Shown in pieces: positions 1 to 64,000 of a stretch of 64,000 nucleotides of DNA. The translations under genes were made by a program, and so were the position numbers. The stretch is taken from the NCBI RefSeq assembly GCF_006345805.1, contig NC_042999.1, positions 134,850,001-134,914,000 of the forward strand, in the 5' to 3' direction. The stretch is from Octopus sinensis. Taxonomy: Eukaryota. Numbering within the stretch: position 1 is the stretch's first letter; every line of letters starts with the position of its first letter. Under the pieces are notes generated by a model that saw nothing but the letters and a program-made list of their open reading frames with translations, did no database searches and was not told where the DNA came from.

Positions 1-350
1 ATCATAATAAACTCATAAAATTTCTTCTGAGTTTTTAATTATCTTACATGGAAGTGGCGAAAGTGATAAAAAGAATTTGGAATTAAATAAAAATATTGCC
101 TTCTGATTTCTAATCACTCATTTCGGAAATTACCCAAACAAGTTAATCAGGATTGAAGCGATAAAATATTTAGTTATTATAAACATCTGATCGACGTATT
201 ATGTCCTGTCTATATCGTTGATACAAGACAATATTTGTATGTAGTGAAAGCATTAAACCTAAGAAAATTGTGTAATATTGGATTAAGTGTGCTAAATATT
301 TGTTTTTGTCCCTCAAAATCAAAATTCTAAACCTGCCAAAATTGGTATCT
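1..350 (+). repeat. Diverged paralogous copy of the polyA/3' flank that follows the 10-Cys exon at 21357-21550 (matches ~21850-22215)
   Basis: ATCATAATAAACTCATAAAATTTCTTCTGAG (1-31) matches ATCACAATAAATTCATAAAATTTCTTTTGAA (~21850). TTTCGGAAATTAC, AAAATATTTAGTT and GATATTTGTAT blocks are collinear. AATAAA at 6-11 and 21855-21860. Confidence 0.8.
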
Positions 351-380
351 TATTTTTGTACTTGATAAAATAACGGTTTC

Positions 381-594
381 AAATTTTGGCACAAGGCCAG
401 CAATTTTAGAGGTGGCGGCAAGACGATTACATCGACTTCCCCAGTGTTGAACTGGTATTTATTTCATCGGCCCCGAAAAGTTGATGTAAGACAAAGTCAT
501 CTGCGGCGGAATATGAACTCAGAACGTAAGGCCAGACGAAATGCCGTGAAGCATTTAGTCCGGCGTGCTAACGATTCTGCCTGCTCGCCGCCTT
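381..594 (-). mobile_element. tRNA-derived SINE with Deu/Nin-type core
   Basis: Reverse strand has a GGCGGCGAGC..GCAGAATCGTTAGCACGCCGG head, a GAGTTCA B-box and a TTTCGGGG.CGAT..AATA...TACCAGTT core. Many copies in the window. Confidence 0.8.
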
Positions 595-612
595 CTTACA
601 TTATCAAATAAT

Positions 613-840
613 TCTTTCTATATTAGGCACAAGGCCTGAAATTTTGAGGTGGGTGGGGATGGGGTGGTTAAGTCGATAAGATTGACCCCAGTACTCAACT
701 GTTACTAAATTTATCAACCCCGAAAGGACCCCGAAAGGCAAAGATGACCTCAGCGGAATTCAAACTCAGAATGTAAAGACGGACGAAATGCCGCGAAGCA
801 TTTTGTCCGGCGTGCTAACGATTCGGCCAGCTCACCGCTT
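613..840 (-). mobile_element. Deu/Nin-type SINE with 20-bp target-site duplication
   Basis: Same family as 381-594. Flanked by TTCTTACATTATCAAATAAT at 593-612 and at 840-855 + 1250-1253, the right copy being split by a Helitron. Confidence 0.8.
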
Positions 841-855
841 TCTTACATTATCAAA

Positions 856-1249
856 TCTTTATATTTTTATATATAAAAGTGAGGTTGTGTGCTGTCTGTC
901 TCCTACGATTTAGATTCATAACTACTCCCACATTTTGCAGTGCAGTTTAACCAAAACCGGGTATCTTATAGTCGTGATTCATGTCGAGCCCTTCTGGGTA
1001 TTAGCGCGCGTCTACGATGAGTAAAAAAATTTACCATCAATTTTTCCCATTTTTAATGCAGTTTTGGCATATATAAGGGAAGTAACTCTCTAAAAATGTA
1101 TTATTAAATCTCAGAACGTAAAAAGCTACAGTAACACTCTCCCCTTTGTGGTTAGCCATATTGAGATGGCTATTATACTTTACATCTCTAAAAATGCTTA
1201 TATAGTTATTTCCCTTACAAATCCGAGCAACGCCGGGCGATACTGCTAG
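856..1249 (+). mobile_element. Non-autonomous Helitron
   Basis: 5' TC, 3' GC-rich hairpin CCGAGCAACGCCGG followed by CTAG, inserted between A and T. Near-identical copy at 2555-2952. Confidence 0.8.
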
Positions 1250-1399
1250 TAATAACATGAAATAATAAACTAGGATCACCTACATGACTTACCTTACATT
1301 TTCGCGTTACAGATATAGAGAGACAGGGGAGAGAGAAAATTATCTAGAAAAACAGACAAACAGACAAACAGACAGACAAGCGGAGAGCAAATAGAATGT

Positions 1400-1755
1400 C
1401 ATGCGATATTTCTTCCGACTCTTTACGTTCTGGATTCAGTCACGTTGAGTTTGATTTTGTCCTCCATCGTTTCAAGGTAGATAAAATAAGAACAAGTCAA
1501 GTACTGGGGTCGATGCAGTCGACTAACCCTCTCCCTCTAAAATTGCTGGCCTTGTGTCAAAATTTGAAGCAATTAAAGGCGGTGAGCAGGTAAAAATCAT
1601 TAGAGCATCGAACCAAATGCTTAGTGGCATTTCTTCCGGCTCTTTACGTTTTAAGTTCAAATATCACCCAGATTATCTTTGCCTTTCATCCTTAAAATAT
1701 AATCGACTAACCACTCCCTCTAAACTCACTTGCATTGTGCCAAAATGTGAAACCT
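1400..1755 (+). mobile_element. Two tandem degraded Deu/Nin-type SINE copies
   Basis: CTGGGGTCGATG..TCGACT and AAATTGCTGGCCTTGTG motifs, then a second head AAGGCGGTGAGC at ~1575. Confidence 0.65.
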
Positions 1756-1783
1756 AGATAGATAGATATATAGATAGATAGAT

Positions 1784-2040
1784 AAGTTTCTTTATTGGCC
1801 ACACAGGGCTGCACACAGATGGGACAAGTTACAAGGTAGAGCTTTTCTTTTGGGGGATGAAAAAAACAAAAGAAAAAAAAAGGGGTGGCGTAGGTTTTCG
1901 ATCAAGAGGGATCGTAAAAGGGAAGAAAAGAACAAAAAAAATAAATAAATAAATAAATAAATAAAATAAAAAATAAAAAGAATAAAAAGAAGAAAAAAAA
2001 GAAAAGGAAAAGGAACAAAAGAAAAGAGAAATGAAAAAGA
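1784..2040 (-). mobile_element. Retroelement 3' fragment embedded in a (TAGA)n microsatellite
   Basis: Reverse strand ends GTGCAGCCCTGTGTGGCCAATAAAGAAACTT followed by (ATCT)n. (TAGA)n lies on both sides (1755-1783 and 2041-2134). Confidence 0.5.
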
Positions 2041-2136
<96 letters not shown>

Positions 2137-2468
2137 GCAGGCAGATAGGGAGAGAGTTTAATTCAGTCAGATAATGTCATTAAGCTCAACATTCAAAGTT
2201 TCCACGTGTAAATGTAACATGCGTTGTTAGTCAACCATGATGCAGCTAAGATTGTTGAAAATAAAAACAAAAAAGAGAAGATATTTCAACAGATGGACGC
2301 ATACTTTTTATTTGCTTGCACGATAATGTTTTGATACCGTGTGACTTTTAATCACTGATCAACGAAATGCAAACACTTTGTAAGGTTTGGTGAGGCAAGG
2401 GGGAAAAAATTAAGGAGTCTGAGATAAAAGATATAATCTGATGTCAGCATACATATTCACGTTTACGA

Positions 2469-2554
<86 letters not shown>

Positions 2555-2559
<5 letters not shown>

Positions 2560-2952
2560 AAAGTGAGGCTGTGTGGTGTCTGTCTCCTATGATTTAGATT
2601 CATAACTACTCCCATATTTTGCGGTGCAGTTTAACCAAAAGCGGGTATCTTATAGTCGTGATTCATATCGAGCCCTTCTGGGTATTAGCGCGCGTCTACG
2701 ATCAGTCTACGATTAAAAAAAAAATTTACCATCATTTTTTTCCCATTTTTAATTCCTTTTTTTTTTTGCTATTATATAAGGGAAGTAACTCTCTAAAAAT
2801 GTATTATTAAATCTCAGAACATAAAAAGCTACAGTAACACTCTCCCCTTTGTGGTTAGCCATATTGAGATGGCTATTATACTTTACATCTCTAAAAATGC
2901 TTATATAGTTATTTCCCTTACAAATCCGAGCAACGCCGGGCGATACTGCTAG
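2555..2952 (+). mobile_element. Non-autonomous Helitron, second copy
   Basis: Near-identical to 856-1249. Ends GCAACGCCGGGCGATACTGCTAG|T. Confidence 0.8.
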
Positions 2953-3349
2953 TAATATATAAATCCCGTCCTGTCTGTCTGTTTTTTATGCGCTTATAAC
3001 TCGAGTATTGTTCATCCGATCACGCTGAAATTTTAAACATGAATACACGAGAGAGTGGGGCGTTCTGTAATCTAAAAAGATTTTCAAAATTGTCAGTTTC
3101 AAAGTGAGAATCGCTATTTTTGTAATATTTTTGTCCTGTTTCTTCCGCCATCCTGTTCATTAACCGACGTTCTAAACAATTCATTTCTACATTTTCATAT
3201 TTAAATGACAGTTATATTTAAATAAAGCTTGCTATTTGTTAATACAGTCTCATTTTGATTTAAATATTAGTCCACGAACAACGGTACTCATTTCTGCGTT
3301 TTCCCGTTTTTGTAAGCAGCTACAAAAAAATCGATATCACTCTAACTTT

Positions 3350-3824
3350 AATTAACTGTAATCAATCACGTGCATTCGCGGTCAAATGTGTTCTTACAGT
3401 TGTTTTTCGTGCAATAAACCAGCTGACTTGATAAACTACTAGGAAAAGACATTACTTTAAGTGAGCAAAAAAAGTGAAACTAAAGCAAATAAATAACTGG
3501 TGATTACTCAGTTTTCTGAAGATATTTTCGACAATATTCAATTGAAAATAGAAAAGACTAATTGATTGCTTATAAAACGTGAAAAATTTGATGGGGTTAC
3601 ATCTAAAACCTTGCCTAACATTTTTCACTCAACTTTTTGAGATGAAATTGATTTGCAAAGAATATGCCTTATGTTATTTTATTGCACATTGTGATATTTC
3701 ACCCCCGAGTTTCAACTCTTTTTTCGTTAGTTTTTGAGAGAAGAGAGACTTCCCTAAGCTTTTTTGCGCCTTTATTTAGTAGCAGTTTTTGACCGCGAAT
3801 GCACATGGTTAATTACAGTTAATT
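3350..3824. mobile_element. MITE-like element with 37-bp terminal inverted repeats
   Basis: AATTAACTGTAATCAATCACGTGCATTCGCGGTCAAA (3350-3386) is the near-perfect reverse complement of 3788-3824. Confidence 0.6.
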
Positions 3825-4199
3825 AATTTGAACGCTTTGAGAACGGCGAGAGAGACAGGGAAAGCCGTTTACACTTGAAGGAAACCAGGCCAGAAGTGTT
3901 TTCAGAGTTTATGCACAATGTAAGATTCCAATAATATTTTTGAGTAAACACTATCTGGGAGATTTTTCTTATAGTAGAAGAAATGGCTAAAAAAACTTTT
4001 TGGCTGCTATTTCTAAAAATTTCAGTATGTGGTGAAGTAAATTATTTTACTGAGCCCTAATTATATAACGTAATATTTTGAACATACCTTGAATGGTCCT
4101 TTTCCATATTGAACACTACTTGGTGAAATTAATTAATAATTAATTGATTTTACCCTTTTATTATTGATATATATATATATATATAAAACACCGTGTATA

Positions 4200-4750
4200 A
4201 ATTCTGTACTTGGAACGACCAATTTTAAATACTGTTGATCTTATTCATAAGGTATTGGAATCTTACATTGTGTATAAACTCTATATTTGGAATGAATAAT
4301 TTTAAATGCTGTTGGATTTTTCTCATAAGGTATTGGAATCTTACATATATACCATTCTGCCTAAAAAGTGGATCTACAAATTCAACATCCCTACATATCT
4401 CACATCTATTTTCTTTCCTCCACCTCACTCTCTATTTTGTATCCCATCTAAATTAATTATTAATTAACCATCATGTCACACCATCTCCGATGAAGGGATA
4501 TAATTAATAAATACCCTGGAAACAGCTGTAATACCTTCTATCTATAAATGTTCTAATATCTACACAGCCTTGTTTTTTTTTAATCACATTTCGCAAAAAC
4601 TTTTATTTACACACGCTGACATATGACCAACGTTGAACCCCTTATTCGCAAAATCACCGAACCTGGAACTTAACTATGGTCTGTCTATACCACTTATTCA
4701 GCATTACCTGACACCTTTGGGTCTCAATGACACCATTACCTCTTATAACC
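4200..4750 (+). mobile_element. Penelope-like pLTR remnant with variant hammerhead-like motif (4481-4535)
   Basis: CCGATGA-AGGGAT..ATACCCT-GGAAACAGCTGTA, a hammerhead-like core with palindromic stem III. Stem I is not evident. Confidence 0.45.
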
Positions 4751-5261
4751 TATATATATATATATAGTACGGGACAAAGTACTAAAGGAAATCTAACCTC
4801 TCCTCGGTTGTTGGTTGTTAATAACTCCCTATTTCGAGCTTTCAGCAACAAGATAGAAAATCTTCATAAAACAGCAGCATCCAGAAATTTTAAAGATATA
4901 TAATTTGTGGAGAGATAGGGCTTCGGACGACCAAACAGCATCAGAGTGGACGTACAGAGTAAATAATCGACGAAGACAAACATTAAGGGCCGTTAGGCCA
5001 ATGCAACATTGTGATGGGCAACGCTTGGGAGAAATTTTGAAAGGATATAGAATAGATACAAGAGAAGAAAATAGTAGAAGGGAAAAAAGAGAAAAAAAAT
5101 TGTTGGGAGGCGCGAAAAATGAAGTGGAAGTCGCCACCAAAAAAGGCAGAAGTGAGAGAAATGGCCTGTAGTCACGTGTGTGTATGTTTGCTTGTATGTG
5201 TGTGCGTGTGTGTGTGTGTGCATGTGTGTGCATGTTTGTGCGTACATGCATACACACACAT

Positions 5262-5302
<41 letters not shown>

Positions 5303-5334
5303 AATATATATATACATATATTTGCATATATATA

Positions 5335-5494
5335 CGACGGGCTTCTTTCAGTTCCCGTTTCCCAAATCCACTCACAAGGCTTTTGTCGCCTAAGGTTACA
5401 ATAGAAGACACTGCTCTAGGTGCCACGCAGTGAGACTGAACCTGGAGCCATGTGGTTGGGAGGCAAGCTTCTTATCACACAACCAAGCCTATGG

Positions 5495-5498
<4 letters not shown>
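5335..5498 (-). mobile_element. tRNA-derived SINE, family 2 (GGCACCTTGGGCAAGTGTCTTCT core), 5' part
   Basis: Reverse complement of the head and core seen in the full copy at 51968-52359. Confidence 0.75.
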
Positions 5499-5545
<47 letters not shown>

Positions 5546-5574
5546 GATATATATATTATATATATATATATATT

Positions 5575-5604
<30 letters not shown>

Positions 5605-5605
<1 letters not shown>

Positions 5606-7070
5606 TATACATATATATGCATATATGGGTGCAGGGCGTTACCAATTGTAATCAACATAAAGTAGGAAAACAAGAGAGTTAAATACGCAAACAACGAGAG
5701 AAAAAACACGATTGAAAACATGACAAGTAACACAAAGAATGACCCTTCATCAGTTGTCGGTTGTCTATTTACGCCTCGTTTCGAGCATTCAAAGATAATA
5801 TGAGTCTTCGAAAACAGTTGCTCCCATAACTTCCAAAATAAATTTTGGATTTTATGTAGGGTCAAAGTTGGGAACAAAAACAGGACAGTGGAGACATACA
5901 AGGAAACCAAATAAAAACAAACATTGAGGGTCATTAGACCAGAACGAGGGGTAAAATAGTGAACGCTGGAAAAATATTTCCTTTGAAAAGAGAAGAAATA
6001 GAAGACTCCAGTCATCAGAACGTCGTGTAAGAAAAGAAAGATGGTCCAGAAAGATGGACGATGGTCACGTATGAACAACGAGAGAGAGAGAGAGAGAGAG
6101 AAAAGGAGAAAGAGGGATGTGGATGTGTATGTTTTGCTTGTACGGTGTGGTGGAGGTCGGGCGGCTCTCAATTGACCAACCGTGCGGAAGATAATGATAA
6201 TTTTAAATTCAAATCCAATAGTGTATTTATGTCATAAGTAAAATTACTAACTGGAACCCGGACATATATCATTTTAAATTCAAATCCAACAGTGTATTTA
6301 TGTCATAAGGAAAATTACTAACTGGAACCCAGACATAAATATATACTGCTCTGGATCCTAATGTAAGCGTTATTAATAATATTATGAATGATAATAATGA
6401 TAACATTAATGATATTGACAACGATAATGATGTTAACTTAATGACGCTTTAGAAATGTTTGAAGCAATATAATGTACTATTGACTATGTATTTTGCATCT
6501 AGGTACTAATTTGTGTATGTTTATTATCACAATATTGAGTCGAAAAACTGAGACATTGGATGTAGAACCACATATATATGTTTACTTATTTATATTATTT
6601 ACTTATATCATTATGTATATGTATATTTTTATATGTATAAGAGTGTGAGTATATGCACTCATATGTATATGTATATGTTGTATTATGGGTATGCACCCAC
6701 ACCCATGTGGGTATATATGTAGACTGATTTATATTACATAATCTCCGAAGAGGCCTTATGATATTTTTGTAAATGTCTCATTTCTATCTATATATTGACC
6801 TACCATAAAGAGCTAATATTGGTAAAATGAGACATACTTATCTACATGGCCGAAACAGCTGTAAGACGAAATTCATACTTATATTTATATTTACTTATAT
6901 TTATATTCTCTTTTATATATATTCTACTTATTATACAACATTACTTTTTTATGTACACTTTTTTATGTACATTCATTTATGTACACTGATTTGTTCTGCT
7001 TTTATATCTAACCCTACAGTCTCTTATGTGGTGGTTTAATAAAGTATGAGATTGAGTATTATATGGTAAT
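5605..7070. mobile_element. Penelope-like pLTR remnants with variant hammerhead-like motif at 6742-6866 (+)
   Basis: TCT-CCGAAGA-GGCC..(long AT-rich stem)..GGCC-GAAACAGCTGTA-AGA. Confidence 0.45.
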
Positions 7071-7109
7071 TGATATTTGATTTAGATGTATTTCTCTATT
7101 TTCTTATCT

Positions 7110-7165
<56 letters not shown>

Positions 7166-7218
7166 CACACACATATATATATATACACACACATATATAT
7201 ATATATATATAATATATA

Positions 7219-7263
<45 letters not shown>

Positions 7264-7270
7264 ATATATA

Positions 7271-11763
<4,493 letters not shown>

Positions 11764-11781
11764 TATTATAATATATATATA

Positions 11782-11814
<33 letters not shown>

Positions 11815-11815
<1 letters not shown>

Positions 11816-12420
11816 CGCGAGAAAGAAGCAACAAGAATGGATAGGTTTTTAGTATAATCGTTTCATACAAGGACAGGCTTTATTAAAAGTTGCAAAAATT
11901 GCAGCATATAAACGTGTCCCGTACTCATCAGCTAAAATACATGTGAGTTCTCTAGACATCCTAGTGGTTGAGGCTATACTCATGAAGTAATGTAGATAAT
12001 TAAGTAACATAAATAGATTTCCAAAGTTCATTAAAGTTCTTTAAAGATGATGTACAATCTTATCACAGAATTTTAAAAAAGTTTTAATAGCATCACAGAG
12101 AAGGTGACCTAATCCATAGTGTACATATGAATTTCCAGAGATATGAGGAGGGATTACATACTCACAGACGACAAATTTATCCATTGCTAATCACAACGAG
12201 GTGGGTCTCAATTCCTGCTTATTAGCATTACAGAGAGGGTGAATTAATCCTTTGTATAGATGCACAATTTCCAATGGTGTAGATGTAAATTTCCAGAGAA
12301 ATGAAGAGGAATTTCATATTCACAGGCGATAAATTTATCAATGGTTGAACACAATGAGGTAGGTATCAATTCTTGCTATATGATTAGGTATTTGCCACAT
12401 TAATCACATTACTGCTATTT
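11815..12420 (-). mobile_element. Penelope-like pLTR remnant with hammerhead motif (11849-11935) and ~160-bp internal direct repeat
   Basis: Reverse strand TTAG-CTGATGA-GTACGGGACA..TGTCCTTGTAT-GAAACGATTATA-CTAA. Same terminal sequence family (AAGCAACAAGAATGGAT) as 55718-58066. Confidence 0.65.
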
Positions 12421-12437
12421 TCAAGACTGTAGCTATT

Positions 12438-12488
<51 letters not shown>

Positions 12489-13029
12489 TTCAACCACGCT
12501 GGTGGTTCAATATATTCTTAAGTCCACCATTTCGTTAATCGCAGTAGCTTCCAAGCTTCCCACTAATTCAATTCTCAACAAAATTGCAAACTGTTAATAG
12601 TTTTAGAGAGGACATCTCTTCAGCTACATTTGGCATAAATAATTTGAAATTTGGTTCAGTAGAAAAAAGTCACATCAAAATATGTCAGACCTCAAGGTGG
12701 GCAGTAAGGCAGATATTCTTCTTCAATTAACATAACTTTTTTTTTAATTTTCAAATAAAAGTATACTTTTATTAAGCTTAAATGAAAGAAAAATGCATGA
12801 GGACTTCAGAATCGTTAGTCGCATTGAACAAAAATTAGTAGAAAAAGAGTTATGAGGTAAAACGTCACAAAATGTAATGTCAGTAAGTGAGGAAGTAAGA
12901 AGTAACGCCCCCAGTAATAAGAATATATTTCTAAAATGAATGCTTTCTTCCTAAGGCGGCGAGCTGGCGGAAACGTTATCCCTCCGAGCAGAATGCGTAA
13001 CAGAATTTCGTCTGTCTTTACATAATTTA

Positions 13030-13560
13030 TGTCATAAAATGCTCGGGCTGCCACCAAGACTACGTGGGATCCACGGGACTATCACTCAGACGTAGATGCA
13101 CACTGCATCGACAACAGATTGCATTCCCAGAATACAGAATGATACCTTTTAGTGAGCACATTGAGAAATGCGCAAAGCAACTACTACAACAATTTTTAAT
13201 CTTTCCATTTTACCAATGTGCTATCGGATCACCAACACAAACTAGACTAAATAATGAAACATTCTTCATTGAAAAGTACAAGCCCAGACTTAACCATTCC
13301 AACATACTTATACAGAGAAATTCACCCCAAAGGAAAGGAAAAGAATTTTAAGCGATTATCTCCCTTACACCGGAAGAAATCACTTATTACCTCCCCTTAT
13401 TTAGAACTCTTTTCAACATAAGCATAACGATAACTCTCCTCAACATAAACATAACGACGTAAGAAATTTGAAAAGCTAAACGCGAAACCGGTCTTTCTTC
13501 TAAATTATGTCATTGTAAGAAAAAAATTCATAATATTCTTCAGACATATTGACTTAAATA
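13030..13560 (+). mobile_element. Penelope-like element 3' fragment (GIY-YIG endonuclease C-terminus)
   Basis: QDYVGSTGLSLRRRCTLHRQQI...FSEHIEKC...ETFFIEKYKPRLN, similar to the 28500-29020 fragment. Confidence 0.7.
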
Positions 13561-13684
13561 TATATTCTTTAACCTTTTAAAACAAGCCTTCTGTAGTTTT
13601 TTCACTTTTTACTATTTTATATATATATATATATATACATGCACACAATACACATACAGACACACACATATATATATATATATA

Positions 13685-13848
13685 TGACGGGCTTCTTTCA
13701 GTTTCCGTTTCCCAAATACACTCACAAGGCTTTGGTTCCCTGAGATTATAGTAGAAGTCACCTACCCCAGGTTCCACGCAGTGAGGCTGAACCCTGAACC
13801 CGGAGCCATGTGGTTGGGGGGCAAGCCTCTTGTCACACAGCCAAGCCT

Positions 13849-13850
<2 letters not shown>
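13685..13850 (-). mobile_element. tRNA-derived SINE, family 2, 5' part
   Basis: GACGGGCTTCTTTCAGTTTCCGT...CCATGTGGTTGG, matching 5335-5498. Confidence 0.75.
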
Positions 13851-13886
<36 letters not shown>

Positions 13887-13887
13887 A

Positions 13888-13925
<38 letters not shown>

Positions 13926-14218
13926 GGACCAACTTACACAGAGTACAAACGACAGAGAAAATTAAATGGGTGGAAGAAAGGTATTTTAAGTCCAACAGCT
14001 GTTTCTAGGGCTTCGGAGTTAGATAATAATGTTGTTAGATGTAGTCTCCACTCTTTATTTTCTCTCGTTTTGCATGGATACATATATACTTATTTTGTAT
14101 TTCATACCCTGGCCATTATATCGAATATATTTAATATTTGTCTATCCTCATAATTGTCACTGCAATCTCTCTCTCTCACTCACTCACTCTCTCTCTCTCT
14201 CTCTCTATCTGTCTCTCT

Positions 14219-14255
<37 letters not shown>

Positions 14256-14727
14256 TTAGCCGTGGTTGGTCAGGCAACTAGCAATGGTTTCGCACCTACA
14301 AGGCTCCGAGGGGTGTAGGTGACATGTCAGACTTGATAGCCGCGGGCACATTCCTTCGCTTCAACTGAAGATTGGAAAAATAGTGTTCGCCAGCCAGAGT
14401 TGTGAAAAACACAAAACAAAAACAATCCCGAGACAAAATTCTAACGAGCGACAACCTTTCGGAGTGAGGTGGAGTTATTTCCCTTCGACCGGCTTCAGTT
14501 GTGCCTCTTGAAACTAGTGAGCACATACACGCTTTTCGTTCTCTTTTCGGCAAACGGAGAATTTTATGTTCCCAACACAAATATCCTCTGATGAAGGCGG
14601 AATTCCCCGTTTGCCGACTATTCTCCAACATTCTATATATTTTCAACATTTGTTTACACTCCCAGGGCTTTAAATTTTAATATTTCTACTATTCTTGATG
14701 TTATATATTTTATATCTAATATTTTGG
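13926..14727 (+). repeat. Third, partial and more diverged copy of the 2.3-kb unit, cut off where the CR1 LINE begins
   Basis: Starts GGACCAACTTACACAGAG and is collinear with 7271-8168. Stops at ATCTAATATTTTGG (14727). Confidence 0.9.
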
Positions 14728-14902
14728 CTTCTTCACCCTTAATCTGCAATACCTTGTGAATTCTATTTCAAAATTTCATTTCGACATGTATTTTTCTCTT
14801 AACAACTACTCTTTTAAATGACTTCGTTCACTTCCGACTACATGGAATATCAGTTTCTGCTTTTACGGTTTTGAACAACAAAAACAGAAACTTAAACCCC
14901 CT

Positions 14903-15658
14903 ATGTCTTCCTCCCCTATTGCTCTTGGACAACAAAAATTAATCATTCCAGCTGAAGTACATCAACAGGTACAAAAACCAACCATGCCCTCCTCTCCTGA
15001 TGCTTCCCAACTAAAACAGAGATCGACCATCAGCACAGAAGTTGCAGAAATTAGACGAATGATTTCCGCTTTGAGTCGTGAAGTAGCAGGACTCAGAACC
15101 AGTGTCTGTCCAAAAACTCGCAGCGAAGGGTCATATAGGAGTGCCCTGCTCAGCAACTTACCTGTAGCTCGTACAGAACCTCAACGCATCGAGGGAGTTG
15201 CTGCGCCGGCCACTCATGAATTAATAGCCATCGGAGTGCCGGAAGATGTGGCAGATCTGCAGGCATTCATTGGAAACACAGCTAGGGATCTCAGCTGTGT
15301 CCCTCCAAAAAGTGCTTCCCGCCTTGGCCGACCGGGATCCAAACCCAGGCTGATCAGACTGTTGTTTACGGGCTCTACTGAGGCGCGGACATTCCATCTG
15401 GCTGCTGACAGAGCTCGGCGTGACAACATTATCAACTTTAGAACGCGTCCTGGCCTACCACCCGATGTACGCCCAAAGATAAGATCCGTGGCTTCCCTAA
15501 ATCGCAACTCTGTGCCACGGGAGAGTTTTAGCCTCCGCGATGATGGGCAGATCTGGAAATTCGTCAAGTCTGGTGAGTCGTGGATAAGGGATGCCAGTTG
15601 GACTGAACAGACTACACCCACAACAACAACTGGCAATGCAAAAATCTTGGGAAACTAA
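14903..15658 (+). CDS. CR1 LINE ORF1 (251 aa)
   Basis: Open frame directly upstream of ORF2. Contains a coiled-coil-like segment and an RLG..KPRLIRLLF motif typical of LINE ORF1. Confidence 0.75.
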   Translation: MSSSPIALGQQKLIIPAEVHQQVQKPTMPSSPDASQLKQRSTISTEVAEIRRMISALSREVAGLRTSVCPKTRSEGSYRSALLSNLPVARTEPQRIEGVAAPATHELIAIGVPEDVADLQAFIGNTARDLSCVPPKSASRLGRPGSKPRLIRLLFTGSTEARTFHLAADRARRDNIINFRTRPGLPPDVRPKIRSVASLNRNSVPRESFSLRDDGQIWKFVKSGESWIRDASWTEQTTPTTTTGNAKILGN

Positions 15659-18469
15659 CCAAGAACAATCAGCCATCCCCTGTATATCATCATCTGAAAT
15701 CCAGATATAAACTGCTGTCCTTGAATGCCCGTAGTTTATGCAACAAGGTGCATCTTTTTGTCTCCTACGTCAAAAGTATCAACCCAGATTTCATCACAGT
15801 CACGGAAACGTGGGCACACTCTGCACTCTGTGATGGAGTTTTCAGCATAGCCGGCTACAACCTGTTCCGCAAAGACCGCATTAATCGCCGTGGAGGGGGT
15901 GTGATGATTTATGTTCGATCAAGTCTATCGGCAATCCCCTGTGATGATTTGAACCAATCTCAGCAGGAGGTATTTTTCTGCAATGTACACATGACCATGT
16001 CAACACTTCTGCTCGGAGTCGTTTACCGTCCTCCAAATTATCGCCAAGATGCACAGCTTTTTGATATCCTCAGGGCGGCTGCCATGAAAACATCCACATA
16101 TGTTGCGGGGGACTTCAATTTCCCTGAGATTGACTGGGAGGCCTTCCGTTGGCCGCAAAGTGCAGACGATTTCCTTGAACTGGTGCTGAATTCGAATTGG
16201 TCCCAAGTTGTTACCTCCCCCACAAGGGGTAACAACACTTTGGATCTGCTACTTACCGCTTCTCCTGAAACAATCATTAGTGTCGCTACCGAAGAACCTT
16301 TGGGTGACTCTGATCATTCCATGATCATGGCCGACTTGTCTCTGATTGGTTGTAACAAAAAACACAACCATCTTCAGACTGCCCGCTTTGACTGGAATAA
16401 AGCAAACTGGAGCTCTTATTGTACTGAGCTGCAACGCCCAAACTGGCGCGAATTTTATGCCTCTGGAGATGTGGACACTATACTCCAGAACATTCTGAAT
16501 TCAATATGGGCAGCATGTGCAGCATCAGTACTACGCAAGCACAAAAAACCACCCAATAGTGCAATTTGGGAGACTGCAGCAGTCCGACTTGCCAGGAAAG
16601 AACGCCGTAATGCTGAACGGGAATACAAGTTGCACAAATCAGAGAGCAACAGGAAAAAGCGCAATAGGTCAGCCAACCACCTCAAGCAGGTGACAAAAAA
16701 GGCAGTGCTTGAATTTGAACAACGCATTGCAGCTAACCCTGACAGCAAAGGGTTCTGGAAGTATGTGCACTCAAAGCAGAGACCCCCACTCTCCTGTTGG
16801 TCCCCTTCGCAATCCCCACACAGGACAGATTACTGGCAATCCCGAAGAATGTGCAGAAATCATTGCTGGATGCTATGCCGGCATCTTTACTGTCGAAGAC
16901 CAAAATGTTCCATCATCATCACCACTGACATCGGACTCTATATCTTCTATGCAATTTACACCAACAATGCTGCAACGCCACCTAAAGAATAAACGCAATT
17001 ATGCCTCTCCTGGTCTCGATGGTGTTACAGACCTACTTCTCAAACGCGGTGGGTACTTTCTTCTAGGCCAACTTTCTCTATTCTTCCAATTCTGTCTTGA
17101 CAGTGGTGTTACTCCAGAACAGTGGAAAACTGCCAGTGTCATCCCTCTGTTCAAAAAAGGCGACCGCACATCGCCAGTCAACTATCGCCCCGTCAGTCTT
17201 ACTAGCTGCATCGCCAAACTGATGGAATCCTGTATCAGAGAAACCCTCTGGAACTTCTGGAAGTCTCACAGCCTCATCCAGCCGTCACAATTCGGATTTA
17301 TTCCTAACTCCAGCTGCTGTAATCAACTCATCGAGTTTCTTGAGGACGTTACCCAAATCACTGATCGCGGATCCTGGGTGGATGTTGTTTACCTGGACTT
17401 TGCTAAGGCTTTTAACTCTGTGCCACACAAAAGACTTATGGTGAAGCTTTCTGCGATGGGTGTAAGAGACGAAGTCTATAACTGGTTAAAGTCCTTTATT
17501 TTCGGCCGAAAAGAGGTTGTCACAGTTCTAGGACAGCACTCTTCGCCCTATGAGATGACATCTGGTGTGCCGCAGGGATCTGTTCTTGGCCCCCTTTTAT
17601 TTGTTGCATATGTTAATGACATAGATGCCAACTTAAAGAATTCCACAGTGCTGAAATATGCAGATGACATCAAGCTGTACCTCGAAATAAAGAGGTCAAA
17701 TCCTGTACACTATGGATCTCTATTGCAAGCAGACATGGACACAATGCAGCAGTGGATCATGGACTGGCAACTCAAGATGGCTGTGGACAAATGTACCACC
17801 ATGCATTTTGGGAGGAGAAACCCAGCGTCCACCTACTCCCTCCACAACACTAGTCTCAAAAAGTCTTCAAGTGAACGTGACCTGGGTGTTATTGTCGACA
17901 GTGATTTGCGTTGGACAAAACACATCGCTAAAATTGTCAAGAAGGCTGAGGGTGTCTTGGCATCACTCATCAAATCCTTTATGAGCCGCTCTCCGGCTAT
18001 CTATCTGCGGCTTTATATAGCTATGGTAAGACCTCACCTGGAATTTGCGTCACCGGTCTGGAACCCCTATCTTGTCCAGGACATCAATCGTCTGGAAGCT
18101 GTTCAGCGACGTACAACCAAAAGAATACCCTCCATCAGGCATTTGCCATATCCTGAACGCCTTACTTCCCTGAGCATGGACACATTGAAACTCCGACGTC
18201 TGGCAGCTGACTTGGCAGACACCCATAAAATTATCAACCATCGCACAAACAATAACTCTGAGCACCTCTTCAAACTCCACCCATCTAACACCCGTGGACA
18301 TATTTACAAAGTAAGAAAACAGCACAGCTCCCATGACTTCAGGAAACATTTTTTCACGCTGAGAGTTGCTGAAGCGTGGAACAAACTGCCGGCATCGGTT
18401 GTTAGTTGTCGGAGCACTGCATCCTTCAAAACTTCCATGCTTCCTGAGATTCGCCAACACTACACTTGA
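15649..18469 (+). CDS. CR1 LINE ORF2 (APE endonuclease + reverse transcriptase), no upstream ATG, one +1 frameshift at the C5 run 16783-16787
   Basis: Frame open from 15607 and first ATG only at 15904, inside the APE domain. Removing one C from 16783-16787 joins the 423-aa and 586-aa ORFs (KQRP-HSPVGPL). Confidence 0.9.
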
Positions 18470-18877
18470 TTTTCTCCCCTCCATACACACACAAGCATGT
18501 TCACTTTCCAGACATTTATACATTACTGCATGTACTTTATATGCACTTTCTGACAAGTTGTGGTGCACCTGAGCACTGTATACAATAATTTCATTATTAT
18601 TATTATTATTATTATTACAACTGAATTCCCGCCTTCATACATTTTTTTGTTTGTTTTTGTTTTCTTATTTCTCACTCTGGTCCTGTTAAATTGGTTATCG
18701 TAATTGTTTCTCCTAAAGTCTTTATCTCATATTTTCACACGTTTCCATTGTTGCAGTATTGTCACGATCTCTTTCATCTACCCTTAAGTTATACCCATAA
18801 ATTACCTTATTTCTTTTCCTTTTCATTTCATTTCAACCCTCATTAAACTAACGATCCGTCATCATCCACATTCTAAA

Positions 18878-19196
18878 GACTCCGCCGGTTACGACGACGA
18901 GGGTCCCAGCTGATACGATCAACGGAACAGCTTGCTCGTGAAATTAACGTGCAAATGGCTGAGCATTCCACAGACACGTGTACCCTTAACATAGTTCTCG
19001 GGGATAATCAGCGTGACACAGAGAGTGACAAGGCTGACCCTTTGAAATACAAGTACAACTCATTTTTGCCAGCTGAGTGGACTGGAGCAACGTGAAATAA
19101 AGTGTCTTGCTCAAGGACACAACGCGTCGCCGGGAATCGAACTCACAACCTTACGATCATGAGCCGAATGCCCTAACCACTAAGCCACGCGCCCTC
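18878..19196 (-). mobile_element. tRNA-derived SINE, family 3, apparently full length
   Basis: Reverse strand A-box TGGCTTAGTGG, B-box GAGTTCGATTC, core TGTCCTTGAGCAAGACACTT. A degraded copy lies at ~54225-54350. Confidence 0.85.
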
Positions 19197-19539
19197 ACAT
19201 CATCCACATACGTACCGCTACGTAACATTTCTTTCATCATACCTCAAATGCATTTTATAATAGCAGTGGAGGCACTCTTTTTCTCATAACTTGATAGTTT
19301 GGTTACATCCTAAACTTATATCCGATACTTAGGATTTTATATCACTATAGCCCATTATACTCGCCTCCAACCAATCCTTCGTTTTCTCCATTTCCACCAT
19401 TCAAGTATTTATAGTGCTAATTCTCAAATTTTAGATACAGGAATTTCAATTAACTAACTTACTAATTAACTAACGGATTAGCTGTTTGTTTACTTAATAC
19501 TTCAGCATTTTGATATTTCATTTTGCTTTATTTTATTTA

Positions 19540-20795
19540 TTAGCCCAATAGGGAGAGGAAGTCACCTTGAAAGATGTCTCTTTTGATGTTGGTGTTGTTA
19601 GATAGGCTCATCCCATTACTATGGTTCAGATGGAAATGTGTATTCCACTTGACCATGCTACCTTTTAAGAATTTGGAGACTACAGGAGAGATTTTGTATA
19701 TCTCAAAGGCCTTGAGTAGCCAATTATGCGGGCCACTATCAAACGCTTTCCTGTAGTCTATCCACACCACACTCAGGTTCTTCTTGTTGCTCTGTCATTT
19801 CCCTACAATCATTTCCTTTATGAGTAATTGATCTTTGCTTCCATAAGAATTCCTTTTACAACTTTTTCAGCTTCTATCCAATGAGCTTTAGCAAAATATT
19901 CTTTTTTGTTGCTCTTCCATTTCCTCAGTCTTCGGTGGCTCCTTTACTCCTATGCTTTTACCAATTTCCCTGTAATTTTTTTTTTTTTTTTTTTTTTTTT
20001 TGCATTCGTCTTGAATACCTTGTTTTGTCGATAAAATTTGATTCTTTCATCATACTTTCTGAGCCGTTGAGCTTTCAGTCGTTTTCATTGTTTTGCTAGT
20101 TCTTTGGTTGCAGGGACGTTTATAAAATCTTTGATTTTATATTTTTGCTTGATTTTTCAAGCTTGTTTCTTCTCAACATTTACTCCTCTAGCAACTTCAT
20201 CGAGAACCGATACATCCGCCTGCAAAAATTCGATCTCTTTTTGTATTACTACTTTCCATTTAGGAGGTCTATTGATATGGTTGGTCCTGTTCTGTGTCGT
20301 CCTGATACCTAACTGAGAAGTTACAACTTTATCAGTGGAATAGATTAGGTTATTTAAGGTTATCAGGTCATTTCCCTTATTTATTAAGATCTAAGAGCAA
20401 TATTATATATCATGGTTATGTTGTTTGAGAGCTTTGGTAGCGGTTCTCTATTGATCATTTCAGCAAACTCAGTCTTGCTGAGTTCTCTCATATCTTCTTT
20501 TGATTCTCTTTATTATCCACCTCAAATTCTGTATCATAGCTATTCTGGTGTTTTTGAGACAGGTCTGCTTTCTCCTCTTTTTCCGCATATCTGTTCTTCG
20601 CTATTCTTTCTCCAGCTTTCTGGTTGGGATGTTCTGCTCGTCCAATGGGTTACTTAATGTGTTTACATCTATATATCTGCATACTTCGTTGCCTACTAAG
20701 TTTCTCCATAAATTGTATGTTTGTACAACGAGGGAGTCTTGCCGGTTTGGCTGCCAGCATCAATTCTGTTCGAATTGATTTCATATTCAGTGTAA
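19540..20795 (-). mobile_element. R4/Dong-clade non-LTR retrotransposon remnant (N-terminal part and RT fragment)
   Basis: WIDYRKAFDS.PHNWL and RDIFQGDFLS RT motifs of R4 type. Stops upstream. Confidence 0.75.
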
Positions 20796-21356
20796 TGATA
20801 CACTTTTATTGGTTAATGAATGACATGAAAATCATTTTCGCTATAAATCAATACATAAAGAGTTATTAGCAATTAAAGTTTGAAACTTTTGGTAATTTTA
20901 ACCAGTCGTTAGCCACAGAAACAGTCATGCCTGTTTCCATAGTAACAGGCAGAACATTAGAACTCTTTTGTCTGCAAGAAAGCATGTGTTGACAAATACA
21001 TTGAAACCGCCTGTTTTATTTATCTGATTACAACTAAGCATGTAAATTTATGTAGCGCAGGAGATATAAAAATTGTAATTTGTTCGAGAAATTGATTGAA
21101 TGCATTTCTAACTTTATCATTTATACTGCTTGTAAATATTAGCATGTGCACATGTAGGCATGTAAAGGTAACTATTTAATTTACGTACTCACCTATAATC
21201 GCCCACTGTTGGTAGGTTTGTTAAACCACTTGTGTCATGCAGCTCACAACCCGTCGAACAGGCAACAAGACATTTTACTCTGTAATGAATCAAAAATACT
21301 ACAGATATGTTACTAAGTTTGTCTTTTCTCCTAATGTTTTTACTTCTCTATTGCAG

Positions 21357-21550
21357 AATGCTACATCAACCAAAATTGTGCCATTGCCAAAGGATGTGAC
21401 TGTATATCGATGGACAAACAGCCTTGCTTACAAAAGTGTTCCCATTACGCTTTGTGTATATATGGCACTTATACAGTGACTTCTTGTGGCTACGGTAGAA
21501 GGTTTGAGCCGAGTTTAAGAAGATGCATCCCTGGACGTTGTCAATATTAA
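21357..21550 (+). CDS. Isolated terminal exon encoding a 10-Cys peritrophin-A/ChtBD2-like module, paralog of gene A exon 5
   Basis: Pyrimidine tract + TTGCAG acceptor, phase 1. Reads CYINQNCAIAKGCDCISMDKQPCLQKCSHYALCIYGTYTVTSCGYGRRFEPSLRRCIPGRCQY*. Cys spacing is identical to 46432-46631. AATAAA at 21855. Confidence 0.85.
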
Positions 21551-22937
21551 ATGTAAGGCTACTGACAATCTCATTTAGCAATGTTCCCAATGAAACTACA
21601 GAAGTCGAATTTTCCTCTATGATTAATTTTTGCATGGTAATGTTTGGCGCAGGACGTTCCCCAACAGCATTATATGGGTTCATATATAGCTGAATAGACG
21701 GAAGGATGGATGATGGTGTAGAAGACGGGATTCAGTTTGTAGCTTTCAACAGAAGCCCATTGAAGAGGTTTCTGATTTGGTTAACATTTTCCAATTATTT
21801 ATTTATCACAATAACCTTTTTTTATGAAAAATCCTATTTTTTTTAAAAAATCACAATAAATTCATAAAATTTCTTTTGAATCTTTTATTTTCTTACACGG
21901 AAGTTACGAAAATGGTGAAAGCTATTTATAATTAAGGTGAGGGTAATCTATATAATTTTTTTTAAATTCTAATTACCTTATAGTATACATCGCCCATTTC
22001 GGAAATTACTAAGCTGATCAGGATTAAAGGGACAAAATATTTAGTTGTTATAAACATATGATCGATGTATCATGATCTGTCCATTTCATTGATAAAGTTC
22101 GATATTTGTATGCAATGAAGACAATAACCTAAAAGCATTAAAGGATTAAATGTATTGAAGAATTTTTGTGCCTTAATATCAAAGTTCCAAACGCGCTAGA
22201 ATTGATAACCATTTTTTTCTCTCTATTTTCGAAGATGGTAAAATATGAGTCAATAATATTTGTACTTAATGAAAACATTTCGACATAGTAAAGCAGCATC
22301 GATACGAATAGGAGGGAGAGAAAGCTAAATACAGTCAGTTGAGTAAAAAGATGATGATGTAAGAAAATGAGGTGCTGGAGTTAATTGATACTGAAGTAAA
22401 TTAACAAAAAGTTACATATATTTTGAGAGGGATATAGTCGATTGAGTCGTAACTGATAAATGATTTTACAACAAATCCTTTAGCTCGGCTTTCTACAATT
22501 TCTGCTTTCAACGCTGAGCCCAAATTCTCCCATGGAAATGTAGAATGTATCCATTTTAGTTTATTATCCTTTGAAACATCATATGTCAAGGTTGAAAATT
22601 TCATATTCTGCTACTAACTCATCTTCATATTCTGCCTATAACAAAGGGAAGAGGTTTGTTTTTAACCAATCAAATCTAAAGACAATGTTATAAAAAAAAA
22701 ATTTAATAAAAAAAAGAGAATTAGCAAATTTTCTTACTTGCAACTTGTCACGGAAGGCTCAGAAGTTCTCATCAAAATATTGCTATAGTGCTAATAATAG
22801 AGTACATGAATATTCTAGTATATTATAATACGATGGTTATATATTAATATACAAGCATATGAGTGTCGTCAAAAATGCCGTCAGTCAACACAATGGCGAA
22901 ACGATTGACGAATGTCAACAATATAGTAAATATATGT

Positions 22938-23700
22938 ACATCTTACTATAATGGACGTTATGTCCGTCTGTCTGTCTGTTCCCTCTTCACGGTCAAACGG
23001 CTGGACCAATGGTAAAGATGTTTTTCGGGATTTCGAAGGAGATAATCAGAAAAAAGTTTTAGCGAAAAAACGTGAAAAAGTATGATTATTTAGTGGATAT
23101 TGAGTTTTGCCTTAATAGATCACCATTTTTCGGGATTACAAAGACGGTCGCCAGGAAGGTTTTTAGTATTAAAAAATCAGAAAGTATGATTGTTTCGTGA
23201 ATATCGATTTTTTAATTGATAAACCACCTTCGCATTTTTATTAAAAATTCATACAGTGTGAGATTATTTAGTGGTTATTGAAGTGTGTCAGTCTGGAGCA
23301 GGATTCGAAACGGCTGTTGTTTACATCTCAGTTTTGTCAATCAAAATAACCCATGGTATCGGAACATCCAGACACTATTCGCATAGAACAGTGGGAGGTA
23401 AGTCTTAGTTTGATTTTTTGCAACCGTAAAGATTCAGCAAACAGGGTACAGAGCTAGACTTTTGATCGCGTAGGTGTATTTTTACCCACTCCGATGTTTA
23501 CACACGACCAGTTATACGTCGCTATGAGTAGACCAACGGACTCCAGTAATTTGAAAATTAGTTGTCGACCAAACAGAAAATATCGTCTACAGAGAGGTTT
23601 TGTAATCATATTGGTATTATCGGAAGGAATAAGATTCATAATTTAAATAAGGAAATTTGTGAACTTCGAATGTATACAAGAGTAAAATAGTGTAAACAAC
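22938..23700 (+). mobile_element. Helitron remnant with PIF1-type helicase C-terminal fragment (~23415-23605)
   Basis: TFDRVGVFLPTPMFTHDQLYVAMSR and TENIVYREVL* match the Helitron helicase motif VI region. 5' end has TC and CTGTCTGTCTG. Confidence 0.75.
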
Positions 23701-24198
23701 TAAAATAAAATTATAGCTAAATAACAATTTTTTCTTAATACTTTTTATGTAGAGGTCAAAGAAAGCTCTGGCTTTCGTTAGGAATGGTCCACATAACCAT
23801 TCATGATACAGAGGCTGGGAGCCTATTTCAGTTCGTGAGTGAATCGTCATCACATGCCATTTAGGCGCGAACATGTCATATAGCTGCAATAGAATGTTGT
23901 ATCACCAACAATAATATGATTTCTCTTAGACATCACCCAGTAATCTATTTACACATTTCTCAAGATATACTGCCGTTATGACTTCCCTCCACCATTTTAT
24001 GCCTCCCTCGTAGATGGGTAGTTTGCTAGTACACAGAATTGAAGCACTTGAAGAATCGGATATGGTTGTAACGTCTCGGTTGAAAATATCGGACACGGAC
24101 ACATACAGATACACACAAATACATATATGTACATATATAATATATAGGCATACATACGTACATACACACATGCATAAACACACATGAATGTATGTATG

Positions 24199-24262
<64 letters not shown>

Positions 24263-24264
24263 CA

Positions 24265-25440
24265 TACGAGGGGCGTTCAATAAGTAATGCCCCTGACCCA
24301 CTTCCCATATCAGTAGAGCAACGAAACTTGGCACAGTTATTAGTCTTTTTCTACATAGAAACCACCCAGAGTTACGCATTTCTCCCATCGTTTGATGCAG
24401 CTCTGGAAACCGTTTTTGTAGAAGACCCCAGCTTGGTCCTCCAACCACGACGTGACTTCAGAAATCAAGGCTGCATCATCTGGGAAACGCTTTCCTTTCA
24501 AAAACAACTTCATGGCTGGGAAGAGGTGAAAATCAGTGGCTGCAAAGGTTGGGAGAGTAGGGGGGTGGGGGAGGAGGTCATAGCCGCACGCCTGTGCTTC
24601 TGATCTGGCAACACGCGAGTTGTGGACCGGAGCGTTGTCCTGCAGGAGGAGGATGCCTTTGCTGATCTTGCCCCGCCTCTTGATTTTGATAGCTTCTCTT
24701 AATTTCCCCAAAAGTGAAGCATAATAGGCTCCTGTAATTGTGGTACCCTTTGCCAGGAAATCTGTCATCACTACTCCGTCCTGGTCCCTGAAGACTGTGA
24801 GCATGACCTTGCCCGGAGGGCTGCACCCTTGCCTTCGTTGGAGGAGGTGAGTCACGGTGCTTCCAATGCATTGACTGGGCTTTGGTCTCTGGATTATAGT
24901 GATGGACCCAGGTTTCATCCTGTGTAATCAGTCTTTTGAAAAATTTTGACACATCTTCTTGGCACATCTCCAAATTCATCCTCGAGCACTCGACGCGTTC
25001 TTGCTTCTGGAAAGGTGTGAGCAACCTGGGAATCCATCTGGCAAACACCTTTTGCATATGCAAATGGTCATGAATGATAGTTTCCACAGACCCGGTACTA
25101 ATCTTGACCTCATGGGCTATTTGGCGAATAATTATGCGTCGATCTTCCAAAACGGCAGCCTCCACTTGACGGACAGATGCCTCATCAATGGCAGAAGGGG
25201 GGCGACCAGATCTGGGAGCTGTTTCCACAGAGTTCCGACCATGTTTGAATTCACGATGCCAACGTTTTACAAGGTCATATGATGGGGCATCATCACCATA
25301 AGTTACTTTCATTTCATCAAAAGTCTCCCGTGCTGTGCGTCCTTTCAAATACAAAAACTGGATCACTGCTCGACACTCAACAGGCTCCGTTTCACACTTG
25401 ACTCATTCACCATGATAGATCGCTAGCTACTACACATTCT
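24265..25440 (-). mobile_element. Mariner transposon (D,D34D), frameshifted, one TIR retained
   Basis: TA-CGAGGGGCGTTCAATAAG TIR. Motifs WIPRLLT, ITQDETW, LQDNAPVH and HPP..TDFHLF. Frameshift near 24815. Confidence 0.92.
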
Positions 25441-25600
25441 TTATTGTCTCTCCTTGCTTCTTTCTGTGTTCCTTTCTGCGGAAGAGCGTAGTCTCGAAAA
25501 GTTAAAGACTTTTTCACTTCCCGAGAGTTAAACTAATACATCTGTTGGTTGTCTACACCACCTGTCTTCGTCTTTTGCTTTTTTGTGAATTCTCCCTATA
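25441..25600 (+). mobile_element. Penelope-like terminal fragment with degenerate hammerhead motif (25472-25507)
   Basis: CTTT-CTGCGGA-A-GAGCGTAGTCTC-GAAAAGTT-AAAG. Stems I and II pair, core is mutated. Confidence 0.45.
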
Positions 25601-25812
25601 TATGTGTGTGTGTGTGAGGGAGAGAGAGAAAGTGTGTGTGTATGTGGGGGGGCGTGTGTATGTATATATATGTATGTATGTATGTGTGTATGAGTATGCA
25701 TGTATGTATGTATATGACAAGCTTCTTTCAGTTTCTGTTAACCAAATCCACTCAAAAGTCTTTGGTTTGGGGCTATGTCCATGGTGCTGTGCAGTAGGAC
25801 TGAGATCCAATG

Positions 25813-26200
25813 TATATAGGGTGGTGATCATAAAAACAATTGCAAAATATATTAATTTCAAATAATTGAAAAATCAGAATATTGAGAGATTGGAAAACAG
25901 AAAGTTCAGAATAACATATCCTTAAAAGAACAAAAATTCAGCAGAAAAATAAGAAAACGCGTTCATGTTGAACATGCGGTGGTATGTTTATAAACCTAGT
26001 AACATAGCAATGTTTTACTTTCTCTCAAAGTTCTCGTCTCATACATAACAGACTGGCTCAACTGTAAATGGCATTTATTTCACGAAAGTCTTGTGCATAA
26101 ATACAGTTTTATGCGACTGCGTGAAATTCGGTTGACAGTAATATACACCCAAATAAATGAAATCATGCTTCCAGTGATTTATGACGTGATTGGACGGAAT
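25813..26200 (+). mobile_element. Non-autonomous DNA-element family, with inverted copies at ~32150-32415 and ~34880-34985
   Basis: CCTTAAAAGAACAAAAATTCA..TTTATAAACCTAGTAACATAGCAATG..TCTCAAAGTTCTCGTCTCATACATAAC is shared in opposite orientation. Confidence 0.6.
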
Positions 26201-26707
26201 ATGTTGTTCCATTCATTTACATATTTTAGATGGATGAAATCAGTAAAATATGTTATCCTTCACATTGAAAAGGAAATAAGGGCTTGTATCAGAAAGGGCA
26301 AACATGAAATATTGGAGAAAAAAGAAAGAATATATATATATATAATACAAATATGGGACAAGAACACAAAACATCCAGACAGACGATACAAAGAAAACAA
26401 GGAGAAGTCATTTATATTATTTTTTATTTTATTTTATCTAGTTTCAGTTCACAAGCTGTGGCCATGCTGGGGCACCGCCATTTGGTGTTGCTACATGATT
26501 TTACTTCACGAATGCTTTTTAGCAATTGCCATTTGGTGCATGAGAGAGTTCGATGCAGCTGCCTTCATCTGCACCTCTTGCCGTGAAGTTGGTTCATATA
26601 TATATATAGTTAATCCAAACACGAAAACAAAAAAGAGAAAACACAACGCGAGGACGTGGAACAAGTATAGCATTATTGGACGCTCAGGAAAGAAGGAAAG
26701 AAGGAGG

Positions 26708-26742
26708 GTTTAACGTTTCGAGCGGAGCTCTTCGTCAGAAAC
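26708..26742 (-). ncRNA. Minimal type-I hammerhead ribozyme motif in a Penelope-like terminal repeat
   Basis: Reverse strand GTTT-CTGACGA-A-GAGC-TCC-GCTC-GAA-ACGT-T-AAAC. 4-bp stem I, 4-bp stem II and a palindromic ACGT stem III. Confidence 0.65.
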
Positions 26743-27180
26743 ATAGGAAAAGGAAAGATCATATATATAGTAGAAATATAAAAATATAAAAGGAGCAAAA
26801 ATACTGGAGATTCAGTATACTCCACGTGGCAAAATTATGAGTTAAAAATACGCGGAAAACATATATAAAAAGTGGTTGGAAATAACACAGAAGTAAATCT
26901 AAGACATTTCAATTCAATAAAGAATTTAATAAAATGATTTGAAAAATTATACAAAGAAAATACTACCGGTTTCGATGATGAATCTCATCTTATCACATAT
27001 CAGTAGAGGTCTATAAAAATTTAAAGTAAAAACAGTTTATCTCCTGTTTGGTATAGAGTTCAAAGTGTAAGAGATGAGTGTAGCTGTCATTTGTCTAAAA
27101 GAAATCTTTGTGTTCCTGCCAAAGGAGTGGCTTAAAAGCATTTATTGAATGGGTTTTATGTCCACCTGTGTGCGTGGGTG

Positions 27181-27229
<49 letters not shown>

Positions 27230-27354
27230 GATGGGTGTCTATGTTCTGATGAATGTCTTGAAGAAAGAATTAGAACTTTCTTTTGGGTTGGATGTATTGT
27301 TTTGAGTGTCTCCACCTTTTGTATGTGTGTGGTTTGCAGCTGTTTCTTTTTCAA

Positions 27355-28472
27355 TAGTTAGGCCATTTTTTCCGGAACGTTGAACACAACATGGACAAAA
27401 AGCAAATTCGCACAATTTTCTTATTCCAGTTCAAGCTAGGCCGAAAAGCTGCTGAAACAGCTCGCGATATCAACGATGCATTTGGCCCATGAACTACTAA
27501 TGAACATACAGCACAATGGTGGTTCAAGAAATTTCGTAGCGGTGACGAGAGTCTTGAAGATGATAAGTGTAGTGGTCGGCCATCGGATGTTGACAACGAT
27601 CAACTAAGAGCCTTAGTGGAAGTCAATCCACGCACAACTGTTCGAGAGCTTGCTTCTGAATTAGACGTAACGTTTACGACAATTCCCAACCACTTGAAAG
27701 AGATTGGGAAAACAAAAATACTTGAGAAATAGGTGCTGCATGAATTGAATGACAACCCCCCCCGCCAAAAAAACCCGCCGTTTTGAAGTGTCGTCTTCCC
27801 TTTTACGCAACAAGAACGACCGGATTGTGACTTGTGATGAAAAGTGGATTCTTTACGACAACCGGTGACGTTCAGCTCAGTGGCTGGACGCCGACGAGGC
27901 TCCTTGGCACTTCCCAAAGCCAAAGTTACACCAAAAGAAGGTCATGTTAACTGTTTGGTGGACTGCGGCCGGTCTCATCCATCACAGCTTTTTGAATCCA
28001 GGCGAAACCATTACGGCGGAGAAGTACTGTCAGCAAATGGATGAAATGCATAAGAAACAACAGCCAGCTCTGGTCAATAGAAAAGGACCAATTCTTCTCC
28101 ACGACAATGCTCGGCCGCACGTCGCACAACTCACCCTGCAGAAGTTGAACGAATTGGGATACGAAACTCTGCCTCATCTGCTATACTCACCAAACTTCTC
28201 ACCTACCGACTATCACTTTTTCAAGCATCTCGGCAACTTCCTGCGTGAGAAATGCTTCAAAAACCAAAACGATGCCAAGCACGCCTTCAACGACTTCATC
28301 GCCACCAGAACGCAGGATTTTTACGCTACTGGCAAAAATGAAGTTGTTTCGCGTTGGCAGTGTGTTGATTCTGATGGTGTTTATTTCAATTAATAAAGTT
28401 TTGTTTGAGTCGAGATATGTGCATCTGAATTTAAAGGTTAAAAACTGCAAGAACTTTCTTGACAACCTAATA
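27355..28472 (+). mobile_element. Hsmar1-like (cecropia-type) mariner, decayed; ATG 27391, stop 28393, right TIR 28443-28470 + TA
   Basis: MDKKQIRTIFLFQFKLGRKAAETARDINDAFG, SGRPSDVDNDQLRA, LLHDNARPH and YSPNFSPTDYHFFKHL. Right end ACAACCTAATA. Confidence 0.92.
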
Positions 28473-28499
28473 TGTATGAAATTGTTTTTAAGTGCCTGT

Positions 28500-29020
28500 T
28501 CTTATTTATTGGTTGGTAGTGGTTGGATCTATATTTAATTATGGTTTTTACTTGTTAATAAATTTCCTTTCTTTATTTAGTATTTGTTGCTGATTGAAAG
28601 AATCTGAGCACTTGAATAGGGAAAATATTTTGAAGTATAGTAAGTCCATTCCTGCACAGGCTGCTATGTGACTGTTTAAAGGAATTTTCCTGGTGTTTTT
28701 GTCTCGGACTTGTTGGCGATAGATCGTCATTCTGTTGCATAATGATCCGCCCGTCTGACCTATGTAATTATGTTGGCAACCATTGCATGTGATTAGATAG
28801 TTTAGGTCTTCTGTGTTGCAGGTGAGATTGGATTTAACTTTGAAGGTTTGGCCATCTTTGAATTTAAATTCTGGTCCCTCACTTAGGTAACGGCAAGTGC
28901 CGCAGTTTGCTCTGCATTTCGTGACAGTCGGATTGGAGCTTTCTTTGTACGTTTTTGTTCCAAAGAGAATGAATTTTTGTGTTTTGAGCTGCCTTTTGCT
29001 TCGTATAGATCTCTAATCTC
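28500..29020 (-). mobile_element. Penelope-like element 3' fragment with open GIY-YIG endonuclease frame
   Basis: CRANCGTCRYL...NLTCNTEDLNYLITCNGCQHNYIGQTGGSLCNRMTIYRQQV...LNSHIAAC. Confidence 0.85.
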
Positions 29021-29060
29021 TTTTCAACCTACACACACGCGCGCGCGCGATCGCGCGCGT

Positions 29061-29101
<41 letters not shown>

Positions 29102-29424
29102 CGTGACTCGTGTTAGAGACCATAAGTTAGGAAAAAGATGCACACCGGCTTCACAGCATACCCTACCAAGGGACATAACCCCAAACCTAATCCTCTGACT
29201 CTTTCTCGTTTCACCACCTTTTTCATAGCAGCCGCTGACCGATTGTGCTAATCCACCTATGACAATAGAGAACAGTCGCCATATTCCCTTCCATATCGGC
29301 TAACTCTGATGAGCGTAAAGTTATATAATGGGATTGTTACATAACACTCCATTGTATTTTTTACGCGAGATCGATTCCCAAGATCAGCCTCGTGATGGAT
29401 ATCTAATAATATACAAGTCGGATA

Positions 29425-29477
<53 letters not shown>

Positions 29478-29631
29478 GACAGAGACAGAGACATACACAC
29501 ATGTGTGTGTGCGTGTGTGTGTGTGTGTGATTGAATCCTTGCAAATCTAAATTTACTAATGGCTGTTTTAACGTTTATACTTTCATGTTTGTTGGTGTGT
29601 GTGGAGAGAGAGAGAAAGAGAGAGAGACCGG

Positions 29632-29662
<31 letters not shown>

Positions 29663-31120
29663 TGCGCGCGCGCGTGCGTGTGTGTGTGGTTTTATGCTTG
29701 GCGGAATGCTGCACATTATTCGAAATCGGAGTTACCAGTGTAAAGGGTGCGTAAATAGATGTACACAATATATTTGTTGTGCATGAAAAATATTTATTTA
29801 AAACCTAACATAAAGCATAATGGGTGGAGCACAATCAACAGTTTTTACTGCATTTTTGACTTTGAGAAGAAATATATTTTTTATGACTGTACGCAACCTA
29901 AGCAAATGATTTCCTCTAAAGGCATTTGAAAGATTATAGCATTATCTGTGGACTATTTCAGAAAATTATCGCCGTTGTCTTTGAACATGTAAAAGACAAA
30001 TTTAGCTAGGGCAAAATGAGTAAGCCAAGATATGGTAAATATGCAAGAATTACATTTGAGAAAAGATTCAAGCACATCAATATTCATCTTTAGAAACCAG
30101 AAAGATCAGAAATTCCACAAAAAATTTAAATATCTAACTGAAATGAAAGTGGATCATAGAAAAATGGAGCGAGATATAAAATTAACGAAACTCGACTAAA
30201 TAAAATATACTCAACATAAAATATTCTCTGTAGCTTCTCCATGATCTGCTGGAGTAGTTCTCTCTCCGATATATTTATGCATTATGCAGTTAAAGAGAAG
30301 AAATTATTGAAATTAATCATTGCTCATTTTGCCCCAGTTTAGACATCATTCTTCGAAAATTGAAATATTACCAAATTACACTCTAGTGCGGGTAAAAAAA
30401 AATTGACTTGAAATCCAACTGAGAAAAGAATATTGATTGTTAAACATCAAAATTTTTCCAGATATTTTATTAGCAACTTCAAGTACAATTAAGTCAAAGT
30501 TGAGGAACAATTTCTTGAAAAATAAGAACCTGTCACCTCTCTCAACTTCAACAACAATAATGCTAACCAATTTTTACTCCCGAGGATGATGTAATACTAG
30601 CAACGTAATGATTTCAAATAGGTAGGGAAAAAATAACAAATCAGATATGACTCATTTTACCCCGGTTACTAATTTTAAATCTCTTTCGATTCAGGTATTT
30701 AATGTGCTTGACAACGTGTATCAAAATATTTTTGATATATGTGTGAAAATATTTTCGTTAAAGTGTTTGTTTATAAGTTGTTAGTACCATTTTATGTTCG
30801 CATGACAACGGCCGATCGTAATATCTGCATGTTGCGGTGAATGATCTTCCCTGTCGCTGAGTCTCTCTTGAAAAGTAGGAAGCGACCCCAAAATGACTTT
30901 CTTTTGTCTTATCATATATTTAAAATTAAAAGAAGGAATTGTGAGAGAAAGTTGAACTGAATTTTTCTGATTCGTGGAAGACACACATGAAAAAAAATTG
31001 TTGCGACCATAGAAAACAAGCTATTAAAGAAAAAAAAAAAGAAACCCTCGTAGAATATCCCAAGGTTGATAGTGAATGATTCGAAAGATTAGTTGATCAA
31101 ATCTTTGTTAGGTTTTATGT

Positions 31121-31159
<39 letters not shown>

Positions 31160-31175
31160 CACACACACACACACG

Positions 31176-31227
<52 letters not shown>

Positions 31228-32421
31228 TGCACACACACACACACTCACACACACTCACACACACTCTAAGGTCATAAATCAACGAACGAAACGAGGGCAC
31301 ACGTGTAGTTTGAAGGTGTGTCTCAACAATTGAATGTGATACAAGCCCAGAGTATACACCACACGTACCTCGAAAGAGAATCTGAACTGCTGCATAAGAG
31401 GGTGTGTTATGTACATGTGTGAGATAACAGCTGGACATACACGTGAGTAAATATTCAAAAATAGATTCGAATATTAAGCATTACAATGTCAGCTTTGTGA
31501 AAACGTTTGTAAGCTGAAAAGAAAGAATACTATTTGCATTCTCTAGCAAAACAGGAATATGTAATGAGGCAAAGAAAAGTCATTTTCCAGTCGCCTCCTA
31601 TTTTCTAAAAATAACACAACAGGGAAGATTACATTTTAATTCTCTTCTAAAATGACCCTACATTTTAGTTCTCTGCAAGCCTACAAAACTACTAACAACT
31701 TATAAACAAACTTTTTAACGAAGTTGTTTTCACAAACATTGTCCAGTACATTAACACCTGACTTGGTAGAGATAGTGAGTTCGTTTCCATCGGTTTGCAA
31801 GCTTTCGTGCCAAAATGGATCGTGGTCTAAACCACATGAATGAAGGTGAAGCGGTGTTGGGACTGAATTTTAGTGTTAATACAATCTCGGAAACAACCGC
31901 TAAAAGCACAAGAAGAAGGATAAATATGCCCCATGGGGCGCATGTATGTAACTATGTTGCAACGTTGTTCGATCCCAGAAGGAAAGTTCAATAATAGATA
32001 TGAATGCTCAAACAAAGCAAAAGCATTCATGTAAAGAACAAACAGCTAAAAGCCAATGAAATTCAAGATAGTGCAAGTGAGTAAAAGTTGGTGAGTAGCA
32101 ACATCATGGAAATGTTAGCTACATGCAGTAGAGAGTTGCACAGTAAAGCGTGATTCAAGCATGAATTGAAAAGCAATGCCAGGTGAATATGAAATTGTAG
32201 ATAGCGTGAAACCCAGTCGCATGAAACTGTATCGATGCACAAGAGTTTCGTGAACGCCATTTACAGTTGAGCCAGTTTGTTATGTATGAGACGAGAACTT
32301 TGAGAGAATACTCATCTGTAGAAAGTGAAACATTGCTATGTTACTAGGTTTATAAACACCGCATGTTCAACATAAACGCTTATTTTTCTGGTGAATTTTT
32401 GTTCTTTTAAGGCTATGTTGT

Positions 32422-32468
<47 letters not shown>

Positions 32469-32676
32469 TAATAATAATAAACATAATTTTCGGTTTAAAA
32501 AAAAAAACCTTTTTTTTTTAGACATTCATTAGTACAACATCCCCACCCCCCAAATATATGGCACACTAGGCATAACAACAACATGAACTTCCAACCCTGT
32601 TGTCTCTTGAGGTCTCTGGGTGAGACTTGGAGCCAACTTGTACAAATATAAAGCAAAAGTCAAACATAGAATAATA

Positions 32677-32740
<64 letters not shown>

Positions 32741-32743
<3 letters not shown>

Positions 32744-33204
32744 GATGGGCTACAGCAAATATTCTGCTCAATACCACAGATTTGCTTGTCAGTTGTTTGA
32801 CCTTAACCAGTTGAGCATGTCCCTTAGTGGCTGACGATATGTGCATCTCTGATCACGAGCAGAAGTAGTGGGGGAGCATCATGGCCATGTGTTGAGAGGG
32901 ATTCTTTGAAGTTTGAATGGTTCACCTCTGGAAACATAGGTGTTTCGTTCAACATCCTAAAGCAACCCTTATTCAGGGACCGTTTGAGCAGGATGGGCTA
33001 CTCAACCTGAAGAAAATTCTAACTGGGCCCCACCTGCAAGGTCATGTGCTGTTTATCTTGATATGAGATCACCATGTCGCGCACATATGGTTGTGATGCA
33101 TGTGCCTGGTGTACCTTTATCAGACGGGTAGTCATGATGGGTATATTGGGCTTCGTATATTTTACCCCAGTGTCACTTTGATGGCATGAACTGCTCTCTC
33201 ACTC
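32741..33204 (+). mobile_element. ~460-bp non-autonomous element bounded by (AAT)n tracts, partial inverted copy at ~48420-48645
   Basis: Flanked by (AAT)n at 32671-32740 and 33205-33372. GCAAATATTCTGCTCAATACCACAGATTTGCTTGTCAGTTG and GCATCTCTGATCACGAGCAG recur reverse-complemented near 48.5 kb. Confidence 0.65.
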
Positions 33205-33226
33205 AATAATAATAATAGTAATAATA

Positions 33227-33289
<63 letters not shown>

Positions 33290-33304
33290 GTAATAGTAAT
33301 AATA

Positions 33305-33371
<67 letters not shown>

Positions 33372-33372
33372 G

Positions 33373-34572
33373 CTACTTCAGAAGAAAGGAAAACTAATAC
33401 AAATAGCGGCAAAACACGAGCAAAACAAAAAACTGTTCTCAGTATTTAAGGAAGCTGACAAATACTAACAAGAAATCAGACCACCTAATAAATATGAAGA
33501 AGAAGAAGAAGAAGAAGAAGAAGAAGAAGAAGAAGAAGAAGAAGAAGAAGAAGAAGAAGAAGAAGAAGAAGAAGAAGAAGAAGAAGAAGAAGAAGAAGAA
33601 GAAGAAGAAGAAGAAGAAGAAGAAGAAGAAGAAGAAGAAGAAACAACAAAAGCTATAAAACAAATGAAATCCAAACTAAAAATAGAACAGCAACGAACCA
33701 TGATAAAACGATGGCAAGAAAAGCCCCTTCATGGTAAATACTGGACTAAACTAAACGCAAAAGAAATAGACAAAGAAAAATCCCAGCAATGGTTGAGAAG
33801 CTCAGGACTCAAAGCAGAGACAGAGGGATTTTTAATTGCAGCACAAGACCAAAGCCTCCCCACCAGAAATTACCAAAAACATGTAATGAAAAGAAATATA
33901 ACAAGTAACTGCAGAATATGTGGAGATGGACAAGAAACAATAAATCGTATTATCTCTGGCTGCCCAGTCCTGGCTAAGAAGGAATATATTCACAGACATG
34001 ACAGAGTTGGAACCTACATACACTGGAAGCTATGCCAACATTATGAAATAACAACAGAAAAAAGATGGTATAGGCACACACCAGAAAAGGTCACAGAAAA
34101 CGAGAAAGCAACCATACTCTGGGATATGCCGATACACACAGATAGAGAAATTAAGGCCAACAGACCAGATATAGTTGTCAGAGATCATGAAGAAAAAAAA
34201 TGCTTTCTAATTGATGTATCAATACCGGCAGATGACAACGTGTCTCTAAAAGAAATGGAGAAACTTTCAAAATACAAGGACCTGGAAATAGAGGTAACCA
34301 GAATGTGGAATCTAAAAACAGAAACAATTCCTATCATAGTAGGTGCATTAGGCATGATAAAAAATATTCAGACAAATACATAACGAAAACACCAGGACTT
34401 ACAAACACATATAACATACAGAAAATTGCACTACTAGGCACTGCACACATCCTACGCAGAACACTTTCCATACAATAACCATCAGAGCATCACAACAAAT
34501 CACAGCACATACCTAAGGCACACAGAGCTGTGCTCGGTAGTGAAGTGAAAGCTCGCTATAAAAATAAAACTA

Positions 34573-34576
<4 letters not shown>
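33373..34576 (+). mobile_element. 5'-truncated R4/Dong-clade retrotransposon (CCHC finger + restriction-like endonuclease) in (TAA)n
   Basis: KPLHGKY, LKAETEGFLIAAQDQ, CRICG..ETI.RIISGC, HRHDRV, RPDIVV and LIDVSIP..EKLSKY. Frameshift at ~34365, stop 34478, (AAT)n on both sides. Confidence 0.92.
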
Positions 34577-34642
<66 letters not shown>

Positions 34643-34643
34643 T

Positions 34644-34704
<61 letters not shown>

Positions 34705-34706
<2 letters not shown>

Positions 34707-34870
34707 CATCGAAAAATACTTAGGAATGAGAACCCAGGTTTGAAATTTCCCCAAGACAGCTGATGAAGATTGGAGGGTATATCAGCCGAAACGTTGTGTT
34801 AACAACAAACAAGATGAGGACAAATATCCGTTAAATGTAAATAATGTAAATAATGTTCATAATTCCTCAT
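34705..34870 (+). mobile_element. Penelope-like terminal fragment with degenerate hammerhead motif (34755-34800)
   Basis: GACAG-CTGATGA-AGATTG..CAGCC-GAAACGTT-GTGTT. Confidence 0.5.
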
Positions 34871-35532
34871 TTCTTAAATATAGAACTATATTATTCTAAG
34901 TTTTCTGTTTTCTAAGCCTTCATTTGAAATTCATATATTTTGCAGCTGTTTTTATGATCGTCCCCACCCCCCTGTGTATATTGGGTCTCGGTCCCACTGC
35001 ACAGTACCATGGACAGCCCCGAACCAAAGACATTTGAGTGTATTTGGTTGACAGAAACTGAAAGAAGTTTGGGATCTTTTCCTTTTGATGGACGGATTTC
35101 AACACAATTTCTAGTTAACTAAACAATTTGAAACTTCGTATACTGGTAGAATGTGTCAAAAGAAAACATTATTTTCACTTGGCTTTTTTGAGAAAATTGT
35201 AATTTGTAAGTTTAACGTAGTTTAATTTTTCGAATTTTAACCAATGAACTGCCAGTATTTGAGCTCAAATCATTTGCTGCGTCTAAAAACTCAGACAACA
35301 TCCTGTTACAACGTAATATTTTTTCATAAAAGGATGCCCCAGCTTGTCGGAGGCTGTGATATAAATTGGGAAAAAATCCTCGACACCAGTGCGTAATTGG
35401 TACTTAATTTATCGACCCCGAAACGATGAAACATTGACCCCCCCACCATCTTTTTTCTGTTGTTATTTCAAAAAGATCTGAAGTTTGTCATATACATGCA
35501 TACATACATACATACATACATACATACATACA

Positions 35533-35568
<36 letters not shown>

Positions 35569-35918
35569 TTTCGCCAAAGCATATCGAAACTGGTTCAAAA
35601 TTGTACAAAAAACAAAAAAACAAAAGACAGAGACAGGTGAGGGAACAATAAACTAGTCGTATTAGTTTGACACAAGAAAATTGCCACGTAGCTTAGCTTT
35701 TCGCAAGATTTGCCGATAGAATGAGTGCCAGACTTTAGAAATAGATGCTGAAGTCAATTTGTGCGTTTAAACTCTTCAAGCCATTGCCCCAGCATTGCTG
35801 CAGTTTGATGATATGATAACTATATGTATGTATGCATATATGTATGTATATATGCAAACATACATGCATATATATACATACATACATACATACATACATA
35901 CTTACATACATTCATACA

Positions 35919-35949
<31 letters not shown>

Positions 35950-36567
35950 GTGTGTGTATACATACACAAACACACACACACGCTGATGTCGAACTTGAGA
36001 ATGAGTGCTAATACCACATTGGTGAATAAATATTCTTTATTTGTGTGTTAACAAGGCTACCAGTTGCATGTAAAGAGGAACTTCTCCATTATTATCGAGT
36101 TTGCTTTATGGAACGTTGGCACTCATCTCCATTTTAGATGAGAATACATGAATTTACACGTGACTGTACGAGATTCCGGGATAAATAAATATACAGATCA
36201 TGGTAGGTAACTTATGCGGAAATCGTAATTGTTGTCACCTTTGCATTATCCCTGGGATCTTTGCAAGGAACTGTTTCCACTATGGATTAATTCCTTAATC
36301 ATTTTTTGCGAGAACACTCTTGGACGTCCAAGTTTATAACTATGAATACACACGTATGTGCACATGCACGTCCATACAAAATATGTGCACGTAAAGAGGT
36401 ATACAGACACTCACACTCACACTCATATATATATGTGTATGTGTGTGCGTGTGTGTGAGTGTGTGTGTTTGTGTATGTGTGTGTGTGTTAATAGAAATGG
36501 TAAGACAACAAAAGAATGAAAGAGACCTCGATATTATGTAAATAAAGGAATTTATTTATAATATAAT

Positions 36568-36734
36568 ATGTGACAATTATTCGGTTGTGATTATAAGACT
36601 CCGAGTTGCGGATGTCGGGGCGGAAACCTGCTCCGACATCTCGACAATTATCGAGGCAATCAAAAAATGCTGCAGGTTTCCGCCCCGACATCCGAAACTC
36701 AGAGTCTTATTATGGCAACCGAATAATTGTCACA

Positions 36735-36735
<1 letters not shown>
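36568..36735. repeat. GC-rich 64-bp-arm inverted repeat (hairpin or MITE-like)
   Basis: 36568-36631 is the reverse complement of 36672-36735 with 5 mismatches and a 40-nt loop. Confidence 0.9.
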
Positions 36736-36783
<48 letters not shown>

Positions 36784-36852
36784 AACATACTTACATATAA
36801 GAGAACAAAGTGTACGTACGCCGCTATATATATATATATATATATATATATC

Positions 36853-36903
<51 letters not shown>

Positions 36904-39086
36904 CAAAATGGGACAAGAACGCAAAACATCCGGACAACTGGTGATACAAAAAGGGACAACAAAACATCCAGATAGACAATACAAAAAACAAGGACGGGTC
37001 ATTCGAAGCTTTCTATCCTCAATCAAGAACCGGATCATCCTCGCAATTTCGGCTGATTAAACCTTGAGATTGCTCCAATCTGGTCAACCCCAAGGAAAAA
37101 CTAAGCTAAGAGCATTAGGTTCCTTGGAAGCATCGAATGTATACGAAAACAAGGACGGCAAAACAGACGATGTTATACAAATATAAATACAAATACAATA
37201 AAAATAATAATAACAGGACATAACAACAGGTGTCTTTCGACTTTTTCCATTTGGTGCACATATGTTACGATTTTTTTCCTTTCTGCTCTTGAACACCCAA
37301 ACTAAAGCTGACCATGGGTGAAGCAGAGTTCTTCAAGGTGTAAACAGGCAACTGAAAATATTTGCTCCTGTGATTTGTTGATGGTCATGGCAAAACCAAG
37401 ATTCACTGGAAACTGAAATCATTTGAATTGAAATGAGACATTGTCTCCTGAGTCCATACGACGGGGCTTTTATGCACTTATCCACTAATCGATGCATCCT
37501 ATGCTCGGGTGTCTCCTGAGACGGTGCGACAGAGACGTGTGTTCGCATATCTTCAAGTCTATTCCTTCCATATTTGGTGTCTCCTGACACTGTCACACTA
37601 ATGAAGTTGCTTACACACACTTACTGACACTCCCACATGCACACACACACACAAGCATATACACACTCGGCATGTACATAGAAAGAGTGAAGAGAACGTG
37701 ATAGAGAGGAAACACGTCAAAAAAGATAGAGACAGATAGAAAGAGGTAAATAGAGAAACAGTTATAAGACGTCACACACAAATAGACGTACACATACATG
37801 CACACACACACACACATATGCACACACACTCACACACATATGCACACACACTCACCTCACACGCATACAAATGTACACGTGAGTTTAGGATGGTGGTTTC
37901 TAAAGACATTCAATGTTGGCAATTTAGAAGTTGAATTATTTCTCACCACAAATTATATTTTTTGATTACTAATAACCAACGACCTTCTTGGGACGCACAT
38001 TTTGAAAATCAAACCTGTTTCTCTCTAGGATGCACCGTTTCTGAGCCTTTCAGGGACATACATACATACATACATACATGCATACATACATACATACATA
38101 CATACATACATACATACATACATACATACATACATACATACATACATACATACATACATACATGGTGGCTGCCCCCTCGTTATCGAGTATGGCCATTGCA
38201 CGAAGCTTAATCAATGTTGTTATCGTGCAATGCCTGTGCAAGAATATTTTTTTAAGTGAGGAAAGGCTGTGCACTGAGTCAATCCTACTCACTAAGCAAC
38301 TGCAGCCATAATCCGAAAAGAAGAACAAGTCAACATCATCGGTAACCACTGAGCCGCAGGTTTTATGTCGGAGTTATCCCAGTTACCTGAGTTACCTTCT
38401 CCTAGAAGGATGCCCTAACAAAGGCTAGGAGTCCTTCACTCCCAATGGTTTAACCGTGCGATCGGGTGTTCAGTCCGATTATTTCTATGTCCCCGTGCAC
38501 GATACATCCTTAAGACATTTATTGGATGGCCGTTGACTCTCGAGAGTTCCTCCGCCCTTTGACGGGTTTTGTTTTTCATCCCGCAGGGTGTCCAATAAAC
38601 ACCCTCCTCACCAAGCAAGCTTGGTGGGGTTGCTGGTTTACCATGGACGACCCGACCATGCAACAGGTTGTACTGGGTTACATGTAACCAGTAACACTCG
38701 AAAGTGACCTGACACATACATACATACATACATACATCCATCCATCCATCCATCCATCCATACATACATACATACATACATACATACATACATACATACA
38801 TACACTCACATTTATATATTAGAAGGTGTGTGTGTGTGTGTGGTGTGTGTGTGTGTGTATCAGCCGGGCTTTAACACAGTTTTCGTCTGTCAAATTCAGT
38901 CTGCTAAAGTAAAAGACATTTGCTCAAATGCTTAACGGCATTTCGTCCGTCTTTACGTGTTCTGAGTTCAAATTGCCTTTCATCCTTTCAGGTTCGATAA
39001 AATAAGTACCAATTGAACACTGAAGTCAGTGTAATCGACTCATCTCCTCCCCCAAAAATTTCAGGCATTGTGCTTATAGTAGAAAC

Positions 39087-39108
39087 TTATTATTATTATT
39101 ATTATTAC

Positions 39109-39193
<85 letters not shown>

Positions 39194-39560
39194 GTTCTTT
39201 TAATCACTGGCTTTGTTGGAATTCCTGGAGTCTTGCGTGTGTAGCGGGCTTGCTACCTACCACCTACGGTACCATGCTATCCGTACTTTTCAGCTATCTA
39301 ATACTTTCCTGGTTAATCTGGACGTGCCAAGGAGGCAAACCTTTTCTCACAGTTCCACTGGGCACTCTATTCCAATTTCTTTTATATTCCTCTTGATGCT
39401 TTCTAATTCTGTCTCCAAGGATCCAACAATAATTGCTACTAGCTTCACCTTCTTCATCTTCCATAGCCTGGTTATTTCGTACTTAAGAAGGTTGTATGCA
39501 TCTATTTTTTCGCCTTCCTTCGTGACTATTCGTGGGTCAATGGGCCACGCAATTATTATT
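39087..39560 (-). mobile_element. 3' fragment of a second R4/Dong-like family in (TAA)n
   Basis: AWPIDPRIVTKEGEKIDAYNLLKYEITRLW..IIVGSLET..EKVCLLGTSRLTRKVL. (TTA)n tail at 39087-39195 and short (TTA)n at the 5' junction. Confidence 0.8.
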
Positions 39561-39575
39561 ATCGTCATTAAGGTG

Positions 39576-39700
39576 GCGAGCTGGCAGACAGACTCCTTAG
39601 CATGCCCGGCAAAATGCTTAGCGGCACTTTGTCCGTCTTTACAATCTGAATTCAAACTCCGCCGAGGTCGACTTTATCTTTTATCCTTTTGGTGGCGATG
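39576..39700 (+). mobile_element. Deu/Nin-type SINE 5' fragment
   Basis: AAGGTGGCGAGCTGGCAG head and GCCGAGGTCGACTTT. Confidence 0.7.
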
Positions 39701-39909
39701 AATTAGTATGTTGGGCTGTGGAAGAGCAGAAACTGTAGAACGCTGAATTTATAGTATTTAATCTTGTCTCTCTATATCTTAAGCTCAATTCCTTGACCAA
39801 GTTGAAACCAAGAATTTTATGTCAAATTCTTAAGGAATGTCATTTTTGTCTACTTCTGCAATGTAAAAGTAAGAAATAGCCCCAGATTATCAATTCTCCC
39901 AACAGCATA

Positions 39910-40364
39910 GTACACGTGTTTGGCAATGTGACTATTCAATACAATTGCAGTCACACAGCAATACACTCGATACATGTGTAAGAAAAAAAGCATATATTAA
40001 GAAACAATGTCACACGAAATACAATAAGAAACAAACGAGAAAAATTCATCGTGAGAAAATTAAAACACAAGAGTCGGAAGTCGGCAGTCGACTCGTAAAC
40101 TTTGTCAAGTTTTCTTGGTTAATAGATATAGGTTTATTGAAAAAGACTATTGTTTGATTTCTCAACTTCCTAAACGTATTCACGTGATTCGCAAATAACA
40201 AAGGCTAAGGAATTTTGTAAATTAACAATGAAATAATAGTTAAAAAAAATAAATATGAAGAAAACCACGAGAGCGAAATAGTCAGGCTCCCTATAAATAC
40301 CGCTTGCGCAGTTCCTCAACTATCATTCGAGAAACTAAATTCGCTTCGAACAAATTAACCAAAG
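39910..40364 (+). promoter_or_regulatory. Promoter and non-coding exon 1 of tyrosinase-like gene A (E-boxes 39913, 39973, 40181; TATAAA 40292; Inr TCATTC 40323; donor 40365)
   Basis: TATA sits ~33 bp before the Inr, followed by an AAAG|GTGAGT donor. All elements are conserved in gene B. Confidence 0.8.
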
Positions 40365-41029
40365 GTGAGTGAAGAAAAGTTCCGTTTAACTTACATTTTC
40401 TTTTTTGTCTGAAAGTTGATCACATGTCCTTCTATGATTGACTTATCCTCAGTGCAGCAGTGCAGTATGTCACACTCTGTACAGAAACACTGTGTCACAC
40501 TCTCTTTAGCAATACAGTGTCATTTTCGGTAGCACAATACAGTGGTCATTGTCTGTGCGGCAACTCTATTGGCTTCCTATACAGCTACAATATGTGTCAT
40601 TCTAAATACACCAACAGATAGTGGTTTATTCTCTATACACAGAGTATGCCATTCTCTCTACAACAATACATACCGTGAAAAAGAAAGAGACAGAGAAATA
40701 AGGATTTCACTCTAGTATTGACTCCGAATGGAAGAAAGGCTAATTTGACCTCAGAGCGTAGACATCCGAAACTAATACTACAAGACAGTCAAACCGAAGC
40801 TCAAACCACTTGCCTTATACTTACATACATACATACTTTTCGCAGCGAGGCTTAAAGTTCAAAACTTGTAGTTATACCTACATTAAATCATAGTTTATCC
40901 GGTATCACTACCTTGTGCATAATTGTTACATAAATACCGTACATGTTGTAATGATTGTCAATAAATGTATTTATATTAGTTTACAATATTCATTTATTCA
41001 TACTTTAATTTTATTTACAGAGAAACAAA

Positions 41030-41362
41030 ATGAAGTACTTGGTGTTTATTCTAATGTCGCTAGTTGTTTGTGTGGAATGCTACAAATTTTCAGCTGAAAT
41101 TGCAAAATGCTTTGGCGATTATTCAAAGAATATGTTTGATCCGGACAAAAAGATATCTTCATATAAATATTGTATGGATAAAATTTTATTTAATAACCCC
41201 CGTTTAGATACATGGAGTGACTATTTTCCAGACATAAATAATTTTAAAAGAGGAAGTAACAATTCTATGATGGTCAGGGGAATTAGAAAAGAATATAGAA
41301 TGCTCACTCTCGTAGAAAGAGACAATTTTCATCGCGCCATTAATATGTTGAAACAAGATACG
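41030..41362 (+). CDS. Gene A coding exon (exon 2): signal peptide, N-terminal region and RKEYRMLT motif
   Basis: TTTACAG acceptor at 41020 and ACG|GTAAGT donor. Homologous to 63241-63585. Confidence 0.9.
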
Positions 41363-42612
41363 GTAAGTTTTCATATAGAAAATTTGTTCATATCATTTAA
41401 TTCTTTTTCTTCTTTTAACAGGTCATTAACAGATACGTCTTTATTCGATATCAGTTAATTACTAAATTTAATGAACAACTTTTACTGTACTTTGTTACAA
41501 AACGTCAGCAAATTAGTTAATTCTTACACATATACACGTAAAATTCGAGGGTGTATGATGTTCATGGTTTGTCCCAGTGGTGTTGTAAACCAAAGTAAAG
41601 TGAAACATTTATAATAAGTAGCAATTAATTATAAAGTTTAAACCTTAAACGGTAAATATCATCAATTGATGTTTCATTAGAGAACATCAGACATTAACTG
41701 ATGTTTCAAAAATTTTACATAGATACGGCCGCTACCAAATGAAAGTGAACATTTTACGGAACTTTTCAATAATGAAATTGTAAATTTTATTGTGTGCGAG
41801 TCTAACAATTGTTATAATTGTTGTATTTGTTTAAGTGAAAATAAGCCTAAAAATTGCCCTCAAGAAAATTAGCTATTTTTGTCTTTTTTCTCCTCATTTG
41901 GCACACATATTCATGCAAGTTTTTCCACTGTTTAAGAGTTAATTACATTATCGTTGTTACAATAGACGATCTTATAGATTATTAAGCATGTACGTATATA
42001 TGTATGCATGTATGTATGTATGTATGTATGTATGTATGTATGTATGTATGTATGTATGTATGTATGTATGTATGTATGTATGTATGTATGTATGTATGTA
42101 TGTATGCATGCATGCATGCATGTATGTATGTATGTATGTATGTATGTATGTATGTATGTATGCAACGTTATGCTAACTAATGATGTCCACTGTTCTTTTT
42201 ATTTAGAGTATGACTCCAAATAAATACGATGCGATCGCCTTCCTCCATACTGGTCACACGGTTAGAAACGCTCACTCTGGCCCTTCTTTTCTAGTTTGGC
42301 ACAGAATGTACCTTAACATGTAAGTATTTTCTCTTAGATATGAGATTTATTATTTTCGACATTTTTCTACTTTTCTTTCTACTCTAATTTCCTAACAGTA
42401 TTTAATGCGATACTTTACTAATAAATCTTTCATAATTCCTGCAAGACAAGTATAAGTAATACACATGTAATATTAATAGATCTGACTGAATTGAACTGCA
42501 TTTGGAGGCAAGTTACATGAGTTTATTAGTCAGATTTGTACTTAATTGAATATACATGTATCCACAGGTGTGTGCGTGAGCGAGAGAGAGAGAGAGTGTG
42601 TGTGTGTGTGTG

Positions 42613-42644
<32 letters not shown>

Positions 42645-45600
42645 AGCTTTGTTAACATATGCTCGTATATAGGTACATAAGAGCATTTGTATGTGAGTAC
42701 TGCATCTTTGATATTCCGGTTACTCATCAATGACTGTTCGCTATTATTTCAACAAGTGGTTTGAATGTTATTGTTCCCTACATTCTAATTTATCTTCTGC
42801 TGAATAAGCCATTCTAATTTGAATACCGACAATGTTACTCATATATGTAGTACAAAACTCTGGTGGTCACTTACTAAATAATCATGTTCGTTATTTCTTT
42901 ATATTTGACAATTTATTTCAGTGATATCATAGAAATGTTTTACTGTTTTCCTCAATGCTATCATAAGATGTGTTTGTGAAGAAAGTTGAGCTGAAATAAG
43001 GACTTCTAATAAAGAAGATTCGGTAATTTGACACGCACAGAATATTCAGTACATATTACAAAAAAGAATAGAAATTTAATGTATTGCTGATATGATTTAA
43101 GGCATTTCATTACTGATATTAGAAACACACCGATATTCTATTCCGCAAAATACTTATCATCATCACCGTCGTCGTAGTCGTTGTCCTCGTAGTTATCAGC
43201 ATCATCATCATCATCTTCGCTTTATTTATAGCATCATTTTTCTTTTTTTTTTCATTTCCTCAGGATGGAAGACGCTCTTAATGAAAAGGTGTCAGGAGTA
43301 ACAATTCCATATTGGGATCCAACACTTGACAGCTCTCTTGATGATCCTCGAGATTCCATTATCTGGACGGATAAATTCTTGGGAAATATTAATGGAATTG
43401 TTAATTGTGGTCCGTTTGCTAACTGGAGCACACCAGCTGGGCCTCTGATAAGGAATGGTGGTTTTATTAGTAACTTACCAACTACTCGCGACATAAGAAA
43501 TATTCTGAGCCGATGGAGACTTGCAGATATCAGCGAACCAAATGCGATTGGTAAATACAACTTGGAATTTCACCACAATTCTATGCACAATTTTATTGGA
43601 GGACATTTAGGTCAACCAGAAACCTCTCCCATGGATCCAGTTTTCTGGCTAATCCACAGCTATATGGATCTTCTTATGAATCGTTTCAATGAGAACCAAA
43701 AGAAGCACAATGTCGATCCTGCAACAGATTATCCATTAAATTATGGTTTACCAGTTTATGCTCTCGATCACAGTATTGGACTGAAAAATATAACAATCAG
43801 AGAAGCATTAAAACAAACTCAATCTTACAGTTACATTTCTTCATATGACTACGCTATACTTGAGATGCCATGTAACGGAAATCCAGCGGTCCAAGTTTCT
43901 CCTTATCTAACTTGCCACAATGGAAGATATCAGACGAAAACTAGAAAATCAGCTGGTTGCAATGCTCTTATTCCCTATCAGAATATGTTTTGTATTAACC
44001 GTAATTGTGATCTAAAAGAATGGGCATTTATTCCAGTTGAAGTAATTTACGAACGACCTTTCGAAACGATGAAATTTGGAAATTTCCCGATCAGAAATGG
44101 CATACCAGATTTACTGACTGATCTATACGACAATAATGTACCCCAAAATATCTCATCTAGTAACTCTACTTGCCGAAGTAAAAAGTGTTGTGGTCCCGCG
44201 GAAAGAGTCAGTGTGCAAGCCAGTGGCATTAATTATTTTGGTAACTATGAAGAAATGGTGATAGTTGATCGTAGATTAGCTGTATCATCGGATATAGCCT
44301 ACATTGGTATCAGAAGACCTACAACAAACTTCAGTCTGGTATTTACGACAGTTTCAGAACAATGTGGAAGAATATGTCGTCCTTCCTGCTTAGTGCCGGG
44401 TTCAAATCCACCGAAGTACACAGAATGTATAGGTCTGTTGAACTTAACTCACAATGATGCTCATTTCTACGGCAATACTCTGGCAGAAGCTTACATGAAA
44501 GTGTGGGATTATAAAAACCAGATACGACCGAAAGTAAGACACGAGAATATACCAATCGTATACCATTGTGATGACAGCCTGTGGCCATTTAACAACACCG
44601 ACTATACAACAACAACACCATCATCTTCGACAACAGCGTCAACACATACACAAACCACAACTACTACCCCTACCACTACTACAACTCCAACAACTACAAC
44701 ACCAACAACTACAACACCAACAACTACAACACCAACAACAACAAGTTGGGTATGGAGAACATCTACAACACCAACAACAACTAGTGGAAACAGTAATGTC
44801 TGTAAGTATTTCATTTATCCACTCCTTTACTAAACCCATGTCTTTGTGTGGGTTATATTGTAAAAAGCAAAAGTACCTATAATTTATTACTAGATCAATA
44901 GCGTCACTTATTTTTTTACTCTCAACAAGAGATCATGTCTATTCCCATTATCCTTCCGAATATTTTGCATAAATAATTTTTATATACAAGTTGTTGAGAG
45001 ACAGAGGCGGTGGAGGGACGGGTTATCTCTACTTGTTATCTTTACTTCCTGAATGTATCTTTTTTTCTGAATTCAAATTCCATTCAGATCAATTTTGGGT
45101 TTCATCGTTCAGGTGCCGATAAAATAAGACCTGTGTCCTGTGTGTAAAGTTTAATTTATAAGTTTATGTCACTGAAAAGAAGTGTTAAGCCAAACTAAAT
45201 ACTAAATAGTGTAATTTTTTTTTTTTAATCAGAAGTCAGATAACTACGGTTCACTCCACATATACATGATATTGTACCAGTATCTGAAATTGATATGCAA
45301 CTAACATACATAATCATAACTATGATGTATCATAAAAACAAAAAGAAGCGAAAAAAAACTTTGTATTTTGTTGCATACATTTCTAATCATAGCCTTATTA
45401 AATTCTAATTTGCAACATCCCAATAGTCTTTTGTATAAAATTCTTCTAATTGGTTTCAAGCAGCTCAACCTTCTCTTTCTTGGTATGTATATTATTATTG
45501 TCCACAAGATAATTCCGCCGTGGTCGACTTTGCCTTTAATCTTTATGAAGTCGACGGAATAATTACCATTGAAGCACTGGGGTCGATGTTACCACTTACA

Positions 45601-46631
45601 CAATTTCTCCTTCTACACAATTTAAAGCCTTGTGCCTATAGTAGAAACGATCATTATTCACGAGCTACCTATAATGAATATATATATATATATATATAGT
45701 AAAAAAGAACTTCGTTGAAGCGATTATCCCCGCGTGTTAAGTTATAACGCAAAAATATATAATAAAAGAAGGAAGCTGCACACAGTTCACATATATTTTA
45801 AATAGTAGAGTATTGTGATAGTCAACCGGTTTGGTGTTTCGCTAATTATGGCATTATTAAACTATGTGCATTTTTCTTCGTTTATTATATATATTAATAC
45901 TTTATGTGACCGTTGCAATCTGGTTCATTCGAGAATCTTGCACTATGGATTATGAAACTATAATAATCCAAAGTGTGAAACGTCGTTTACTTCTTTAGGA
46001 ATTCATTTCGAAATAAAGTAATTTGAGATTTTGACACAAGGCCAGCAATTTCGGGGGAGTGGATAAGTCGATTACATCGACCCCGGTGTTCCAATGATAT
46101 TTATTTTATCGAAAAGAAATAAATATTTAAATCACCTCGAAAGGATAAAAGGCAAAGTCGACCTCGACATAATTTGAACTCTGAAAGTATAGACGGACGA
46201 AATGCTGCTAAGCAGTTCATCCGTCTTTCTAACTGTTCTATCATAAACCTTTTCATTTGTATTAAGAACAACCAAATGTACTACCCAACTCTAACTTTTT
46301 TTGTTTGTGCCTTGCGTTGACTTCATGATATTTCTTTACAATATACGTAATAAATTCCTGAAAAAATACCATACTAGATATAACGTGACTAATTTTACTC
46401 TCTCTTTCTCTCTTTTTTTCTCTCTTTCTAGTCTGCAAAGTTGATGATTCCTGTATAGTCCCATCGGGATGTAGTTGTAAATTCTTCGAAAAACAACCTT
46501 GTCTGCAAATGTGCTCCAAATATGCTGTATGTTTCAGAGGTTATTATCATGTTTTGCCATGTGGTTATGGTTTTAAATACGACCAACGTCAGCAAAGATG
46601 CGTCCGTGGATACTGCGTACACAGAGGGTAA
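41030..46631 (+). CDS. Gene A: secreted tyrosinase-like protein with Cys-rich CTD, Thr-rich linker and C-terminal ChtBD2-like module; join(41030..41362,42207..42319,43264..44801,46432..46631), 727 aa
   Basis: All introns are GT-AG with compatible phases (0, 2, 1) and the 2184-nt frame is uninterrupted. Signal peptide present. CuA His in FLH, AHSG, WHR. CuB His in HNSMH and WLIH. PYWD motif present. Confidence 0.92.
42207..42319 (+). CDS. Gene A exon 3: CuA site
   Basis: TTTAG|AGT and AT|GTAAGT junctions. Reads SMTPNKYDAIAFLHTGHTVRNAHSGPSFLVWHRMYLN. Too short for the ORF track. Confidence 0.92.
43264..44801 (+). CDS. Gene A exon 4: CuB site, Cys-rich C-terminal domain, Thr/Pro linker
   Basis: CTCAG|G acceptor. 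Contains MEDAL..IPYWD and LEFHHNSMHNFIGG..DPVFWLIH. T|GTAAGT donor. Confidence 0.93.
44604..44786 (+). repeat. Coding Thr/Pro mucin-like repeat (15-nt CCAACAACTACAACA units, PTTTT)
   Basis: In frame within exon 4 of gene A. Confidence 0.85.
46030..46235 (-). mobile_element. Deu/Nin-type SINE in gene A intron 4, with an oppositely oriented fragment at ~45510-45635
   Basis: AAGGCAAAGTCGACCTCG and GATTACATCGACCCC family motifs. Confidence 0.7.
46432..46631 (+). CDS. Gene A terminal exon: 10-Cys peritrophin-A/ChtBD2-like module
   Basis: Long pyrimidine tract + CTAG acceptor, phase 1. Reads FCKVDDSCIVPSGCSCKFFEKQPCLQMCSKYAVCFRGYYHVLPCGYGFKYDQRQQRCVRGYCVHRG*. Confidence 0.88.
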
Positions 46632-47235
46632 CCAAACGCCATAACATCACACTTAATAACCACTTCAACATTCAACATTTGCTGTTAAAATCAACGGTTT
46701 CTGGCGTACTTTTATACTGAACACCTCTGCAATCCATCGATTCGGTTCAGTGCGATTTATAAACAATACATTAATCATAAGCAATACATAAAAAATTATC
46801 AAGATGGACCTTGATTCTGTTGGGTGGCTAAACGCTCTCATAATCACTTACTCACACGATACTAAATTATTTAATATTTACGGTCAGTTAAACATTGAAT
46901 CAACGTTTGTGTCTATACATGTATGCATACATATGTATATATCTATAAAGTATGTGTACACATGTACGTGTATGTATGTATGTATGATGTATGTATGTAT
47001 GTATGTATGTATGTATGTATGTATGTATGAATGCATGTATGTATGTATGTATATTATGTATATATATATGTATGTATGCATATATATATTTATATGTATA
47101 TATATTATATATGTATATTATATATACTTATATGTGTATGTACATATAATGAATATATACGAATATGCATGAGTAAATGAACATGTATATGTGTGTACAT
47201 ATGCGTATGTATATGTGTATATGTCTATCTATCTA

Positions 47236-47279
<44 letters not shown>

Positions 47280-50049
47280 TTATATATATATACATAGATG
47301 TATATACAATTTATATATATACATAGATGTATATATGTATGTATAATCGATTAATATATATATTCACACATATATATACATATATATACACATGTATGTA
47401 TGTATGTATGTATGTATGTATGTATGTATGTATGTATGTATGTATGTATGTGTGTATGTATGCATGCATGCATGCATGAATGTATGTATACATATGTTGG
47501 TATGTATATGTATATATATGCGTGAGTATCTATGTATGTGCGTTCGATTCCCACAGCCGATGTTATTTACACCTTCTCCTCTTTTACAGAGTGTATGTAT
47601 ATGAATGTGTGCATGTGTGAGTGTGTGCGTGCACGTAATATAAATGTTAATGCTGTAGCATTGCCTGTGGGATTCAAGTACCACGTTTATATCCATATTA
47701 ATTATTATTCTGAAAAATCAACGAAATTAATTATCTATTAATCAACTGAACTTTCAAGTAAATGTATACAACACACACACACATGCTAACACACAAACAT
47801 AACTATATTTATACTAATACATACGTATTTATGCAAAAATATTTTAAAATGTATGTGCATATTCACTTTTGTTATAAAAAATATACCTCTATATTATAAG
47901 CGATATAACCTTCATATAAACGATGTGCCTACACGTTATAAAAATTATATCCCATGATATTGAATAATAAAATTATTTATTAAACAAAATATTTGTGTTA
48001 TTGTTTATATCTACTTCTTCGAAGAAGTATCAGTTATGTACTGGAGTCAATTTCATTCAATGAGCTTTTCTCCAGTATATTTAGGGAAGGAGGGTTATGC
48101 TGCATAACAAAATTGTTATTCGTATGCGAAAAGGGCAGAAGAAAATATACATTGAATTCTCAATGTTGGAACCCCCTTGGAAGTAATAGAAGTTTCAGTC
48201 TAAATACAAATTCCGATTAAATATTTATATTTAGGAGTTTGAAAACCAGTGTACCAATGTGTTTTAGTAGATTGACGGTAGAAAGGAGATGTGAAATCAA
48301 TCTTACTTTAGATAGAATGCCAGTTTTTTTTACAACTTACATTTTCATATTACACTGTGCAACATCATTTTTGTCCTTGAGTAGCAACTGTTATTTCATC
48401 TTTGCTTACCCATAGAAAATATGAAAAATGGCTATTTCCTTCAAACATTGCTTTTGTTAGATTTATTCAAACCCTAAACAATTCCTCGCAACACATGGCT
48501 ATGATGCTCTCCCACAACTCCTGCTCATGATCAGAGATGCATATATTGTCAGCCACCAAGGGACAAGCTCAAGTGATTAAAGTCAAGCAACTGGCAAGCA
48601 AATTTGTGGTATTGAGTAGAATATTTGCTATAACGATATTTCTGCTTCAGCAACTCAGCACCGAATCTATCAGGTCAATTTCAAAACATCGATGTCCAAG
48701 TCACAAAAGCAAAGTTTGAAGAGAATAGTAGTCATTTCCTTCGGTTTCTAGATAGAAGTTAATAAGAAACAACACTTAGTGGCCAAAGACAAAAGAAAAT
48801 AATAAAAAGTTTGTTTCACTGTTGTTTGTTGCTTTTTCCTCCTGATAGTTATGAGAAGGATATTTTTGTTAGCTGCTCAGATGAAAAGATGATGTGCCCA
48901 AAGCGTTTTTGCAGATGCTCCCAAATTGGTGAGATCGATATCCTGAAATTATCTACACTGGAGAGAGAATTCAATTCCGTTGGACTGTTGTTTAGCCCCG
49001 TCTAATTCTCAACCCCGTCTAATTCCCAACCCCGTCTAATTTTCAACTCCATCTTTTCTTCAGAATGAGGTCCACCTTTATGAGACAGTGGATTGCTGTG
49101 CGAGAGAGATATCTAATTGTTACTTTTAGCAAGTAAAGAGATTATGTATACGTTCTTTTGTTGGCACAAATTCCATAAAGTTGCAGTTCTAATAAGAAGG
49201 ACTGATTAAAGTGTTTGGCGTGAGATTCGGGAGGTAAAATGTAGCAAGGATAACGAGAAAAAGACAGGTTGAACGTGAACAGAGGAGATACACAGCTGGT
49301 TAATTCAAAGCAGCAGATGTTGGAGTAGATGAAGAAGAGGTAATGAGAAGAAACAGTGTGTCTGTGATCTGGTGATATTGGAATTTTGGTCGTGAATTTT
49401 TCCAATTAGCTAAACAGCCATCTTATGAATTTGATCTACGAAATTAGCGAACATAGCAGTGTATGCAGTTTAGTATGATAGAAAAGGCTTGACCCATAAC
49501 ATTCATTGGCTCACCGAAATTGGTGAGATCGACACGGTTGATGTTCTTCATAAACAGCTACAAGTTAACGGTTACAGAGAAAACATTAGCAGAGAAGGAA
49601 TTCCAGACGGAAAACATTCTGGGGATGAAGGACTGGAAGATCACTCAGTATTGGTCATGAAAGGAGAGACGAGTAGGTTCGGTACGCTCAAATGGAGGTG
49701 TCACGAGACCAACCAGCTCAGACTAGCAGAAGTCACCTTAGTATTAGTAAAAAAAAATGCTGAGAGAGACGACAGCAAGGTTGTGAGCCATTTGAGGTGT
49801 ATCGGTAAATGACACCATGTCACTCAGTTAAATGACTTTTTAAGAGATGCGATCTACAATATTTGAATGTGTAGTAACATGCCATCCCAATGGAATGGAG
49901 CTGCTTCCAAATGAATTTCCCGTGAGTTTTGTATACAGCTGATATATTTTCTGACTCCAAAAGAGAATAAGAGTATTTAGCATGCAGCTTTTTCTATGTT
50001 GAGAATATGAGATCACCAGAAGAGATCTTCAGTGATAGTAGTGCTAAAT

Positions 50050-51700
50050 ATTTGTAGCGAGTTTGAGTATTCTAGTTATTTGATCATCTGCATTGAAGGC
50101 GTTGTTATATAGATTATTGATGCATAGGATGATGATAAGCCTGAACTTTGGGAAGACCGGAATTGACAGAGTGTAATGGAATCTCTGAAGAAGCTTCTGG
50201 TTCATGACTAGAGAAATAGATGGAGAAGATAGGCAAGTAGATCATTGATAAGATTCGTAGTATACACTTTGCTTTTGTTAAGTGTAACAACAAAGTTTTT
50301 ACCAAATTTTTCGAGAAAGGTGATCCTATCTTACTGACCAGTAAGTGATATAGGAGAGAAAGTCATCATTAGATCTGGCTTTATGAAAATCTTATTTTAT
50401 GAAAGATGTTAGCAAATACGGTTTTTTAATTACTCTCTCCATCATATTTGAGGTATTAGAAGTGAGAGTGGAAGAATGATAGTTGACGAAGACCTTCTTG
50501 AGAATGAGACACTGAGTAGTTTTCTTCCAAAGATCAAAACAAATCTTTGGACAGAATTAGAGCGACTGAGGTGTTTGGCCGGAAAGAAGCCACTTCTGAG
50601 GGGCATTGTTTGGGGATAATGGAAAGGATGCTATCACGGCTAGTGACCCTGGCGTGTATGTGTAAATGATGACGAGCCTGATGGATTAAAGAAAGAAAAT
50701 TTATGGTAAAGTTTTATTTAGTGTGCATAGAGAAAAGTTGGATGCAATGTGAAAACTCGAAGGATTTTTCCACTGAGAAGGCTATTTTGTTCAGAAATGA
50801 ATAGAAATAGATTTCTCCAAAATAGACAGATCCATTTGGTAAGGAGCCAAAAGGATGGAATACAGTTTGTGACGCGCCAGAGCTTACTGACTGAGTCATT
50901 CACAAGGCATCTTTTGTGTTTTTGGTCTTGAATCAGTTATAGCGATAGTTAAATGCTGTCCAATTTGTAGCGATGGATTTGGAGTTCAGAAGGAGATAAG
51001 GAAGTTTGGAATGCCTGTGTTGGATGTATGTAGGAAATAAATGGATGCGTGTAGGAAATAAATCAAGTTATGGTGAAGAATAAAGAAATGAAGTGATTCA
51101 TTTTTCTGCGCTAGTCATATCAGTGTAGAAGAAATGCAAGATTCAGACAGTAGTTTGAACATAGAAGTCACTAACAACCATGAGTTGAAAGAAAGGTGAA
51201 GAAAGACAGTTGTTTTCAAAATTAGAAGAGATGTGATTGAAGAGTTGTTAGTGATTAGATGAGCTCGGTCAATAACGCGACAAACATGTACAGAAGGAAG
51301 GCTATGAGCAAAATAATTGGAAAACCTTGTTGATATTCGTTTGAGAAACATGAGTATCAGATCGAGCAGAATCTACATTTGCTGTGAAATTTGAAATTTG
51401 AAACATGAGTATCAGATCGAGCAGAATCTACATTTGCTGTGAAATTTGAATTTAAATTTTAGCCTGGACAGCAGATGTGGGTTAGAGAACAGGGTCAAGA
51501 GATTTATGTCTCAGTGAGAAACGGATATTTCATTTAGGTGCTAACAGAAGGTGATGCATGAGGTATAGTTTGGGAATAGTTACGTATGTTTGAGAATAGA
51601 GGAAATTGTCCACTGTTTTTAACTGAAATATTTATGAAACTGCAGTAGATGTTGGTGTGGCTAGGAACGCCGATAATGCCCTGACAGCGCCATATTCCAA
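50050..51700 (-). mobile_element. Heavily decayed LINE-like fragment, with a 55-bp tandem duplication at ~51345-51450
   Basis: Purine-rich + strand with broken APE/RT-like pieces on the reverse strand. No intact frame. Confidence 0.35.
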
Positions 51701-51908
51701 TTGATTGCAACAAAATGAACTCTGCTAAAGGACCTGAGTTTACATACCCGAAAAATATGGTCATACTAAAGCATGTAGAGAGTTCGCAACTTGAAATATT
51801 TGTCTTTGAGATGTGATTTTCGGAATGTGATATATATATATATATATACACATACATACATACATACATACATACATACATACATACATACATACATACA
51901 TACATACA

Positions 51909-51939
<31 letters not shown>

Positions 51940-51967
51940 TTAAGCACAATACACAAATACAGCAACA

Positions 51968-52359
51968 TAGGCGTAGGAGTGGCTATGTGGTAAGTAGCTT
52001 GCTTACGAACCACATGGTTCTGGGTTCAGTCCCATTGCGTGGCACCTTGGGCAAGTGTCTTCTACTATAGCCTCGAGCCGACCAAAGCCTTGTGAGTGGA
52101 TTTGGTAGACAGAAAGTGAAAGAAGCCCGTCGTATATATGTATATATATGTATGTGTGTGTATATGTTTGTGTCTGTGTTTGTCCCCCCAACAACCGATG
52201 CTGGTGTGTTTACGTCTCCGTAACTTAGCGGTTCGGCAAAAGAGACCGATAGAATAAGTACTAGGCTTACAAAGAATAAGTCCTGGGGTCGGTTTGCTCG
52301 ACTAAAGGCGGTGCTCCAGCATGGCCACAGTCAAATGACTGAAACAAGTAAAAGAGTAA
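51968..52359 (+). mobile_element. tRNA-derived SINE, family 2, full length
   Basis: A-box GTGGCT.TGTGGT, B-box GGTTCAGTCC, core GGCACCTTGGGCAAGTGTCTTCT, tail (AAAAGAGT). Confidence 0.85.
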
Positions 52360-53086
52360 CACTTTGCAGTGGATTTGAATTCACAACATATAAGTAGATT
52401 TTCTAATACATTAACCTTTCTACTGACAAATAATTCAAATAAAAGATTGGAATTCCAGCGTGTCAGAGTTGTGTTTAGACCAATGATTTTATGACTGAAT
52501 ATTATCTATCTTTTAGGTTTTGCACAATTATTTCATTCAGAAAAATCATAATAAAGTATCGAACATGGTAAGGCTAGCATTACCATGTTCGAGTCTTTAT
52601 TCATTCACCAAAATAACTTTCTTTTTTGCATAATGATATGATTCCTCGTGTGTAGAAAACAGGATTTGTAGAAAACAAATCCTGAAAATTCCTAAAAATA
52701 AAAAAGTTATGAGGGGTTTTATGGCGTGCTTAAAGCAGAATTCCACCTGAAATTGTATTGCCTTAGTTCTCATGTGACTGTCTCCTAGCATATATTTAAG
52801 CGCCTCAACATATATTTCACCCATACACGCACGCACAACACTACGAATGTATTTTTCACTATCTTTCTCCAAGAAGACAGTTGTTTATTCACAGTAACAT
52901 AAAAATTTTCCACTTTGTTCTTGCCTCTGTTTCTTGTCGAATTATATACAACCCGCTCGTGACACGAACAACTACGACTTACTCTGTGGCTAAACAGTAA
53001 TTGTCAGTATTTCAACAACAGCTGGTGAAATGAATAGTTACCGTAGAATTTAGATACTCCAAGAAAGCACTATTTTCATATCTCTA

Positions 53087-53503
53087 TTACTCTTTTACTC
53101 TTTTACTTGTTGTTTAATCATTTGACTGCGGCCATGCTGGAGCACCGCCTTTAATCGAGCAACTCGACCCCGGGACTTATTCTTTTGTAAGCCCAGTACT
53201 TATTCTATTGGTCTCCTTTGCCGAACCGCTAAGTAACGAGGACATAAACACACCAGCATCGGTTGTCAAGCAATACTAGGGGGACAAACACAGACACACA
53301 AACACACAAACACACATACGCATATATATACATATATACGACGGGCTTCTTTCAGTTTCCGTCTACCAAATCCACTGACAAGACTTTGGTCGGCCCGAGG
53401 CTATAGTAGAAGACACTTGCCCAAGGTGCCACGCAGTGGAACTGAACTCGGAACCATGTGGTTAGTAAACAAGCTACTTACCACACAGCCACTCCTGCAC
53501 CTA
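53087..53503 (-). mobile_element. tRNA-derived SINE, family 2, full length, inverted relative to 51968-52359
   Basis: Reverse complement of the preceding copy. Confidence 0.85.
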
Positions 53504-54764
53504 TATATTTTAATTTTTTTTTTAAATTATTGTTATTATTCATTCTGAACACCATATTTGTTCAAAACTCATAGCTCCCCTTCTGGCAGCGTCACTATGA
53601 TCACCTCCTATCCGAGTTTGTGTTTCCATTTCCAAACTAGGGTGGGTAGCAAGTGAAACAGGGAGTAAATTTTTACCTAAGAGAGGTTAATACTAAAATC
53701 TGTCGGGATTAACGGAGAATCTTGCCTCCCACAATATAGAAATATGTTCAGCAGATAAAACGGAAAAGGCGCTGCCTCGGAAGGTAGCGAGCGAGATGCA
53801 CTGGAACAGCCACTCTGACACTCGGGGCTCGCACTTGCGGACATCAATCTCTGCCCCGATAGCTTTGAGCAGGGATATGGTCCGTGGTCCAGGAAATATC
53901 TTGGAAAATATTGTGATTTCTTTGTGTGATATATTTCAGATTAACTCATGTAAATAAACGAAGATACCATAAGTGTCTAATATGTGTGTGCATGTATGTG
54001 TGCGTTTGTGTGCGCGCGCGAACGTGTGCATGAGCGTGTCTGTACTTACATATCCTGTGTATATATATGTGCGTGTGTGTGTATGTGTGTGTGAGAGAGA
54101 GAGAGAGTGTGTGTGTGAGAGAGAGAGAGAGAAAGAGAGCGTGTGTGTGTGTGTGTGTGTGTGAATATAATATACCCATAAAGGAAAAATCAGCTGATAC
54201 CATAAAAGACAGGCCTACTTCTCTGGAGGATGTGCGTGTCTCAGTGGTTAGGCTGTTGCACTAAAGATCATAGGATTGTGGTTCCGATTCCTAGACCTGG
54301 TGACCGTTTGTACTTGAGCAAAGCACTTCATTTCACGTTGCTCAGTCCACTCAGCAAGCAAAAGCAAATATTTCTTGCAATCAGACGGCGTCTAGTCCAG
54401 AGTGGAATTTATACGCCACAGCAACAGTTGAGGTCTGGCTTTATAGGTTTATATGACTCGAGAAGGGTCTCTATCCATTTTTATATCCTATCTCTCTGAT
54501 CTGACATGATAGCTGAATCATAGAACGCATGGTCAGAAAGAGGATGATGACGCCCCAGGAAGAAAATAGCTTACTCACCATCGCACAAGATGGCTTCCGC
54601 CCAGGGTAAACCTGCTTGCACAGCTACAAAAGCATTTTGACTGGGTACTGAAGCAGTAGCTCAATCACTCAAAAATAGATGTGGTATATCGCGACATAGC
54701 TAAGGAAGTCGACGAAACTGATAGGCCACAACTGCATGACCTTAGTATTGTTAATAATCTAGGG

Positions 54765-55079
54765 CAGGGTTTCTCAACCAGGGTCCACATGGACCTTGAG
54801 GTTCTATATAAGATTGGGGGGGGGGTCGCGGATGCAATATAGTAAATTGGGGGCCACGGTAGATTTTTAGGGGCCATGAAAAAACTGTGCTTCAGACTAG
54901 TAAAGTTTAAGTGCAATAAATTGATTATACATCCACAATACACAAAATATACAATTCCTAATAATATTTAATTATGAAAATACAATAGGATTTTTTAAAC
55001 ATCGAATGGCTATGGGCGCCCACCCAGGTAAAATAGGAATCAAAGGAGTCCATGAGCAAAAAACGGTTGGGAAGCCTTG
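54765..55079. mobile_element. hAT-type MITE with 8-bp TSD, inserted into a decayed CR1/L2-like RT fragment (~54540-55540)
   Basis: TIRs CAGGGTTTCTCAACC / GGTTGGGAAGCCTTG. Perfect TSD ATCTAGGG at 54757-54764 and 55080-55087. Confidence 0.88.
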
Positions 55080-55140
55080 ATCTAGGGGAATGGTTGCGTT
55101 GACTTCTTACAATGTAAAAATCAGGTAGTCGCAGCCGATG

Positions 55141-55230
55141 GCGCTCTCTCTGAGGAGATATAAATATTAAGTGCTCTCTTTGAGGAGACATAAATATTAA
55201 GTGCTCTCTCTGAGGAGATATAAATATTAC
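55141..55230. repeat. 30-bp minisatellite, three copies
   Basis: G(C/T)GCTCTCT(C/T)TGAGGAGA(T/C)ATAAATATTAA repeated head to tail. Confidence 0.9.
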
Positions 55231-55560
55231 AGGGAACTGTACTGGGACCACTACTATTTTTTGTGGTTCTCTCAGATATACCTTCAGTCACACAATAAAC
55301 CACTCTCACCTGTGGTTGTCACAATAAACCACTCTCACCATATTGATGAGACAAAAATATCGCAGACAGTCAAGGACTCTGATGACTCCCTGAAACTGCA
55401 GAAAGACCTGAACGCAATATACAAATGAGCTAATGAAAATAACATGCATTTCAATGCTGAGAAGTATCAAGCACTCTACAATCGGTTCACAAACTCTAAT
55501 TCTAACCTTAAAACAATTGAGGCTCTGCTCTCTGGAGAAAAGCTGCGAAAGATATGGAGT

Positions 55561-55601
<41 letters not shown>

Positions 55602-55858
55602 GGTTAAGTAATTGAGAATTTAGTGAATTCTAAAGAATTCACTTGAATATGGTCCTTAACTAGGATGCACCGGAAATCTATATGGTGTTAACCATACGAC
55701 AAGTGGGGTGATTACAAATAGGAAAAAAGCAACAAGAATGGATTAAAATCTCAGTACGATCGTTTCGTACGAGGACATCTTTAATAAGCTATAAAATATG
55801 CAGTGAAAACGATCGTACCGAGATTTTAATCCATTCTTGTTGCTTTTTTCCTATATAT

Positions 55859-55939
<81 letters not shown>

Positions 55940-56193
55940 TGTATATATATTATATATATATATAAATACATGTATATACATATATATATATAGATATATA
56001 TACATGCATACATATATGTATACATACATATATATATACATAAATGCATATATATATATATATAGACAGAGAGAGAGAGAGAGAACATCCTGGAAGGTTT
56101 ACCTCCCAACTTTGGAGTCGGTTAATTTGACTAAACCTTTGAAAGAGTGCCCCCAAGCATTGCCACAGTCCAATAAAGCAAGTAAAATATAAT

Positions 56194-56242
<49 letters not shown>

Positions 56243-56379
56243 GATAAAATTTTCGAAAAAAATTTTTCATTGGCCAGCATATTAAAAAATAGCTTTAAAG
56301 GTTAAATTTATAAACAACTTATAAAAAGAAAAAAAAAGCATTGAAATTTTTTATTTTGCCCTTGTTTATAAGTTGTATA

Positions 56380-56418
<39 letters not shown>

Positions 56419-56423
56419 TATAT

Positions 56424-56478
<55 letters not shown>

Positions 56479-56550
56479 ATATAATATATATATATATATA
56501 ATAGCCAAAATCATGATAAATATACCCGCACTGCTTCGAGCAATAGTAGT

Positions 56551-56958
56551 ATGAGACTTCTATCCTCAAGTTATTCTACTTCAAATTATAATCCCCCTAG
56601 ATGTAACTGCAGAATTAAATCAAAATGCCCGGCACCTGGTTTATGCGGGTTAAATAACATAATCTACAAATGCTCCATAACCACAGATAATAATAAATTC
56701 ACTTATGTTGGATGTACTGTAAATTTTAAGAAAAGATTGAACAATCATCTATCCTCCTTCAGATTACGTCATAAAGCTGATAGCACCACTCTTTCTAGTA
56801 AAATTTGGGAACTAAAAAACAATAATATCAAATATAACCTTAATTGGGAATTAGTCAGAAGAGCAATACCCTATAAAAATAGCAGAGTAGGTTGTCAACT
56901 TTGCTCCATGGAAACATTTGAAATACTAATGAATAGAAAAATAGGGAAATTTCAATGA
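56551..56958 (+). CDS. Penelope GIY-YIG endonuclease fragment
   Basis: CNC..KCP..GLC..NIIY..YVGCT..FKKRLNNHLSSF..ST.LS..IWELK..C.LCSME. Confidence 0.85.
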   Translation: MRLLSSSYSTSNYNPPRCNCRIKSKCPAPGLCGLNNIIYKCSITTDNNKFTYVGCTVNFKKRLNNHLSSFRLRHKADSTTLSSKIWELKNNNIKYNLNWELVRRAIPYKNSRVGCQLCSMETFEILMNRKIGKFQ

Positions 56959-57948
56959 ACAGCAGAATTGAACTAGGAAATTCTTGTATACACGCTCGAA
57001 CTAAGACTCTTAAATATTTTTAATGATATTTTAATTGACAACTGCATATTAAATTCACTTTGTATAAAATCAATTTGATTTATACTTTACTCCTACATAG
57101 TATATTATATATTTAACTAGACAGATACGATCTAACTAGCTATGATTATATTCTCTCTCTAACTGTACTATTTAATACTTATTGATTTAAGTTATTTGTT
57201 TTATTTCTATTAGACTATATAGATAATTTAAATTTTGCTCTGTTTTTATCTCTATTTCTTAGTCTATTTCATTTTAACCTACCTATAAAAAATTAGTTAG
57301 TTAATAAATTAATTGACCTCAGTTCGAATTTTGCACCAAATAAGCTTAGATTTTTCTTATATTATCAACTTGTGTCCCGCTCCTTAGCTTCCCGTTCCCT
57401 TCTCTTTGATAGCAATTAATAGCAGTAACTGACTAATTTCTACTTTCTTCCTCTTCTCTGTGATTCTTGTAAATTTCAATAACAATCTGTTCCTCTACAG
57501 AATAAGATTGTCACTTTGCTTCTCACTCGGATACCCTGAAATTTTCGCACGATCGTACCCAAAATTTCTTCACATAACTTGATTAATAATTCACTATGAA
57601 CTATATGGACATGCACATATTCTGTAAGTTCAAGACCTTCCATCGGACCTCCATGAATCGAACTTATCTGTGATTCTTGTAAATTTCAATAACATCTGTT
57701 CCTCTACACGATATGACAGTCACTTTGCTTCTTACTCGGATTCTCAGAAATTTTGCATGACTGTATCCAAAATTTCTTCACATAACTTGATTATCTATTC
57801 ACTATGAGCTATATATGGACATGCATAAATTCTGTAAGTTCAAGACCTTTCATCGGATCTCCAGGAATCGAACTTTCTTCAATGCAGTTAAACTTACACT
57901 CTCATTTGTATCTACCCCTTTTGATGTTTGGGAATCTCTGATGTTTTT

Positions 57949-58032
57949 TCGGCTGACGAGTACGAGCCATCTATATTTACTACATTTTTTGTAGCTTATT
58001 AAAGATGTCCTCGTACGAAACAATTGTACCGA
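57949..58032 (+). ncRNA. Type-I hammerhead ribozyme with canonical core
   Basis: TCGG-CTGACGA-GTACGAG..CTCGTAC-GAA-ACAATTGT-A-CCGA. 4-bp stem I, 7-bp stem II, palindromic stem III, GUA cleavage triplet after 58028. Confidence 0.78.
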
Positions 58033-58360
58033 TATTTTGATCCATTCTTGTTGCTTTTTTCCTATTTATATACATATATATATATACATATATATATACA
58101 TATATATATATACACACACACACACATATACATATCTATATATATACTGATTTATACCTGATAATGAATCAGCAATTCCATATTTGCCAATTAAATATAT
58201 TGTTCTCCCAAATATAAATATTTACTCTGCGTTTTACAATGTACTCAGTATTTTCAGTGCTTATTGGTCTTCTTGATTCCATTATCAAATATGCATATGC
58301 ATGTGTGTGTGTGTGTGTACATGCATACATATATACATACATACATACATACATATATAT

Positions 58361-58410
<50 letters not shown>

Positions 58411-58417
58411 TGTGTGT

Positions 58418-59615
58418 GCCAGAAGTATATATTCACCCCCATAAACATTGTAATATGTTTGTTTTTAATTTGAAAGGGTGTATATTTTTTATTAATGGAC
58501 ATTTTTATCTTTCAGGATCTATATGTGATGTTTAGTCATGCCACGTACAAAAGAAGACTTTGGGACTGTCCAAATTTCAAAGAGGCCGTATTGTGGCATC
58601 CTGCTTTCTCCAGTTAATAGGGTGATTGTGCAATTCACTAGAGAGAAGTCCACATTACCTTGTCCAGGTCGATCAGGGCCCTCCGATAGGAACCTTTGCT
58701 TTGTTAAGTGAAGTGTGGAGGACAACTCTCATTGCAAGGCCTCTGACATAGCAGAACAAGGTGATGTCAGTCCCAGAACAGCTGTTAGGTATTACCACAA
58801 ATTTGGCTACTATGGCAGAACAGCAAGAAGGAATCCCCTTCTTCAACCAGCCAATATAAAGTGGAGAACCCAATTTAAAGTGGAGAAAAGATTGAGTCAG
58901 TGAGATGATGGAATAGCCGCTAGCATTTTGAGACACTATCATATTCTCTGATGATACCATATTTGCTGTATTTTCTGACAGTGGTAGAATGTAGGTTTGG
59001 AGACTCTGTGATCAAAAATTTAACATGAAAAGATTGCTGCCAACAATGAAACAAGGCAGCTATTTTGTGATGGTCTGGGGAGCAATTTGGAGCAATGGTC
59101 AATTAGAGCTGGTGGAGTGTGATGGAAACATAGACTCTGATAAATATGTATCCATGTTGCAGAAAGGACTCCTTCCAATCTTCTCCAATGGTGAAATGAT
59201 TAAAGAAGACTGTTTATGGAAGATGGGTCTCCTTATCACACGGCTAAAACGACCCAAAATTGGTTGGAAAAGAATGGCATTAAAAAACCTCCATGGCCAA
59301 GGCAGTCACCAGAGAGGAACCTCATTGAACTCCTCTGGAACATATTGGACAGGACAATTCAGAAAAAGAATACGAAAGCATTCTCAAAGCCAGATCTTTT
59401 GAGATTATTGCATGAAACTTGACAGGAAATTCCCTAAGAGAATATTCGTCATCTGATCAGTAGCATGCTTTATAGAATCCTTGCACTGAAAAATGAAAAG
59501 GGCACATCTACTAAATATTAGATATTCACATTATAATAATTAATAAATAATTTGAATGTATAATTTCAGATTTAAATACATTTTAATGATTATAAGGGTG
59601 TATATTTACTTGTCA
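58418..59615 (+). mobile_element. Decayed Tc1 transposon (DD34E)
   Basis: ARRNPLL, VMVWGAIW, MEDGSPYHTA and WPRQSPERNLIE.LW motifs. Partial TIRs AAGTA.ATAT.CACCC. Confidence 0.88.
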
Positions 59616-60099
59616 TGTGTGTGTGCGTGTGTTTGTGTGTGTGTGTGGTGTGTGTGTGTGTGCGTGCGTGTGTTTGTGTGTGTGTGTATGTGTACATGCG
59701 TGTGCGTGTGTGTATGTGTACATGCGTGTGCGTGTGTGTATGTGTATATGGAATAATACACCTCGAGGCATACACAATGTTAGAAATAACATCACGTAAA
59801 TATTGCACTGGATAATTCCTTTTAGATATAAAAGTCGAAGGCAGTCTGAAGGACTCAGATCCACATTTCTGTAGACACATTTCCTGAACACTATTTGTGT
59901 GTGGTGCCGAGTCAGGCTTGATTCAGTAGTCTTATGTAGTCGGACGAACGACGAGATGTGATCAACAGACCCATCTTCCCTGTTTATACAATGTTTCAGT
60001 ATAACTGAGGTCTACATAGTCCTCGTACATACAACATATTTTTCTTTTTGTCAAATGTGCTGCAAAAGCCATGTAGTGTTTTCTTTGTGACTTGCTTGA

Positions 60100-60960
<861 letters not shown>

Positions 60961-60999
60961 ACACTCGGGACAAATTAAGATGATCAATGTCGCAATAAA

Positions 61000-61437
61000 G
61001 TAGCACGTGTTTGACCAGGTGGATAGACAATGCAATTTCAGTCATGAGGCAAAACACAAGACACACGTGTGGAAAAGCTAAAGTTAGAAAATAAAACAGG
61101 AAATAATAGCTCAAAGGAAAGACATAAATAGCGTGAGAAAAACAAAACAAAAGCGAGAAATCCACATTTGGCTCATAAACTATGTCAAATTTATGGCCAC
61201 TCTCTAAAACAAGAACTATTGTTTTGAAATTCGCTTCTTCCTAAACTTATTCACGTGTTTCGCACGCGACAAAAGCAAACATAATTTGCAATTGATAATA
61301 AAATAAGCAATAAATAAATTAATAAATAAGAAGAGAGACTAAAGGAAAGGTAAAATCGAGTTCCATATAAATATCATCGATTTTTACAGAAACATCATTC
61401 GAGAAACGAACTTTGACTTGAAACAAATTAATCAGAG
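61000..61437 (+). promoter_or_regulatory. Promoter and non-coding exon 1 of tyrosinase-like gene B (E-boxes 61004, 61064, 61252; TATAAA 61366; Inr 61395; donor 61438)
   Basis: Collinear with 39910-40364. Exon TCATTCGAGAAAC..AACAAATTAA..AG|GTGAGTGAAGAA is shared. Confidence 0.8.
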
Positions 61438-61989
61438 GTGAGTGAAGAACAGTTTCTAGTTATATTTCCTTTACAGTGATTCTTTTTTTTTTTTGGTGGG
61501 GGGGGGGGAGACAAAGGTCGTTTCGCTTTTTGCTTTTTTGTTGTTTTTGTTTTTACCTGGAAGCTTATAATTTTCATCAATCAGAATCATAGTTTACACA
61601 CTGTAGTGAAGTGAACCGCTATGAACGGAGAACTCTAGTTTGAAACATGGTATCTACGTGACATTTCTAGAAACTTAAGAGAAATTGAAATAACAAACGA
61701 CTTACATCTAAATTTTACAATGAAGAAATTATCTTTCTCTCTTCTTCGTGGATAGGCAAGAACTCAGAGCATTAGATTTCACAATTTTTGCGTTAAGTCA
61801 AACTTAACGATTTACTTCTTTTTGAGACTAATAACCGTTGACCAGTGATGACAGTATACGAATAGCCAGTCCATTGACTGAACATCTGCAATTTCCTTGT
61901 TTTGTTGCATCCTCTCTCTCTATATATATATGTGTGTGTGTGTTGTGTGTGTGTGTGCGCGCGCCTGAAATTTACAAGCAGAATTTAAT

Positions 61990-62945
61990 AGCTTGATGCG
62001 TGCATGTTTTTAAATTGTTGACTATTCTGGTTGAGGCCCAATTGACAACGCAAGGCTATAGAATTGCAAACATCAAGAGACATTAAATACCTTCAGTTCC
62101 TTGATTGAATTGGTCTTGTACCATAACCATTATCTTTTAAGTATCACAATGAAATAAATTCCAGTGGTATGAGGTCCTGTGAACGCGTAAAAAATTCTTC
62201 TGAACCTCTTCGTCCAAACCACCTCCCCGGCAAAATCGCATCAAGATAGGTCCTTACATTACTATGTTAGTGTGGGGACACTCGCCGTCTTACTGGAAAT
62301 GGAATTTCACACTTTCAAAATACTTCTGAATGCTTGGCATGACAAATTGTTGCAGCAAGTTCAAGTAAATTGGACCACTCACAGTACCATAAAACAAAAA
62401 TGGTCAAATTAATCATACTATAAACCCTAATAAATTAACCTGCTTTTCTATAAAATGCAGATTCTCAGATCCGCAGTAAGTGCAATCGTGACACTTAATT
62501 ACGCCAATTAATTTAAATGTAACATCATCACTCAGGACAATTTTGTAGGAAAGTGTGCATCTTCTACGCATCTTGGCAAGTGTCACTCACAAAACAACAC
62601 TTTTCGGCCCGAATCGGCTTCAATGAGAGCATGACAGCGCTTCAAAATGCGATGAACACTCGGTTTTGAAATTTCTATTGAACTCTAGCAATACGTTTTG
62701 AGTACACTATCGTGCTTTGTGTCCGCGGTCTTCTGGAACGTTTCTTGTGGACATTCTGAGCAGTTTTATCTGCTTCAGACTTATCTCTAATTCGAGGGAC
62801 AGTACATCGTGTTTGAAACTCTCTACTAAACTGTCTTTGCATATTGGATTGAGTTTTACAAACTTTCAGTTGCACTTTAGAGTAAATTTCCTTTTTTCAA
62901 GGCTTAGTCTGGTTCTTTTCATAATTTCAAAGCTTTAAATCTCAA
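61990..62945 (-). mobile_element. Decayed Tc1/mariner-superfamily transposase, probably maT/DD37D type, in gene B intron 1
   Basis: VHKKRSRRPRT and ISKPSVHRILK, plus broken FQ.DG..PH and PGRW.GRRG-like segments. Confidence 0.6.
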
Positions 62946-63029
62946 AAGAAATAAAAATTAGGTGAGCTTTCAGGTGTTGAAGTGTGTATACATTGAGACA
63001 TGCTACAAGTGTATATATATATATATATA

Positions 63030-63189
<160 letters not shown>

Positions 63190-63240
63190 ACATATGTGTG
63201 TATCTATTATACTTCTAATCTTTATTTGCAGAGAACCATA

Positions 63241-63585
63241 ATGAGGTATTTAATCTTGATTCTAACGCTGACCGTGACCGTTGTTTGTGCAGATGATTTT
63301 AACATAATAAAATCATTCACAAAATGTTACAAGAATTTCCAAAACAATGCTTTTGAATCGAACAAGAGGCAGGAGTGGCAGAAATACTGTTTGGATAACA
63401 ACCCTTATGTTCGGAAACGTTTTGGAGGTTGGGTTAACCAAATTCCAAACATTCATGACTATAATAATATGGGAGATGGTCCAAAGCCTATTAGGTCAAA
63501 GCAGGTCAGAAAGGAATATAGAATGCTCACTACAAAAGAGAGAAACGATTTCCATCACGCCATTAATCTATTAAAACAAGATACG
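63241..63585 (+). CDS. Gene B first coding exon (exon 2), secreted tyrosinase-like paralog; gene continues beyond the window
   Basis: TTTGCAG acceptor at 63231, signal peptide MRYLILILTLTVTVVCA, VRKEYRMLTTKERNDFHHAINLLKQDT, and an ACG|GTAAGT donor at the same position as gene A. Confidence 0.9.
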
Positions 63586-63821
63586 GTAAGTTCTTTAGTT
63601 GATATCAGTTAATTAGCAAATTTAATCAACAATTTTTACTGTACTTTATTACAAATTCAGCAAATTTATTAATTTTCTTACACATGAAATTCGACAGTAT
63701 GTGACCTCATGCAATGTCCCAATGGTGTTGGTAACCTAAGTAAGGCGCAACATTTGTAATAAAATAGTAATCAATTATAGAGTTTAATTGTTGCTACAGC
63801 CGACGATATTGGAGCTAAAGT

Positions 63822-64000
63822 AAGGCGGCGAGCTGGAAGAAACGTTAGCACGCCGGGCGAAATGCGTAGCCGTATTTCGTCTGTTCTGAGTTCAAATTCC
63901 TCCGAGGTCGACTTTGCCTTTCATCCTTTCGGGGTCGATAAATTAAGTACCAGTTAAGCACTGGGGTCGATGTAATCGACTTAATCCGTTTGTCTGTCCT
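63822..64000 (+). mobile_element. Deu/Nin-type SINE, young-looking copy, runs off the window
   Basis: AAGGCGGCGAGCTGG..GAGTTCAAATTCC.CCGAGGTCGACTTTGCCTTTCATCCTTTCGGGGTCGATAAATTAAGTACCAGTT. Confidence 0.88.

What the first reader, a model, noticed from the sequence alone, without database searches (positions are those of the whole stretch)
21357..21550. Intact orphan copy of the chitin-binding-like terminal exon with no tyrosinase body nearby
Seen: a strong phase-1 acceptor, an open frame with all 10 Cys, about 27 of 62 residues identical to gene A exon 5, a stop codon and a downstream AATAAA. I found no exon 1-4 equivalents in the preceding 21 kb, which is nearly all transposon DNA, yet a paralogous polyA region sits at 1-350. 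Inference, two options. It may be an alternative last exon that lets an upstream tyrosinase swap binding modules across a >21-kb intron. Or it is the surviving tail of a paralog whose body was deleted; by analogy with gene A that body would lie where the TSD-less CR1 and the R4 remnant now are.
Basis: partly seen in the sequence, partly recalled or inferred. Interest (0 to 1): 0.75.

Follow-up and report, generated by a model that had tools for sequence, protein, structure and literature searches.

The report
Duplicated alternative last exon of octopus tyrosinase
The 'orphan' exon is a real, intact, duplicated last exon of the octopus tyrosinase gene tyr-1, whose body lies just beyond the left edge of the window. 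NCBI's predicted isoform X2 of Octopus sinensis tyr-1 already ends in it, so it is an ordinary feature, not a mystery.

Summary
Window 21357-21550 (+) has a clean phase-1 acceptor, a 63-codon open frame with 10 Cys, a TAA stop and AATAAA at 21855-21860. No tyrosinase body lies in 1-21356.

The exon is not an orphan. Its translation is identical to the last 63 residues of XP_036357239.1, Octopus sinensis tyr-1 isoform X2. Isoforms X1, X3 and X4 end in a sister exon that is 87% identical. Comparison with O. vulgaris puts window base 1 about 390 bp 3' of that sister exon. The tyr-1 body is therefore just off the window, and the X2 intron is about 23.5 kb.

The copy is a DNA duplicate of about 1 kb (21185-22216) that includes intron sequence. 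It is older than the O. bimaculoides / O. sinensis split.
- Flank identity is 62-75%, against 85-98% in the exon.
- dN/dS is about 0.2.
- A gene-conversion tract covers the acceptor and the first 70 nt of the exon.

An O. bimaculoides model joins a D-type exon to its own exon-3 tail, so the copy probably began as the tail of a paralog. The domain is a divergent CBM14 (peritrophin-A) module. Splicing itself rests on the RefSeq model and was not tested here. Low interest.

The parts
21185..21356 (+). Retained 3' end of the duplicated last intron: polypyrimidine tract and AG acceptor (21355-21356)
   Evidence: Homologous to the end of the last intron of tyr-1 in O. bimaculoides (L003 16397-16538) and O. 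vulgaris (L004 16749-16828). The last 47 nt are identical to O. vulgaris P. No homology upstream of about 21185.
21357..21550 (+). Distal terminal exon 'D' (phase 1; 2 nt + 63 codons + TAA). Encodes a 10-Cys CBM14-like module and is the C-terminus of O. sinensis tyr-1 isoform X2.
   Evidence: Translation. 100% identical to P0007 residues 648-710. Pfam CBM_14 20.8 bits. AF2 and Foldseek results. dN/dS 0.19-0.24.
21310..21427 (+). Gene-conversion tract shared with the proximal exon (acceptor region plus first 71 nt of the exon)
   Evidence: 1 difference in 118 nt to O. vulgaris P. O. bimaculoides P differs from both at about 12 sites. The site pattern D=POv, not POb, is clustered here only.
21551..21860 (+). 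3' UTR of D, up to and including the AATAAA signal at 21855-21860
   Evidence: Aligns to the 3' UTR of the proximal copy at 62-75% identity. The AATAAA is conserved with window 6-11.
21861..22216 (+). Downstream part of the duplicated block, past the polyA signal
   Evidence: Aligns to window 12-357 and to L004 up to 17768. Homology ends at about 22216.
1..357 (+). 3' flank of the proximal terminal exon 'P' of tyr-1 (AATAAA at 6-11). The exon itself lies about 390 bp left of the window.
   Evidence: 99% identical to L004 17412-19915 and 35630-38122, which start 390 bp after each O. vulgaris tyr-1 stop codon. 84.8% identical to L003 17155-17547.
14822..18466 (+). Non-LTR retrotransposon (LINE) inside the X2 intron
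   Evidence: Pfam Exo_endo_phos 1.5e-12 and RVT_1 6.3e-37 on ORFs 15607-16989 and 16694-18466.
46432..46631 (+).
   Evidence: tblastn. Sequence and acceptor.

Best explanation
Window 21357-21550 is the distal member (D) of a pair of duplicated terminal exons of the secreted type-3 copper tyrosinase gene tyr-1. The species is Octopus sinensis or a very close relative.

Layout. The tyr-1 body (exons 1-3) and the proximal terminal exon (P) lie immediately left of the window. D lies about 21.9 kb downstream of P.

Origin. D sits in a DNA-level duplicate of about 1 kb: about 170 bp of intron, the exon, the 3' UTR with its AATAAA, and about 360 bp beyond. The duplication is older than the O. bimaculoides / O. 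sinensis split. It most likely began as the tail of a whole or partial tyr-1 paralog whose body is no longer present here (inferred).

Use. According to RefSeq model X2, transcripts that skip P and its polyA site run on for about 21 kb. They splice the same phase-1 exon-3 donor to the D acceptor, across an intron of about 23.5 kb. The product has the same enzyme and the same Thr-rich linker, but a variant CBM14-like module with 8 of 63 residues changed, including Y49F and Y52S. This is an alternative last exon created by tandem duplication.

Maintenance. D is kept intact by purifying selection (dN/dS about 0.2) and by gene conversion with P across the acceptor and the first 70 nt of the exon.

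Shown:
- identity to X2
- position of the body
- extent and relative age of the duplicate
- the selection and conversion signals
- the CBM14 fold

Inferred:
- real splicing in vivo
- origin from a full paralog
- any functional difference between the two modules
For: Identity to X2: the D translation equals the last 63 aa of P0007 (XP_036357239.1, isoform X2). X1 and X2 differ at only 8 residues, all in this exon. The O. sinensis gene on record spans 123,319 bp.

Body just off the window: O. vulgaris L004 shows 99% identity to window 1-2500, starting 390 bp after each tyr-1 stop. The exon-3 donor and P acceptor are located. The proximal intron is 1,514 nt, which gives a D intron of about 23.45 kb.

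Duplicate block: L004 16749-17768 aligns to window 21263-22216, and L003 16384-17494 to window 21174-22208. Window 1-357 aligns to 21850-22216.

Age: in the flanks, the site pattern P_Ov = P_Ob, not D, outnumbers the alternatives by about 4:1.

Constraint: exon identity is 98% and 85% in its two halves, against 62-75% in the flanks. NG86 dN/dS is 0.24 against P_Ov and 0.19 against P_Ob. The binomial test against neutrality gives P = 0.010 and 0.005.

Conversion tract: 21310-21427.

Paralog origin: P0160 (O. bimaculoides XP_014790641.1) consists of an exon-3 tail, its own linker and a terminal exon. That exon shares L24, I34, F49 and S52 with D.

Domain: CBM_14 at 20.8 bits. A profile of six octopod exons finds multi-CBM_14 proteins. 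The AF2 model has pLDDT 78.8, and the top 10 Foldseek PDB hits are all CBM14 folds.

Gene conversion in octopod tyrosinase clusters has been reported for Argonauta argo (PMC9635652).
Against: - No RNA evidence was examined here. X2 is a computational (XP_) model. My statement that Gnomon isoforms need transcript support is from general knowledge, not a test.
- The conversion tract covers the acceptor and half the exon. Part of the intactness therefore needs no selection on D.
- The dN/dS rests on only 15-17 differences.
- The exon tree is star-like. D, P_Ov and P_Ob are about equally distant (54-56 of 63), unlike the flanks, so the history is mosaic.
- The O. vulgaris annotation that I saw (P0003, P0006) uses only P-type endings.
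- I could not see the O. sinensis sequence left of the window. The position of the body is inferred from O. vulgaris at 99% identity.
- The genomic place of P0160 could not be retrieved.
Confidence: 0.72

Rival explanations
1. D is an unused relic. It is the tail of a dead tyr-1 paralog that looks intact only because gene conversion from the active P exon keeps repairing it. Isoform X2 would then be an annotation artefact or splicing noise.
For: A conversion tract covers the acceptor and the first 71 nt of the exon. The body and linker are absent from the 21 kb upstream. The O. vulgaris models use only the P-type ending. The intron would be about 23.5 kb and full of repeats.
Against: The unconverted 3' half (21428-21550) still has an open frame with all its Cys. 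It carries about 7 synonymous and 9 non-synonymous differences, where neutrality predicts a ratio near 1:4. The AATAAA is kept although the surrounding flank is 25-38% diverged. A D-type exon is also intact in O. bimaculoides (P0160). The RefSeq model uses exactly this acceptor.
Confidence: 0.2
2. D belongs to a transcript of its own. An unrecognised upstream exon within or beyond the 21 kb (for example a signal-peptide exon ending in phase 1) splices to it and gives a small secreted CBM14 peptide independent of tyrosinase.
For: O. bimaculoides has a short separate model (P0160, 163 aa, named 'salivary glue protein Sgs-3-like') that ends in a D-type exon. Region 19.2-21.2 kb is unique and uncharacterised.
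Against: P0160 starts inside tyrosinase exon 3 (MKVWDYKNQIRPK...). It looks like a truncated tyrosinase model, not a distinct gene. No candidate exon was identified. The RefSeq X2 model links D to the tyr-1 body.
Confidence: 0.07
3. D is a retrocopy, or a LINE-transduced fragment, of the tyr-1 mRNA 3' end.
For: A LINE in the same orientation lies 2.7 kb upstream.
Against: The duplicate contains about 170 bp of intron and runs about 360 bp beyond the polyA signal. It has no polyA tail at the signal. It does not abut the LINE.
Confidence: 0.02

Closest known systems
RefSeq XP_036357239.1, putative tyrosinase-like protein tyr-1 isoform X2 [Octopus sinensis] (P0007)
   Same: Its last 63 residues are identical to the translation of 21359-21547. 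The phase-1 junction K|K-C fits the AA at 21357-21358.
   Different: Nothing at the protein level. It is a predicted model whose transcript support I could not inspect.
Proximal terminal exon of tyr-1 (isoforms X1/X3/X4; O. vulgaris L004 16829-17022; O. bimaculoides L003 16539-16732)
   Same: Same length, phase, 10-Cys pattern, acceptor sequence and downstream AATAAA. 55/63 aa and about 91% nt identity.
   Different: 8 amino-acid changes (I24L, V34I, S37T, I39T, S41T, Y49F, Y52S, H63Y). Lies about 21.9 kb further downstream. Flanks are only 62-75% identical.
Alternative last exons and alternative exons created by tandem exon duplication (Kondrashov & Koonin 2001; Letunic, Copley & Bork 2002; cited from my own knowledge)
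   Same: Two homologous exons in tandem on one strand and in one phase. Each has its own polyA signal, and gene models use them alternatively.
   Different: The duplicate seems to come from a larger gene duplicate that lost its body, not from duplication of one exon. The spacing is unusually large (about 22 kb).
Tandem tyrosinase cluster with gene conversion in Argonauta argo (Yoshida et al. 2022, PMC9635652)
   Same: Octopod secreted tyrosinases in tandem with conversion tracts in the 3' part of the genes. The window also holds gene A and the start of a third gene.
   Different: That paper describes whole genes. It does not describe a body-less terminal exon used as an alternative ending.
CBM14 / peritrophin-A chitin-binding domains (Pfam PF01607; human chitotriosidase CBM14 6SO0/5HBF, tachycitin 1DQC, Blo t 12 2MFK, Aplysia EHEP 8IN3)
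   Same: Fold and core Cys pattern.
   Different: Four extra N-terminal Cys (10 in all). Scores just under Pfam's gathering cut-off. The ligand is unknown, and the best solved relative (EHEP) binds polyphenols, not chitin.

Membership tests
Exon of the O. sinensis tyr-1 gene (type-3 copper tyrosinase, PF00264) | Translation identical to part of an annotated product of that gene | tested here: met
   63/63 identity to the C-terminus of P0007 (isoform X2). The rest of X2 is identical to X1.
Exon of the O. sinensis tyr-1 gene (type-3 copper tyrosinase, PF00264) | Same strand and downstream of the gene body, with a compatible splice phase | tested here: met
   Window 1-2500 is 99% identical to the sequence that begins 390 bp 3' of the O. 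vulgaris tyr-1 stop, on the same strand. The donor site is ...CCAAAA|GTAAGT in phase 1, and the acceptor is cag|AA TGC. The body is seen in O. vulgaris, not in O. sinensis itself.
Alternative last exon by tandem duplication | Two homologous terminal exons in tandem, each with its own acceptor, stop and polyA signal | tested here: met
   P is in L004/L003 and D is in the window. The 30 nt before the acceptor are identical. Stops are TAA in both. AATAAA lies at window 6-11 and at 21855-21860.
Alternative last exon by tandem duplication | Both exons are joined to the same upstream exon in real transcripts | not testable with these tools
   Only the RefSeq models X1 and X2 are available. No RNA reads or cDNA could be searched.
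CBM14 / peritrophin-A domain (PF01607) | Score at or above Pfam's gathering cut-off (22.1 bits) | tested here: not met
   D scores 20.8 bits (E = 4e-4). Gene A's exon scores 16.2 bits.
CBM14 / peritrophin-A domain (PF01607) | Profile-level and fold-level relationship to accepted CBM14 domains | tested here: met
   The profile of six octopod exons gives 329 hits. All 8 hits that I checked are CBM_14 proteins. PDB profile hits are EHEP at 2.8e-6 and Blo t 12. The AF2 model has pLDDT 78.8, and the top 10 Foldseek hits are all CBM14 structures with TM 0.45-0.59.
CBM14 / peritrophin-A domain (PF01607) | Binds chitin | not testable with these tools
The nearest solved relative binds phlorotannin (8IN3, 8IN6).
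Processed retrocopy / LINE 3' transduction | No intron sequence; ends at the polyA site with an A tail | tested here: not met
   The block holds about 170 bp of intron and about 360 bp beyond the AATAAA.

The most novel reading that the evidence does not exclude
The two terminal exons are a regulated switch. By choosing P or D, the octopus would attach the same secreted phenol oxidase to different matrices or substrates, for example chitin versus phenolic or tanned protein. The aromatic changes Y49F and Y52S would alter the binding face of the CBM14-like module. In that case the tail of a dead paralog was recycled as a new alternative ending of its neighbour.
Probability: 0.12. Interest if true: 0.45.

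Novelty: already known. Interest (0 to 1): 0.2.

Why it matters
The practical lesson concerns the scan. An 'orphan' exon near a window edge can belong to a gene whose body starts a few hundred bases outside the window.

Biologically this is a tidy example of three things:
- the tail of a lost paralog kept and used as an alternative last exon of the neighbouring copy
- gene conversion and purifying selection acting together on a 194-nt exon
- variable CBM14-like anchoring modules on the secreted tyrosinases of octopods, enzymes implicated in tanning and in egg-case or shell-matrix formation

None of this changes current understanding, and the isoform is already in RefSeq.

Tried and rejected
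Searches and look-ups that gave nothing:
- The protein search with the 63-aa peptide alone found nothing. This was a limit of the word index, not true absence. A longer query and the cluster listing later showed identical and 87%-identical endings.
I used tblastn with full-length homologues instead.
- DNA look-ups failed for P0002, P0003, P0010 and P0160, which are not on record.
- The O. sinensis gene is on record through P0007, but at 123 kb it is too long for DNA to be returned. The sequence left of the window was therefore inferred from O. vulgaris L004.
- The 10-kb 3' flank of O. bimaculoides (L003) reaches only the equivalent of window position about 13 kb. Whether the D-type exon of P0160 is syntenic with D could not be shown.

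Ideas rejected:
- Retrocopy or LINE transduction: rejected because the block contains intron sequence.
- A hidden body in 1-21356: rejected.
- Treating the Argonauta genes P0001 and P0004 as orthologues of D: rejected. Their terminal exons are only 38-48% identical to D.

Full report
**1. The observation.**
Window 21357-21550 (+) follows a long polypyrimidine tract and ttgcag. Read in phase 1, it gives CYINQNCAIAKGCDCISMDKQPCLQKCSHYALCIYGTYTVTSCGYGRRFEPSLRRCIPGRCQY, then TAA at 21548-21550, and AATAAA follows at 21855-21860. It matches the last exon of the tyrosinase gene further along the window (gene A, 46434-46616) at 27/61 residues, E = 2e-15. All ten Cys are invariant across six octopod homologues. 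Window 1-357 is paralogous to 21850-22216: 68.5% identity over 384 columns, E = 4e-38.

**2. What else is in the window.**
tblastn with five full-length octopod tyrosinases maps gene A to four coding exons:
- 41030-41362
- about 42211-42320
- 43265 to about 44712
- 46432-46631

Gene A's CuA and CuB histidines are intact. Exon 1 of a third tyrosinase lies at 63241-63585. Nothing from a tyrosinase body lies in 1-21356, and there is no Thr-rich linker there either. A LINE with endonuclease and RT domains sits at 14822-18466.

**3. Identity of the exon.**
A search with gene A's large exon returned octopod tyrosinases. The cluster listing for two of them gave the four Octopus sinensis tyr-1 isoforms.
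- Isoform X2 (P0007, XP_036357239.1) ends in exactly the 63 residues encoded at 21359-21547.
- Isoforms X1, X3 and X4 end in a sister sequence, CYINQNCAIAKGCDCISMDKQPCIQKCSHYALCVYGSYIVSSCGYGRRYEPYLRRCIPGRCQH.
- X1 and X2 differ at 8 residues only, all in this exon.

The exon is therefore already annotated as an alternative last exon of tyr-1. The gene on record through X2 spans 123,319 bp in GCA_006345805.1. This also indicates that the window comes from O. sinensis or a near-identical genome.

**4. Where the body is.**
The O. vulgaris locus L004 (OX597816.1) holds two whole tyr-1 copies 18.2 kb apart. After each stop codon, 390 bp further on, the sequence becomes 99% identical to window 1-2500 and stays collinear to about window 11.7 kb. 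The O. bimaculoides locus L003 behaves the same way, at 85-88% identity, out to window position about 13 kb.
- The proximal terminal exon P therefore lies about 390 bp left of window base 1.
- The exon-3 donor (…A|GTAAGT) lies about 2.1 kb left of base 1.
- The P intron is 1,514 nt.
- The intron to the distal exon D is about 23.45 kb.

'No tyrosinase body nearby' is a window-edge effect.

**5. Anatomy and age of the duplicate.**
Homology between the P region and the D region runs from window 21185-21263 to 22216. It covers about 170 bp of intron, the exon, the 3' UTR with its AATAAA, and about 360 bp beyond. The block contains intron sequence and overruns the polyA signal. It is therefore a DNA-level duplicate, not a retrocopy.

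I made a three-way alignment of D, O. vulgaris P and O. bimaculoides P. In the flanks, the two P copies agree against D four to five times more often than any other pattern. Flank identity D-P is 62-75%, against 86-90% for P-P. The duplication therefore predates the split between O. bimaculoides and O. sinensis/vulgaris.

**6. Selection and conversion.**
The exon is far better kept than its flanks: 98% identity in its first 100 nt and 85% in the second.

| Comparison | dN/dS (NG86) | Synonymous differences | Non-synonymous differences | Binomial P vs neutrality |
|---|---|---|---|---|
| D vs O. vulgaris P | 0.24 | 8 | 9 | 0.010 |
| D vs O. bimaculoides P | 0.19 | 8 | 7 | 0.005 |

From 21310 to 21427, D differs from O. 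vulgaris P at one base in 118, whereas O. bimaculoides P differs from both at about 12 sites. This is a gene-conversion tract over the acceptor and the first 71 nt of the exon, formed after the split from O. bimaculoides. The remaining 3' half carries all 8 amino-acid changes and still shows an excess of synonymous change. Both processes therefore contribute. The numbers are small and the exon tree is star-like. Gene conversion among tandem octopod tyrosinases has been described in Argonauta argo (PMC9635652).

**7. Origin.**
The third protein search returned O. bimaculoides XP_014790641.1 (P0160, 163 aa). It consists of:
- the last about 35 residues of the conserved part of exon 3 (MKVWDYKNQIRPKVRHENIPIVFLCDD…)
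- a Thr-rich linker of its own
- a terminal exon that shares L24, I34, F49 and S52 (RRFEPSLRRC) with D

It is not encoded by the O. bimaculoides tyr-1 locus that I hold; identity there is only 94% and 86%. The D lineage therefore once had, and in O. bimaculoides may still have, at least part of its own body. I could not retrieve the genomic position, so synteny is unproven.

**8. The domain.**
- Pfam CBM_14 scores 20.8 bits, against a cut-off of 22.1.
- A profile of six octopod terminal exons finds 329 proteins among 1.84 billion representatives. All eight hits that I checked are multi-CBM_14 proteins.
- The PDB profile search gives Aplysia EHEP (8IN3, E = 2.8e-6) and Blo t 12.
- The AlphaFold model has pLDDT 78.8. 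Its ten best Foldseek matches are all CBM14 structures: EHEP, chitotriosidase CBM14, Blo t 12, Avr4, tachycitin and Der p 23.

The exon therefore encodes a divergent CBM14-like module with four extra Cys. EHEP binds polyphenols. For a phenol oxidase, the ligand of this module should not be assumed to be chitin.

**9. Mechanism.**
The mechanism is partly shown and partly inferred. Transcription of tyr-1 either ends at the P polyA signal (X1), or continues through about 21 kb of repeat-rich DNA. In the second case the exon-3 donor is spliced to the D acceptor, whose last 47 intron bases are identical to those of P. Cleavage then follows the AATAAA at 21855-21860 (X2). The products differ by 8 of 710 residues. 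I did not see RNA evidence; this step rests on the RefSeq model.

**10. Verdict.**
The exon is real and intact, and it is already annotated. It is an alternative last exon that arose by duplication and was very probably salvaged from a lost paralog. It is a known kind of feature and is already in a public annotation. Interest is low.

Noticed in passing
window 41030-46631 (+): Gene A is an apparently intact four-exon secreted tyrosinase, with a signal peptide, CuA and CuB histidines, a Thr/Pro-rich linker and a CBM14-like tail. No identical annotated protein came back from the 5.8-billion-protein search. The best hit is Argonauta hians at 75%, so gene A may be unannotated or annotated differently in this genome.
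   Followed up: partly
window 63241-63585 (+): Exon 1 of a third tandem tyrosinase (39% identical to the P0001 N-terminus, E = 3e-16). It runs off the right edge of the window.
   Followed up: no
L004 10001-17022 and 28217-35240 (O. vulgaris OX597816.1): Two complete tyr-1 copies lie 18.2 kb apart. The 916-aa O. vulgaris model CAI9720078.1 (P0006) fuses part of copy 1, including half of its terminal exon, to copy 2. It looks like a mis-joined gene model, or the repeat may be an assembly duplication.
   Followed up: partly
window 21310-21427: Sharp gene-conversion tract between the distal and proximal terminal exons: 1 difference in 118 nt, flanked by DNA that is 25-38% diverged.
   Followed up: yes
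terminal-exon domain (window 21359-21547; PDB 8IN3/8IN6): The closest solved relative, by both sequence and fold, is Aplysia EHEP. This is a mollusc phlorotannin-binding protein built of CBM14-like domains. The tyrosinase tail might therefore bind phenolics and not chitin.
   Followed up: no
P0160 (O. bimaculoides XP_014790641.1): This protein is named 'salivary glue protein Sgs-3-like' but is really the tail of a tyrosinase paralog: the end of exon 3, a Thr-rich linker and a CBM14-like exon. The name comes from the low-complexity linker.
   Followed up: partly
window about 7300-12100 and 14299-14676: A unit of about 2.3 kb is repeated in tandem, with a third partial copy. Identical ORFs lie at 7807-8103, 10111-10407 and 14299-14676 on the minus strand. 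The unit is also present once in the O. bimaculoides flank (L003 20699-21574, 88%).
   Followed up: no
window 24581-25402 (-) and 27869-28390 (+): mariner/Mos1-type transposase remnants (HTH_48 at 3.5e-10; Transposase_1 at 6e-26).
   Followed up: no
window 33190-34380 (+): Very long trinucleotide tracts that read as poly-Asn and poly-Glu open frames. They are probably microsatellite and not coding.
   Followed up: no

Follow-up and report, generated by a model that had tools for sequence, protein, structure and literature searches.

A predicted secreted octopus tyrosinase with a threonine-rich stalk and a divergent CBM14-like terminal module

Can a copper phenoloxidase be joined, within one secreted polypeptide, to a module that would hold it on an extracellular matrix, and what would such a module bind? 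This question is raised by a locus in the window, the whole 64,000-nucleotide stretch of the Octopus sinensis genome that was analysed. A sequence-only reading had proposed here a four-exon gene for a 727-residue tyrosinase, fused through a mucin-like stalk to a chitin-binding-like module. On the forward strand, four GT..AG exons splice into a frame of 727 amino acids plus stop, 2184 nt in total. Every intron begins with a GTAAGT donor and ends with a polypyrimidine tract and AG, and the splice junctions rest on these canonical sites and on conserved exon structure. The exons and the codons of the predicted copper ligands are as follows.

41030..41362, + strand: coding exon 1, 333 nt, aa 1-111 (GTAAGT donor, tblastn to homologue N-termini, hydropathy)
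42207..42319, + strand: coding exon 2, 113 nt, aa 112-149, phase 2 end, with the entire CuA His triad
42246-42248, + strand: CuA His H125, exon 2
42273-42275, + strand: CuA His H134, exon 2
42300-42302, + strand: CuA His H143, exon 2
43264-44801, + strand: coding exon 3, whole, 1538 nt
43264..44590, + strand: first part of exon 3, aa 149-591, remaining tyrosinase domain with the CuB His and the Cys-rich C-terminal domain
43574-43576, + strand: CuB His H253, exon 3
43586-43588, + strand: CuB His H257, exon 3
43655-43657, + strand: CuB His H280, exon 3
44591..44801, + strand: end of exon 3, Thr/Ser/Pro-rich mucin-like linker, aa 592-662, donor T|GTAAGT, phase 1
46432..46631, + strand: coding exon 4, 200 nt including TAA, aa 662-727, 10-Cys module

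Exon 1 encodes a hydrophobic, signal-like N-terminal segment, followed by a region with two conserved cysteines (C27, C48), and is closed by the conserved motif RKEYRMLT...LKQDT. An AG acceptor lies 9 nt upstream of the ATG and is kept in Argonauta and in a downstream paralogue, which suggests an additional untranslated 5' exon. Compared with the Argonauta hians protein P0001, exon 2 is 79% identical to residues 114-151 (tblastn), the first part of exon 3 shows 75% identity, and exon 4 matches the C-terminus by tblastn with E=2e-13. In the list of open reading frames of at least 40 aa, exon 2 is missing and exon 4 is present only as a 40-aa fragment, as the sequence-only reading had remarked. 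A product lacking exon 4 would read through a few intron codons to a stop (…NVCKYFIYPLLY*), and this is the 522-aa open reading frame at 43265-44833.

The Pfam Tyrosinase family (PF00264) covers residues 115-291 with E=2e-29 (103.9 bits, cut-off 22.6). In an alignment of 29 mollusc tyrosinases, each of the six copper-ligand histidines is either invariant or conserved to at least 90%. In a PDB search, the catalytic part matches mollusc hemocyanin units and bacterial tyrosinases with E-values down to 4e-46, and the model of the Argonauta orthologue superposes on the tyrosinase of Priestia megaterium (E=2e-15, TM 0.76 on the target). The C-terminal domain that follows (about aa 340-590) contains 13 Cys within residues 352-584 and has no Pfam match. 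It is beta-rich and confident in the orthologue model, hemocyanin superpositions on this model have an rmsd of 16-17 Å, and its role may be, e.g., that of a latency cap. The linker (residues 592-662, 71 aa) is composed of 40 T, 8 S, and 7 P, and its DNA includes a 15-bp tandem repeat encoding PTTTT (4.5 copies, 44678-44744). Its equivalent in the orthologue model has a pLDDT of about 30, i.e., it is disordered, and lies between the confident beta-rich domain and the module. The Thr-rich stalk is presumably O-glycosylated and extended.

Canonical splice sites, an open frame, and conserved exon structure thus bear out the proposed four-exon model, and the claimed copper ligands, Cys-rich domain, and PTTTT linker were all recovered; the claimed signal peptide is predicted by hydropathy only. 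Taken together, the gene is intact and is predicted from its sequence to encode a secreted type-3 copper phenoloxidase (tyrosinase/catechol oxidase).

The terminal module carries 10 Cys. C689-x5-C695-x9-C705-x12-C718 has the core spacing that had been proposed as peritrophin-A-like, and the longer pattern C675-x13-C689-x5-C695-x9-C705-x12-C718-x4-C723 matches the six-Cys peritrophin-A motif; four further Cys (663, 669, 677, 685) are additional. Homologues from octopods and gastropods keep all 10. This conservation, together with the tblastn match of exon 4 to Argonauta P0001, confirms at the sequence level that the module is not a chance reading. Assignment to CBM_14 (PF01607) held for the family and not for the single copy: 16 of 17 orthologous modules match at E<=1 (best 3e-8), whereas the window copy scores 16 bits, under the Pfam cut-off of 22.1. 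Against the PDB, the module alone reaches E=0.06, and a profile of the module family finds EHEP (E=1.8e-6), the chitotriosidase CBM14, and Blo t 12. At E<=1e-3, the same profile collects 1202 representatives; ten of these were sampled, and each is a strong CBM_14 protein. An AF2 model of the module has a pLDDT of 91 (83-89 within the full model of the Argonauta orthologue). The structural likeness to ChtBD2 expected for the last 66 aa was found with Foldseek, where the 12 best PDB matches are all CBM14 (probability 0.57-1.0, at least 0.87 for the top six). The E-values are weak (0.017-1.7), which is common with domains as short as 65 aa. Judged by family profile, reciprocal search, and predicted fold, the module belongs to the CBM14/peritrophin-A superfamily as a divergent member.

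The gene does not stand alone in the window. Two further tyrosinase fragments are located on either side of it.

21357..21550, + strand: terminal exon of an upstream tandem paralogue, sharing the phase-1 acceptor and the 10-Cys module with the gene
63241..63585, + strand: first coding exon of a downstream tandem paralogue, with a signal-like N-terminus, the RKEYRMLT...LKQDT motif, and then a GTAAGT donor

The upstream exon is 84% identical to the C-terminus of the O. sinensis and O. vulgaris tyr-1/tyr-3 proteins (P0002/P0003), and no further exon of this paralogue was found within window positions 1-21356. The downstream exon is 36.5% identical to exon 1, and its gene extends past the window end. 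The gene therefore belongs to a tandem tyrosinase array of at least three paralogues. Its best protein matches are from Argonauta and Octopus. In a neighbour-joining tree, it groups with Argonauta P0001 in 98/100 bootstraps, and the ink tyrosinase of Illex is the sister of the clade of module-bearing octopod proteins (92/100). By sequence, the gene is the orthologue of the LOC115209318-like P0001 and a paralogue of Octopus tyr-1/tyr-3.

Module-bearing tyrosinases occur in octopods, gastropods, Solemya, Saccostrea, and one chiton; among the protein matches, precomputed Pfam annotation gives Tyrosinase+CBM_14 for two, one from Bulinus truncatus and one a JGI protein. The four coding exons are identical between the gene and its Argonauta counterpart, and a phase-1 intron one codon before the first module Cys is found in both and in Physella. 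The shared architecture and intron, and the same architecture elsewhere in molluscs, indicate on sequence grounds that this arrangement is ancient and mollusc-wide, i.e., ancestral and not a cephalopod novelty. The design of tyrosinase, stalk, and CBM14-like module is real, but it is old among molluscs.

We propose a protein of five parts: a signal-like N-terminus, a helical di-copper core, a beta-rich and disulfide-rich domain, a Thr-rich stalk, and the 10-Cys module. The enzyme would be exported to the extracellular matrix, where the terminal module would hold it, with chitin or a chitin-protein scaffold as the most probable support. The flexible stalk would let the catalytic head reach neighbouring substrates and oxidise tyrosyl, DOPA, or small catechol groups to quinones, which would cross-link (tan) or melanise the matrix locally. 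For the whole account, a secreted phenoloxidase with a matrix-holding module and an ancient molluscan architecture, we estimate a probability of about 0.6. Within it, chitin binding by the module is inferred only. The hardening of squid beak, invoked by the sequence-only reading, can serve here only as an analogy, because the host is an octopod and not a squid.

Membership in CBM14 is no guarantee of chitin binding, since the peritrophin-A domains of EHEP bind phlorotannin and not chitin, and Der p 23 likewise binds none; moreover, the chitin-binding residues differ among those CBM14 members that bind chitin (PMC10619976). It is conceivable, if somewhat unlikely, that the module has a CBM14 fold without chitin binding and binds phenolics or another matrix or protein partner. 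Its role would then be to bind the enzyme's substrate or product, or to attach the enzyme to a matrix of protein instead of chitin. EHEP is the closest solved relative in the profile search and in the fold comparison alike (42% identity over 38 columns in the latter), and the four extra Cys and an N-terminal extension are not part of canonical CBM14. A phenol-binding tail would also suit a phenol oxidase functionally. EHEP binds tannic acid in addition to phlorotannin, but its ligand sits in the middle of a triangle of three domains, which a single domain cannot reproduce (PMC10619976). EHEP may also be nearest simply because no other molluscan CBM14 has a solved structure. A Thr-rich stalk with a terminal CBM14 is, furthermore, typical of chitin-tethered enzymes; animal chitinases and chitin deacetylases are as a rule built from a catalytic domain, a Ser/Thr-rich linker, and CBM14.

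The sequence-only reading had stated that this is not an ink-melanin enzyme, a claim left unsupported because the tree places the ink tyrosinase of Illex as the sister sequence. It is unlikely, in our view, that the protein is a phenoloxidase for melanisation or defence (in ink gland or skin, for egg protection, or in immunity) in place of a tanning enzyme for hard chitinous parts; if its module bound chitin at all, the target would then be fungal or parasite chitin, or the module would retain the enzyme in mucus or secretion. Biomphalaria egg masses yielded a tyrosinase with a presumed immunoprotective role (PMC5685644), and the Biomphalaria homologues P0014 and P0021 carry the module. The one indirect hint on tissue comes from Argonauta, where tyrosinase contigs, which may or may not correspond to the gene described here, are highest in arm and epithelial tissue (very high in arms, first-arm membrane, and mantle), and no tyrosinase was found in the eggcase proteome (10.1101/2021.07.10.451900). 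However, neither linker nor module is present in the ink enzyme of Illex. It is very improbable that exon 4 is left out of the mature mRNA, giving a product without the module, or that the gene is an unexpressed duplicate: no source-species transcript was found, no identical protein was found in a collection of 5.8 billion proteins, and neither AATAAA nor ATTAAA occurs within about 770 bp after the stop, but the donor is strong, the acceptor has a long polypyrimidine tract and AG, exon 4 is open with its 10 Cys conserved, Argonauta and Physella share the intron position and phase, the module is part of the annotated proteins of Octopus and Argonauta, and every catalytic His is intact.

Several known systems resemble the predicted protein in part. 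Secreted nematode tyrosinases of the same subfamily, e.g., Brugia malayi P0048 (37% identity in the core), also have a small disulfide-rich C-terminal addition; this is ShK/ShKT (PF01549), a fold unrelated to the octopus module, and there is no Thr-rich stalk. The Illex argentinus ink-sac tyrosinase 2 (Q76DT9, P0009), the nearest non-octopod relative in the tree, is 33-34% identical over 78% of the length; it shares the catalytic core and the C-terminal domain but stops directly after the latter. Human chitotriosidase CHIT1 (PDB 5HBF, 6SO0) has the same layout of catalytic domain, flexible Ser/Thr-rich linker, and terminal six-Cys CBM14, and its CBM14 is among the top profile and fold matches of the module. 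Where chitinases and chitin deacetylases have a glycoside hydrolase or an esterase, the octopus protein has a copper oxidase; its module has four Cys beyond the CHIT1 type, and chitin binding, shown for CHIT1, is a prediction for it. The molluscan EHEP of Aplysia kurodai (PDB 8IN3/8IN6) has the same C-x5-C-x9-C-x12-C core, but is a stand-alone protein of three peritrophin-A domains with no enzyme domain.

The full five-part architecture, including Thr-rich linker and 10-Cys module, is found in Argonauta hians GAB1611244.1 (P0001, "uncharacterized protein LOC115209318"), Octopus sinensis XP_036357241.1 (P0002, "tyrosinase-like protein tyr-1 isoform X3"), and the Octopus vulgaris "tyr-3" proteins (P0003; CAI9720078.1 is cluster member P0205). 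Identity is 62% to P0001 and 57-58% to P0002/P0003, over 99-100% of the length; the latter two represent another paralogue. For all three, precomputed Pfam gives PF00264 only and leaves the module unrecognised. More distant relatives (30-36% identity) are the gastropod proteins of Bulinus truncatus (P0016) and JGI P0028, both with a Pfam-recognised CBM_14, and those of Biomphalaria, Physella, Nucella, Elysia, and Candidula, as well as Solemya, Saccostrea, and "tyrosinase A" of the chiton Leptochiton. The gastropod linker is Pro-rich where that of the octopus is Thr-rich, the gastropod modules carry an insertion of 6-8 residues and reach higher PF01607 scores, and the Physella gene has 12 exons compared to four. 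Across these gastropods, bivalves, and the chiton, the domain order is the same and the module is homologous, with its 10 Cys, Gly, and aromatic positions kept.

Re-derivation from the sequence gave a tyrosinase gene of four coding exons on the forward strand, and every structural detail of the sequence-only reading of this gene held, with the signal peptide as a predicted feature.

41030-41362, plus strand, exon 1
42207-42319, plus strand, exon 2 (113 nt), encoding the full CuA histidine triad
43264-44801, plus strand, exon 3
46432-46631, plus strand, exon 4, encoding a terminal module of 66 residues with 10 cysteines

When spliced, these exons form an open frame of 2184 nt (727 codons and TAA). 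Each intron has GTAAGT at its 5' end and a polypyrimidine tract with AG at its 3' end, and the intron phases are 0, 2, and 1. The two exons said to have been overlooked by the mechanical ORF list are exon 2, which is missing there, and exon 4, of which it shows no more than a fragment of 40 aa. The roughly 770 bp 3' of the stop codon contain no canonical poly(A) signal. A polypyrimidine tract and AG acceptor lie 9-13 nt 5' of the ATG in this gene (41010-41029), in a downstream paralog (63221-63240), and in the Argonauta hians genomic locus L001 (9980-10000), and this conserved acceptor just 5' of the ATG suggests an untranslated 5' exon common to both window paralogs and Argonauta. No protein identical to the gene product is on record.

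The catalytic part of the product is that of a tyrosinase. Residues 115-291 match PF00264 (Tyrosinase) with 103.9 bits (E=2e-29), above the curated threshold of 22.6 bits. The required copper-ligand layout (CuA H-x8-H-x8-H, CuB H-x3-H...H) is present, and all six histidines previously read as copper ligands (H125, H134, H143, H253, H257, and H280) show full conservation or conservation of at least 90% across 29 aligned mollusc tyrosinases. In the PDB, the catalytic part matches functional units of mollusc hemocyanin with E-values down to 4e-46 and tyrosinases of bacteria at about 1e-21. A full-length model was built on the Argonauta ortholog P0001 (GAB1611244.1), which is 62-65% identical to the window protein. 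Its helical core, modeled with confidence, spans about residues 90-340 and is followed by a beta-rich domain (about 360-590). A segment predicted to be disordered comes next (591-646, pLDDT about 30), and a small, confident beta module closes the chain (649-706, pLDDT 83-89). In Foldseek the core superposes on the tyrosinase of Priestia megaterium (E=2e-15, target TM 0.76); judged on this ortholog, the enzyme is predicted to have the four-helix-bundle di-copper fold. The cysteine-rich, beta-rich C-terminal domain has no Pfam match even at E<=10. Hemocyanin functional units align with the ortholog model over about 530 columns, yet with an rmsd of 16-17 Å, and a hemocyanin-type beta-sandwich or an active-site cap are the two candidate readings of this domain.

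The N-terminus has a hydrophobic stretch, judged by hydropathy only (9-residue Kyte-Doolittle mean up to 3.2), and the N-termini of homologs resemble it in the alignment. Between the C-terminal domain and the module lies a Thr-rich linker of 71 residues (592-662), of which 40 are Thr, 8 Ser, and 7 Pro (77% T/S/P). The PTTTT repeat recognized earlier is present within it and is encoded by a 15-bp unit repeated 4.5 times in tandem. The equivalent segment of the Argonauta ortholog is predicted to be disordered, and the linker is presumably mucin-like and O-glycosylated.

We conclude that the terminal module belongs to CBM14 as a divergent member, whose N-terminal extension carries two extra predicted disulfides. 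Peritrophin-A domains follow the consensus C-x13-20-C-x5-6-C-x9-19-C-x10-14-C-x4-14-C. The core of the module, C675-x13-C689-x5-C695-x9-C705-x12-C718-x4-C723, fits these six cysteines, in agreement with the proposed peritrophin-A/ChtBD2-like tail, and the four further cysteines are located N-terminal to the core or inside its first interval. The six-cysteine version in EHEP, an Aplysia kurodai protein with three peritrophin-A domains, is CX15CX5CX9CX12CX5-9C (PMC10619976). Searched alone against the PF01607 profile, the window module scores 15.9-16 bits (E=0.013-0.014) and stays below the Pfam gathering cut-off of 22.1, and its best match in the PDB has only E=0.06. Homologous modules occur in 17 of the 53 proteins from the first search, and 15 of them were aligned with the two window copies (n=17). 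The cysteines, one glycine, and aromatic positions are conserved across this alignment, and all but one of its modules (16/17) match CBM_14 at E<=1, the best at 3e-8. For two matches, the Bulinus truncatus protein P0016 and the unnamed JGI protein P0028, precomputed Pfam annotation already lists PF01607 together with PF00264. The 17-module profile finds Aplysia EHEP (E=1.8e-6), the CBM14 of human chitotriosidase (CHIT1), and Blo t 12 in the PDB. Among 1.84 billion proteins it retrieves 1202 cluster representatives at E<=1e-3; ten were sampled and all ten are strong CBM_14 proteins (E 7e-6 to 5e-271), mostly multi-repeat and peritrophin-like. At the level of family profiles, the homology to CBM14 is reciprocal.

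The predicted fold of the module agrees with this assignment and with the structural likeness to ChtBD2 that had been anticipated. An AF2 model, made from the contiguous DNA 46434-46628, is all-beta with a pLDDT of 91.1 and a pTM of 0.75. Its best 12 PDB neighbors in Foldseek are all CBM14 (EHEP, Blo t 12, CHIT1, Avr4, and Der p 23), with probabilities of 0.57-1.0 (top six >=0.87), query TM values of 0.45-0.61, and modest E-values of 0.017-0.7; tachycitin is found somewhat lower in the list, and the module's Foldseek E-values as given overall run from 0.017 to 1.7. The model is consistent with the small disulfide-stabilized beta fold of tachycitin, the CHIT1 CBM14, and Avr4.

Chitinases and chitin deacetylases share the same layout, in which an enzyme is followed by a Thr-rich stalk and a terminal CBM14. 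Because of this layout, chitin or a chitin-protein matrix is the most likely target of the module. Within the family, chitin is bound by CHIT1, Avr4, and tachycitin, whose binding residues are not conserved, and not by EHEP or Der p 23; phlorotannin or tannic acid is held between the three domains of EHEP (PMC10619976). Of the solved structures, EHEP is nearest to the module. This nearness may simply come from its being the sole molluscan CBM14 with a structure; even so, the ligand may be other than chitin. The sequence-only interpretation finds partial support: the tail is well supported as a CBM14 homolog, and chitin anchoring and a sclerotizing role of the predicted enzyme are plausible. 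Two other identities of the module are rejected. For a ShK, EGF, or TNFR-type domain, TNFR_c6 is matched weakly by only 2 of the 17 modules (E 0.21 or worse), a few EGF-containing protease chains occur low in the fold list (probability <0.1), and neither the ShK nor the EGF domain family is among the module matches in the domain and fold searches. A chance cysteine-rich ORF is ruled out by the conservation and the profile matches.

The gene product matches best to proteins of Argonauta hians, with 62% identity, Octopus sinensis, with 58%, and O. vulgaris, with 57%, and all three matches cover 99-100% of the length. In a neighbor-joining tree on 529 well-aligned columns, the window gene groups with P0001 in 98/100 bootstraps, which makes the two orthologs. 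The Octopus tyr-1/tyr-3 genes pair with a second Argonauta homolog (P0004), and this pairing places the duplication before Argonauta and Octopus separated. Sister to the octopod clade (100/100) is the ink tyrosinase of Illex argentinus (Q76DT9; 92/100), and unlike the gene under study this enzyme has neither linker nor module. The tree gives no support to the earlier statement that the gene does not encode an ink enzyme. A second full-length profile search returned no further cephalopods beyond Illex.

Two further tyrosinase pieces on the same strand show that the gene is one of at least three paralogs arrayed in tandem.

21357-21550, plus strand, terminal exon of an upstream paralog with the same phase-1 acceptor and module (…CYINQNCAIAKGCDC…GRCQY, then stop)
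63241-63585, plus strand, first coding exon of a downstream (third) paralog with a signal-like N-terminus, the motif RKEYRMLT…LKQDT, and a GTAAGT donor

The upstream exon is 84% identical to the C-terminus of O. sinensis/O. vulgaris tyr-1/tyr-3. No other exons of this paralog were detectable in window positions 1-21356, and either its last intron exceeds 21 kb and encloses a non-LTR retrotransposon, or the exon is orphaned. The downstream paralog extends past the window end. Among the database models, O. sinensis tyr-1 isoform X3 (XP_036357241.1) and O. vulgaris tyr-3 are identical from the exon-3 equivalent on except for two linker residues and differ in their first ~150 residues, and a further Octopus protein (P0005) resembles two tandem copies joined in one model. 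The Octopus array may have alternative 5' exons, or it may be mis-annotated across tandem genes.

The window has a G+C content of 36% and contains the following repeats and mobile elements.

14903-15658, ORF of 251 aa upstream of the non-LTR retrotransposon, no Pfam match
15721-18469, plus strand, non-LTR retrotransposon with ORFs that overlap in different frames
24340-25366, minus strand, and 27944-28393, plus strand, Mariner/Mos1-type transposase remnants (HTH_48, partial DDE domain of Transposase_1)
33664-34383, plus strand, ORF with a weak zf-RVT match (E=2e-4, below cut-off)
56551-56958, plus strand, ORF with a GIY-YIG nuclease domain (E=2e-5)
41988-42162, microsatellite (ATGT) x44 in intron 1
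42596-42640, microsatellite (GT) x23 in intron 2
46969-47489, microsatellite (TGTA) x131, starting about 340 bp 3' of the stop codon
63791-64000, 420-850, 1447-1693, 12952-13015, 35380-35431, 38973-39040, 39569-39705, 45511-45598, and 46064-46239, SINE-like repeat (…GTCGACTTTGCCTTTCATCCTTTCGGGGTCGAT…)

In the non-LTR retrotransposon, the AP endonuclease domain (PF03372/PF14529) and the reverse transcriptase (PF00078, E=6e-37) are encoded by separate ORFs. The Mariner/Mos1-type copies are split over overlapping ORFs and are therefore probably decayed, and the GIY-YIG ORF possibly derives from a Penelope-like element. The SINE-like repeat is present in at least 10 copies of 68-92% identity, two of which lie in opposite orientation inside the intron that precedes the module exon.

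Linker and module are also found in gastropods (Biomphalaria, Bulinus, Physella, Nucella, Elysia, Plakobranchus, and Candidula), bivalves (Solemya, with two copies, and Saccostrea), and a chiton (Leptochiton), and are missing from the retrieved proteins of Mytilus, Mercenaria, Dreissena, Mizuhopecten, and Sinanodonta. The Argonauta gene has four coding exons, as has the gene under study. Physella has 12 exons, and there the first cysteine of the module follows a phase-1 intron by exactly one codon, as in the window gene and Argonauta. This conserved phase-1 intron points to one ancient fusion, plausibly through exon shuffling, with repeated losses afterwards. The annotated Argonauta protein uses the weak donor TATG/GTGGCG (L001 17990-18015), and a GTGAGT donor homologous to that of the window lies 24 nt downstream of it, both in phase 1. 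The deposited Argonauta model may be short of 8 residues (GGDSIV…).

In the searched full-text literature, we found no description of a tyrosinase-CBM14 fusion, of LOC115209318 (the name under which P0001 is annotated), or of tissue data for the gene under study. Shell-matrix papers name ChtBD2/CBM_14 apart from tyrosinase, as a separate domain or protein, and a classification of type-3 copper proteins mentions neither chitin nor ShK. An Argonaut eggcase preprint terms tyrosinase a single-domain enzyme, reports tyrosinase contigs (not tied to the gene under study) at >1000 TPM in arms and zero in eyes and hearts, and lists no tyrosinase in the eggcase proteome (10.1101/2021.07.10.451900). A tyrosinase, likewise not tied to this gene, was isolated from Biomphalaria egg masses (PMC5685644).

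If the tail tethers the oxidase to chitin, the family would be a candidate both for the tanning enzyme of cephalopod beak, radula, sucker lining, and stylet and for the tyrosinases that recur in the shell matrices of molluscs, and the confinement of oxidative cross-linking to the scaffold would become a directly testable question. What the finding offers is an under-annotated, putatively matrix-tethered family of tyrosinases that can be tested as a candidate in the oxidative hardening of molluscan chitinous structures. A wider and more tentative reading, to which we give roughly one chance in four, makes tyrosinase-stalk-CBM14 an ancestral "matrix-tethered tanning enzyme" of molluscs. It would have arisen a single time, before the divergence of chitons, gastropods, bivalves, and cephalopods, and would have been kept wherever chitin-protein composites harden, in the periostracum and shell matrix as well as in radula, beak, sucker cuticle, and stylet. 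The cephalopod form would then make the catechol/quinone cross-links of the beak, for which an oxidase has long been sought, and the ink tyrosinase would derive from it by loss of the tether. On the sequences compared, many mollusc tyrosinases, including those of octopods, carry a divergent CBM14 below standard Pfam thresholds. The design is, by the same comparison, a conserved molluscan one rather than a cephalopod specialty, and in nematode relatives ShK domains take the place of the module.
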